A DNA stretch of 64,000 nucleotides from positions 23,756,630 to 23,820,629 of the forward strand of contig NC_092397.1 of the NCBI RefSeq assembly GCF_030028105.1. Direction: 5' to 3'. This DNA is from Mobula birostris (lineage: Eukaryota). The notes beneath the pieces were generated by a model. That model was not told the origin of the DNA. It made no database searches and saw nothing but the letters and a program-made list of their open reading frames with translations. Of the stretch, positions 1-64,000 are shown piece after piece. Made by a program: the position numbers and the translations under genes. The first letter of the stretch is position 1. Each line of letters opens with the position of its first letter.

Positions 1-500
1 GTGTGGCCTAACCAGTGTTATATAGAGCTGCATCATTACATCGTGACTCTTAAACTCTATCCCTGGACTTATGAAAGTTAACACCCCATATGCTTTCTTA
101 ACTACCCTATCCACCTGTGAGGCAACTTTCAGGGAATCTGTGGACACGTACCCCCAGATCCCTCTGCTCCTCCATGCTACCAAGCATGCTGGCATTTACT
201 TTGTACTCTGCCTTGGAGTTTGTCCTTCCAAAGTGTACCACCTCAGACTTCTCAGGCTTGAACTCCATCTGCCACTTCTCAGCCCACTTCTGCATCCTAC
301 CAATGTCTCTCTGCAAACTTTGACAATCCTCTACACTATCTACTACACCACCAACATTTGTGTCATCTGCAAACTTGCCAACCCACCCTTCTATCCCCAC
401 ATCCAGGTCGTCAATAAAAATCAGGAAAAGTAGAGGTCCCAGAACAGATCCTTGTGGGACACCACTAGTCACAATCCTCCAATCTGAATGTACGCCCTCT
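1..500 (-). mobile_element. CR1-clade LINE fragment (RT C-terminal part)
   Basis: ORF 107..472(-): [22 protein letters not shown]...KFADDT...WAEKWQMEF, a CR1 RT signature. Confidence 0.9.
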
Positions 501-1800
501 ACTGAAATAGAGAAGGTTGAGTTACTGGCTTGGTCATTTGCTGCATGTCACAATCAAGATAATTTAAATGAAGAGCCTAAATGATGTCAAGATGAGGATT
601 TAAGTGAATACACTGATGTGTTGAAAGCCAGCTGTAACAATGATAGTGTTAGTTATGTAGAGTTTATTTGTGTGAATGTAAGAAAGCTATTAACAGTGCA
701 AGTCAGATGGCTGTAGGAAAGGATGATATATGTTAGTGTATGTTTAAGCATATAGCTTACAACTCTTGAGATAATATTAACAAATTGGAATCATATTTGG
801 AGTTTAGACCATATTTCCTCCTTATAGAAAATGATAGTACCTGTTCCGAAACCTGGAAATCCCCACAGGATCCTTCTAATTATAGACCAATATCATTAAC
901 ATCCCATCTCATTTCGGTAAACTTACAGAACATATGGTAATAGAGTTGTTGAATTATATTTTGGAAAAGAGAGGTGATGGAGCATTTTATCAGCGTGGAT
1001 TTTGGAACTGTACAATGACATTGGATTCAGTTTTATGTTTGGAAGATGATATTGGGAAAGCACTTGTAAATAAAGAAGTTGTAATTGCAGTATTTTTGTA
1101 TTGAAAAAACATATGATATGTTATGAAAGGATTAAATTATAGAAATGTGGAGTGAGAAGGAGGCTACATTATTTTTTTCTGAGTTTTTTATTTGTATGCT
1201 CCAGGCAGTTAAGGATACGTAAGGTATATTTGGGATTCTATATGGTGGAGAATGGGACACTATAAGACAGTATTTGTAGCCCTTTATTGTTTAATATTAT
1301 GATTAGTGATATTTTTTCTGAGATAGGTACTGGGGTGGGGAAATGACCTTTTGCAGATGATGCAGATTTATGGATCAGAGGTATAAAATCCAATCCAATT
1401 GTATATAGAATGTGATTAGTGATTAATAAGGTCAAACAGTGGGAATATAGACAGGGTTTAAAGCTTTCAGTAGCTAAAATACATTTTGTGTTTCACAAAG
1501 ATGATCAATAGACCTCTTTATTGATCCATATCTTCCTCAATAGCAATTGATTTGAAATTATATGGTCAAACTCTTGAATAAGTGTCAGTGGTAAGATTTT
1601 ATGGCATGTGGCTGGATTATAAGCCGACATGGAAGCACCATATCAGTAAAATAATTGATAAATGTAAAGGAGCACCGAATATTCTTGGGTGTCTGTGTAC
1701 GTATTCTTGGGGCACTATCGGCCCATCACTGTGACTCTGTAAATAATTGATAAATGTAAAGGAACACTGAATATCCCTGGGTGTCTGTGTGGGTATTCTT
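500..1800 (+). mobile_element. Decayed non-LTR retrotransposon fragment, I/Nimb-like RT
   Basis: Broken translation gives YRPISLTSH...LEDDI...VNKEVVIAVF...YDML and FADDADLW; many stops and frameshifts; clade assignment from motif recall. Confidence 0.6.
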
Positions 1801-1831
1801 GGGGAGCTATCGGCCCATCACTGTGACTCTG
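1649..1831. repeat. Tandem duplication of a ~92-bp unit spanning the LINE/H3-pseudogene junction
   Basis: aaataattgataaatgtaaagga...atcggcccatcactgtgactctg occurs at ~1649-1740 and 1741-1831. Confidence 0.85.
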
Positions 1832-2152
1832 ACGGGGAACCAATGCTACCAGAAATCTACCGAGCTGCTCATCCGCAAACTTCCCTTCCAGCATCTGGTG
1901 CAGAAGATCAGGCAGGACTTCAAAACCGATCTATGCTTCCAGAGCTCGACCATCAAAGGCCTGGAGGAGATTAACGAGGCTTACCTGGTCGGGCTCTTTG
2001 CACCATCCACACCAAGTGAGTCACCCTTGTGCCCAAAGATATTCAGTTGGCTCGCGGCATCGCCAGAAGCGAGCCTCAGCCTGGCCTCGGCAGCAAACAC
2101 AACAAAATGCTCTTTTAAGAGCCACTAACCTGGAAGAGGAAAGGGCTGTCGC
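1806..2152 (+). pseudogene. H3: Histone H3 pseudogene, 5'-truncated, with degenerate stem-loop and HDE
   Basis: [34 protein letters not shown]...EAYLVGLF, then deletion/frameshift; tGCTCTTTTAAGAGCC at 2108-2123; AAAGGGCTGTCGCT downstream as in the intact H3. Confidence 0.92.
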
Positions 2153-3224
2153 TTTCTCTTCATTACACTGTTGTGTTCACACACATTATCCCTCTGATCT
2201 CCCCCGTGGGAGTTTTGGGGTTGTTTGATGGGAAATCCCAATTGTCACACCAACTGATCTATTTGTTTTGGTCTCAGCTCATTTCATCAACACATCAATG
2301 TCACACTTTAGCCAAAGATGACCATCCACACCAGCAATAACCCCATCATCTCACAGTCAGTGTGAACTTACTGCTCACGATTCCTACATCCACTCCCAAA
2401 TCACTCAGTTATATCACAAACAGCAAAGGTCACAGAACAGATCCATGTGGAACAACACTTGTCACCAGCATCTGATCACAAAACTACTCTCTGCCATCAC
2501 TCTGTCTCCTATTGCAAAGCTAATTCTGGATCCAATTTGCCAAATGGCCTGACTGAGGCCCATATGAACCGTATCAATAAACTTCGTCGGTGACGGCAGA
2601 CCTGGGTGAGGACGGTCAGGACCCAAGTGCTGGAGTATCAGAGACTAAAATCCAGACACGATAGGAGATGGAAACAACGACGGGGTTCCAAACCAGTCTG
2701 TGTCTGGAGGGAAGAGCACTTTGAGTAACTCCTTTGCTCCAAATTGGAGAAAAATAGGTAAATAGAAGAGAAGTAAAAAATTACAATAGAAACTGCAGAT
2801 TCTGCAGTCTGAAGCAAAAGCAGAAAACAGGAAACTCCAGACCTGCCAGTTCACCACTTGTACTAGGAGAACATTTGGGGCTGTAGCAAAGCAGGAAATT
2901 ATTGCCAACTTACAAAACCATCAGCCAAAGTTAACAGACTCTGGTGAAAGAGATTCTATGTTTAACAAATACATTTGAGTGTTTGAAGCTGTAACACCAA
3001 CTGTGGACAACGAGTCCCAGGAATGCACTGAACCAAGATGTCCAGGACACGTTTGATAAGCCGCTCCATCACAGGGAGTTGGGGAAAATGAGAGCTGACC
3101 GTGATTTCTGAACTTGCTGATCAGAAACACTGATGGGAACTGAGTTGTGAAGAGCGGTGAGGAGTCTACAAAGGGGTAGATACAGGTGACGTGATTGGAC
3201 ACATTGTGGGGGAGGGAGAGTGTG

Positions 3225-3550
3225 AACTTGTACCTGACCCTCTGGCTAAAGAAATGTCTTCTTATCTCTTTTCTGAAGAGACATCCTTCTACTCTGAGTG
3301 TGTGCCATCTGGTGCTGGACGAACCCACTACAGGAAACATCCACTCCACGTTCACTCAAGTGGTTATAATGTCACTCTCTTCTCATTCTTATGAACTTCA
3401 GCAAGTACAGGCCCAGAGCCATCAAATGCACCTAATATGTTAACCTTTTCATTCCCGGGGTCATTCTCGTCAACCTGCTCTGGACCCTCTCTGATGCAAA
3501 CACATCATTCCTTGGATAAAGGGCCCAGCATTGCTCACAATACTCCTTGC
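3225..3550 (-). mobile_element. CR1 LINE 3' ORF2 fragment
   Basis: MFPVVGSSSTRWHTLRVEGCLFRKEIRRHFFSQRV, the CR1 ORF2 C-terminus. Confidence 0.75.
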
Positions 3551-3699
3551 GGACTGACAAATGTCAGCATGGACAAGCGGGCCCCTATTTTCACATTTCT
3601 GTGAGAAAAGTAACTAATTTTCATTCTTATATTTTGCTGATTTTAATGTAATCTTCTTCCTCAGTTGTAATTTCTATTTCCCTTCACGATGAAGACTTT

Positions 3700-4735
3700 G
3701 CATTCAAAGTCAACAACATCTCCTCCACAATCACCATCAGCACTGGTGCACCACAAGGTTGTGCTTGGCCCACAACTCTACTCACTTTATACCTGTGATT
3801 GTGTGGCTAAGTACAACCCCGATGACATATTTAAGTTTGCAGATGACACCACTGTTGTTGGGTGAATCAAAGGTGGTGACAAATTTGCCCTCAGGAGGGA
3901 GATGTGTGATCTGGTTGAATGGTGCCACAACGACAACCTCTCACTCAATATCAGCAGATCACTGACCACAGGGGCAGGAAACCGGACGTCCACGGATCAG
4001 TCATCAGCAGGGGACTGGAGGTGGAGACAGTCAGTAACATTAAATTTCTGAGCATTATCATTTCAGAGGGTCTGTCCTGGGACTAGCAGTAAGTGTCACT
4101 ATAAAGCAGGCAGGGCAGTGACTCTGCCTGCGTGTAATCAGCGTGACATCTGAAACTTTGACAGATATAGATGCAGAGTGGAGAGTAACCTGACTGGTTT
4201 CATCATGGCCTGATATGGAAACACAATGATCAGGAATGGAAAGGAAAATGTCTACAAGAAATTTGTGGAGATGTCAGGTGTAATTTTTTTTACCAGAGCG
4301 TGGTGAGTGCGTGGAATAGGCTACCGGCAAAGGTAGTGGAGGCAGATACAATAGAGTATTTTCACAGACTCCTGGATAGGTACTTGGAGCTTAGAAAAAC
4401 AAAGGGCTCTGGGTAATGCCAGGTAATTTCTAAAATAGGTAGAGGTTTGGCACGGCATCGTGGGCCGAAGGGCCTGTATTGTGCTGTAGGTTTTCCATGT
4501 TTCTAACTGGTGGATGCATCCCAGTACATCACAGGCGAAGCCCTCCCCATCATTCAGTACATTTACAAGCAGCACTTCTACAAGAAAGCTGCATCCATCA
4601 TCAACAACATCCTTCAGCCACCTCATGCTCTCTTCCACTGCTGTCATCGGGAAGGACGTACAGGAGCCTTAGGTCCCACACCACCAGGTTCAGGAAGAGT
4701 TGTTACCCTACAGCAGTCATGCTCTTGAAATGGTG
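3700..4735 (+). mobile_element. Rex1/Babar-like LINE fragment with nested CR1 3' end (~4270-4505)
   Basis: [23 protein letters not shown] and LLSSGRTYRSLRSHTTRFRKS remnants; nested piece ends in a ttccatgtttcta CR1-type tail. Confidence 0.7.
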
Positions 4736-4807
4736 TAGGTATCTTCACTGAACTAATTGCATATCCTGCACACTCACTTTCAAGTACTCCACAACTGAAT
4801 TGCACAG

Positions 4808-4904
4808 TAATACACATCAAAGTTGCTGGTGAATGCAGCAGGCCAGGCAGCATCTCTAGGAAGAGGAGCAGTCGATGTTTCAGGCCCAGACCCTTCGTCA
4901 GGAC
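4808..4904 (-). mobile_element. Penelope-derived short element with minimal hammerhead motif (4871-4904)
   Basis: Reverse complement reads gtc CTGACGA agggtctgggcct GAAA catc gac. Confidence 0.7.
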
Positions 4905-5059
4905 ACAGTAATATTTATGTTTTAGTATTTGCATTATTTGTCTTCTTTTGCACATTGGCTGTCTGTTCAGTCTTTGCTGTTTATAGTTTTCCTAAATTCC
5001 ACTGTCTTCATTTCCCTGTAAATGCCTGAAAGAAAATTAATCTGAAAGTAGTAACCTGT

Positions 5060-7300
5060 TGCACCAGATGTCCCAACACAGGGGACCACTGCTACACTAC
5101 GATAAGGAATGTCTATCATTTGCTCCTAAGACCACATTTCGTTAAGTTGGATCATTTGACTGTACTCCTCCTACCTGCACACAGACAGAGCCTAAGGAAC
5201 AAGGCTTCAGAGATCAAGATAACCGAGGGGTGGTGTTGGGAGGCAGAGGAACGGTTACAGGATTGCCTTGGGTCAGCAGGCTGAGCCATGTTCATGAACT
5301 CATCTCAGGACCTGAAGGACGACACCGGGGTCACTACAGACTTTACTAAAACAGCTGTGGAGTCGTGTGTCCCCACAAAATCATTCAGGCTTTTCCCAAA
5401 TCAGTAGGCCTGGATGAGCAATGAGATCAGGAACCTGCTGAGTGCCAGGTCAGAGGCATTCAAGTCTGGAGATCAGGAATGCTACAAGAGGTGCAGGTAT
5501 GATCTCCAGAAACCATCTCTTTGGCAAAGTGGAGATTCCAGGCTAGACTGGAATAAAAGAGAGATGCTTGATAGCTGTGTCAGGGTTTGAATGCCAGAAC
5601 CTCCTGCAAAGGTAAATCTTGTGATAAAAGGGGACAGCACAGCTTCGCTTCCAGACGAGCTCAATGCCTCCTATGCTCACTTTGTCCACCAGAAGAGGGA
5701 GCACCCCCGTGTCTCCCGATGGTCATTTGGTCTCAGTATCTGAAGATGACGTGCAGGCTGCCTTCAAGGGAGTGAATCCAAGGAAAGCATCCAGTCTGGA
5801 CGGAGTACCTGGCCGAGTACTGAAGACCTGTGCTGACCAGCTGGCTCATGTATTCATGGATATCTTCAACCTCTTGATCTGGCAGTGTGTGGTACCCACC
5901 TACTTCAAGGAAGCTTCAATTATTACGGTGGCCAACAGGAGCGTGGTAACCTGTTTAAATGACTATTACCCAATGGCACTTACATCCACAGTGATGAAGT
6001 GTTTTGACAGGCTGGTGTTGAAGCATATCAGCTCTTGTCTGAATGGTGACTTGGATCCTCTCCAATTCACCTGCCGAAGCAACAGCAGATGCTGTCTTGT
6101 TGTCTCTTCACACAACTCTGGAACATCTGGAGAGCAAAGATGCAAACATCTGGATGCCCTTTATTGATTACAGTTCAGCATTTAACACCATCATCCCCTC
6201 AAAGCTGATCAGTAAGCTCTCAGACCTGGGCCTCAATACCCCCTTGTGCAATTGGATCCTGGATTTTCTCAGGTGCAGATCCAAGTCAGTTCAGATTGGC
6301 AAAAACATCTACTCCACAATCTCTATCAGCACAGGAGCACCACAAGGAAGTGTGCTTGGCCCCCAGCTCTACTCACTTTACACCTATGACTGTGTAGCTG
6401 AGTACAGCTCCAACACCATATACAAGTTTGCTGATCACACCACAATCAAAGGTGGTGATGAATCAGCAAACAGGAGAGAGATTGAAAACCTTGCTGAGTG
6501 GTGTAATAACAACAACCCCTCACTCAATGTCAGTAAGACTAAGGGACGGATTGTACACTTTAGGAGGGAAAAACCAAAGGTCCATGAGCTAGTAATCAAA
6601 GGATGATCAGAGGTGGAGAGAGTCAGTAACTTTAAATTCCTGTGTGTCACTCACTCAGAGGACCTGTCCTGGACCCATCGCATAAATATAATTGTGAAGA
6701 AAGCACAACAGCACTCTACTTCCTCAGGATTCTGCGGAGGTTCAGCATGTCATTGAAAACCTTGGCAAACATATAAATGTGTGGTGGAAGGTGTGCTGAC
6801 TGGCTGCATTACGGCCTGGTATAGGAACACCAATGCCTTTGAGTGGAAAATCCCACAAAGTGTAGTGGATTCGGCCCAGTATATCACAGGTAAAACCCTC
6901 ACAACCACTGAGCACATCTACATGAAACATTACCGTAGGAAAGCAGCGTCCATCAGCAAAGATCCTCACCACCTAGGCAATGATCTTTTCTCACTGTTAC
7001 CATCAGGTAGAAGGTACAGGTACCTCAGGACTCGCCCCACCAGGTTCAAGAACAGTTACTACCCCTCAACCATCAGTGTCTTGAACAAAACACTCATGTC
7101 ACCACTGTTATATCGTTATTTCATGCTTGTTATTTATTGCTATTTATTTCTCTGCATTTACACAATTTGTTTACAGTTTATAGTTCCTCATATTTACAGT
7201 TCACAGTTACTGTTCTGTAGATTTGTTAAGATTGCCCGCAGAACAAGATTCTCGGGGTTGTCTGTGAGAATACATTTGAATTTGAACTTTGAACAATATG
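5060..7300 (+). mobile_element. Rex1/Babar-like LINE, RT region plus 3' end, frameshifted
   Basis: ORFs 5664..6167, 6043..6606, 6781..7320: [54 protein letters not shown]. Confidence 0.85.
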
Positions 7301-7599
7301 GTGACATATGCGCAGTGTGATAACAACTTACTTTGGATAAAATTTTGGCTTTGACAATATTTTTCCGTGATGCTCTTTTATCATGATCCAGTTCCAACAT
7401 ATTTCATCCAAAATTATAAAAAGATTATCCACACAAAAATATAGAAAATACAAACATGACATATTTATAAGATCGAAGAGCTAAATTACAATATGAATAT
7501 TACTGTGTATAACACACTCAATTGCAGGGAATGGGGGAGTGGGTCACGTCCCTGGAAATCTCCCACTGCCCCCATTCTGTTTACAATGGTCGCAAGTTT

Positions 7600-7836
7600 T
7601 TCAGCCGCTCTGCTGATTGACAGCTCCCTCTGCCCCGCCTCCCCGGCTGCCGGGTCACTGTCACGTGACACGTTGTGATTGTTACCCCGTGACGCGCTGA
7701 CGTCACAAAGCCCCACCTTTAGCGACGTCGTTTCCCGGGGAACGGGCCGTGGTGGGCGGTAAGTCCGGGGTGGTGGAGTCGGTCTCCACTTGTTGGGGTT
7801 TCGGTCTCTCCTCTTCCTGCCCGCGGAACAGTGAGT
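7600..7836 (+). promoter_or_regulatory. CpG-island TATA-less promoter with candidate non-coding first exon ending at a splice donor
   Basis: GC boxes (ccccgcctcc, gggcgg); GTCACGTGAC palindrome 7660-7669; perfect CRE TGACGTCA 7698-7705; donor ACA|GTGAGT at 7831; locally CpG-dense. Confidence 0.7.
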
Positions 7837-8969
7837 GTCTGTCAGCGCCTCACTGCACCGGCTCTCTGCCTCAGGTACAATATTTAAAACATATTTGCAC
7901 AGTCACATGGATGGGAAAGGTTGAGAGGGATTCGGGCCTAATGCAGGCAGATGGGCCGAGTTCAGGTCGACAACTTGGTCGGCGGGGATGAGTTGTACCG
8001 AAGGGACTGTTTCATTTCTGTATAGACCAGTGACTCTATTTTGGGAGGTTAAATCATGGCAGGATGTACACAGGTTCCTGAGAAGTTTCTGCCCCCCTCC
8101 CCCACACCTCCCTGGTACTGATTTAGATACCAGTTATTCTCTGTGTGAAATATTTACCCCTCAGATCCCCTTTGAATCCGTCTTTAAACAGTTTTGTCCT
8201 ATTCTAATGAGAGGCAGTTCTTTGACTGTCAAGGCAAGTAGAACACACAACCCTGTCTACCTGTGATGCCACGTACAGGGAACTGTGTAACAATATTAGA
8301 GGCACATGCACAGGGGCTTCAGTGAGCAAGGCCCAGAGGGATATGAAACTAATGCAGGAAAGTGGGATTAGTACAGCTGTGCATGATGGGGAGCATAAAT
8401 GTGATGGGCCAGAGGGTCTGTTTCTATCCAGTACAACCCTGACCACAGCAGTCCTCCAATGCAGTGGGGTTTGTCACCTTCATTCTCAACTGTGAGCTTG
8501 TTCCACTGAACCCCTTATCCTCTGAGAAGACATTTGCACCCTCCCACCGTGACCAAGCTATCAGCCATCTCTCCTAATATCACCCAGAGTACTTCACCAA
8601 ATTCCCATATAAAACTATTGTTACTGGTGCATAGGGAATGACAGCATTTTGGTAGCCTTTTGAGGGGGTTGGTTCAGTATTTGACCATTAATTCCTTTGT
8701 ACAACAACAATCCCATCATACTGGGTACTGAATGTTTTAGGTATGACCATCCTGAAGTTCTGTGCTTCAGGTTCCCATTGCACTTTCACTGTCAGTGATT
8801 TCTGCATGTCCATACTGACCATCGAGAATCTGTCTCCACTAACTCAGAACTTGGTCTGTCTTCTACCCTGCCTTGGTGATTCAAATGCTCATCCAGATGC
8901 TCCTTAAATACCAGCCTGCATCACCCCTTCAGACTGTGTTCCAGATTGTAACCTCCCTCTGGGGAGAAA

Positions 8970-11900
8970 GGAAACATAGAAAACCTACAGCACAATGCAG
9001 GCCCTTCGGCCCACAAAGTTGTGCCAAACATGTAGCTACCTTTGAAATTACTAGGGTTACCCATAGCCCTCTGTCTTTCTAAGCTCCGTGTATCTATCCA
9101 AACGTCTCTTAAAAGACCCTATCGTATCAGCCTCCACCACCATTGCTGGCAGCCTATTCCATACACTCACCACTCTCTGCATTTAAAATAAAGAGAAAAA
9201 AACAACTTAACCTGACATCTCCTCTGTACCTACTCCCAAGCACCTTAAACCTGTGCCCTCTTGTGGCAGCCATTTCAGCCCTGGGAAAAATCCTCTGACT
9301 ATCCACAGAGTCAATGCTCTCATCATCTTATACACCTCTATCAGGTCACCTCTCATCCTCTGTCGCTCCAAGGAGAAAAGGCTGAGCTCATTCTACCTAT
9401 TCTCATAAGGCATGCTCCCCAATCCAGGTAACATCCTTGTAATTCTCCTCTGCACCTTTCTGTGGTTTCCACATCCTTCCTGTAGTGAGGTGACCAGAAC
9501 TGAGCACAGTTCTCCAAGTGGGTCTGACCAAGGTCCTATCGAGCTGCAACATTACCTCTCGGCTCCTAAGTTCAATTCCAGGATTGATGAAGGCCAATGA
9601 AGCGTATGCCTTCCTTACCACATAGTCAACCTGCGCAGCTGCTTTGAACGTCCTATGGACTCTGACCCCAAGATCCCTCAGGTCCTCTACACTGCCTTGG
9701 TCTTACCATTAATACTATATGCTGTCATCATATTTGACCTACCAAAATGAACCACTTCACACTTATCTGGGTTGAACTCCATCTGCCACTTCTCAGCCCA
9801 GTTTTGCATCCTATCAATGTTCCGCTGTAACCTCTGACAGCCCTCCACACTATTCACAACACCCCCAACCTTTGTGTCATCAGCAAACTTACTAACCCAT
9901 CCCTCCACTTCCTCATCCAGGTCATTTATAAAAATCACAAAAATTAAGGGTCCCAGAACAGATCCCTGAGGCACACCACTGGTCACCGACCTCCATGCAG
10001 AATATGACCCGTTTACAATCACTCTTTGCCTTCTGTGGGCAAGCCAGTTCTGGATCCGCAAAACATTGTCCCCTTTGATCCCATGCCTCCTTACTTTCTC
10101 AGTAAGCCTTGCATGGGGTACCTTATCAAATGCCTTGCTGAAATCCATATGCACTACATCTACTGCTCTCCCTTCATCAATGTGTTCAGTCACATGCTCA
10201 AAAAATTCAATCAGGCTCGTAAGGCACAACCTGCCCTTGACAAAGCCATGCTGACTATTCCTAATCATGTTATACCTCTCCAAATGTTCATAAATCCTGC
10301 TTCTCACGATCTTCTTCATCAGCTTACCAACCACTGAAGTAAGACTCACTGGTCAATAATTTCCTGGGCTATCTCTACTCCCTTTCTTGAATGAGGGAAC
10401 AACATCCTCAGTCCTCCGGAACCTCTCCTGTCCCCATTGATGATGCAAAGATCATCGCCAGAGGCTCAGCAATCTCCTCCCTCGCCTCCCGCAGTATCCT
10501 GGGGTACATATCATCTGGTCCCGGCCTCTTATCCAACCTGATGCTTTCCAAAAGCTCCAGCATATCCACTTTCTTAATATCTACATGCTCAAGCTTTTCA
10601 ATCCGCTGCAAGTCATCCCTACAATCATCGAGATCCTTTTCTGTAGTGAATATTGAAGTAATGTATTCATTAAGTACCTCTGCTATTTCCTCCGGTTCCA
10701 TACACACTTTCCCACTGTCACACTTGATAGGTCCTATTCTTTCACGTCTTATCCTCTTGCTCTTCACATACTTGCAGAGTGCCTTGGGGTTTTCCTTAAT
10801 CCTGCCTACCAAGGCCTTGTCATGGCCCCTTCTGGCTCTGCTAATTTCCTTCTTAAGCTCCTTCCTGTTAGCCTGACAATCTTCTAGATCTCTAACAGTA
10901 CCTAGCTCTCTTAACCTTATGTAAGCTTTTCTTTTCTTCATGACTAGATTTACTACAACCTTTGTACACCACGGTTCCTGTACCCTACCATAACTTCCCT
11001 GTCTCATTGGAACGTACCTATGCAGAACTTCACACGAATATCCCCTGAATGTTTGCCACATTTCTTCCGTACCTTTCCCTGAGAACATCTGTTCCCAATT
11101 TAAGCTTCCAAGTTTCTGCCTGATAGCCTCATAATTCCCCTTACTCCAATTAAACACTTTTCTAACTTGTCTGTTCCTATCTCTCCCAATGCTATTGTAA
11201 AGGAAATAGAATTATGATCACTATCTCTAAAATGCTGTCCTGCTGAGAGAACTGACACCTGACCAGGTTCATTTCCCAATACCAAATCAAGTACAGTCTC
11301 TCCTCTTGTAGGCTTATCTACACATTGTGTCAAGAAACCTTCCTGAACACACCTAACAAACTCCACCCTATCTAAACCCCTTGCTCGGGGAAGATGCCAA
11401 TCAATATTTGGGAAATTAAAATCTCCTACCGCGACAACTCTGTTGTTATTACTCGTTTCCAGGATCTCTTTCCCTATCTGCTCCTCGATATCCCTGTTAC
11501 TATTGGGTGGCCTATGAAAACCACCCAGTAGAGTAATTGACCCCTTCCTGTTCCTAACCTCCACCCACAGAGACTCTGTAGACAATCCTCCCATGACGTC
11601 CTCCTTTTCTGCAGGCATGACACTATCTCTGATCAACAGTACCACGCCCCCACCTCTTTTGCCTTCCTCTCTGTCCTTCCTGAAACATCTAAAACCTGGC
11701 ACTTGAAGTAACCATTCCTGTCCCTGAGCCATCCAAGTCTTTGTAATGGCCACCACATCATAGCTCCAAGTAGTGATACATGCTCTAAGCTCATCCGCTT
11801 TGTTCACAATACTCCCTGCGTTAAAATAGACACATCTCAAACCGTTGGTCTGAGCACGTACCTTCTCTATCACTTGCCTGTCCTCCCTCACACACCATCT

Positions 11901-13125
11901 CCAAGCTTTCTCTATTTGTAAGCCAACCGCCTCTTCCCCAGTCTCTTCAGTTCGGTTCCCACCCCCCAATAGTTCTAGTTTAAACTCTCCCCAGTAGCAA
12001 ACCTCCCTGCCAAGATATTGGTCCCTGTGGGATTCAAGTGCAACTCATCCTTTTTGTACAGGTCACAACTGCCCCAAAAGAGGTCCCAATGATCCAGAAA
12101 TCCCAATCCCTGCCCCCTGCTTCAATCCCTGAGCCACTCATTTATCCTCCAGCTCATTCTATTCCTATACTCACTGTCCCGTGGCACAGGCAGTAATCCC
12201 GAGATTACTACCTTTGCTCTCCTGCTTCTTAACTTCCTTCCTTACTCCCTGTAGACTGTGTTCAGGACCTCCACCCTTTTCCTACCTATGTCAGTTGTAC
12301 CATTATGTACCATGACGTCTGGCTGTTCTCTATTCCACTGCAGGATATTTTGGACGCGATCTGAAACTTCCCGGACCCTGGCATCTGGGAGGCAAATTAC
12401 CATCCGTGTTTCTTTCCTGCATTCACAGAGTGCCTAACTAAAGAGTCCCCTATCACTACGGCCTTTCTCTTCCTTTCCCTACCCTTCTGAGCCACAGGGC
12501 CGGGCTCTGTGCCGGTGGCTCGGCTGCTGTTGCTTCCCCCAGGTAGACTGTCCCACCCTGCCCCCCCCCAACAGTTCTCAAACAGGAGTACTTATTGTTC
12601 AGGGGGACAGCCACAGGGCTACTCTCTGGTACCTGACTCTTCCCCTTCCCTCTCCTGACTCTTAACCACTTGTCTGTCTCCTATGGTCCCGGTGTGATCA
12701 CCCTTCTATCACCTCGTCGCTGTCCCTGACCAGACAAAGGTTAACGAGCTGCAACTCCCGTTCCCTAACGCGGTCCCTTAGGAGCCGCAGCTCAACACAC
12801 CGGGTGTGGATATTCCCGTCCACGAAGCTGGGAGACTCCAGAACTTTCCACATCTGACACCGAGCACAGAACACCGGTGTCACACACATACTTCCTTTCC
12901 GCAATTAACGCAGGTAAACCTACCTCGCCTCATTATCACCTAAGCCAGTTGAGCCAAAGCCCTCTCACTCTGCTGCCCGCTGGATATGGCGCTCTTCTTT
13001 TTAACCTTTTCCCGCTCTACTGGCTGATGTCACGCGCCTGTGCAGTCTTGCCTCTCTTTACTCCGAGTAGTAAAATACCTTCGGTCTGGAAATACTGAGC
13101 CGTTCCACTCGCAGCCGCCTTGCTT
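8970..13125 (-). mobile_element. Near full-length CR1 LINE (ORF1 remnant, APE endonuclease, RT, tail), frameshifted
   Basis: ORF1-like CARCQMW...ELRLLRDRVRERELQL (12698..12904); APE motifs in 11100..11969 (VGDFNFPNIDW, LDLVLGNE, DSDHN); RT 9687..10349 (QHGF, DFSKAFDKVPH, FADDTK); ttctatgtt tail at ~8973. Confidence 0.92.
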
Positions 13126-13599
13126 TTCCTCATCCTCTTTAAACCACACATTTCTCTCGTTAAACTTTTGTTGCACACACCTCATAATTGTCTGCATTAA
13201 ATTCCATCTGCCATTGTAACAGCTGGACAACGTCCCATGTCAATATTTGCTAGCCTTTCTTGCTGTCCACTGCACCCCTAATCTTGGTGTTATCTGCAAA
13301 CTTGCTGATCCAGTTTACCACATTCTCATCCAGATTGTTAATACAGATGGAAAACAGCAATGGACCCAGCACTGGGAAGTTTAACCAGGACAGGATGTAC
13401 ACAGTGAATGACAGGTTCCTGAGAAGTGTTCATGAACAGAGACTTTGTGTGTTTCTGCCTCCACCACCTCCTCTGGCAGGTCATTCAGGAGACCATCACT
13501 GATCCTTATCCCTCTCAAACCCCCCTCCCATAATCAAGAACATCCACATTAGATATACCCAGTGAATTGGCCACAGCCGTCTGTGGGGATGAATTCAGA

Positions 13600-15080
13600 G
13601 TCAGAACCAGAATCAGGTTTATTACCACTGGCGTGTGTCATGAAATTTGTTAATGTAGCAACAGCAGTTCAATGCAGTGCATGATAATATAGAAAGAATA
13701 AATAAATTACAGTATGTGTATGTATGGATATGTTTATTTTGTAGATTGAAAACAGTGCAAAAACAGAAATAACATATATAGAATACATCTAGAGCAGTTT
13801 TGTCTGTTTTAAATTGAGAAATCAAATGTCTTCAAACTCCTTATGAAACTTATCTGCTGTCATGCCTTCTTTTTACTGTAGCTGCATCGATATGTTGGGA
13901 CCAGGTTAGATCCTCGGAGATATTGATATCCAGGAACTTGAAATTGTTCACTCTCTCCACTTCTGATCCCTCTGAGGATTGGTTTGTGTTCCCTCATCTT
14001 ACCTTTCCTTCAATCAGCTCTTTTGTCGCACTGACATTAAGCACAAGGTTGTTGCTGCGACACCACTCAACTAGCTGGTATATCTTGCTCCTGTAAGTCC
14101 TATCCTCTCCATCTGAGATTGTACCAACAATGGTTGTATCCAGCATATTTATGGATGGATTTTGAGCTACGCTTAGTCACACAGTCATGGGTAGAGGGGG
14201 AGTGGAGCAGTCGGCTAAGCACAATCCGAGGTGCACCAGTGTCAGTGTTGATCATCAGCAAGGAGGAGATATTAATTTGAATTTGAATTGACTTTATTTC
14301 TTGTATCCTTCATGTACATGAGGAGTAAAAATTTTTGTTACATCTCCGTCTAAACGTGCAATTTACAATCATAGTAATTTATATTAATTTATAATAAATA
14401 GAACAGCCAGTGTAACATAGAAATACACTCAAATCAGTGTGAGTTAATCAGTCTGATGGCCTGGTGGAAGAAGCTGTCCCGGAGCCTGTGTGTCCTGGCT
14501 TTTATGCTGCGGTCCTGTTTCCCGGATGGTTGCAGCTGGAATAGATTGTGGTTGGGGTGACTCAGGTCCCCAGTGATCCTTCAGGCCCTTTTCTCTCACC
14601 TTTTGTTGTAAGTGTCCTCAGTCATGGGAAGTTCACAACTACAGATGCACTGGGCTGTCTGCACCACTCTCTGTAGAGTCCTGCCATTAACGGAGATGCA
14701 GTTCCCATACCAGGCAGTGATGCAGCCATTCAGGATGTTCTCAATTTTGCCCCTGTAGAAAGTTGTAAGGATTTGGGGGCTCCTAGCAAACTTCCTCACC
14801 CGTCTGAGGTGAAAGCGACGCTGTTGTGCCTTTTTCACCACTCAGCTGGTGTGTGCGGACTGCGTGAGATCCTCGGGTATGCTGATGCTGAGGAACTTAA
14901 AGCTGTTTTCTGTCTGAACCCCAGATCCATTGATGTCAATAGGGGTTAGCCCATCTCCATTAATCCGCACAGATTGTGGTCTCCCGGTTAGGAAGTCAAG
15001 GATCGAGTTGCAGAGAGACCAGGTTCTGCAGCTTATTAATCAGGACTGTGGGATTGATGATATTAAACACTGAGCTATAG
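13600..15080 (-). mobile_element. Nested Rex1/Babar-like LINE fragments
   Basis: VKKAQQRRFHLRRVRKF...LTTFYRGKIENILNGCITAWYGNC (14596..14841); short-repeat 3' tails near 13600 and 14280. Confidence 0.7.
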
Positions 15081-18000
15081 TCAATGAACAACACCCTGAC
15101 ACAGGCTGTGCAGATTCACTACCCTTTGGTATGGAAGTTTTACCTGATCTTTGTTCACAGGATGTCCTAGTATTCTGAGACTGTGCCCTGTGATCCCAGA
15201 CTGCCCCGCTATCGGAAACATCCTCCCCACTCCGTTGTAGGTCTTTCTATTTTTGATAAGTTTCAATGAGATTCCCTCATTCTTCTAAAGTCTAGCAAGT
15301 ACAGGCCGAGAGCCAGCAAACAATCCTCGTGCATTAACCCTTTTATTGCCAGGATCATTCTTGTGAACCTCCTCTGGACCCTCTCCTATGTGAACACGTA
15401 CCTTTTTAGAGAAGGGGCCCAAAACAGTTCACAATACCAAGTGTGATCGGACCAATGCCTTATAAACTCTGAGCATTACATCCTTGCTTTTGTGTTGTAG
15501 TCTTCTTGAAATGAATGCTGACGTTGCATTTGATTTCCTTACCACCAAATCAACTGGCAAGTTTATCATTAGGAAATCCTGCACATCGGAGACATGCCTG
15601 ACCCCAGTACCCGGGAGGGGACACCCCACCGTGGCATCTCTCTTGCTGCCACATAATCTCCTGCACATCCCCTGTACTGTGAGTCTGTTGTCATCACTGC
15701 TGTGATTGACCTTTCCTCCCGTGGAGCATCGGACCGGGGTGTCAGTATCACTGACATGACGGGCTGCTGTTCTCTGGTTTGTCATCCTCCCAGGGGTATC
15801 CAAAGGAGTGTACTTGTTGCTGAGGGTCACAGCCACGGAGACATTGCACTGTCTGTCTCTTCCCCTTTCCAGTCGTGGTAGTCACCAAACTACTTGCAGC
15901 CTGACCTCAGGTTTGACCAACCCACTGAATCTCTGGTCTCAGCATCCTGGAAACTCTGGGTCTGTCCATCTCCAGCACCATTCCCACTTCTAGTGGTCAC
16001 CCTCATGCATTAATCCTTTTATTGCCAGGATCATTTGTGGCACCTTGTCAAAGAAAGCCTTTTGAAAGTCCAAATATATGACATCAGTGCATCCCCTTTA
16101 TCCATCCTGCATGTAATCTCCTCAAAGTATTCCAACAGGTTCATCAGGCAAGACTTTCCCTTAAGGAAACCGTGCTGACTTTGTCCTTTCTTGTCCTGTG
16201 TTTCCAATACTCCTTAACAATTCACTCCGGTATCTTCCCAACCACTGAGGTCAGTCTAACTGGTCTATATTTCCCTTTCTGCTGCCTTGCTTTGTTATAT
16301 GCCTTCCCTTTTGGTTTTACATTAGCTTTGATTTCCTTGTCAGCCGCGGTTGTACTATTTTGCCATTTGAGTATTTATTTGTTTTTGGAATATATTCATC
16401 CTGCACCTCCCTCATTCTCCCCAGAAACTGTTACTTCTCTGCTGCCATCCCTGCCAGCATCTCCTTCCAATTTATTTTAGCCAACTCTTCTCTCAAACCA
16501 CTGTAACTGCCTTTACTCCACTGAAACACTGCTGAGTCAGACTGTACTTTCTCCCTGTCCAATTTCAAGCTGAACTCAATGATACTGAGATCACTGCCTC
16601 CTAAGGGTTCTTTTACCTTCAGCTCCCTAATCACTTGCAGTTTATTCAATAACACACAATCCAGTATAGCTGTTCCCCTAGTAGCCCAATGACAAACTGC
16701 TCGAAAAAGCCATCTGTTCAGCATTCAGCAAACTCACTCTCTTCAGATCTATTTCCAACCTGATTTTCCCAATCGACCTGCATGTTAAAATCTCCCATGA
16801 CTCTGATGAAATCTCCCCTTCCACAACATTGCCCTTTTGACCTGCCTTTTCTATTTCCTGTTGTAATCTGTGGTCCACATACCAGCAACTGTTGGGAGGC
16901 CTGTAAACAACTACCATCAACGTCCTTTTTACACTTGCAGTTTTTAAATTCAACTCACAATGATTCAACATCTTCCGATCCTGTGTCACATCTTTCTACT
17001 GATTTGTTACCATTCTTTACCAGCAGAGCCATGCCATCTCCATTGTCTACCTTCCTATCCCTCTGATACGTGTAACCTGGGGCATTTAGCTCCGAACTAG
17101 AAACATCCTTCAGCCATGATTTAGTGATGGTCACAACATTAAACATGACAATCCGTAATAGGGCAATAAGATTATCCACCTTATTTCTTACACTCCGTGT
17201 ATTGAGATATAACAGTTTGAGTTCTGCATTTGCTACCCTTATTGATTCTGCATTCCTCATGCATTGATACTCACCCTGCTGGCTGCAGTTATGTCCTATC
17301 ATCTGCCTGCCCTTCCTGACAGTGTGACTGCATGCGATCTTTGCTTTCTTTACCATCTGTCCTATCCTGCATCCTTTCACACCAGTTCCCATGCTCCTGC
17401 CAAATTAATTTAAACCCTCCCCAACCGCTCTAACAAACCAGCAGTATGCCCACAAGAAAACTAATCTCAGGGTTGTATATGGTGACAGAAATGTATTTTG
17501 ATAATACATTTACTTTCAGCTTTGAACTTTGTAGTAGAGAGCCGGGTGTTGTACTGGTCTGTGTCCTCACTGGCCGGTGTTGTGCTCTGGCAGCTCAGTG
17601 TACTTGGTATATAGTGTCAGTGTTTCGACAGAAGTGTGTCCTTATTACACAATTGATCTTGTCCATCCTGGAGTTTGGTAGATTCACTGGTGACCAGAGT
17701 GATTTTTTTCAGACTATTATTGGGCGGAGAATCATTCTGTGATCGTCGAGACTATTTGACTCATCAAATTTATACCAACTCCTGCTACAACATTTCCACA
17801 ATCCCATTCCCCACTGTACCCACAGCTGTGCAGGTCATTTCCCCTGAAGGACTTGTCTAATTCCTCTCAGAACACTGGTTGTTCCTGCCACCACTCTGCT
17901 GAGTCCCATATTTCCCAAGGTGAAGTCAAGAATGTCCCTCTCCCTGGTGGATGACATATTGTTTCAGGAAACCTTCCTGAACACAAATAATGCTCCATCC

Positions 18001-21000
18001 AAGCCTCAGGGTGCAAGGGAGTCCCAGTTACTCTGGGGAGGTTATTCACTCACCAAATCTACTCTGTAGTTTTTACATCAGTCCATAACCTGCCGACATA
18101 TCTGTTCCTCTCTTACTGGCTGTTGTGAGGCTTCCAGTATAATCCTAGCACGGGGATTGCTCCTTTCTTATTCCTGAACTCTACCCACATTGTCTGACTG
18201 GAGGAGCCTCCAGGGTGACCTCGACCTTGTGACATTCTGCCTGATCAGCCGTACAGGTCCCCAACCTCATTCACCTCCCTCTGGACTGTCTGAATCATCT
18301 GAATCCTGGAATGTTTCACTACCAGTCTTGCCCTTCTCTCAGCTGGATCTCTGTAAACACAAAATACTCTGCGGATGCTGGGGTCAAAACGAAAAGTCAC
18401 CGTTTTGGGCCGGAACTGTAATACCTTTTTTATTTATTTCCTCGCTAGCAGGTGGCACTGGGATTATCCCCACCCCCACCACAGAGTTTCTACTTAACTT
18501 TTCCTCAACTCCTTAAGTTCTTTTTGCAGGACTTTGTCTCTTTTGTTAGAGCCAATATGGACCACGACCTCTGGCTGCTCACCCTGCCCTTTCAGAATGG
18601 CCTGTACTTTTTCAGTTCCATCCTCGACCCTGGTACCAGGGAGGTAATGCACCATCCTGCAGTCTGTCTCCTTACGTCAGATACACCTGTCTGTGACCCC
18701 GGCTAAAGACTCCCCTGTCACTGAGGCTCACCGAGAACACAGAACAGTACAGCACAGGAACAGACCCTTCTTCCCATGATGTCTGTGCTGAACACGATGC
18801 CAAATGAAACTAAATCTCTTCTGCCTGCTTATAATTCATGTGCTTAAATTCTCTGAATATTCATGGACTTGTCTAAAACCCTGTTAAATGTCATTATCGT
18901 ATCTGCTTCCACCACTCCCCAAGGCAGCCCATACCCGGCCCTCACCACTCTCTGTACAAAAACAGAAATCTTACCTGCCCTAACGTCCACCTTTAAATTT
19001 TCACCCTGGCATTTTAAAGCTGCACCTTCTCATATTTGATATTTCTACCCTGGCAAAATGATTCTGCCTGTTTACCTTGTCTACACCTCTCATAGTTTTA
19101 TAAACTTCTGTTAGGTCTCCCCTCAGTCTCCTTCACTCCAGGGAAGACAGTCCCAGTCGGTCTGATCTTTCCTTGTAACTCAAGCCCCGCAGTCCAGGTA
19201 ACATTCCTGTGAATTGTTTCTGCACCTTTCCAGCTTAATCACATCCTTCCTCTCATGTGACCAGAACTGCACAGGGTACTCCTGGTGTGGTGTCATTATT
19301 GATATGTACAACTGTAATGTGATGTCCCAACTCCTCTCAGAGCCTTTGCCGATGAAGACAAGCATGTCGTGTTCCTTCTTCACCACCGTGTCTACCTGTG
19401 TTGGCACTTTCAGGGAATTATGCATCTGTGCCCCAGGTTTCTCTTTCATCAACACTCCTCAGGACCCTCCATTCACTCGGTATGTCCTGACCTGCTTTAA
19501 CTTCCCAAAATCCATCACTGTGCACTTGTCTGTCACGGTAACAACACTTCTCTGTTTCTCTGCACCAACAACCCATCAGTAAATGTCAATGAACCATTCA
19601 CCTCTGAACCTTGGTCATATATGGTTTTATGAACCACTCACTGCTCCCGTCTCTATTTTGTTGTGTAGTTCAGCACCTTGACCCCTCTCTATTTCTCTCG
19701 TTTACAATTTATCTCCACATAAATCACAGTCTGACTTTTGATTCCTCCTACCATTCTACATGCCATCACACTTCACCACATTAAACTCCATTTACCAAGT
19801 ATTCTACTCACCAGCTTCTTCTTATCCTGTTGGAGAGATGAAATGTCCAATCACATCATGTCCCCCACCACATTCCCTGTCATTGACCTCCCTCCTCTGG
19901 GTCATTAATATCAATAATAAATCATTGTCGATCCAGAACAGTTCACTGGGAAACTCCACTAGTAATATCATCCCAGTCTGAAACAGACCTGTTATTCTGT
20001 CTCAGTATGGTAACCAGTCTTCAGTCAGTATTAACACACTTCCTTCCCAGTACTGAGCTCTGGTCTTGTGCACCAGCCTTACATGTGGCACCTTGGCAAA
20101 TGGCTCCTGAAAATCCAAGAACACCACTTCTCCAACTTCCCCTGTAAAGTCTCAAATCTCTGGTATGTTTGTCAAACATGACTTAACATTCAGCAACCCA
20201 GGTTACAGGGTCTAAGACCAGGTTCCAGATGGACAGGGTGGTGAAGAGGCTTTTGGAACACTGGCCTTCAGTCAGGGCACCGAATATAGAAGCTGGGATG
20301 AAATGTTGCAGTTGTCCAACACGTTGGTTTGGCCGCATTTCTCAAATAGTGTTTAGTTTTAGTGACCCTGCTGTCTGACAGACACCATTAAGCTGGGAAG
20401 AGAGCAGAGGAGGTTTACGAGGATGTTGCTGGATCTTGAAGGACTGATTTGTGGAAAGCGTTTTGGTCAATTTTCCCTGGAATGTTGGAGAATGAGTAAT
20501 GATATTGCAGAGGTGTAAAAAATAATAAGGGGCCTGAGTTGGGTCAAAGATAACAATCATTTTGCCAGTGTTGGGGAATCAAGAACTGGAGGGCATTGGT
20601 TTAAGATGAGATTTAATAGGAACCTGAAGGGCAACTTTTCCAGTTGGTGGTGGTGAGGGGGTTACAGACCACGAGCTCAGATAGAAACTTTGGTCATCGT
20701 GGACAATTTGAGCTGAAGGTCTTGTTTCTGTGCTGTGTGAATCTGACTGTAAACCCTGTTGACTTAGTTCAATGACATTAAACTTTTCGAAATGATTTGC
20801 TATTTCTTGATAGATTATCGACTCCAGTACCTGAAGTGAAGTTAACAGGACTACAGTTACCTTCCACCATTCTTCAACAATGGTTTTCAACTAACTGGGA
20901 CCTTTCTGTAACAGTGAGTTTTGACAGACTTCAATGTCTCTCCTTTCTCTCCAGACTTTAGTGCAGGTCGTTGGGACCTGGTAATGTTTGCTTTTAGTCC

Positions 21001-21108
21001 CATTAGTTTCTCCCTGGAGACGGCGGTTGTTACACATTATGGCACAATATTGAAATGTCACCATCAGATATCTGTGGGATGTTTTCTGTGTCCCCACTGT
21101 GAACACTA
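15080..21108. mobile_element. Mosaic of old CR1 LINE fragments in both orientations
   Basis: APE and RT remnants (VVYRPPNS, LLYLNTRSVRNKVD, KDVIKLER) with many stops. Confidence 0.75.
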
Positions 21109-21109
21109 A

Positions 21110-22700
21110 CTCCTTGTCGGTCTGATGGTCTGATGTTCAGTGCAGACTGGCAATCCTGCGACACCGCTGGTGCTTGACTCCATCGGTCTCCGCTGTTGCT
21201 CTGGAATCATCAGCTCCTGCATGGGCGACTGCTTGCTTCACGTATCGTACGTCCCCGACTTGCTTTACGTTTCGTACGTCCCCGACTTGCTTTACGTTTC
21301 GTACGTCCCCGACTTGCTTTACGTTTCGTACGTCCCCGACTTGCTTTACGTATCGTACGTCCCCGACTTGCTTTACGTCTCGTACGTCCCCGACTTGCTT
21401 TACGTCTCGTACGTCCCCGACTTGCTTTACGTCTCGTACGTCCCCGACTTGCTTTACGTCTCGTACGTCCCCGACTTGCTTTACGTTTCGTACGTCCCCG
21501 ACTTGCTTTACGTATCGTACGTCCCCGACTTGCTTTACGTTTCGTACGTCCCCGACTTGCTTTACGTTTCGTACGTCCCCGACTTGCTTTACGTATCGTA
21601 CGTCCCCGACTTGCTTTACGTCTCGTACGTCCCCGACTTGCTTTACGTCTCGTACGTCCCCGACTTGCTTTACGTCTCGTACGTCCCCGACTTGCTTTAC
21701 GTCTCGTACGTCCCCGACTTGCTTTACGTTTCGTACGTCCCCGACTTGCTTTACGTATCGTACGTCCCCGACTTGCTTTACGTTTCGTACGTCCCCGACT
21801 TGCTTTACGTTTCGTACGTCCCCGACTTGCTTTACGTATCGTACGTCCCCGACTTGCTTTACGTATCGTACGTCCCCGACTTGCTTTACGTTTCGTACGT
21901 CCCCGACTTGCTTTACGTTTCGTACGTCCCCGACTTGCTTTACGTTTCGTACGTCCCCGACTTGCTTTACGTATCGTACGTCCCCGACTTGCTTTACGTT
22001 TCGTACGTCCCCGACTTGCTTTACGTTTCGTACGTCCCCGACTTGCTTTACGTTTCGTACGTCCCCGACTTGCTTTACGTATCGTACGTCCCCGACTTGC
22101 TTTACGTTTCGTACGTCCCCGACTTGCTTTACGTATCGTACGTCCCCGACTTGCTTTACGTATCGTACGTCCCCGACTTGCTTTACGTTTCGCACGTCCC
22201 CGACTTGCTTTACGTTTCGCACGTCCCCGACTTGCTTTACGTTTCGTACGTCGCCGACTTGCTTTACGTTTCGTACGTCCCCGACTTGCTTTACGTATCG
22301 TACGTCCCCGACTTGCTTTACGTATCGTACGTCCCCGACTTGCTTTACGTTTCGTACGTCCCTGACTTGCTTTACGTTTCGTACGTCCCTGACTTGCTTC
22401 ACGTTTCGTACGTCCCCGACTTGCTTCACGTTTCGTACGTCCCCGACTTGCTTTACGTATCGTACGTCCCCGACTTGCTTTACGTATCGTACGTCCCCGA
22501 CTTGCTTTACGTATCGTACGTCCCCGACTTGCTTTACGTATCGTACGTCCCCGACTTGCTTTACGTCTCGTACGTCCCCGACTTGCTTTACGTCTCGTAC
22601 GTCCCCGACTTGCTTTACGTCTCGTACGTCCCCGACTTGCATATCGACTTCCACAGCTAGGGCGCAATATCCATGGTCGACCCTGACCAGCGGAGAGCCA
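21110..22700 (+). mobile_element. GC-rich host element of the minisatellite, possibly an RTE-clade LINE 5' region
   Basis: Flanks 21110-21235 and 22640-22700 read as one continuous GC-rich sequence absent from the sister arm; RTE assignment is from recall only. Confidence 0.35.
21230..22640. repeat. 27-bp CpG-rich minisatellite, ~52 units (tcgtacgtccccgacttgctttacgtN, N=a/t/c)
   Basis: Read directly; 52 periods counted in ORF 21174..22760; no unique spacers. Confidence 0.98.
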
Positions 22701-22709
22701 TCACCAACA

Positions 22710-23075
22710 TGTTTGCATGTGGCCTCCGCTACTGCTACGACGAAGCCAAGTACAGGTTAGCTGAACAACATCTCATATTCTGACTGTGCAGCCTCCAATC
22801 TTGATAGAATGAACATTGATTTCTACCAATTCCGGATATCACTACACTCTGTTTCCCTCACCCCCACTTCTTTTCCCCCATTCTGATACCATTTAACCCC
22901 TTCACCTCTCTTCACACACCCTCATGACCTGCCCATCAACTCTGTCTGGTTCTCCACCTCCTTCGTGTCATCCCATGGTCCAAAGTTCTCTCCTATTGGA
23001 TTCCTTTCTCTTCATCGCTTTGCCTTTTCTGCCTGTCACCCAGCTCCTCAGATCATCATCCCTCCACAAACCACA
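22710..23075 (+). mobile_element. Penelope-like element 3' fragment (GIY-YIG C-terminus and pyrimidine-rich tail)
   Basis: gaagccaagtacaggttagctgaacaacatctcatattc...atgaacattgatttc translates to EAKYRLAEQHLIF...MNIDF. Confidence 0.65.
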
Positions 23076-23084
23076 CGTTCCCTA

Positions 23085-23450
23085 AGGATGAGCTGTACCT
23101 AATGCAATCTGCAAGAGAACTGAGACTTCGTAAAAGATTTGTTTTCCAGCAAGACAATGACTGCGAGATTAAAACCAAAGCTGCACAGGAATGCCTTAAG
23201 ACAACACAGTTCATGTCCTGGTGTGGCCAAGTCAGAGTCCAGACCTCAGTCTGTGGCTGGACTTGAAAAGGGCTGTGCACTCATAAACTTTGTGCATTCT
23301 GACAGACCTTGAGCAGTTTTGTAAGGAAGAATGGGAAAAATTGCAGTGTCCAGATGTGCAAAGCTGATAGTGACCTATCCACATAGACTCATGGTTGTAA
23401 TTGCTACCAACGGTCCATTGACTAAATACTGACTTGAAGGAGGTGAATAC
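23085..23450 (+). mobile_element. Tc1 transposase 3' remnant (sister of 56.1-57.6 kb element)
   Basis: ttccagcaagacaatgac (FQQDND) and following sequence mirror ~56270-56630. Confidence 0.75.
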
Positions 23451-24059
23451 ACCTACCTGCACAGGGTCCATTCCCTGTACGTTATATTACATGACACCCT
23501 TACTCTTATGCTTAACACCCTGACCAGTGGAAACCAGCATTCTGCACACCTTATCCCGTTGTGTAGCCACATTCAGTGAACTATGTGCCTGGATCCCAAG
23601 ATCACTCTTTACACCAATGCTGTGAAGGGGTCAGACATTAACATTATACTTTCTTCTTTCATTTGACCTCCCAAACTGCAACGCCACATTCCCTCCCAGA
23701 TTAAATTCCTTCTGCAGCTACTCTGCATATCTGTTTGTGATCTGTATCCCACTGTGTGCATTGATCAATATCTACACTGTCCACAATTCCACCTATCTTG
23801 CTGTCACCTGTAGACTTGTAAACCGCCCATCAACATTTTCATCCAAACATCGATATATATCAGAAACAACATAATTCCCAGCATCAATCCTTGTGGATCA
23901 CCACTGCTCACAGACTTCCAGCCCTACTTAGCCTTCTATGAGAAAGCCATTTCTGAATTGAAATTGCAATTTATATTGAATCCCACTGCTCTTTTTCAAA
24001 TGCCGTACTGAGGTTTATGTGGATCATGTCCACAGCCTTGCCCTCATCAAGCACCAAGA

Positions 24060-25005
24060 TGTTGGGTCTCATTCTTTTCACATTATATGTCAATGATTTG
24101 GATGATGGAATTCATGAATTTATTGCAAAATTTTCAGATGATATGAAGAGACAGGTGGAGGTGCAGGTATTTTTGAGGAAATAGGGAAGGACAGACAGAT
24201 GAAGAGAATGGGCAAAGAAGTGGCAGATGGAATACAGAATTGGGAAGTGTATGGTCATGCACTTTGGTTGAAGAAATAGTAGGGTTGATTATTTTCTAAA
24301 TGGAGAGAAGATACAAAAAATTGAGGTACAAAGGGATTTGGGAGTCATTGTGCAGGATTCTCTAAAGGCTAATTTGCAGGTTGGGTCTCTGCTGAGAAAG
24401 GCAACTGTGATGTTAGCATTCATTTCAAGAGGACTGGAATATAAAAACAAGACTGTAATGTTGAGACTTTATGAAGTACTGGCAAAGTCTCACTTGGAGT
24501 ATTGGGAGCAGTTTTGGGCCCTGTATGGAAGGGTGAGCTGAAACTGGATGGGTTTCAAACGAGATTCTCTGAAATGATTCCAGGATCAAACAGCTTGTCA
24601 TATGAAGAACATTTCATGGCTCTGGGCCTTTTATTCACTGGAATTGAGAACAATGAGGGATGACTAATTGAAACCTATCACTGTGATAAAGTTGATGTGG
24701 AGAGGATGGGAGTGTAAGACCAGAGGACACAGCCGCAGAATAGAGGAGCATCCTTTTAGAATGGAGATGAGGAGGAATTTCTTTGGAGAGAGTGGTGAAT
24801 CTGTGGAATTCGTTGTCACAGGCAGCAGCTGTGGAGGCCAAGGTATATTTAAGGTAGAGATCGATAGATTCTTGATTGGTCAGAGCATGAAGGGACACAT
24901 GGAGAAGGCAGGAGATTGGGGCTGAGAGGAAAAATGGATCAGCCACAATGAAATGTCAGAGCAGACTCGATGGGCCAAATGGTCTAATTCTACTCCTATA
25001 CCTTA
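24060..25005 (+). mobile_element. 5'-truncated CR1 LINE
   Basis: YVNDLDDGI...KFSDD...WAKKWQMEY...LAFISRGLEYK...FRMEMRRNFF, followed by a 3' hairpin/tail. Confidence 0.8.
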
Positions 25006-26527
25006 GTCTCTGTCATCACCTCACAAACCTCGAGCAACTTTGTCAAGCATGATCTGCCCACACAAAACCATGCTGATTGTCCCTAAGCAGGCCATGCCTT
25101 TGCAAATGTGCATAAATCCTGTACCTCAATATTTAACTCTGACCTGGTGGTCTTTAAACAACTCCCACATGTGGCTGCTCCCAATCAATGCCCCTTGGCT
25201 TCTGTCTTACTACGTCCTAACTTGCCCTCCTGCAATTTAGTACCTTCTTACAAGATCTAATTTTATTCTTACTCATAACTAAGAAAAATATAAGATCCCA
25301 AAATTTTCACTGAGTCTTGGCTGTCTCCTGGTCTGGTTCATTTCCCAAAACTAATTCCCACATGTTCTCAACTCTGGTTGGGCTCGACATAATGTTTCAA
25401 ACTTTCCTCAGATTCACTGAAGAAATCTTGCGCTTCTTAGTATTGAGCAAATTCCAGTCAATCCTAGGGAAGATAAAGTCCCCCCACTGGTTATTGTGGG
25501 GCCAGTGCAAACATCCCAACAGTGTAACTGCAGATTGCCTCTGTAAATGAACCTTCCAGTTTGCAGTGACATTCCCAGTGGGGTAACCTCTGCATCTTTT
25601 AACCTCCCCTCCCACCCCCACTCACATGTAAAACAATCAAACCCAGGAATGTTGAGCTGCCAGCCCTGTCCGTCCGACAACATAAAACTCCTAATGTTGA
25701 AATAAACTCATTTCAGCCCAGCAATCCCACCATGTTTATTAGCCTGACATTGGCTCTCGTTCTTTTCAGACTGTCTTGTCAGACATACATTCTCCCACTT
25801 GCTACTCTAGTTCAAACTCTGCCAAGTGACACCATCAAACCTCCTGGCGAAAATGTTGGTTCCCGTCCGGTTCAGATGCAAATGGTCTTGTTTGTCCCGG
25901 TCTCCCAGCTGCCTGAACCACCCATGAATCCATGAATCTGAAAACCTCCCTCCTGCATCAGTTCCTCAGCAACATATTAAACTGCATGAAATATCGATTT
26001 CCCACCCCACAGCCACATGCTTTGCATCGTAATACAATCCTGGAAGTCCTGATTTTTGTTAACCTTGTTCCCGAAAATCACTGTGCAGGACCTCATCCCT
26101 GCTCGTTTAAACCCTTCCGTGTAGCATGAAGGCGGCTCCCCGGAAACATATTGGCTCCCCTCCTCCTTGGACCCGCCTCTCGTTTCCCTTGAGACCCAAA
26201 GATCCTTGTACCTGAAGAACCACCCACCTCGCACCAGCTCCTCAGCCACCCCTTTACCTGGGCTTTAGAAGGCGCCAGAAGCGCGGTCTATATATCTGGT
26301 TATGTATCCTGTTCCTGTATGTGACCAGTCTTTCATTTCCCTGACGACCCAGAGGAACAATTGTTCTAATGAATCAACCCTCTCATCACTGGAAGTGACT
26401 GCACCCTCGCCCACCAACTGCTGTGTGTGAGGGCGCTGACACTGGTCATGGGGCCGGGAGGGACAGACCGAGGTCCTCGGGGATTTGTAGAATGGAAAAG
26501 CACTTCCTTTAATTTAAAGCAGGAGAA

Positions 26528-27132
<605 letters not shown>

Positions 27133-27165
27133 AAAACTCCCACTTCCTCCCGAGCACGAAACGAA

Positions 27166-27181
27166 GGCTCTTTTAAGAGCC
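27166..27181 (+). terminator. Histone 3' stem-loop (H4)
   Basis: GGCTCT TTTA AGAGCC followed by ACCCA. Confidence 0.95.
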
Positions 27182-27654
27182 ACCCACCGCCTCACAGACG
27201 GAGCCGTATCCACAGACTTTTAATTATTTTTTATCGATACGTTCAGTTCAGTTGCATTTGAAACAGATTGATCGATTCCGCTTGAAACATACTGCAATTT
27301 TGCCTTTCCAGTCAGTGATTACCGCAAAACCTGCATTAGGATCGATTTTAATCCTCTATCAGTTTCGAACAGAAATCAGTTCACTCGTTTAGAGAACGAT
27401 TCTGCAGTTGTGAATTTAAATCTTAACTGAGGAAATTAGATATTAAATTTATTAAACGAAACTGAATTTGTATAATTCGTCATACAATTAATTGTAAATA
27501 AAATGTAATCAAGCACCGTTGCTGGATGGTCTTCAATTGCCAGGCGATTTTAAATTAATCCGGCGCCAATCACTCTGCATGAATGAAGTCCGACCGCTCG
27601 GCAAATTTTTATTTGTCGTAAATTTTTATTTGCCGCCAGCCTACAGGAAATGAA

Positions 27655-27745
27655 TTAACCAATCGCAGTAAGGAACCTTAATAGACACCTGGTTCAGCCA
27701 ATCAGAGGTGATGGGCAGACCCTTTCCAAAAGTATAAAATCCTGT
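27655..27745 (+). promoter_or_regulatory. Histone H3 promoter
   Basis: CCAAT at 27659 and 27698, TATAAAA at 27733. Confidence 0.85.
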
Positions 27746-27803
27746 CCCGAAGCACGTTTCGTCTATCTTGTTCCTGTATTTCAGCCCGTGTTGTCGGTTC
27801 TGA

Positions 27804-28220
<417 letters not shown>

Positions 28221-28249
28221 ACCCAGCCTCCACAACAAGCACAAGAAAA

Positions 28250-28290
28250 GGCTCTTTTAAGAGCCACTACCACAGCAAAGGAAAGGGCTG
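28250..28290 (+). terminator. Histone stem-loop and HDE (H3)
   Basis: GGCTCTTTTAAGAGCC 28250-28265, then AAAGGGCTGT. Confidence 0.95.
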
Positions 28291-29049
28291 TCGCTTGCTG
28301 ATTATTGTAGTGACGATCTGCCTTCCTGATGGGGTTGTTCGGTTTCGCATTAACTGACCGCAATCATCAGCTGTTCTGTGCCGACAGGTTAATTCAGCAA
28401 GAGACAGGAGATGAACGCGCTCCCTCCCTGTCAGGGTCTCATCTGGCCCTTCACTTCTCCCACAAACCTGGCATGTACAGCTGCTGCGGCTGTTACCGTT
28501 TTGTTTGCTTTCGACATGCCCGGCTGTCCTTGGAGTGGGAGCATGCGGTCGCGATGGGTACAGTGGGAGATTTCCGAGAGCGGTAATTATATATTTTTGA
28601 TTTTATTCTTGTAAATGTTGTGAAAATAAACTTTTGTAGCTGGTACCTGATTGAAGGTCAGTCGGCAAAGTCGCCGGGAAGGTTATCATATATCTTCCCC
28701 CTGCAGTCCATCCCCAGAGACAGATCCCTCTCTCAAGACGCCCCCTCCCCTCTCACATAGGTTTCAGCAGTTCCCAATCAACTCAGCTGAATCGGGCTTT
28801 GGGATGCGAGGTGCGGAATCTCAGTCACGCTGTCCTGGAGCGGGAGAAGGAACTGGGCCTGCAGACCACCCCACCGGTCTCACTCTCTCTCACACACACA
28901 CAACCCGAGTGAAACGCAGTGTTTCACTTCAAATCTGGGACGTCAGGGCCGCTCTGAATGTCAGAGAGGTACCGGGAAAATCGGGTTTTATGCGATAAGT
29001 TCCCCCGCAAAACTCAGTCGGACCCGGCGCGGGAATCACAATATTCACG

Positions 29050-29090
29050 ATCAGCTCTTTTCTGAGATGTGGGTGGCTCTGAGAAGAGCC
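29050..29090 (-). terminator. Histone stem-loop and HDE (H1)
   Basis: Minus strand GGCTCTTCTCAGAGCC ACCCA, then GAAAAGAGCTG. Confidence 0.95.
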
Positions 29091-29126
29091 GTTGGGTTCA
29101 AACACTTACAAACGGTATACCTTAAT

Positions 29127-29777
29127 TCACTTTTTGACTGCTGTGTTCTTGGCAGCCGCCTTCTTCGGGGCTGCGAGTTTCTTGGGGCTCTTTGGCTTCG
29201 ACGCCGCTGGTTTCTTAGCTGCCGCTTTTTTAGCCGCTGGTTTCTTAGCTGCCGTTTTTTTAGCCGCTGGTTTCTTAGCTGCCGCTTTTTTAGCCGCTGG
29301 TTTCTTAGCTGCCGCTTTTTTAGCCGCTGGTTTCTTCGCTGCCGCTTTCTTAGCCGCTGGGTTCTTGGCGCCAGACTTCTTGCTTGGAGATTTCTTGATG
29401 GCAGATTTCTTTACCGATGGCTTGTTCGCTTTCTTCACCGCTTTCACGGCACTTTTTCCTTGACCGGATTTAAAGGATCCCGAAAGACCCGCGCCCTTGG
29501 TCTGAACCAAGGAGCCGCTTTCCACTCTCTTCCTGATGCACATCCTGATCTGGGCGCGACGTTTCCCCACATCGACACCGCTGCTGGTCAGAGCCTTCAT
29601 GATGGCCACAGCGGACATTCCCTTCCGATCGCGACAATCCGCCACAATCTTATCGATTTGTTCGCCCAGCTTGGGACCGGCTGGTTTGCTCCGGCCGGCC
29701 GCCTTCTTCTTGGGAGTCTTCTTTGCGGCGGCGGGTGCGGCTGGAGGAGCCGTTTCGGCGGGTGCTGTCTCGGTCAT
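29127..29777 (-). CDS. H1: Linker histone H1 (216 aa)
   Basis: MTETAPAE N-tail, winged-helix globular domain (LVQTKGAGLSGSFK), K/A/P-rich tail, stem-loop, H1-box promoter. Confidence 0.97.
   Translation of the reverse strand: MTETAPAETAPPAAPAAAKKTPKKKAAGRSKPAGPKLGEQIDKIVADCRDRKGMSAVAIMKALTSSGVDVGKRRAQIRMCIRKRVESGSLVQTKGAGLSGSFKSGQGKSAVKAVKKANKPSVKKSAIKKSPSKKSGAKNPAAKKAAAKKPAAKKAAAKKPAAKKAAAKKPAAKKTAAKKPAAKKAAAKKPAASKPKSPKKLAAPKKAAAKNTAVKK
29200..29362 (-). repeat. 30-bp coding tandem repeat (~5 copies, KKPAAKKAAA) in the H1 tail
   Basis: gccgcttttttagccgctggtttcttagct repeated. Confidence 0.9.
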
Positions 29778-29849
29778 GTCGGCGACTCTGGAAAATGCTT
29801 CTCACAATCAGACTGAATGAGAACTGAAGCGAAAGGCGGCGGCCCAGAG

Positions 29850-30280
29850 CAATTTAAAGACAGCGAGCGGACGGGGCGGAGACATCCTGCTGTCAGCTTC
29901 CGGAGACTTCATTTTTCTGTGTTTCTCTCTCCTCAAAAACTCTCCGATTCCAATTAAAATCGGACACTCCAGAGACCCAGACTGGTCCTTGTCCGTCACT
30001 GAGGCCGCAAAGTTCGCCGGAAAGAGAGTTTAATCGGGATTAAAGGCAGCACTTTCTATTTTAACCCGTTTGATTACTGCACTGCCCGCGATCTCTCTCC
30101 ATTTTGTTGACCTGTTCTCTGCTTTTCGGCTGAAATTTTGAAACTAACTAAAACTTTGCGATTAATTCCCGCTTCGGGACTGAGCTGGGGAGTGGGGCGA
30201 TCCCATAACAGAGAAATCTTTTCTTTTTGTACAGGAGGCGCTGGGAAATCCGGCGATGTGTTCGGACCCACAAACACAGT
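29850..30280 (-). promoter_or_regulatory. H1 promoter: TATA-like, GC box, H1/AC box and upstream TG box
   Basis: tttaaa 29853-29858; ggggcgg ~29873; AAACACA on minus strand at 29918-29924; TGTGTTT on minus strand at 30272-30278. Confidence 0.8.
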
Positions 30281-30329
30281 GATACTCGTCTAATCGCCCG
30301 CCGCTTTAAAACACTCTCTCTGAATCAGC

Positions 30330-30480
30330 AAGTTAGGCAGCATCAATGCTGAGAATGAACAGTCGACATTTCGGGCCGAGTCCCTTCATCAGGACTCTGG
30401 TGGGAGATGCTGCCTGACTTGCTGGGTTCCTCCAGCATTTTGGCCGCGTTGTTCGCCATTCCCAGAATCTCTTGTCGTTA
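30330..30480 (-). mobile_element. Penelope-derived short element with minimal hammerhead motif (30362-30395)
   Basis: Reverse complement reads gtc CTGATGA agggactcggccc GAAA tgtc gac. Confidence 0.7.
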
Positions 30481-30599
30481 TGCTGACACAATGTTCACAT
30501 CTGCACCTTCAGAGGCCTGTACTGCTGTCAGAACAAAACGACAGGTTCCTCGTCATATAACACGGTGATAAATCTGATTCTGATTCCAAGGAATAAAGG

Positions 30600-33500
30600 A
30601 CAAAGGACATTGTCTGACCAAACTGACTATGTAACTGAGAACCTCGGGTCCGGGAAATATACCTTGGAAATCTTTTCTACACTTTCCCCAGTTTAACCAC
30701 GTTTCCTATAATGGTGACAAGAGCTGTATACAAATCGGCAAGTGTGTCCTCCAGTCATTTACACAACTGTGACATAATGTCACAACTGATATACTCTATC
30801 CCCTGACTAATGAAGACCAGCATGTTAAACCCCGTTCTTCACCACCCTGTCTGCAAGTGACACAACTTTCAATGAACTGTGTTCACTTTACCCCTAAATC
30901 TCTCCGGCCCATTCCAGTCCCCAATGACCGATCTTTCATAGTGTAAGTTCTACACTGGTTTGACTTTCCAATATGCACCGCCTCACACTTATCTGTATTG
31001 AAATGCATTTGCCACACTTGACCCTCTTCCCTAAGTGATCATGAGCACCCTGTAATCCGCGACATCCTTCCAAGTTAAGTTGAGGGAAGTTTCTCCAACT
31101 CATTAATAAAACTTTTGTGCACTGGCATTGATCAGTGAAGGTCAGTGAAACCTTGTCCATTCTTGCCTCTTTTACTCTTCATATATCTGAAAATAAATCT
31201 TTTTGTATCTTGTTTCTATTATTGGCCAGTTACTTTCATAATTCATCTGAGTTCTGCATATTGTTATTATAGTTGTTCTGTTTTTTTGTTTTAAGTTTCC
31301 CATTCCTTTAGCTTCCCATTAATTTTGGTGATATTCTTTGCCCTCTCATGTTCTTTTATGCTGCCTTTGTCTTCTGTTGTTAGCGATGGTTGCCTCATCC
31401 TCCCTTTTAAATACTGTTTCTGCTGAGGGATGAACCGATCCTGTGTCTGCCAAATTTCTCCTGGAGACTGAAACTTTTCACACAAGGTAATCTGGGAAAG
31501 TTGAAATGCCCAACTGCTGTAAACTTGTTCCCATTACCCCTCTGTGTGATTTACTAATATGTCTGCTGCACAATATCTGAGCCGATTGGGAGGCCGGCAG
31601 TATAATCCCATCAAAATCATCATTCATCATTTTATTTAAAACCTATACTTACAAGACCTCATCAAAACCCCTCTTATTACTGAAGTGTTGGTCTCCTTAT
31701 TCAAAGATGCAACATCCCCCACCCATAAGGTAGCTTTTAAATGTTTCCCCTTCATCTTAAACCATTACCCTGTAAATTTAGGCTTCCCTACCCTACAAAA
31801 AGAGTGCTCACCTACTGATTTTGTAAACCTCTGGACGGTCACCAGACAGCTCCTTACACTCTCAGGAGAGAGAAAGAGAGTCCCAGTCTGTCCAGCTTCT
31901 GCTGATAATTAAAGTCCACCAGTGTCAGTAACATTCTCATCAAACTTCCCTCCACACTTGCCAGCTTCATGACATCTTTCCTGCAACTGGATGACCAGAA
32001 CTGTGCAAAATACAGTCTGGTCTCACTTTGACTTTTACAGCTGTCATACGGCATCCCAAATTCTCTACTCAGTTCCCTGATCAATGAAGACAAATAGGCC
32101 AAACACCACCTTCACCATCCTGACTACCTGTGTTGTCTCTTTCAGTGAATGATGTTTCTGTATTTCATGGACCCTCTTCTGTAATACTCTCCAAGGGACA
32201 AGAATTTACTGTGCAGATCCTTCCCTGGTTGAACTTCTCATAATGCAACACCTCAAACTTGTCCACATCAATATCCTTCTGCCATTTTTTGGCCGTCTTC
32301 CCCAGTTAATCTCCATCCTATTGTACTCTCACACAATCTTCACAGTCCACACTACCACCAGCATTGCTGTCATCTGCAAACTCACTGTCACCACAATGTC
32401 AGAAAATTGTTAATGTAGATGACAATTGACAGTACCAGCACCGATCCCTGTGACTGTCACTGGTCAGAGACCTCCAACCTGAATAACAAGCTGCCATGAC
32501 CACCCTCTGCCTCCTTCCATCAAGACAAGTATCTTGTCTGGCATCCCCTCTGCTCCAAATGTGTAATACAAAAGAAATAAAGATTAAATCAAAATATATC
32601 TACCTATGGCCTACATCTCTCAGAAGAGACAAAACCTGAACTCCCCACTCCAATTCTGGCCCACTCATACAATGACCGCTCTGGTTAAGTATAACTTTTT
32701 ATTGGATCTTGCCACGTTCCGAATTATGGGCAATCAAACATTTCCTCGGGAACTGTGACATGCAAAATGTGCCAACTGCCCAGGTTCACTTCATCAAACT
32801 CCCTCTCCTTTTATATAATCTGATGACTGTGTGGAACTGTGGCACTCAAAACTGTGGACTGCAGGAAACCAGAGTACATGCCTGCACTGTTCTACAAGGC
32901 CACAAATGATTAAAAAAACACTGTATAACAAACACTGGAATTCCCCAACTGAGATGAATGGGGAGGCTGGATAACTGAAAAGATTCAAAGAGAAGGAAGA
33001 TAAATGTTTGTAAAATCAGGGAAGTGGGATTGACATACAAGGAAGGCTGATGGCAGATCAGACTTTATATGGAATTGTGGGTGAGGGACTAAGAGAGGAC
33101 ACACTGGAGGGTTCATCCAGTGGGACAATGTGGATAGAGCTCAGGATAAGAGAGGTGCATTCACTGATGGGGTTATACCACAGGCCTCCCAAATGCCGGC
33201 AGGAGATAAAGGAACAGAAATGTAGCAGGTAATGAAAGATGTAAAAGCAACAGGGTAGTTGCAGTGGGTGACTAATTTCCCCAATGTTGACTGGGACTCC
33301 CTTAGAGTCAGGGGCTTAGATATCACCGAATATGTTAGAAGAATACTGGGATGTTACTTAACATAGAAGTGGATAGTCTAACCCGGGAAGGGAGCCATAG
33401 AAACATAGAAACATAGAAAATAGGTGCAGGAGTAGGCCATTCGGCCCTTCGAGCCTGCACCACCATTTATTATGATCATGGCTGATCATCCAACTCAGAA

Positions 33501-36500
33501 CCCCGCCCCAGTCTTCCCTCCATACCCCCTGACCCCCGTAGCCACAAGGGCCATATCTAACTCCCTCTTAAATATAGCCAGTGAACTGGACTCAACTGTT
33601 TCCTGTGGCAGAGAATTCCACAGATTCACCACTCTCTGTGTGAAGAAGTTTTTCCTAATCTCGGTCCTAAAAGGCTTCCCCTCTATCCTCAAACTGAGGC
33701 CCCTCGTTCTGGACTTCCCCAACATCGGGAACAATCTTCCTGCATCTAGCCTGTCCAATCCCTTTAGGATCTTATACGTTTCAATCAGATCCCCCCTCAA
33801 TCTTCTAAATTCCAACGAGTACAAGCCCAGTTCATCCAGTCTTTCTTCATATGAAAGTCCTGCCATCCCAGGAATCAATCTGGTGAACCTTCTTTGTACT
33901 CCCTCTATGGCAAGGATGTCTTTCCTCAGATTAGGGGACCAAAACTGCACACAATACTCCAGGTGTGGTCTCACCAAGGCCTTGTACAACTGCAGTAGTA
34001 CCTCCCTGCTCCTGTACTCGAATCCTCTTGCTATAAATGTCATAGAAAACATTGTATTGGGAAATGAGCCTGGCCATTGATAGAAGTTTCATTTTGGGAA
34101 CAGTAAATAAGGACAAGACTGGACCTGGTGGTAATATGGTCATTTGGGGTACAGTTAATTGCAACTGTCTACATTGAACATGTAAATGATGTTTAAAAGC
34201 AATCGGGTCAGAATTCAGACAGAACTGTTTCTATGAGGAGGAAACACAAGGATGGTAAAGTCTGGCAGAGGGGCATAGTGAGAGATGTTATGAATTCAGA
34301 CTGAAAGAAAATGAAGGATAAGGAATATTTCAGAAGTAGAAATTGGAGAAAGCCTCTGGCAACATGAAACAAGTAAGAGAGAAGTTAGAGAGAGAATCAG
34401 AAGTGTGAAACGGGAAGAAGAAATAACTTTGGTGAGAAGGGGCACTGCGAAGAGGGTACGACAACACAAGCACAGAAGAGAGAGTTTATGTCTGAAGTGT
34501 GCGAAGGACTAAACCTGTACTTCTCATCAGTATTCATCAATGTGGTCATGGAGGATAGTGAGATCAGAGAAGGGAATGTTGATATTCCAGGGCATGTTGT
34601 TCCTCAGGCAATGGAGACAAATTACAGATTGGTGAGTCTTGGATCAATGTTCGGGAAATTATTCGAGAATATTATTAGAGATAGGATCTCTAATAAAAGT
34701 TTGGAGGGTAAAAGGAGGATATCATGATTCAGAAGGCAAAGTGAGCAAAATCCAAGAGATTCTCTTGGTATATTCATAGGAAAAGTTAAGTTAGACACAG
34801 AATCGTTCCCCTTGGAGGTGAACATGGCCATCTGTGTGTGGAGGCAAATGAAATAGGAGAGGCTATCCATGAATATTTCTGACAGTTATTTCACCATTGC
34901 AAAAATTCTTTAAGGTTGTTAAATCTCCAGGGCTTTATCAGGTACATTCTCGTACTTTGTGGGAAGCTGGAGAATACACTGTGGAGGCCAGGGGAGAGAT
35001 TATTTTGCTTCATCTCAGGCACCAGTTGAGGTTGCACATGATTGGACAGGGTGAGCAATGTGGAATTGATAGTTTTGAGGCCCAGACTGTGGATGATATG
35101 AAGAGGCAGGCTGTGTTGAGGAAGCAGGGAGTCTGCAGTAGCACTTGACAGATTTAGAGAATGGACAAGGAAGTGCCAGATGAAATACAGTGTAATGAAG
35201 TGTGTGGTCATGTACTCTGGTAGGAGGAATAACACCCTAGGCTCTTTCTAATCAGGGAGAGAACAGAAATCAGTTGTGTGAAGGGTCTTAGTGCACGATT
35301 CCCTAAAGGTTAATGCACACATTGAGTTGGTAGTGAGGAAGGCAAACGTAATACTTGCATGCATTTCAAGAGAACTAGAAAATAAAAACAAGGATCTAAT
35401 GCTGAGGCTTTGGTCAGACCTTATTTGGAGTATCATGAGCAGGCTTGGGTAACTTTTCTAAGAAAGGATGTGCTGGCATTGCAGAGGCTGTAGTGGAAAT
35501 TCATGAGAATGATCCCAGGACTGAAAGAGTTAGGATGTAATAATCATTTGATAATCTGGGCCTACAGTCACTGGAGTCTAGAAGAATGAGGGAGAATCTT
35601 ATAGAAACACATTGAATATTGAACGGCCTAGATAGCGTTGATGTGAGAGGATGTTTCCAATAATGGAGGAATCTAGAACCAAACCACACCCTCAATAAAA
35701 GATGCCCCTCTAGAATAGAGATGAGTAATTTCTTTAGTCAGAAGGTGATGAATCAATGGATTTCATTTCCACAGGCAGCCATAAAGGCAGTCAGTGTTTT
35801 TTTTTTAAAGCAGAGGTTAGTAGATTTTTAATTATTATTAAGGGTATCAAAGTTTATGGGTAGAAGGCAGGAGAATGGGGTTGAGATGGATATATGATGG
35901 AATGGCAGAACAGACTGAATGGGCCAAAAGGCCTAATCCTGCTCCTGTGACTTCAGGACTGATGGTTTATGCGCTGCCATTGTTCAAAAAGGGTAGTGGA
36001 AACTACAGGCCCATCAGTCTGTAATTTGTTGGAAGAGTTTCTGATGAACAGGATCCACCAAAATTTGGTTTGATTCAAGACAGTCAGCACAGTTTTGTGC
36101 AAGGAAAATTATGTCTGGTAATTTCTTGCAGCCCTTTGAGGGGTTTCACAAGGGCGTAGATGAGGTTAGGGCTGTGGATGTTGTTTATATGGACATTAGC
36201 CAAGCCTTTGATTATAGTCTGGAAAGTTAGATCTAGAAACTGGAATCTGGGGAGATAGTTGATCGATTCCATAATTGCCTCCGTGACAGGAGGCAGAGGC
36301 TGATGGTTGAGGGTTGTGTCTCAGACTGGAGCTGTCTGTCTAGTGGTGTGCCACTGGGTGACAGGACCTTTGTTGTTTGTAATTTATATAAATAATGTCC
36401 ATCTGAATGTGTAATTCACTGAAAGTGACGTCTCAGCTAGATACGGTGGTGAAGATGGGGTTTGATCTGCTGGCCTTCATCATTCATGTCACTGAGTACA

Positions 36501-39010
36501 AGAGTTGAGAAGAAGTGTTGCAGATACACAAGTCTTCGGTGAGGACTGATTAAAGGAAACCATGCTGACTTTGGCCTATTTTTTCATGTGTTGCCAAGTA
36601 CCCGAAAATACATCCTTGACAATTGACTCCATCATCTTCCCAACCACTGAGATCGGACTAGCTGGCCTATGATTTGCTTTCTTCTGCTTCTCTCTCTTTA
36701 AGAGTGGATGACCTTTGCAATTTTCCTGTTCTCTGGAACCACACCAGAATCCAGAGATTATGGAAAGATTATTACTAAAACTGCCACAATCTCTTCAGCC
36801 ACATCTTTCATAGAACTGGTGTAGATAATCTGGTCCAAGGGAATTTTCTACCTTCAGACCTTTCAGTTTCCCAAGGACCATCTCCCTAGTAAAGGCAAAA
36901 TCACTCATTTCTGCCCCCTGTTTCTCTTGAATTTCCAGCAGACTGCTAATATCGTCCTCAGTGAAGACTGATGCACAATACTTATTCAGATTGTCTGCCA
37001 TTTTCCTGTACCCCATTACTACCTCTCCAGTAACATCTTCCAATGAACTAATATCTACTTTTGCCTCTCTTTTACACTTTGTATATCTGAAGAAACTTTT
37101 GGTATCCTCTTTAATACCAGTGGCTAGCTTACCTTTGTATTCCAACTTTTCCCTCTCTTCATGACTTTTTTTGTTGCTTTTTGTTGGTTTTAAAAGTTGT
37201 AAATACTCTGAGAGTCAGGGACATCTCGGAGCAGATACAGAACAGGGGGATGGTGTTCATTCAGCCAGAGATGGTGATTCACATCGGTACCAATGGACAG
37301 GTAGAAAAGGGATGATGTCCCACAGAGAGTTTGGGAAGAAGTTATGGAGCAGAACCTGAAATGTTGTAATCTCCAGTTTACTCCTAGTGCCCTGTGGTGG
37401 TAGGGATACAAACAGAAAGTGAGAGCTAATGAATGTGTGGCTAAGGAGCTGATACAGGGACAGGGTTTCAGGATTACGGAACATTGGAACCTCTTCTGGT
37501 GCTGGGGTGACATTTACAAGAGGGATGGTTTGCAGTTTCAGTGGAGGGCGGTCAGGATCATGAAGTTCATTGCTGCACCCTATGAGGGTTGAAACGAGAT
37601 TGACAGGGGGATGTGAAACAGAACACTAGTCACTGAATGGAGAGATTGAAGCTAAGTTAGATGCCAGGCACAGCAATATGTAATGATGGATTTTGAGTCA
37701 AATCCACATCTGACCTGGAGTTTGTTTAAAGACCAGTGCAGTGTTTCAGGGCCAGTTTGTTCCAGTAAGAGGGAGGGTCAAGAATGGCAAGGTTCAGGAA
37801 CCTTGGATGATGAGACAGGAAGTTAATTTAATCGAGGAGGAGGAAGAAGCATAAGTAAGGCTTAGGAAGCTAGAATCAAACAGGGTGTTTGAGGACTATA
37901 TTTAAAAAATAGGGGAACTCAAGAACATTCGGAGAGCTGGAAACAGTGATGAAAAATCTCCGGCAAGTAGGATTGAAGATAATCCCATTGTATTCCGTAC
38001 ATTCGTTGTGGTGAAAAGGATACCTAGGGCTGCACTTTGGGAGATCCAACATCAAGGGTGTGTACACAGTTAATGGCAGGAACATTAACAGTATTGACAA
38101 AGAGAAGGATGTCGAGGTTCAGAGACATCGGTTCCCTAAAACTGGGAGCACAGGTTGACAGGGAGGTGAAGTCGGTGTATGGCATGTTTACCTTCATCAG
38201 GCAAGGCATTGAGTTCAAGCACCAGGACATGATGTTACAGGTTTATAAAATGCTGGTTAGGCCACATTGAGAGTATCGTGTTCAGTTCTGATCACCTCAA
38301 TATAGGAAGCATGTGGAGGGTTCGGAACAGGATGTCTGGAGGAGGTGTGCGCTGAGGAGAGGCTCGACGTGCTGAAACTTTTTGCTTCTGGAGTGGCGTT
38401 GGCTCAGGAGAGATTTGATAGAAACCTGTGGAATCTTGTGGTCATAGTTGGTGTAGACAGCCAGTAATATTTTTCACAGAAGGCATGTATTTAAGCTCAG
38501 AGGAAGAAAGTGAAGAAAACAGATTGATGGAGACATGGAATGCACTGCCAGGGGTGGTGGCAGAGACAGAGAGCACAGGAGTATTTAAGGAAATCTTAGA
38601 CAGTCACAAGTATTTGTAGAGAAGGGCCAAAGGGCCACTCCTGTACTGTCCTTTGTTCTCTGAACAGCAGATGGCCCCTGGGCATGGATCCGTGCAGGAG
38701 ACTGGGATATTATATCCCCAACAGAAAAATGATTGTCGGAGGGGCAGGACCGGCAGCTCAGTTTCACAGTACAAATGCTACAGGTACGATGGAGTGGACG
38801 GGAGAGAAGAGAATGCAGAGATGTGTTTGACCAGGGAGAACATCTCAGTGGTACTTAAAGAAGACATCCCTGGGGATTGCCGCATCATGTATACTGGGAC
38901 CGCCGCACTGCAAAAGGGTTGGTGGCGCAGAATTTATTCTGTGTGTCCAGTTTTATCAATCAGTGTTTAGAAGTTCCTACTAGAGACAGGACAGAACTGA
39001 ACCTCCTTGT
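30600..39010. mobile_element. Dense mosaic of CR1 fragments separating H1 from H2A
   Basis: Multiple RT/APE remnants in ORFs 31854-, 33050+, 34488+, 36795-, 38037+. Confidence 0.75.
33404..34040 (-). mobile_element. Young 5'-truncated CR1 insertion with 8-bp TSD
   Basis: Uninterrupted ORF2 C-terminus (33495..34052); (ttctatgt)n tail; catagaaa at 33396-33403 and 34041-34048; splits an older CR1 APE region. Confidence 0.88.
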
Positions 39011-39026
39011 CGATCCACCCACCCCC

Positions 39027-39095
39027 TCCCTTTTCTTCCTGGCACAAACAAAAGTCTGTATCAGAGCGACCCACCGCCTCACAGAGGGAGCCGCG
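39027..39095 (+). pseudogene. Orphan H4 3' end (degenerate stem-loop plus downstream element), CDS absent
   Basis: gcacaaacaaaagtctgtatcagagcgacccaccgcctcacagagggagccg aligns to H4 3' gcacgaaacgaaggctcttttaagagccacccaccgcctcacagacggagccg. Confidence 0.75.
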
Positions 39096-39617
39096 TCTCG
39101 GGAGATCTGACCAAACTGACCCCGTCTTTGCAAATGTTCATTTATATTTCAGAGACCCAGGCGGACGAGATTTTCAGTAAATACTGTCAGTTCCATACGG
39201 TAAATGTACTTTTGCAGATAAATGTAAAGCTGCAAATCAATATTGTTCTGTGAGGCGGTGGGAATTGCTCATGAAGCGATCAGTGGGACGGTCCAGGGTC
39301 AACCCGCAATGTGAAACCCAGACAACGCGGTTTCAGGTCATGAAGACCGGAATCGTTCAATGATCGGAGATTAAATTCACCCTCCGGGGGCTGACTCTGA
39401 AAGTTAATTTCCCCGCCCCACAAGGCGAGAGAGCTCCATTCAGCCAGCAGAGAGGGGAAATGAGGCAGGGTGTAGCGGACCGCGTACTCTGCAGACTTTT
39501 ACCGATTTAATTCGCGGAAGAAACACGACGGAAGGAGAGAAAACGTTACCAGGGATGCCTCCGATCGGGGCCGTGTCAGATACACAGCCGAGTTACTCCG
39601 AACGGTAATCACCCGCT

Positions 39618-39661
39618 GTTCAGCCCTTCCACAGACACTGTGAGTGGCTCTGAAAAGAGCC
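39618..39661 (-). terminator. Histone stem-loop and HDE (H2A)
   Basis: Minus strand GGCTCTTTTCAGAGCC, then GGAAGGGCTG. Confidence 0.93.
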
Positions 39662-39691
39662 TTTGGGTAAATAGGTTCAGTTTACGTCGCT

Positions 39692-40335
<644 letters not shown>

Positions 40336-40854
40336 TCATTGTTCAAATTTAATCTGAAATTAAATCATTGCTGATCTGTTTGAGGACTGGGTCTTCGTAT
40401 TTCCCCCTGTTATTGAAACCGGGCACATTTAATGTAAGTGTAGTTGATAATGGAGTGTCTGGGAACTCAAATTTCTTTCAACTCGTAAAGGAACCGAGTA
40501 AAACTGACACTCAGCTTCTGCCCGGTGCTGGTCATTGTGTAAACGTTAGCAGGTTATGGACAAACGGCTCTTCTCAAACTGTGACCAGCGGCTAGTCTGC
40601 AATTTTTTTAAAAAAACTGTTCTATGAAAGAACCGTGAAGTCGTTCCGGCCTCGAATTAAAATGAGATTCAGAGAAGTTACCTAACTCCAAATAATAAAC
40701 TCCTGAACCCACAGCTAAAACAGCAACGGGAGTGGGAGGAATGTTAAACACCAGGATTATAGGGGGAAGATGAAGCGGATATTCCAACCGCTCTTTAGCT
40801 CCTGTAAAAGCCACCACACATAAAACGTGCGCCATGTATTGCCTAAATGCTAGT

Positions 40855-40896
40855 ACAACTCTCTCAGTGAAATCGTGAGTGGCTCTTAAAAGAGCC
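40855..40896 (-). terminator. Histone stem-loop and HDE (H2B-1)
   Basis: Minus strand GGCTCTTTTAAGAGCC, then GAGAGAGTTGT. Confidence 0.93.
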
Positions 40897-40927
40897 GTTG
40901 TGTTTTCGATCATCTCACTGGGGAACT

Positions 40928-41302
40928 TTACTTGGAGCTGGTGTACTTGGTCACCGCCTTTGTCCCTTCGGAAACGGCGTGCTTGGCCAGCTCCCCGGGC
41001 AGCAGCAGGCGCACGGCGGTCTGGATCTCCCGTGAGGTGATGGTTGACCGCTTGTTGTAATGGGCCAGGCGTGAAGCCTCGCCCCCGATGCGCTCGAAGA
41101 TGTCGTTGACGAATGAGTTCATGATGCTCATGGCCTTGGAGGAGATGCCAGTATCGGGGTGAACCTGCTTCATCACTTTGTAGATGTAGATGGAGTAACT
41201 CTCCTTCCTCAGCCTCTTGCGCTTCTTCCCTGCCTTACCGGCTGGTTTGGGCAGAGTTTTCTTGGCGCCCTTCTTCGGAGCGGGTTTCGCTGTCTCAGGC
41301 AT
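40928..41302 (-). CDS. H2B: Histone H2B (124 aa; ATG at 41302)
   Basis: [15 protein letters not shown]...[21 protein letters not shown]...TKYTSSK. Confidence 0.98.
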
Positions 41303-41349
41303 TTCAGCTGACCGCTTCAGAACCACAAATAAGCAAAACGGACCCGGAG

Positions 41350-41562
41350 CACGAATTAAATAGGCAGCGCCCAGAGGTGTATGCTAATGAGGGATGGGAT
41401 GCCTAGGTTTCTCAATGGCTATTTGAAGTAACGTTCATGCAGTAAGATAATTTGATTGGATAGCTAAAGGAATTCGTTCAACCAATCAGAACTCGTTCTG
41501 CACTACCCAGTGTTCGTTTTGGGTAACACCGTGGACAGGGACCTGTCGCCGATCTGGTGAGT
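41350..41562. promoter_or_regulatory. H2B-1 promoter, probably bidirectional, with plus-strand splice donor at 41557
   Basis: TATTTAA on minus strand ~41356; octamer variant ATGCTAAT 41381; ATTGG 41455; CCAAT 41482; CTG|GTGAGT at 41557. Confidence 0.7.
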
Positions 41563-41865
41563 TGCCGCTGCCGGTTAATTCCGCAGGAAGGAAATCTAAA
41601 ATACAAAATGGACCAACTACAGCGGCAGTATTCGGTCATTCGGCCCGTCGTATCTGCTAGAAAAGCAGATGGAATGAGGAAAACACACAGTTGATAATAT
41701 GAAACGTTTATGTAATGAAACAGGACAGCAGGAGACCGAAGGTCAAATGGACCAGGTGAAAGATAAATTTACTGCAGCAGCATCATAAACACATAGTATC
41801 CACGATACAGTGCCCACAAGAACTAAACTGCTGTACAGAATTGTAAAAAGAGAAGAGAATTAGCA

Positions 41866-41970
41866 GTTAGTCCTGACGAAGGGTCTCGGCCCAAAATGTC
41901 GACTGTACCTCTTTCCCAGAGATGCTGCCTGGCCTGCTGCGTTCATCAGCAACTTTGATGTGTGTTGCAG
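41866..41970 (+). mobile_element. Penelope-derived short element, hammerhead core mutated (GAAA to AAAA)
   Basis: gtc CTGACGA agggtctcggccc AAAA tgtc gac, then gatgctgcctggcctgctgcgttca. Confidence 0.7.
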
Positions 41971-42094
41971 AGAATTTGAACGAGTCTCAAGACAGTCCAT
42001 TGCAGTGTAAATTGATCAAAGTGGTGCTGTCTTGAGGTGGGGAGGAGCGTTGTTGGGTTTTGTTAAAGTACGTAATGTCTGTACATTACGTACA

Positions 42095-42272
42095 GGGTTC
42101 ATTCTGTACCCGTCAGCCTCTGGTACAGTGTGAGAGTGTGGAGTTCATTCTGTACCTGTCAGTCTCTGGTACAGTGTGAGAGTGTGGGGTTCATTCTGTA
42201 CCCGTCAGTCTCTGGTACAGTGTGAGAGTGTGAGGTTCATTCTGTACCTGTCAGTCTCTGGTACAGTGTGGG
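42095..42272. repeat. 46-bp minisatellite, ~4 copies
   Basis: gggttcattctgtaccYgtcagtctctggtacagtgtgagagtgtg starting at 42095, 42141, 42187, 42233. Confidence 0.92.
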
Positions 42273-42384
42273 AGTTGGTACTTGGCACTGTGTCTCCCAG
42301 TCTCTCATGCAGTGTAAATGTAGAAACTTCTTTCAGATTCATCCTCACAATTGAATTATTTTTAGCTTTTTAAACAATATCACA

Positions 42385-42820
42385 CAATGCGATGTGGCCA
42401 CACATTTGTTGGAGGAACAACACCTTATGGGTGGCTTCCAACCTGACGGCATGAACATCGAACTCTCGCATTTCTGGTAATGCCTCCCACACCCCCCCCT
42501 TCACCATTTCCCATCATCTTGCCCACCCACCATCTCCCTCTGGTGCTCCTCTCCCCTTTTCTTTCTTCCATGGCCTCCTGTCTCTTTCACTAATCAACTT
42601 CCCAGCCCCCTACAGGTTTCACACTCACCTTATTTTCTCTCTCCCCTTCCCCACCTTTTAAATCTACTCCTCAGATTTTCTCCTAAGTCCTGCCGAAGGG
42701 TTTTGTCCCAAAACAGTGGCTGTGTTTTTTTTCTATAGATGCTGCCTGACCCGCTGAGTTTGTTCAGCATTTGTGTGTGTGGCTTGGATTTCCAGCAACT
42801 GTAGATTTTCTCCTGTTTGT
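42385..42820 (+). mobile_element. Penelope-like element 3' end with degenerate hammerhead region
   Basis: ttggaggaacaacacctt...caacctgacggcatgaacatcgaa (LEEQHL..QPDGMNIE), pyrimidine tract, then the short-element module. Confidence 0.7.
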
Positions 42821-43525
42821 GACACAATGCTGTACATCAGTATCTCAGTGATGACGTATCTGGTTACGTTGTACTAATCTGAATGGACTTTGGAGCAGAG
42901 CATCCAGAGTAACAAGCCCAGACCATTCAACCCAACTCTGGTCTTGTGATAAATGTGTAACTTTCCTCGAGTCTCGGTGTGGGAGGGTTTGAATGGTGTG
43001 TATCGTGTAGCAACATTTGAACTGATAGAATTGAGAATGATTTTGACTGTAGATATGTAACCAGTGTGTCCACAGTGATCAGTGATGGGACCTTTGTTTG
43101 ATCAGATTAAAACATACGTGGGCGGATCAGATCGCTGATGACATGAATATTGGTGCAGTTGTGGGTGGCGAGGAAGGTTGTCAAATGGACAGAAGTGGAT
43201 ATAGATCAATTGGAATCATGGATGGAGAAATGGGGGAAATGGATTTTAATCTGGACAAGTGTGAGGAGTTTTACAGGTAAAATGTCAGAAGAAACTCCAC
43301 AGTAAATGGCAGCACCCTTAGGAGCACTAATACACGAGAGAACTTGATGTGTTCCTCTGTATTATCTTGCAAGTGTCACTAAAAGGAAGTAAACTGCTCC
43401 AAAGATCACAGAGCGGGAGCAGTAAGAGGATTCAGTGGGGGGGGTGGGGTCGCTGTAGGGTAATGTCATGGCTGGAAATGTGCGTAATTAATGACCACTG
43501 ACATTCTGTTGTGTTTCTCTTTTAG

Positions 43526-43546
43526 AAGCTGGACTGCTGTTATGAT
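43526..43546 (+). other. Candidate 21-nt microexon
   Basis: Branch-like cactgac ~43496-43502, polypyrimidine tgtttctcttttAG, exon aagctggactgctgttatgat, donor GTAAGT. Confidence 0.6.
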
Positions 43547-44105
43547 GTAAGTATGTGAAGTTTTTTTTTAAACTGTGCTTTATGTTTCTGTATTTGGAGG
43601 ACAATAAATGAGTTATGGTTTTCCTGAAATAGAAAATGCCTCATGCCATTTTATTTGTAAAAGTCTTCACACTGCAAGAATACCGCAGTATCAATCTGCA
43701 CCAAGAAAACCTGATCACATTCTCTTGAGGGTTAATGGCATTGCTGACTCTGAGTTTACTACCGTCGAATGCCAGCAGGGTCACAATCAGCAGAAACTCT
43801 CACAAAGCAGCTCTGTTTGTATTGTGTGCTTAGTAGGTCTGTGGGAGATACCCAGAATGTGAAGCTATAGTAATGGAGAGAGACACACTGAGCCAAGTCA
43901 CAGCTTGATAGGCAGAGAGGAAAACAGAGAATTTGATGTTGTGTCCTTATGCCTGAACTATGCCCAGTTAGAAGTGTTGTTCCTCCGCACAGTGTTCAGC
44001 CTCACTGTAACAGTGTGACATCAGACATCAACATGAAAACCAAAATAATCTCAGCTGAGATGTATTCTCTTTCACCTGTTGATCATCTTTGCAAACATTT
44101 TACAG

Positions 44106-44700
44106 GCAGAAAAGGCAAAGAATTTCTGTCTGAGAATCTCAAATGCAACAGCGTGTCACTTCTGCTGTGTCTGTCGGTTCCCCAGCATTTGAATGCTACC
44201 AATCACTGAATATGAAGGGGGAGATGGTTGAGAAGACAGCACACCAGAGTCCCAATACGTGGACTTGTCCATGGACTGACCTGATAAATGGCCATAGAGT
44301 TGATAACAGTGAGTTGGCGTTCACCGCCTCTCATTTTGGAAGGGATTCACCAGGCCACTGCACCTGCAGATACACCAGCAAGTTCACACGGGGAGAGGCC
44401 ATTCACCTGCTCCATGGCGGACGGGATTCATTCAGTCACAAGCTATTGCAACACCAGCCAGTTCACACCGGTGAGCAGCTAGACTTGGCTCTGTTGTCTC
44501 TGTCTCTCAGTATAGCTTCACACCTGTTCCAAGTGTGGGAGGAGATTCATTCAGTTCACCCACCGTGTGAGGCTCCAGTGAGTTTACAATTCATAGAGGA
44601 CACACTTCTGTCCTGAGTCAGCAAAGAAATTTACTCAAGTCATCCCACCTGCTGAAACACCAGCAACTTCACATCAGGGAGGAAGTTATAAGAAGCTGTA
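44106..44700 (+). pseudogene. Decayed C2H2 zinc-finger terminal exon
   Basis: Acceptor ttttacAG at 44105; remnants HQQVHT-GERPFTCS, HQPVHTGE, CSKCGRRF, HLLKHQQLH with frameshifts and lost Cys. Confidence 0.8.
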
Positions 44701-45734
44701 TATGGGACTGTTAATGTCAGATTCCACAGATATTGTGGCTGCTCATCAGACCCAGGACTGAACCCTGGTTACTGAGCATTGAGGGGGTTCATCCCACCAT
44801 CTTAAAATACACTGATGTTTAATATTGTGGATCTGTCATAGACAAATAGATCAATTCCATTTCAAATCCTGTGTCTCAGGTGCTTCCTCCCTGTCACACT
44901 GATAATGAACAGTCGAGAGGCCACCCAGTCCAGCTGGTACCTGCTTGTGTTCCTATTGCACACCAGAGCTTTCAACCCCATCCCTGCCGTTCACCACTAA
45001 CTCACCCTATAATGTTCAGGATGTAACTGGTCACCGGTCTGGTGATGAAGAGGTTTACCTTGAATTCACTCCACGACTTTCTGTAAACTGCAGAGGATTA
45101 ATTTACTGTGGTTTTCTCCCAAATATTCCTCATCCCTCACAGCTCTGGACCAAGGCTGAAGTCTTGTGTTGTTAAAATCTTCCTGTCCCACTCTATTCAT
45201 TGCTTTGTGTCATTTTCACTGATTTCGAAGGGCTGTGCCTCACCCTGCCGGGCTGTTGCAATACAACACTCTCCTCTAAATTACGACAGCAGAATGGTGG
45301 AGCAGAAACAAGAGGGGTCAGCACAAATGAGGGCTTTGGAGCTCCAGATGTGATGGAGGCTCGAGTTTACAGAGAGTAGAAGGAGGGAATCAGACCAGGA
45401 GGATGAGGCTGCAAATGAAAGTTCAGCAACATTTGGAAACTGATTGACTGAAAAAAGAGGTTTATGTTTGCAAAATACTGGAGGGACTCAGTGCCCCCCA
45501 GCAGCATCTGTGCAGACAAATAAATAGTTGATATTATGGGCCAAGACACTTCATCCTATCTAGACTGTTTATTCCTCTGTTTAGCTGCTGCCTGACCTGC
45601 TGAGTTCCCGCAGTACTTTGTGTGTGTCACTTTACAGTTTATTCCCAGCATCTGCTGAACCTCGAGTTTCATATCTGCATTTCTAAATGAGTGGAACTGT
45701 GACAGTTGTCATACAAAATGCTTGTTGACATTGA

Positions 45735-45920
45735 GTAATAAACAGGAGAAAATCTGCAGATGCTGGAAATCCAAGGAACACACACAAAATGCTGGAGAAA
45801 CTCTGCAGGCCAGGCAGCATCTGTGGATAAAAGTACAGCTGACGTTTTGGGCTGAGATTCTTCAGCAGGACTGGAGAAAAAACAATGAGGAGTAAATTTT
45901 AAAAGGTGGGGGAGGGGAGA
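45735..45920 (-). mobile_element. Penelope-derived short element
   Basis: aaatctgcagatgctggaaatcc...ggccaggcagcatct...gacgttttgggctgagattcttcagcaggac. Confidence 0.65.
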
Positions 45921-45949
45921 GAGAATTCTTAAATTCACACAAAGAAACT

Positions 45950-47260
45950 CTACATCACTAATACTATCATTGCTGCAGCTGGTTTCCAACACATTAAGAT
46001 ATTCTTGTAAAACCTTATTGCTACATTGTTTAGTCTCTCCACCTATTTTGATTATGAATTGCAGCAAATGACCGAGCCAGGACTCAACCGTCTCTCCTTC
46101 AGGAACAATTGTATTACCTTCTTTAATCAATATTCGGAACCCTATGAATCCCACACCCCCATTTTCTTAGTCATTCCCCAAACATCTTCAAGTTTAATAG
46201 TCCTTCCAATACTTTCACAATATGACCTCCAGTAAATCTTTTTCACAAGCTTCATTACTTTCCTCACCACGGCCTGTGACCTGTTACACTTAATATGATT
46301 ACGCGGAGAGTGATACTTCCTAACTTTCCGAAATGCCACGTTTCTCTCAGTAACTGCCTCTGCACACTCCTCCGTCCACCACGGTACAGCTTTTCTCCCA
46401 CTACTGCACTTTTTAAATTGAATCTCTGCCACCACTATTTGATGAATAATGTCACAACGTTTCTTTGCAGAAATCCACATCATCCTCACCATTCAGCCCA
46501 GACAGACACTCAGCACATAAAACATTCAAACTTCTCCCAATTTGCTTTACCAGAGTTCCACCTCCTAAAAGTGGCCTCATGCCCCCTATATAAATCCAAA
46601 CCCAAGCTTATAAACATAGGGAAACGATCACTCCCCAATGCTTCATCTCCCATGACATCCCACTACTCACTCCAATGTTCAAAACTAAAGTTAAATTTAC
46701 AGCATTTTCAGAACTATTATGAACATTAAATCTCGTACCTCTCCCACCATAAAGACTAACAGGATATGAAATATCTGAAACTCTTCTATAAACAAAATAT
46801 TACCAATCTGAGAACAACCCCACAGTAAATTAACTATGTGTTAAAATCCCCACACCATACAACGCTTAGTGAGCTAGAGCTACGTATACTCTCCAACAAA
46901 TCAATCGGAAGCTTTCCACAATGGTTATAATAATACACAAACACGAGGAAATCTGCAGATGCTGGAATTTCAAGCAACACGCATAAAAGTTGCTGGTGAA
47001 CGCAGCAGGCCAGGCAGCATCTCTAGGAAGAGGTACAGTCGACGTTATAATAATATACCACTTTATTGCCCCTACCTGTGGAATCAAATGTCTTCAAATG
47101 CCTCATACATTTCATTTACATCCACAACTTTATGGCCTCTCCCTCTCTTTAAAAAAAACTTGCAAGACCACCTCCTCTACCAACTAATCTATCACGCTTA
47201 ATTACAATATAACACTGGAAGGAAGAACTTAAATGCGATAACAATCAGGTTTCCTGAATA
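45950..47260 (-). mobile_element. I/Nimb-like LINE fragment (endonuclease to linker region)
   Basis: AVPWWTEECAEAV...YWRSYCESIGRTIKLEDVWGMTKKMG (46142..46492); RDRLVGRGGG near 47170-47200. Confidence 0.6.
46936..47043 (-). mobile_element. 108-bp Penelope-derived insertion with 12-bp TSD
   Basis: gttataataata at 46924-46935 and 47044-47055. Confidence 0.8.
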
Positions 47261-47339
47261 CATATAACATCACATAGATTTGATAAATCAGAAATAAACG
47301 AAGTTTTGACCATTAGAAATCAGGCTTCTGAAAATCGCC

Positions 47340-47790
47340 CTTCTGATGCAGGCGGGGCGGGAGGTGCGGAATGTAGTGGGGCGTTTATGATTGGTGAACC
47401 AGTGCCCATTCTGATTTGAAAGAGCAAATATTCCAATCACAGAGCTGCCTTATTCACCAATCAGACTGTAGAAGCGCGGAAAATACCGTCTAACCGCCGA
47501 AATAAACTGAAATTTGCAATACACCGCCAAAAAAGCCTTTGTTGCTGAAATTAAACCACAACAGGTTTGTTTGTCGGCTCTTTACCCCCGTTACTGGAGT
47601 CCGACACACTTAAACAAAGTGTAGTTAATATTGCGATGGTGTCTGAGAAATTAGTTCACCGATATCTTTCAATTGATAAACGATTGGAATAAAACCGGTC
47701 CTCAGCTGCTGTTCGCGGTCGGTCATTGTGTAAACTCAAGTCAGTTTAGCAAGGGGTCACCCGTCAGAAAGTGGAGCTTTAACAAGTACT
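47340..47790 (-). promoter_or_regulatory. Orphan H2A-type promoter and spacer (no CDS)
   Basis: ccaatcacagagctgccttattcaccaatca...agaagcgcgga...ccgccaaaaaa and the following spacer align to ~40195-40600. Confidence 0.75.
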
Positions 47791-48112
47791 CTGAACGACC
47801 CGTGACAGTGTTCAGCTCTTGCGTCGGAATGGGGTTAAGAGAAGTATCGAAAATGGGACAAAGCTTAATGAACCCACGGTATTTAAACCAGAAACATTAG
47901 CGTCCATGTCAGAGAAATCTGATGACCGAGAGGAAGCGACGGGGAAACGGGTGTGTAACGATTCCGTGTCTGGGCAGTTGGCAGGAATTAACAGAGAAAT
48001 TGGGATTATACTGAGCAGCGGACAGCAAGTTCTGATTAACGGGGATAAGATTCTGAATGAGCATTTCAACAAAAAATTCCAAATTTACCTCAATTCCATG
48101 TCTCAATATCGT

Positions 48113-48154
48113 GTAACTCTTTTAATGAAACCGTGAGTGGCTCTTAAAAGAGCC
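48113..48154 (-). terminator. Histone stem-loop and HDE (H2B-2)
   Basis: Minus strand GGCTCTTTTAAGAGCC, then AAAGAGTTAC. Confidence 0.93.
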
Positions 48155-48191
48155 TTTGATTTTCCGGTTTGTTTTGTCAGTGAACTTGTCT

Positions 48192-48566
48192 TCACTTGGA
48201 GCTGGTGTACTTGGTCACCGCCTTTGTCCCTTCGGACACGGCGTGCTTGGCCAGCTCCCCGGGCAGCAGCAGCCGCACGGCGGTCTGGATCTCCCGGGAG
48301 CTGATGGTGGACCGCTTGTTGTAATGGGCCAGGCGGGAAGCCTCGCCCGCGATGCGCTCGAAAATATCGTTGACGAATGAATTCATGATGCTCATGGCCT
48401 TGGAGGAGATGCCGGTGTCGGGGTGAACCTGCTTCATCACTTTGTAGATGTAGATGGCGTAAGTCTCCTTCCTCGACCTCTTGCGCTTCTTGCCAGTCTT
48501 GCTCGCTGGTTTGGACAAAGCTTTCTTGGCGCCCTTCTTGGGAGCGGGTTTCGCTGGATCAGGCAT
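48192..48566 (-). CDS. H2B: Histone H2B (124 aa; ATG at 48566)
   Basis: [19 protein letters not shown]...[11 protein letters not shown]...TKYTSSK. Confidence 0.98.
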
Positions 48567-48609
48567 TTCCTCGTCGGTTTCAAACACAATAATAAGCAGA
48601 AGCTGTTCG

Positions 48610-48760
48610 GAGCGCGGATTAAATAGGCAGCGCCCAAAGCGGTATGTTAATGAGGATGGGAATGCTGAGCATTTCCATTGGCTGTTTGGAGAAATGAATC
48701 ACCAATCGGAACGCTGGGGGATGGGAAGCGGCGCCAATGGGCGGGGTTTACCGCTGTCGT
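48610..48760 (-). promoter_or_regulatory. H2B-2 promoter
   Basis: TATTTAA on minus strand, octamer-like ATGTTAAT, ATTGG/CCAAT boxes, GC box. Confidence 0.75.
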
Positions 48761-49964
48761 TTGATGCGGGAGGAAGTACTGAAGGGCAGAGACAGGCCGG
48801 GGTGCGGGCTGAAATTGAAAAGGGAAACGCAAATTTCAAAAGCCGAATGAAAATAAAATCAGATGAAATATTGTAAAATTAAACACTAGGACATTTAGTT
48901 CATGACATAGGGCTGCAGGAGAGTGAAGGAGAGATTTGGACATTTCAGTGTAAAGTTTAAATCGAGTTTATTTATGCACAGGTGAAAGGAACAAAGTATT
49001 TGTAGCAGCATCACAGACATTGCATCAGAGACACAACACTGACAAGAAACACTGAAATTAAATATGAATTATACCAAAATATTCAAACAGACAGAAGACT
49101 ATCAGAACAAAATCAAAATAACAAACAGATTATGCCGGCAGTGGGAGAATCATCCCTCTTGTGCTTCTTCATCTCGTCACTCTGGATTCAGTGTCACACA
49201 ACGCTGCCACTTTGGTCTGGCCCATGCCTTCATTAACCAAGTCCAACACTTGCCTTTATTGCATCTTCCTTCTCCTTACACTGGTCATCGGGTTTGTGGG
49301 GGTGTGTGCCCCCTTGAACCTCAGGATTAGGTTTGAGGGTAGGGCTGGTGGATGTATATGCGGGGCTGGGAGAGATAATGCTGTGGAGTTTAGTATGGTG
49401 AGATAGGTGGGGCTATGGTGGATAGGGTAGTGTAGTGGAGTCACTTCAATCTTGCCCATTCCTTTCATTAACGTGGCCTGACACCACTTGGCTTAATGAA
49501 CCGGGTGTTGCAAAGGGACACATCGTCAGTAATGCAACCTGGGGTCATTGGGTGTTTTGGGTCTTTAATCATGAGACATCCTCGCCCAGGCAACCCAGCC
49601 AGGGTTAATCAGGCCCGCTTGTGTTTATCCCATGGATCAAGGTAATGAGAGGCATGTAATTCTGCATGTTGTGGGTATTTTAAACCTTGTTACTTGGCTT
49701 TATTTTGACCATTTGGGGAGTAGAATGTTCTGAGGCCTAGTAATCAGGCTTTACCTCCAAGTAAGGTTCAACTTTCCTACTTTCAATTTAGAATTGTCTT
49801 TATTTTGCATCTGTATGCCTGGGATTGCATGGGTTAAATTAACAGTGTTCACTGCAGTACAAATTAGTGATTAGGTCTGTGGAGATTGGTCCATAATTCC
49901 AAAATGCAAACATCTCTGAAATCCAGATTTTTTTGTGCGGACATGACATCACAAATGGAGAATT

Positions 49965-50430
49965 TTACTCAGGAGTAAATGGCTTGCCTAATGAAGAGAG
50001 TTTCACGGCTCTGGGCCTCTATTCATTGGAACTTCGAAGAAAGAAGGGTTACCAAATTGAAACCTATCAAATAGTGAAAGGGCTTGATTGAGTGGATGTG
50101 GAGAGGATTTTTCCTGTGATGGGTGTGTCTAAAACTGGACCACACAGCTTCAAAATAGAGGGTCATCCTTTTAGAATGGAAATGAGGAGGAATTTCTTCA
50201 GCCAGAGAGTGGTGAATCCGTGAATTTTTTTGCTACAGGCAGCTGTGGAGGCCAAATCACTGGGTATAGGCAGAGATTGATAGATTCTTGATTGGTCAGG
50301 GCATGAAGGGATACAATGGAAGGCAGGAGATTGGGGCTGAGAGGAAAAATTGATCAGTGATGATGAAATGCCAGAGAAGGCTAAACAGGCAAAATGGTCG
50401 AATTCTGCTCCTGTATCTTATGGTCTTATG
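49965..50430 (+). mobile_element. CR1 LINE 3' fragment
   Basis: LGLYSLELRRK...FRMEMRRNFFSQRVVN, tail tcttatggtcttatgg. Confidence 0.8.
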
Positions 50431-50593
50431 GACTCACTTAGTGACTAAATCTCTCCCAGAGATCTCAGCTTTGACTCAACCCAGCAACTGAGGCTCCACA
50501 TTACTTATATAAGGAATACAGAAGTTCTTTGTTCTCTGATTTACAAAATATCTCATTTCCATCCTGAATGCTTGTCACCTCATTCTGAGCAAC

Positions 50594-50822
50594 AGACACA
50601 AAATGCTGGAGGAAGTCAGCAGGCCGGGCAGCATCTATGGGAAAGAGTAACGAGTCGATGCTTCGGGCTGAGAATCTTCACCCTGAGATCTGATGAAGTG
50701 TCTCGGCCCGAAGTGTCGACTGTTAACTCTTTTTCATAGAGGCTGCCTGTCCTGCTGAGTTCTTCCAGCATTTTGTGTGTGTTGCGTTTGATTTCTAGCA
50801 TCAGCAGATTCTCTCGTGTTTG
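50594..50822. mobile_element. Palindromic (head-to-head) Penelope-derived short element
   Basis: Left arm acacaaaatgctggagga...gtcgatgcttcgggctgaga mirrors right arm tctcggcccgaagtgtcgac...ccagcattttgtgt; CTGATGA near the centre. Confidence 0.75.
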
Positions 50823-52642
50823 TGATTTACACCTCATTCTAAGGGTATTTTCCTCAGATATGGAGTTCTCATTCAGGGGAAAGATCCTCCTTGCCTATTG
50901 CCTGTCATATCCTGAAAGAATCTAACAGATTTCCTCGTTTTCTCATGAACAGCAGGGAATACAGACCCAGCGCACTCACTCTCCTCTCATATAACCAACC
51001 TTCCATCCCCGGAACCAACCCAGTCAGTGTGGGGAACAGTCACTGCACTCCCTCTATTGCAGGGATATCCTTCCTGAGGAAGTGTGACCAAACCTGGACA
51101 CGATACTCAAGGTGTGCTCTCACCAGGGCCCTATATAATCCCAGTGAGACCTCTGTACCCTCTTGTACAATCCCCATGGATCACAGGACAAAATACTGTT
51201 TGAACATAGAACATAGAATAGTACAGCACAGTACAGGCCCTTCGGCCCACAATGTTGTGCCGACCCTCAAACCCTGCCTCCCATATAAATAGAACATAGA
51301 ATAGTACAGCACAGTTCAGGCACTCTCATTACTTGTTGTATCTGCATGTAAACTCAAGTGATTTGTTTACAAGGATGCCCAGGTCCCTCTGAACATCCCT
51401 GTGTGGAAATGACTCTTACAGTTTGTTCCTGGGAATGGGTGATCACACATTTCCCCACATTCTGTTCCATCTGCCACATCCTCAACCGTTCACTCTCCTG
51501 TCTACATCCCCCAAACCTTCTCACTACTGACACTGTCTCTCCCACTCTGCCACAGCAGCAGACGTAGTTACTGAGTTATGCAGCACAGAAACAGGTCCTT
51601 CAGCCCAACACATCCATGCTGACCAAGTGGCCAAACAAAATTATTGTCAGTTGCCTGCATTTGGCCCATGTCCCTGTGAAACTTCCCTCTCCACAGTCCA
51701 AGAGATATTGCAACTGTGCCCACCTACACCACCACTTGGGATAGTTTGTTCCATGTAAACAGCACATTCTGTGTACAAAACCTGCTCCTCAGGGTCCTAT
51801 TTAAATCTTTCCTCTCTCACTTCATATCTGTAATCTCTCGCTTCCAACTCCATAAACCTGGAGATAACAGATTCACTGTTGACCGTATCTATGACTGCCA
51901 TTATTTTATCACCTCTCTAATGTCACATACACTCTGGTGAGAAAGGTCCTGGCCTATGCAGCCTCCTGTTAAATCCCTTTTGCACCCTCTCCAGTTTAAT
52001 GTCACCCTCTGATCCCAGGGCAACTATAACTGTACTCCGTGCTCCGAGAGTAGTTTCCCCGAGGCTGGTAGAGCGGTAACGTGACGTCACAGTCCAGTGG
52101 CCGATACTCTACCCGATGAATGCGAGTGTGGCGAACAGCTTCTTCACCGTCCTGCCTACCTGTGTTTACACTCTGAAGGAATTCGATATCTACACCCCGA
52201 TATCTCTGTTTTACAGCACTCCCAGGGACAGACCATTCCCCACGGCAGTTCTGCCCTGGTTCGTCAATAACAATGGAACATCTCACATTTATCTGTCATT
52301 CCTCAAATCAGTGACCTCATTGATCACCGTCCTGTTGTAATGTTAGTTACATTGTTTCACACTCCACGATATCACCAACTTTAGTGACATCGATAAATTT
52401 GCTGAGCCGGGCAGTGACGTTATCAGCCCTGACTCAGCTCCCAGGCTTTTCCTCGCAGCGATACACGCGCAGTGCTGGAGGAACTCAGCAGGCCAGGCAG
52501 CATCTATGAGAAACTGGAAACCGCCAACGTTTCAGGCCGAGACCCTCCATCAGCATCTGCACAATGGTCTTGTGTTTGGTTTTCCTTCGATCCTAAATTA
52601 CTGGATAACATGACCCATCCTCCAATCCTCTGCCACCACTCC

Positions 52643-52857
52643 TGCCCGAGAAACGCGCAGAGACACAGAGGCGGGGAGGGGAGGAGACAGAGTCAGAGTG
52701 ACGGACAGAGCCGAGAGCGGCCTCTCATCGTCCAGCTCCGTCTTCACTTTAATACACCCGGCAATTTCCAACGGTTTGTCCGAAACACAGAGCTCCAGAG
52801 AGAGAGAAAAAAACGCCCTCTAACACCACGTACAGAAGGAGTTCTAGGAATTTACTG
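52643..52857 (-). promoter_or_regulatory. Orphan H4 promoter, truncated before the TATA box
   Basis: ctgcccgagaaacgcgcagagacacagaggcggggagggg...gtccagctccg mirrors ~26530-26745. Confidence 0.85.
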
Positions 52858-53296
52858 GCGGTCGGACTTCATCGGATCAGAATACAGTGTGATTGGCGCA
52901 GGATCAATTTCAAATTGCCCGCCAATTTCAGAGCACCCAGCAACGGTGATGGAAGACTTTTTTAAAAATTATTTACCGTTAGTTTTATCACGCATTATAC
53001 AATTTCAGTTTCATTTAATAAATTTAATATCTAATCCCCTGAGTTAAGATTTAAATGCATAATTACGGAGTCGCTTCTCTAAACGAGTGAACTGATTCCT
53101 GTCCGAGACGGATAAAAGAATGAAGATCGATCTTAACGCGTTCAGAGGTTCTGAAGTAATCACCGACTGGAAAGGCAGATTCGCAGGAATATTGCAAACC
53201 GAACCGATTAATGTGTTTCAAATGTAACTCAGCTGAATGTATCGATAAAAATAATTAAAAGGTTGTGGATACGGCTCCGTCTGTGAGGCGGTGGGT

Positions 53297-53312
53297 GGCT
53301 CTTAGAAGAGCC
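53297..53312 (-). terminator. Histone 3' stem-loop (H4-2)
   Basis: Minus strand GGCTCT TCTA AGAGCC ACCCA. Confidence 0.95.
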
Positions 53313-53345
53313 TTTGTTTCGTGCTCGGGAGGAAGTGGGAGTTTT

Positions 53346-53666
<321 letters not shown>

Positions 53667-56129
53667 TCACTCAGGTCGCTGCTCACTGACAAACTGCCTG
53701 TTGCTGTCTCCTTTTATACACAGCGCCCCGACCTGCCCGAGAAACGCGCAGAGAGACAGAGGCGGGGAGGGGAGGAGACAGAGTCAGAGTGACGGACAGA
53801 GCCGAGAGCGGCCTCTCATCGTCCAGCTCCACCTTCACTTTACCACAACCGCCAATTTCCAACGATTCATCCGACACAAAGCGCTCCAGCGAAAAACAAA
53901 ACTCCCCCACACACAGTCTGAAAAGAACGAGAGCCAATGTCAGGCTAATAAACATGGTGGGACTGATGGGCTGAAATGAGTTTATTTCAACACTAGGAGT
54001 ACTATGTTATCGGACGGACAGGGCTGGCAGCTCAACATTCCTGGGTTTCATTGTTTTACATGTGAGTGGGGGGTTAAAAATGCAGAGGTTACCTCACTGG
54101 GAATGTCACAGCAAACTGGAAGGTTCATTTACAGAGGCAATCTGCAGTTACACTATTGGGGTGTTTGTATTGGCCCCGCAACAACCAGTGGGGGGACATT
54201 ATCTTCTCTAGATTAACTGGAACTTGCTTAATTCTTAAATGCGCCAGATTTCTTCAGTGAATCTGAGAGGTGTTTGAAACATTATGTACAGGGCCCAACC
54301 AGAGGTGAGAACAGATGGGAATGAGCCAGGCCAGGTGACAGTTGAGAGTCAGTGAACATTTTGGGAACAGTGATCACAAGTTTCTTTTTTTCTTAGTTAC
54401 AAGTAAAAATAAAAGTAGATCTTGTATGAAGGTACTAATTTGCAGGAGGACAAGTCAGGACGGAGGAAGACAGGAGCCAGGCAACATTGATTGGGAGCAG
54501 CCACTGTCAGACAAGTCCACATCTGATGTGTGGGAGTTGTCTAAAGACCAGCTACTCTGAGTTCAGGATCAGCATGTTCCGGTGAGGAGTGAGGAGAAGG
54601 GATCTTTAGACAAGCAGAGAGATCCTAAATTTAGTCAAAAGGTTATGGAAGGTTTGTGAAGCTAAAGTCAGACTGGGTACCTTTGGAATATAAAGGTAGC
54701 AGGGAAATGCTAAAGCAGGTGATAGGAAAGGCCAAAAGGGGCCACAAACTGTCCTTGTAATGTAGGACCAAAGATGATCCCAAGGCCTTGTGATTTGTAT
54801 TAATAAGACGAGGATAACCAGAGAATAGAAATGTCGACTCAAGATTAAAGGAGGAATGATGTGGTTGAAGTCAGATCAAGTGGCTGAGGTACTAAATGAG
54901 TATGTTGTGTCAGTATTTACTGAAGTGAAGGAATTGAATGGCAATGAAAACAGAATGAGGCATGCGAATGTGCAGAGACATTTTGAGATTAAGGAGCAAG
55001 TTGTGCTGGGACGTCTGAAAAGCAATAAGATGGCTAAGACTCCAGGGCCTGAAGGCAAATATCCTACAACAGTGAAAGAAACAAGTGAGCAGATTGCCGG
55101 TGATTTGACAAGGATCTATGTGTCCTCGATCACAACATGTGAGGTCCCACAGGACTAGAGTGTCAGAAATATTGCAGCTTTGATCAAGAAGGGAAATAAC
55201 AAGAATCCAGGAATCTATGGGCAGGGCAGCCTCATTTCAGTGGTAGAGAAGCTACTGGGGAGGATATTGAGGCACAGGATTTATGCACATTTGGAAAGGC
55301 ATGGCCTGCTTAGGGACAATCAACATGGTTTTGTGTGGGCAGATCATGCTTGACAAAATTGATTGAGGTTTCTCAGGAAGTGACACAGGCTAAGATATAG
55401 GAGCAGAATTCAACCATTTGGCCCGTCGTCTGCTCCGACATTTCATTGTGGCTGATCCATTTTCCCTTTCGGCCCCAGTCTCCTGCCTTTCCCCTGTATC
55501 CCTTCATACTCTGACCAATCAAGAATCTATCAACCTCTGCCTTAAATATACATAAAGTCCTGGCTTAACAGCTCCCTGTGGCAATGAATTCCACAGATGA
55601 ACCACTTTCTGGCTAAAGAAATTCCTCATCTCCACATTCTACAAGGATATTCTTCTATTCTGAGGCTGTGTCCTGATATTAGACACTCCCACCCATCTTC
55701 TGCACATCCACTTTATCACTGCCTTTCACCATTCGATAGGTTTCAATTGGGCCACCCCTCATTGTTCAAAAATTCCAGTGAATACAGGCCCAGAGCCATC
55801 AAACACTCTTCATATGACAAGATGTTTCATCCTGGAATCAATCTGGAGAACCTCCTTTGAAACCCATCGAGTTTCAGCTCATCCTTCCTAAGATGAAGAG
55901 CCCAAAACTGCTCACAATACTCCAGTGAGACCTCCACAGTACTTAATAAAGTCTGATCATTACTATGATTGGCGCAGATATTGTGAGACGAAGGGCAGGT
56001 TGCCATCTGTTCCATATTGTGTACTGATGAATATGTTTGATCTGACAGTAATTGCAGGGACATGGTTACAGAGACTGGGACTTCGACATTCCACTATATT
56101 CAATGTTCCACACGGAATTGGCAAAATGT

Positions 56130-57630
56130 AAGTTATTAGGTTTTATTGTTTTGCAATGGATTTAATTTGGCTTTTTTGACACTGATCAACAGAAAAGACT
56201 ATGGTGTCAAAGTGAAAACAGATCTAAATTAATTGTAAATATGAAACAAAATAATTCATTGCCTTAGTATTTACCTCCTTCAAAGCCTTAATTAGTTGAT
56301 GCACCTTTGGCAGTATTTACAGTTGAGTCTGTGTCGATAGGTGTCTATCAGCTTTGCACATCTGAACACTGCAATTTTTCCACATTCTTCTTTACAAAAC
56401 TGCAGAAGCTCTGTCAGAATGCATGGGTTAGTGAGCGAACACTTCTTTTCAAGTCCAGCCACAAATTCTCAATTGGATTGAGGTCTGAACTCTCACAAAG
56501 CCACTCCAGGACATTAACTTTGTTGTTTTAAGGCATTCCTTTGCAGCTTTGGTTTTATGCTTGTGGTCATTGTCATGCTGGAAAATTAATTTTCTCCTAA
56601 GTCGCAGTTCTCTTGAAGACTGAATTTGGTTTTCCTCCAGGATTTCCCTGTATTTTGCTGCATTCATTTTACCCTCTACCTTTATGTGCCTTTCAGGGCC
56701 TGCTGCAGTGAAGCATACCCACAGGATGATGCAGCCTCCACCATACTTCACGGTAGGGATGGTATGTTTTTGATGTTGTGCGGTGTTTGGCTTACTCCAA
56801 ACTTAGTGTTTGTGATGGTCAAAAGGTTCAATTTTGTTTTCATCAGACCATAGAATCTTCTTCCAACTAACTTCAGAGTCCCCAACAATTCTGGGAAACT
56901 CCAGGGAAGATTTCATCAGAGCATTTTTCAACACTGGCTTTTTCTCTGCCACTCTCCCGTAAAGCTGCGACTGGTGAAACACCCGGGCAACAGTTGATGT
57001 ATGCACAATCTCTCCCACCACTGAAGCTTGTAACTCCTCTAGAGTTATCATAGGTCTCTTGGTGGCCTCCCCCACTGGCCCCTTCTTGCATGGCCATTCA
57101 GTTTTTGAGGATAGTCTGCTCTTGGTAGATTTACAGCTGTGCCATATACTTCCCACTTCTGGATGAGTGACTTAACTGTACTCCAAGGGCATTCAGTGAC
57201 TTGGAAATGTTCTTGTATCCAACTCCTGGCTTGTGTTTGTCAATTACCTGTTTGCAGAGCAGCTCAGAGTGTTGATTTGTCTTCACGGTGTAGTTTCTCC
57301 CAGGATACTGACTCACCAGCAGTTCGACCTTCCACTTACAGGTGTACTATTACTACAATCAATTGAAACACCTTGACTGCACACGGTGATCCCCATTTAA
57401 CTGATCATGCAACATCGAAAACTAGTTGGCTGCACCAATGATGATTCGGTGTGTCAGTGTCATATTAAAGGGGGTGAATAATTAAACAGACAATTATTTT
57501 GTGTTTTAGATTTGTAATTAGTTCAGAGCATTTTGTAGAGATTTGTTTTCCCTTTGACACAAAAGAGTCTTTTTCCATTGATTGGTTTCAAAAAAAGCCA
57601 AATTCAATCCACTGAGATTCAATGCTGTAA
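56130..57630 (-). mobile_element. Tc1-family DNA transposon, near complete but dead
   Basis: ILWSDENKIE, KYGGGCIILWVCF, FQHDNDHKH and SPDLNPIENLW in broken frames; long degenerate TIRs ~56130-56285 and ~57465-57630. Confidence 0.9.
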
Positions 57631-60600
57631 ATTTTCATAGGAACTTTATATGTAGGGACAATGATGGTGAAAGGGGGAGGGAAAGACAACATTGGTAGGA
57701 GCGGCCTCAAGATCCTGGGGTGTGGTCAAAGGCATTCAAGGAAATATTAAATCAAAGAACATACAAAGAGGCGCTGGTGGTGCACAAGAGAATCAGAGAT
57801 TTTCTAGGAACCAGTGAAAAGCTAAAAGTAAAAAGGAACACGCAGAGAAGTTAACTCAATAATTTGCATTAGTGCTCACAGTGGGTCACAGCAAACATCG
57901 CACAGATATCTAACGGTGACATTTCAACATTGTGCCATAATGTATAACAATTGGCATCACAAGGGAGAAACTAATGGGACTAAAAGCAAACTTTACCAGG
58001 TCCCAACGACCTGCACTGGAGGGTTTCACAGGAAGTCTGTAGAGAAAGTAGAGACATTGAAGTTTGTCAAAACTCACTGTTACAGAAAGGTCCCAGTGGA
58101 GTTGAAAACCATTGCTGAAGAAGGGTGGAAGATAAAAAGCAGATAACTGTAGTCCTGTTAACTTCACTTCAGGTCCTGGAGTTGATAATCTATCAAGAAA
58201 TAACAAATCATTTGGAAAAGTTCAATGTCTACAGTCAGGTTCACACAGATTCCACGATGACCAAAGTTCCCATCTGAGCTTGTGGTCTGTAACCCCCTCA
58301 CCACCACATTATGAAGAAAGTTATCCTCCTCCTTGTCCCATTTCTCTGCATTTGGCCCAGATACTTCAAAACCTTTTCTTTCCATCTATCTGTCCAAGTG
58401 CCTTTTTAATGTCCCTGACTCAACCATTCCCCCTAGCAGCTCATTCCATTTCCAGCCTCCAGGTCCCTCATGATTTTATACACCTCTGCAATATCAGCAC
58501 TCATTCTCCAACATTACAGGGAAAATTATCCAAAACACCTTTCCACAAATCCTTTGAGATCCAGTAACATCCCCATAAATCTCCTCTGTGCTCTTTCCAG
58601 CTGAATGGTGTCTGTCATACAGCAGGGTCACAGAAACTAAACACTATTTGCAAAATGTGGCCAAACCAACGTGTTGGACAACTGCAACATCTCATCCCAG
58701 CTTCTATATTCGGGGCCCTGAGTGAAGGCCAGTGTTCCAAAAGCCTCTTCACCACCCTGTCCATCTGGAACCTGGTCTTGGACCCTGTAACCTGGGTTGT
58801 TGAATGTTAAGTCATGTTTGACAAACACACCAGAGATTTAAGACTTTACAGGGGAAGTTGGAGAAGTGGTGTTTTTGGATTTTCAGGAGCCATTTGCCAA
58901 GGTGCCACAAGTAAGGCTGGTGCACAAGACCAGAGCTCAGTACTGGGAAGGAAGTGTGTTAATACTGACTGAAGACTGGTCATCATACTGAGACAGAATA
59001 ACAGGTCTGTTTCAGACTGGGATGATATAACTAGTGGAGTGTCCCAGCGACCAGTTCTGGATTGTCAATGATTTATTATTGATATTAATGACCCGGAGGA
59101 GCGGCAGAGAGTGAGGAATCCACGGTGGCAATGACAGTGAATGTGGTGGGGGACATGTTGTGATTGGACATTTCATCTCTTCAATGGGACATGGGAAGCT
59201 GGTGAGCAGAATACATGGTAAACGGAGTTTAATGTGGTGAAGTGTGAAGGCATGTCGAGTGGTAGGAGGAATCAAAAGTCAAACTATTATTTATGTGGAG
59301 ATAAATTATAAATGAGAGAAATAGAGAGGGGTCGAGGTGCTGAACTACACAACAAAATAGAGACAGGAGCAGTGAGTGGTTCATAAAGCCATATATGACC
59401 AAGGTTTAGAGCTGAATGGTCCATTGACATTTACTGCTGGGGTGTTGGTGCAGAGAAACAGAGAAGTGTTGTTACTGTGACAGACAAGTGCACAATGATG
59501 GATTTTGGGAAGTTAAAGCAGGTCAGGACATACCCAGTGAATGGAGGGTCCTGAGGAGTGTTGATGAAAGAGAAACCTGGGGCACAGGTACCGTACTCCC
59601 TGAAAGTGGCAACACAGGCAGACAAGGTGGTGAAGAAGGAGCACAACATGCTTGTCTTCATCGGCAAAGGCTCTGAGAGGAGTTGGGACATCACATTACA
59701 GTTGTACAAATCAATAATGACACCACACCAGGAGTACCCTGTGCAGTTCTGGTTACATGAGAGGAAGGATGTGATTAAGCTGGAAAGGTGCAGAAACAAT
59801 TCACAGGAATGTTACCTGCTCTGGGGGCTTGAGTTACAAGGAAATATCAGACTGACTGGGACTGTTTTCCCTGGAGTGAAGGAGACTGAGGGGGAGACCT
59901 GACAGAAGATTATAGAACTATGAGAGGTGTAAACAAGGTAAACAGGCAAGATCATTTTGCCAGGGTAGAAATATCAAATATGAGAAGGCGCAGCTTTAAA
60001 ATGCCAGGGTGAGAATTTAAAGGTGGACATTAGGACAGGTAAGATTTCTGTTTCTGTACAGAGAGTGGTGAGGGCCGGGTATGGGCTGCCATGGGGAGTG
60101 GTGGAAGCAGATATGATAATGACATTTAACAGGGTTTTAGATAACCAAATGAATATTCAGAGAATTGAAGCACATGAATTATAAGCAGGCAGAAGAGACT
60201 TAGTTTCATTTGGCATCGTGTTCAGCACAGACATCATGGGAAGAAGGGTCTGTTCCTGTGCTGTACTGTTCTGTGTTCTCGGTGAGCCTCAGTGACAGGG
60301 GAGTCTTTAGCCGGGGTCACAGACAAGTGTATCTGTGGCAAGGAGAGAGACTGAACGATGGTGCATTGCCTCCCTGGTAGCAGGGCCAAGGATGGAATTG
60401 AACAAGTACAGGCCATTCTGAAAGGGCAGGGTGAGCAGCCAGAGGTCGTGGTCCATATTGACACCAACAAAAGAGAAAAGTCCTGCAAGGAGAACTCAGG
60501 GAGTTGGGGAAAAAGTTAAGTGGAAACTCTGTGGTCGGGGGGTGGGGGGTGTGGAAATCCCAGTGCCACCTGCTAGCGAGGGAAGAAATAAAAGTGTGAT

Positions 60601-60689
60601 ACAGTTATATGTGTGGTTCACGAGCTGGTGCAGGATGGAGGGTTTTAGTTACATGGATCATTGGGCTCTCCTTCAGGACAGGTGATGGG

Positions 60690-61260
60690 AAGAGTAAGAT
60701 GTCAGCAACTGGCATTGACGGATGTGGATTAACACAGGAAGTAAGTCCAAATGGATAAATTACAGTGTCTCAGTAGCATTACAAGTGCACAGATATACAA
60801 ATATCAGAAGAGAAGCAAGAGAAAGAATAAAAAGTAAGTTACCTCTAACAGTCTAACATGGGGGTGGGGTGGGGGGGGGGGTCATCACTTCCCCGGCTAT
60901 AGGTTGACTCATTATTGACCCTGACAGCCCAGTGTAAGAATGACTTCATACAGCGCTCCTTGGAGCAGCAGAGTTGTCTTATTCTGTTACAGAAGGTGCT
61001 CCTCTGTTCAGCCAAGGTGGCATGCAGAGGGTGAGAAACATTGTCCAGGATTGCCAGGATTTTCCGTAGGGTCCTTTGTTTTACCACGGCCCCCAGTGTG
61101 TCCAGTTTCTCTCCTATAACAGAACCAGCCTTTCCAATCAGTTTGAGTCAGATGGCATCACCCATGTTGGTGCCATTGGCTCAGTACACCACTGTGAAGT
61201 TAGGCCGAGTTACTGAGCACAGTGGCACTGAGGGCCTGAAGTGTGTTTATATCAGTGCAG
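60690..61260 (-). mobile_element. Rex1/L2-like LINE 3' fragment, right arm only
   Basis: ILAILDNVSHPLHATLAEQRSTFCNRIRQLCCSKERC (60845..61087). Confidence 0.65.
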
Positions 61261-64000
61261 TGTAGAACGGTTACGGCAGACGTACTTAGAGCCTGGATTA
61301 GTACATGGCATGCTGACTCAGCCATTACAGAGATCTGGCTGAGAGAAGGGCAGCACTGACAGATAAACATTCCAGGATTCAGATGATTCAGACAGTCCAG
61401 GGGAGGTGAATGAGGTTCGGGCTCTGTACTGCTGATCAGGCAGAATGTCACAAGGTCAAGGTCATCCCAGAGGCTCATCCAGTAAGACAATGTGGGTAGA
61501 AATCAGGAATAAGAAAGGTGCAATCACCATGATGGGATTATACTGTCGGCCTCCCAATAGCCAGTAAGAGACAGAAACAGATATGTTAGCAGGTTATGGG
61601 ATGATGCAAAAACTGCAGAGTAGATTTGGTGAGTGAATATCTCCTCAGAGTAACTGGGACTCCGTTACACCCTGAGGCTTGGATGGGGCATTATTTGTGT
61701 TCAGGAAGGTTTCCTGAAACAATATGTCGTCCACCAGGGAGGGCGACATTCTTGACTTCACCTTGGGAAATATGGGACTCAGCAGAGTGGTGGCAGGAAC
61801 AACCAGTGTTCAAAGAGGAATTAGACAGGTCCTTCAGGGGAAATGACCTGCACAGCTGTGGGGACAGAGTGGGGAATGGGATTGTGGAAATGTTGTAGCA
61901 GGAGTTGGTATTAACTTGATGGGTCAAATAGTCTCGACGATCACAGAATGATTCTCTGCCCAATAATAGTCTGAAAGGATCATTCTGGTCGCCAGTGAAT
62001 CTTCCAAGCTCCAGGATGGACAAGATCAATTGTGTAATAAGGACACACTTCTGTCGAAACACTGACACTGTATACCAAGCACACTGAGCTGCCAGAGCAC
62101 AGCACCGGCCAGTGAGGACACAGACCAGTACAACACCTGGCTCTCTACTACAAAGTTCAAAGCTGAAAATAAATGTACTATCAAAATACATTTCTGTCAC
62201 CATATACAACCCTGAGATTAGTTTTCTTGTGGGCATACTGCTGGTTTGTTAGAGCAGTTGGGGAGGGTTGAAACTAATTCGGCAGGGGCGTGGGAACAGG
62301 CATGAAAAGACTCAGGGTAGGACAGATGGTAAAGAAAGCAAAGATCGCATGCAGTCACACTGTCAGGAAGGGCAGGCAGATGATAGGACATAACTGCAGC
62401 CAGCAGGGTGAGTATCAGTGCATGAGGGATGCAGAATCAATAAGGGTAGCAAATACAGTAATCAAACTGTTATATCTCAATACGCAGAGTATAAGAAATA
62501 AGGTGGATAATCTTATTGCCCTATTATGGATTGTTGTGACCATCACTGAATCACGGCTGAAGAATGTTTGTAGTTGGGAGCTAAGTGCCAAGGTTACACG
62601 TATCAGCGGGATAGGAAGGTAGGCAATGGGGATGGAATGGCTCTGCTGATAAAGAATGGTAACAAATCAGTAGAAAGATGTGACAAAGGATCGGAAGATG
62701 TTGAATCCTTGTGAGTTGAGGTAAAAACCTGCAAGTGTAAAAAGGACGTTGATGGCAGTTGTACACAGGCCTACAACAGTTGCTGGGATGTGGGCCACAG
62801 ATTACAACAGGAAATAGAAAAGGCAGGTCAAAAGGGGAATGTTATTTGAGATTTCATGGGAGTCAGGGGAGATTTTAACATGCAGGTTGATTGGGAAAAT
62901 CAGGTTGGAAATAGATCTCAAGAGAGTGAGTTTGCTGAATGCTGAACAGATGGCTTTTTGGAGCAGTTTGTCATTGAGGTACTAGCGGATCACCTATACT
63001 GGATTATGTGTTATTGAATAAACTGGAGGTGATTTGGGAGCTTAAGGTAAAAGAACCCTTAGGAGGCAGTGGTCTCAGTATCACTGAGTTCAACTTGAAA
63101 TTGGACAGGGAGAATGTACAGTCTGACACAGCAGTGTTTCAGTGGAGTTAAGGTAGTTACAGTGGTTTGAGAGAGGAGTTGGCTAAAGTAAATTGGAAGG
63201 AAATGCTGGCAGGGATGGCAGCAGAGCAGCAATGGTGTGAGTTTCTGGGGAAAATGAGGAAGGTGTAGGATAAATGTATTCCAGAAACAAACAAATACTC
63301 AAATGGCAAAATAGTACAACCGTGGCTGACAAGGAAGTCAATGCTAATGTAAAACCAAAAGGGAGGACATACAACAAGCAAAAATTATTCAGAATACAGA
63401 GGATCGGGAAGCTTTAACAGCTGACAGAGAGCAACCTAAAGAGGGAAGAGATGAAACATGCAAGCAAGCTGGCAAACATGATCAAAATGGATAGTTTTAG
63501 CTTTTTCAAGTACGTAAAAATAAAAGAGAGGTGAGACTGGGTAAAGGACTGCTAGAAAATGAGGCCAGAGGAATAATAACGGCGGGGGTTGGGGGGGATA
63601 CAAGGAAATGGCAGATGAACTAAATGAGTATTTTGTATCAGTGGAAGATACTAGCAGTGTGCCAGGTGCTGAAGGGTGTGAGGGAAGAGAGGAGCAGTTA
63701 TTATTACAAGGGAAAAGGTGCTCAAAAAGCTGAAAGACCTGAGGGTTGATAAGTCACCCGGACCAGATGAACTGTACCCCAGGGTTCTGAAAGAGGTAAC
63801 GCTCCTGACTGACCGTGTGAAGGAAATGGAGCTGGAGATGGACAGACCCAGAGTTTCCAGGATGCTGAGACCAGAGATTCAGTGGGTTGGTCAAACCTGA
63901 GGTCAGGCTGCAAATAGTTTGGTCGCGACCACGACTGGAAAGGGGAAGAGACAGACAGTGCAATGTCTCCCTGTGGCTGTGACCCTCGGTAACAAGTACA

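Follow-up and report, generated by a model that had tools for sequence, protein, structure and literature searches.

Histone genes and a decayed zinc-finger array

The window, that is the whole stretch of 64,000 nucleotides of Mobula birostris DNA that was analysed, contains seven histone genes, and no divergent H2A/H2B pair (0) is found among them. The features that bear on the locus between H2B-1 and the zinc-finger (ZNF) remnant facing it are collected in Table 1. The original prediction was that a histone promoter had been co-opted to drive a divergent, spliced ZNF-derived transcript, and the missing divergent H2A of H2B-1 was taken as one sign of this. The absence itself was confirmed, but the H2B-to-H2A order is tandem here, so that no divergent partner has been lost, and H2B-2 is likewise without one (divergent H2A at 0/2 H2B genes). 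Four histone stem-loops make up all of the Rfam matches in the window, and those of the H4 and H3 genes are intact on the + strand at 27166 and 28250. A tRNA search of the 64-kb window found no tRNA genes.

Table 1. Features of the H2B-1/ZNF locus, its control copy and the rival first exon (positions in the window)
Feature	Position	Strand	Details
Histone-free CpG block, rival first exon	7601..8000	+	Donors 7759 (9.71) and 7831
H2A gene	39692..40078	-	Tandem downstream of H2B-1, not divergent; Pfam, Rfam
3' histone stem-loop of H2B-1	40855..40901	-	RF00032
H2B-1 coding sequence	40928..41302	-	Intact, 124 aa; Pfam Histone E 1.2e-22
H2B proximal promoter module	41303..41433	-	Common to H2B-2; TATA-like 41356-41362, octamer-like 41381-41388
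Two CCAAT boxes, opposite orientations	41455..41486		41455 on -, 41482 on +
Candidate non-coding first exon	41487..41556	+	No TATA-like box; exon status putative
Strong donor motif	41557..41562	+	CTG/GTGAGT; motif scoring
Candidate intron 1	41586..43332	.	Mostly multi-copy repeat pieces; contig depth, comparisons
Branch-point-like site, pyrimidine tract, AG, 21-nt exon, GTAAGT	43496..43552	+	Exon 43526-43546
Weak acceptor and terminal exon of ZNF pseudogene	44104..44850	+	3' end approximate
Decayed C2H2 array	44290..44680	+	His-pair units at 44361, 44440, 44561, 44646
Insert inside array	44477..44522	-	Inverted copy (39/46) of intron-2 stretch 43858-43905
H2B-2 and promoter, control copy	48192..48776	-	+ strand CCAAT 48702, 48734

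The dead C2H2 array is real, as had been predicted, and its identity is given by matches in PDB (E 1.1e-9 and 4.1e-6), the best of which are the ZNF568 and PRDM9 arrays; the Pfam zf-C2H2 match lies solely below the cut-off. The finger units are spaced by 79, 121 and 85 nt, all three intervals being out of frame, and the array also carries stops and an insert. HTGE-type linkers are kept between the units, and a pattern search of the region detected no intact C-x2-4-C-x12-H-x3-5-H finger. Protein searches returned no scoring relative (17 candidates; 11 candidates; 0 of 1.84 billion), a result of little weight because the reading frames are broken, and the ZNF 3'-end pattern was found at 0 metagenome and 0 viral loci. 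An ORF of 157 aa at 44143 was considered as a product and rejected, having no Pfam, PDB or database relative. Neither a second copy of the exon nor a second ZNF copy was found elsewhere in the window. Unlike a replication-dependent histone transcript, the gene model has two introns, and Rfam and motif searches revealed no histone stem-loop at its end. Judged from the sequence, the locus facing H2B-1 head-to-head is most likely a ZNF pseudogene of the unprocessed type that has retained splice motifs whose use is predicted.

The H2B-1 promoter and the splice motifs beyond it

The promoter of H2B-1 contains two motifs, at 41356-41362 and 41381-41388, which we take to be TATA-like and octamer-like elements, and the segment 40857-41431 is 84.6% identical to 48115-48694 of H2B-2. 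A search for the H2B-promoter pattern gave 0 loci in metagenomes. The forward CCAAT box at 41482, the donor at 41557, the 21-nt exon at 43526-43546 and the acceptor at 44105, on which the original prediction was built, are all present. The CCAAT box, however, had been read as a sign of divergent firing, and it is uninformative in this respect, since a CCAAT oriented away from the histone gene occurs at 6/7 histone promoters in the window, with two at H2B-2. A TATA-like word is absent from the + strand across 41434-41600. The far side of H2B-1 holds no H2A-type promoter remnant (its alignment to the H2A promoter was matched by 100/300 shuffles), nor does it resemble the H2A, H3, H4, H1 or 7.7-kb promoters, 7/8 targets being at shuffle level.

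The same flank is the CpG-rich block closest upstream of the ZNF remnant, and it contains the strongest donor nearby. Splice sites were scored with crude matrices of our own making; on this scale the donor at 41557, 255 nt from the H2B-1 ATG, takes rank 2 among 3716 + strand GT sites, and with the - strand included, its score is reached by 12/7551 GT sites. The stretch 41525-41590 is collinear with the H2B-2 distal promoter (48710-48776) in a weak alignment (43/66), whose score was reached by 11/2000 shuffles and takes rank 2-3 of 952 tiles. The aligned CCAAT and GC-box stretch of H2B-2 lacks the donor, which suggests that the donor at 41557 may be a product of recent drift, not part of an old ZNF exon. 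At H2B-2 itself there is no strong divergent donor (the best scores 6.76), and no divergent gene was seen there either.

Candidate intron 1 comprises the tail remnant of a repeat (41586-41657) and dispersed repeats (41869-41968 and 42635-42829), presumably of the SINE/LINE class, and a 46-nt tandem repeat (42095-42315). The 21-nt exon beyond it is preceded by a branch-point-like CACTGAC 28 nt upstream, and its acceptor AG is the sole AG in the 50 nt before the exon. With thresholds fixed at the exon's own scores, acceptor-donor pairs this strong within 60 nt number two on both strands (128 kb), and one of them is the 21-nt exon. In the spliced model it contributes two ATGs, which open frames of 10 and 9 codons. 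The last acceptor (AG 44104-44105) is weak, being equalled or beaten by 353/4163 + strand AGs, and an imperfect palindrome ahead of it is not significant (z -1.6). The claim that the splice signals are better preserved than the fingers is not supported: this acceptor is weak, and small splice cores survive neutral decay far more often than long frames do (in an illustrative calculation, 17-43% against 0.1-3% for a 340-nt frame, at an assumed divergence of 10-20%).

Contigs of four of the eight sequencing runs (X1, X2, X3 and X5) were aligned to 41303-45720 at 85% likeness; the run type was guessed as RNA for all eight, one being probably DNA, and the contigs show neither starts nor strand. Parts of the locus are covered in 4/4 runs, each reaching 26-27/30 bins, and the bins at 41451-41746, which include candidate exon 1, are without cover in 4/4 runs, a gap given no weight because each run has other holes as well. 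Contigs that bridge a splice site are unspliced, at the last acceptor in 2/4 runs and at the 21-nt exon in 1/4, and may derive from DNA or pre-mRNA; near-bridging contigs of X3 (29 letters on one side) and X2 (30 letters) were left out of these counts. The predicted joints 41556/43526 and 43546/44106 do not occur among the 15 of 150 joints and the 32 of 11375 pieces listed, and all of these 15 joints stem from repeats, which the low likeness and the wide stretch allow to dominate.

The runs contain many similar contigs, and paralogous ones stack at 44263-44410 and 44707-44854. At 43457-43727, run X5 holds a copy of 89% identity, as against 96% for the best-matching contig of that organism; the hypothesis of a single locus has a P of 3.6e-6, and the pair of values is consistent with an inherited family exon. 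In organism B this decayed exon recurs, about 96% identical but without 44388-44674. This loss fits a drifting pseudogene, but may also reflect an assembly jump between finger repeats.

Origin of the first exon

Directly observed are the decay of the array, the presence of the splice motifs, the head-to-head geometry and the tandem order of the histone genes. The reading that we tentatively place first is that of a frameshifted C2H2 pseudogene which faces H2B-1, likely once started at the far edge of its promoter, and is now probably a neutral remnant. H2B-1 would keep the CCAAT-bearing DNA open, permitting ordinary divergent initiation in a TATA-less first exon; the strong donor at 41557 would capture the divergent transcript, and splicing would then join it to the 21-nt exon and this in turn to the finger exon, if the three pieces do belong together. 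The present remnant would have neither a function nor a cell-cycle role. Promoter sharing between the ZNF remnant and H2B-1, taken as a separate question, stands at about even odds. A further reading, which we regard as doubtful, is that the first exon was made from H2B promoter DNA: the distal CCAAT and GC-box stretch, which H2B-2 still has, would have mutated to a donor and captured neighbouring ZNF 5' exons, after which the replication-dependent histone promoter would drive a spliced ZNF transcript.

A distinctly possible alternative is that the ZNF pseudogene is real, and that its true first exon was lost, is buried in repeats (41.6-43.4 kb) or was never copied, the donor at 41557 being a chance motif in drifting distal promoter DNA of H2B-1. 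So strong a donor is expected by chance with a probability of 0.18 (~18%) in any of the seven 300-nt promoter flanks, though of 0.028 in a single one, and the flank in question is that of the closest promoter to precede an orphan internal exon. The collinearity with donor-less H2B-2 DNA also speaks for chance, but this homology is weak and one unrelated tile scores higher. The repeat content of candidate intron 1 and the TATA-less + strand point in the same direction. At the other extreme, the H2B-1 promoter might be bidirectional today and yield a ZNF-derived lncRNA that peaks in S phase. The three splice elements lie in order, two of them strong, H2B-1 is intact and has its octamer-like element and stem-loop, and contigs of 4/4 runs, of guessed type, cover parts of the locus. 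We nevertheless consider this unlikely: a forward CCAAT and the lack of a divergent H2A are usual in the cluster, the survival of splice cores requires no selection, the bridging contigs are unspliced (a weak point), and both a + strand TATA-like box and a ZNF-side stem-loop are absent. Histone S-phase control includes a post-transcriptional part, which cannot apply where there is no stem-loop. S-phase coupling of the ZNF remnant, as put forward in the original prediction, is unsupported.

Two further readings place the first exon elsewhere. The 21-nt and finger exons could be driven from the CpG promoter without histone genes at 7.6-8.0 kb, with the histone genes nested in a 36-kb first intron. 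This orphan CpG block has a strong donor (7759, rank 4 among 3716 + strand GT sites) and no other clear downstream + strand gene in the window. Histone 3' stem-loops direct RNA cutting, however, and the transcript would have to pass the two intact same-strand ones of H4 and H3, so that read-through RNA would tend to be cut; it would also pass a further microexon-like acceptor-donor pair at 35019-35050, and the real partner exons of the block may lie outside the window. We rate this reading as quite unlikely. The donor at 40434, on the H2A flank, is nearly as strong as that at 41557 (score 9.26) and is no more than 356 nt away from the H2A ATG; the first exon would then lie beyond the H2A promoter. 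In the alignment, however, the homologous position of the H2A-promoter remnant has no GT, the transcript would run antisense through H2B-1 and collide with it, and a stronger donor is closer by. This origin is very improbable.

What stands of the proposed co-option is thus a spliced-type ZNF remnant, head-to-head with H2B-1, with the strongest nearby donor in the nearest upstream CpG-rich flank, whereas the arguments from the CCAAT box, the missing H2A, the preserved splice signals and S phase do not.

Relation to known gene clusters and promoter pairs

The human histone cluster is interspersed with ZNF genes and pseudogenes, and C2H2 ZNF genes have short non-coding 5' exons and a single finger exon, an architecture that the gene model here shares. 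As it stands, the locus is a further dead zinc-finger copy among clustered histone genes, which is of use for annotation. If histone promoters had repeatedly come to drive ZNF transcripts across the cluster, they would offer ready-made promoters to an expanding ZNF family, and if the ZNF paralogs of the clade regularly start behind histone promoters, there would be a mechanistic reason for the interspersion of the two. Were this true for paralogs, they would provide a natural test of how far the cell-cycle control of a histone promoter reaches to a divergent, intron-containing partner. No report of histone-ZNF promoter pairs was found in the literature searched, outside which lie most subscription journals and supplements; the part of PMC8455134 covered holds nothing relevant to such an arrangement.

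In its dispersed replication-type histone genes among repeats, the window resembles the histone/tRNA super-clusters of human 6p22, zebrafish chromosome 4 and stingray chromosome 28, but differs from them in having no tRNA gene. Such a cluster is described in a ray in 10.1101/2025.06.08.657570, in the main text of which the word "zinc" has 0 occurrences. The array shares HTGE-type linkers and the ZNF568/PRDM9 matches with tandem Kruppel-type C2H2 genes, which have TGEKP linkers; unlike them, it has no intact finger, all of its intervals are frameshifted, and it contains an inverted intron copy.

The TATA-like, octamer-like and CCAAT elements of H2B-1 recall the joint promoters of divergent H2A/H2B genes, although no such pair exists in the window and the far side has neither H2A-promoter resemblance nor a TATA-like box. 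All three motif classes are given for human core histone promoters in Table 1 of PMC1794435, and PMC2880410, in the part covered, counts a CAAT box in 73/86 histone promoters. The geometry would fit that of head-to-head (bidirectional) promoters, whose opposite units start within 1 kb of each other, and of promoter-upstream divergent transcripts: given candidate exon 1, the two units would start less than 300 nt apart in CpG-rich, CCAAT-bearing DNA. In human cells, according to the part of PMC11019832 covered, head-to-head initiation mainly concerns TSS pairs of the histone cluster at one promoter class, with median distances of 188-277 nt. Those pairs join histone to histone, whereas H2B-1 would be paired with a ZNF pseudogene that has a candidate start.

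Organization of the histone cluster

The window represents a repeat-rich vertebrate histone cluster with seven histone genes (see table), the 3' stem-loops of four of which are supported by Rfam. Its repeats suggest a shark or ray as the source. The lack of a divergent H2A partner of H2B-1, originally taken as a sign of promoter co-option, proved to be the norm in this cluster: H2B-1 leads in tandem into H2A, and H2B-2 is followed by an H2A promoter remnant. Comparison of the two regions indicates that the H2B-H2A unit was duplicated and that the second copy then lost H2A. The remnant downstream of H2B-2 (47433-47735) is a copy, 65% identical to 40220-40544, of the H2A upstream region with no H2A gene. 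No lost H2A partner was replaced at H2B-1, the far side of which contains neither a TATA-like word nor any resemblance to the H2A promoter.

Histone genes of the window
Gene	Position	Strand	3' motif
H4	26821	+	stem-loop
H3	27810	+	stem-loop
H1	29777	-	stem-loop
H2A	40078	-	stem-loop
H2B-1	41302	-	stem-loop
H2B-2	48566	-	stem-loop
H4	53657	-	stem-loop

An inverted segmental duplication, in blocks of 78-94% identity, relates 15809-27607 to 52849-64000 and includes both H4 genes; an additional copy of the H4 promoter region (52641-52853, 88-90%) has no H4 coding sequence behind it. At 39042-39094 the 3' stem-loop of H4 and its downstream element recur in isolation (45/51); the stem is damaged and the H4 gene itself is absent. 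A truncated H3 pseudogene with a stem-loop remnant (77% to H3 at 27931-28299) lies at 1806-2157. The long 27-nt tandem array at 21137-22660, open in both directions for ~480-500 codons, is probably a minisatellite.

A decayed zinc-finger gene and its probable relatives

The motifs of the original prediction (CCAAT, donor, microexon, acceptor and finger remnants) were all found at their predicted positions. The C2H2 identity was confirmed by PDB matches of frame fragments to the ZNF568 (E 1.1e-9) and PRDM9 (E 4.1e-6) arrays, the Pfam zf-C2H2 match being below cut-off only. The four His-pair units are spaced by 79, 121 and 85 nt (84 expected; 3/3 intervals out of frame), no complete finger pattern is left in the finger region, the microexon-started frames of the spliced model have just 10 and 9 codons, and a search for relatives of the 157-aa ORF found none. 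The zinc-finger exon is a pseudogene. We class it as unprocessed, derived from a C2H2 ZNF gene and arranged head-to-head with H2B-1. Within the 121-nt interval, 44477-44522 is an inverted copy (39/46) of the intron-2 stretch 43858-43905, which is itself multi-copy among the aligned contigs.

Contigs of four of eight sequencing runs, which may derive from RNA or DNA, were aligned to the locus. Their depth is raised at 44263-44410 and at 44707-44854, and an additional base is seen in contigs at 44389. These signs point to the existence elsewhere of a ZNF gene family whose members are similar and probably intact. A contig of organism B (the source of run X5) is ~96% identical through intron 2 and the finger exon and lacks 44388-44674, a gap cut between finger repeats rather than at GT-AG. 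A second contig of this organism shows 89% identity over 43457-43727; as this difference is improbable from one locus (P 3.6e-6), the surroundings of the microexon appear to exist in more than one copy.

The H2B-1 flank as a candidate first exon

Splice sites were scored with crude matrices built for this analysis, that for donors reflecting general donor base frequencies. The donor at 41557 ranked 2/3716 among plus-strand GT sites. When the thresholds are fixed at the scores of the 21-nt exon, two acceptor-donor pairs on both strands of the window reach them, this exon included. A branch-point-like site lies 28 nt upstream of it, and no other AG competes with its acceptor. The last acceptor is unremarkable (353/4163 score at least its value). 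The sole other strong microexon-like pair on the plus strand lies at 35019-35050.

The likeness of H2B-1 and H2B-2 extends to 41431. Further out, 41525-41590, with the donor inside, is collinear with H2B-2 48710-48776 (43/66), where a CCAAT and a GC box occur and the donor does not. This score, the best among eight targets tried, was reached by 11/2000 dinucleotide shuffles, and 1/952 window tiles exceeds it, with the background close behind; the homology is suggestive only. If true, exon 1 would be H2B promoter DNA, and either H2B-1 acquired the donor or H2B-2 has lost it, which would allow literal co-option and likewise a chance donor. That a ZNF gene captured promoter DNA de novo to serve as its first exon is, in our view, improbable. 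A contig of run X3 (record 17), 97% alike across the proximal promoter (41303-41433), ceases to fit at 41433, where H2B-1 and H2B-2 diverge; with 25 letters unaligned, the contig may represent either a third copy of H2B or an allele with an indel.

The H2B-1 flank is the closest upstream CpG-rich block, with the strongest donor nearby, and that the ZNF gene formerly used it and is now dead is a prospect we place slightly below even. The forward CCAAT, previously read as a sign of divergent firing, carries no weight, because six of the seven histone genes have one facing away (H2B-2 two), and CAAT boxes were found in 73 of 86 human histone promoters (PMC2880410). It is rather less probable that the donor is a chance motif and the true first exon is lost. 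In favour of the H2B-1 flank, so strong a donor has a chance probability of just 0.028 in a single 300-nt flank; against it, the figure is 0.18 over seven promoters, two of which have a divergent donor scoring >9. The CpG block at 7601-8000 has strong donors, no histone gene and words that we take to be CRE/E-box-like; a first exon from this 7.7-kb promoter is very doubtful, as the transcript must pass two intact histone stem-loops on the same strand, and one from the H2A flank would be more surprising still.

Splice-site survival, S phase and known histone promoters

Contigs run unspliced across the last acceptor in 2/4 runs (X2 record 15, X5 record 29); in 1/4 (X5 record 28) this is also seen at the two borders of the microexon. 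Genomic DNA and pre-mRNA would look just like this, so the contigs speak neither for nor against splicing. The splice sites had been thought better kept than the fingers, which needs no selection, because at 10-20% neutral divergence, under assumed rates, the eight invariant splice bases survive in 17-43% of cases and a lesion-free 340-nt frame in 0.1-3%. Histone cell-cycle control has a transcriptional share, the one possible for an intron-bearing RNA without a stem-loop. The ZNF side has no histone stem-loop and its model has introns, so at most this share could apply. Both points argue against a live, S-phase-coupled lncRNA, which we regard as quite unlikely.

In the literature searched, the coverage of which is incomplete, we found no report of a ZNF gene driven from a histone promoter. 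Large histone clusters have been described in a ray (10.1101/2025.06.08.657570), the main text being silent on zinc fingers. Histone promoters that work in both directions are established (PMC1794435; PMC11019832; PMC6314538).
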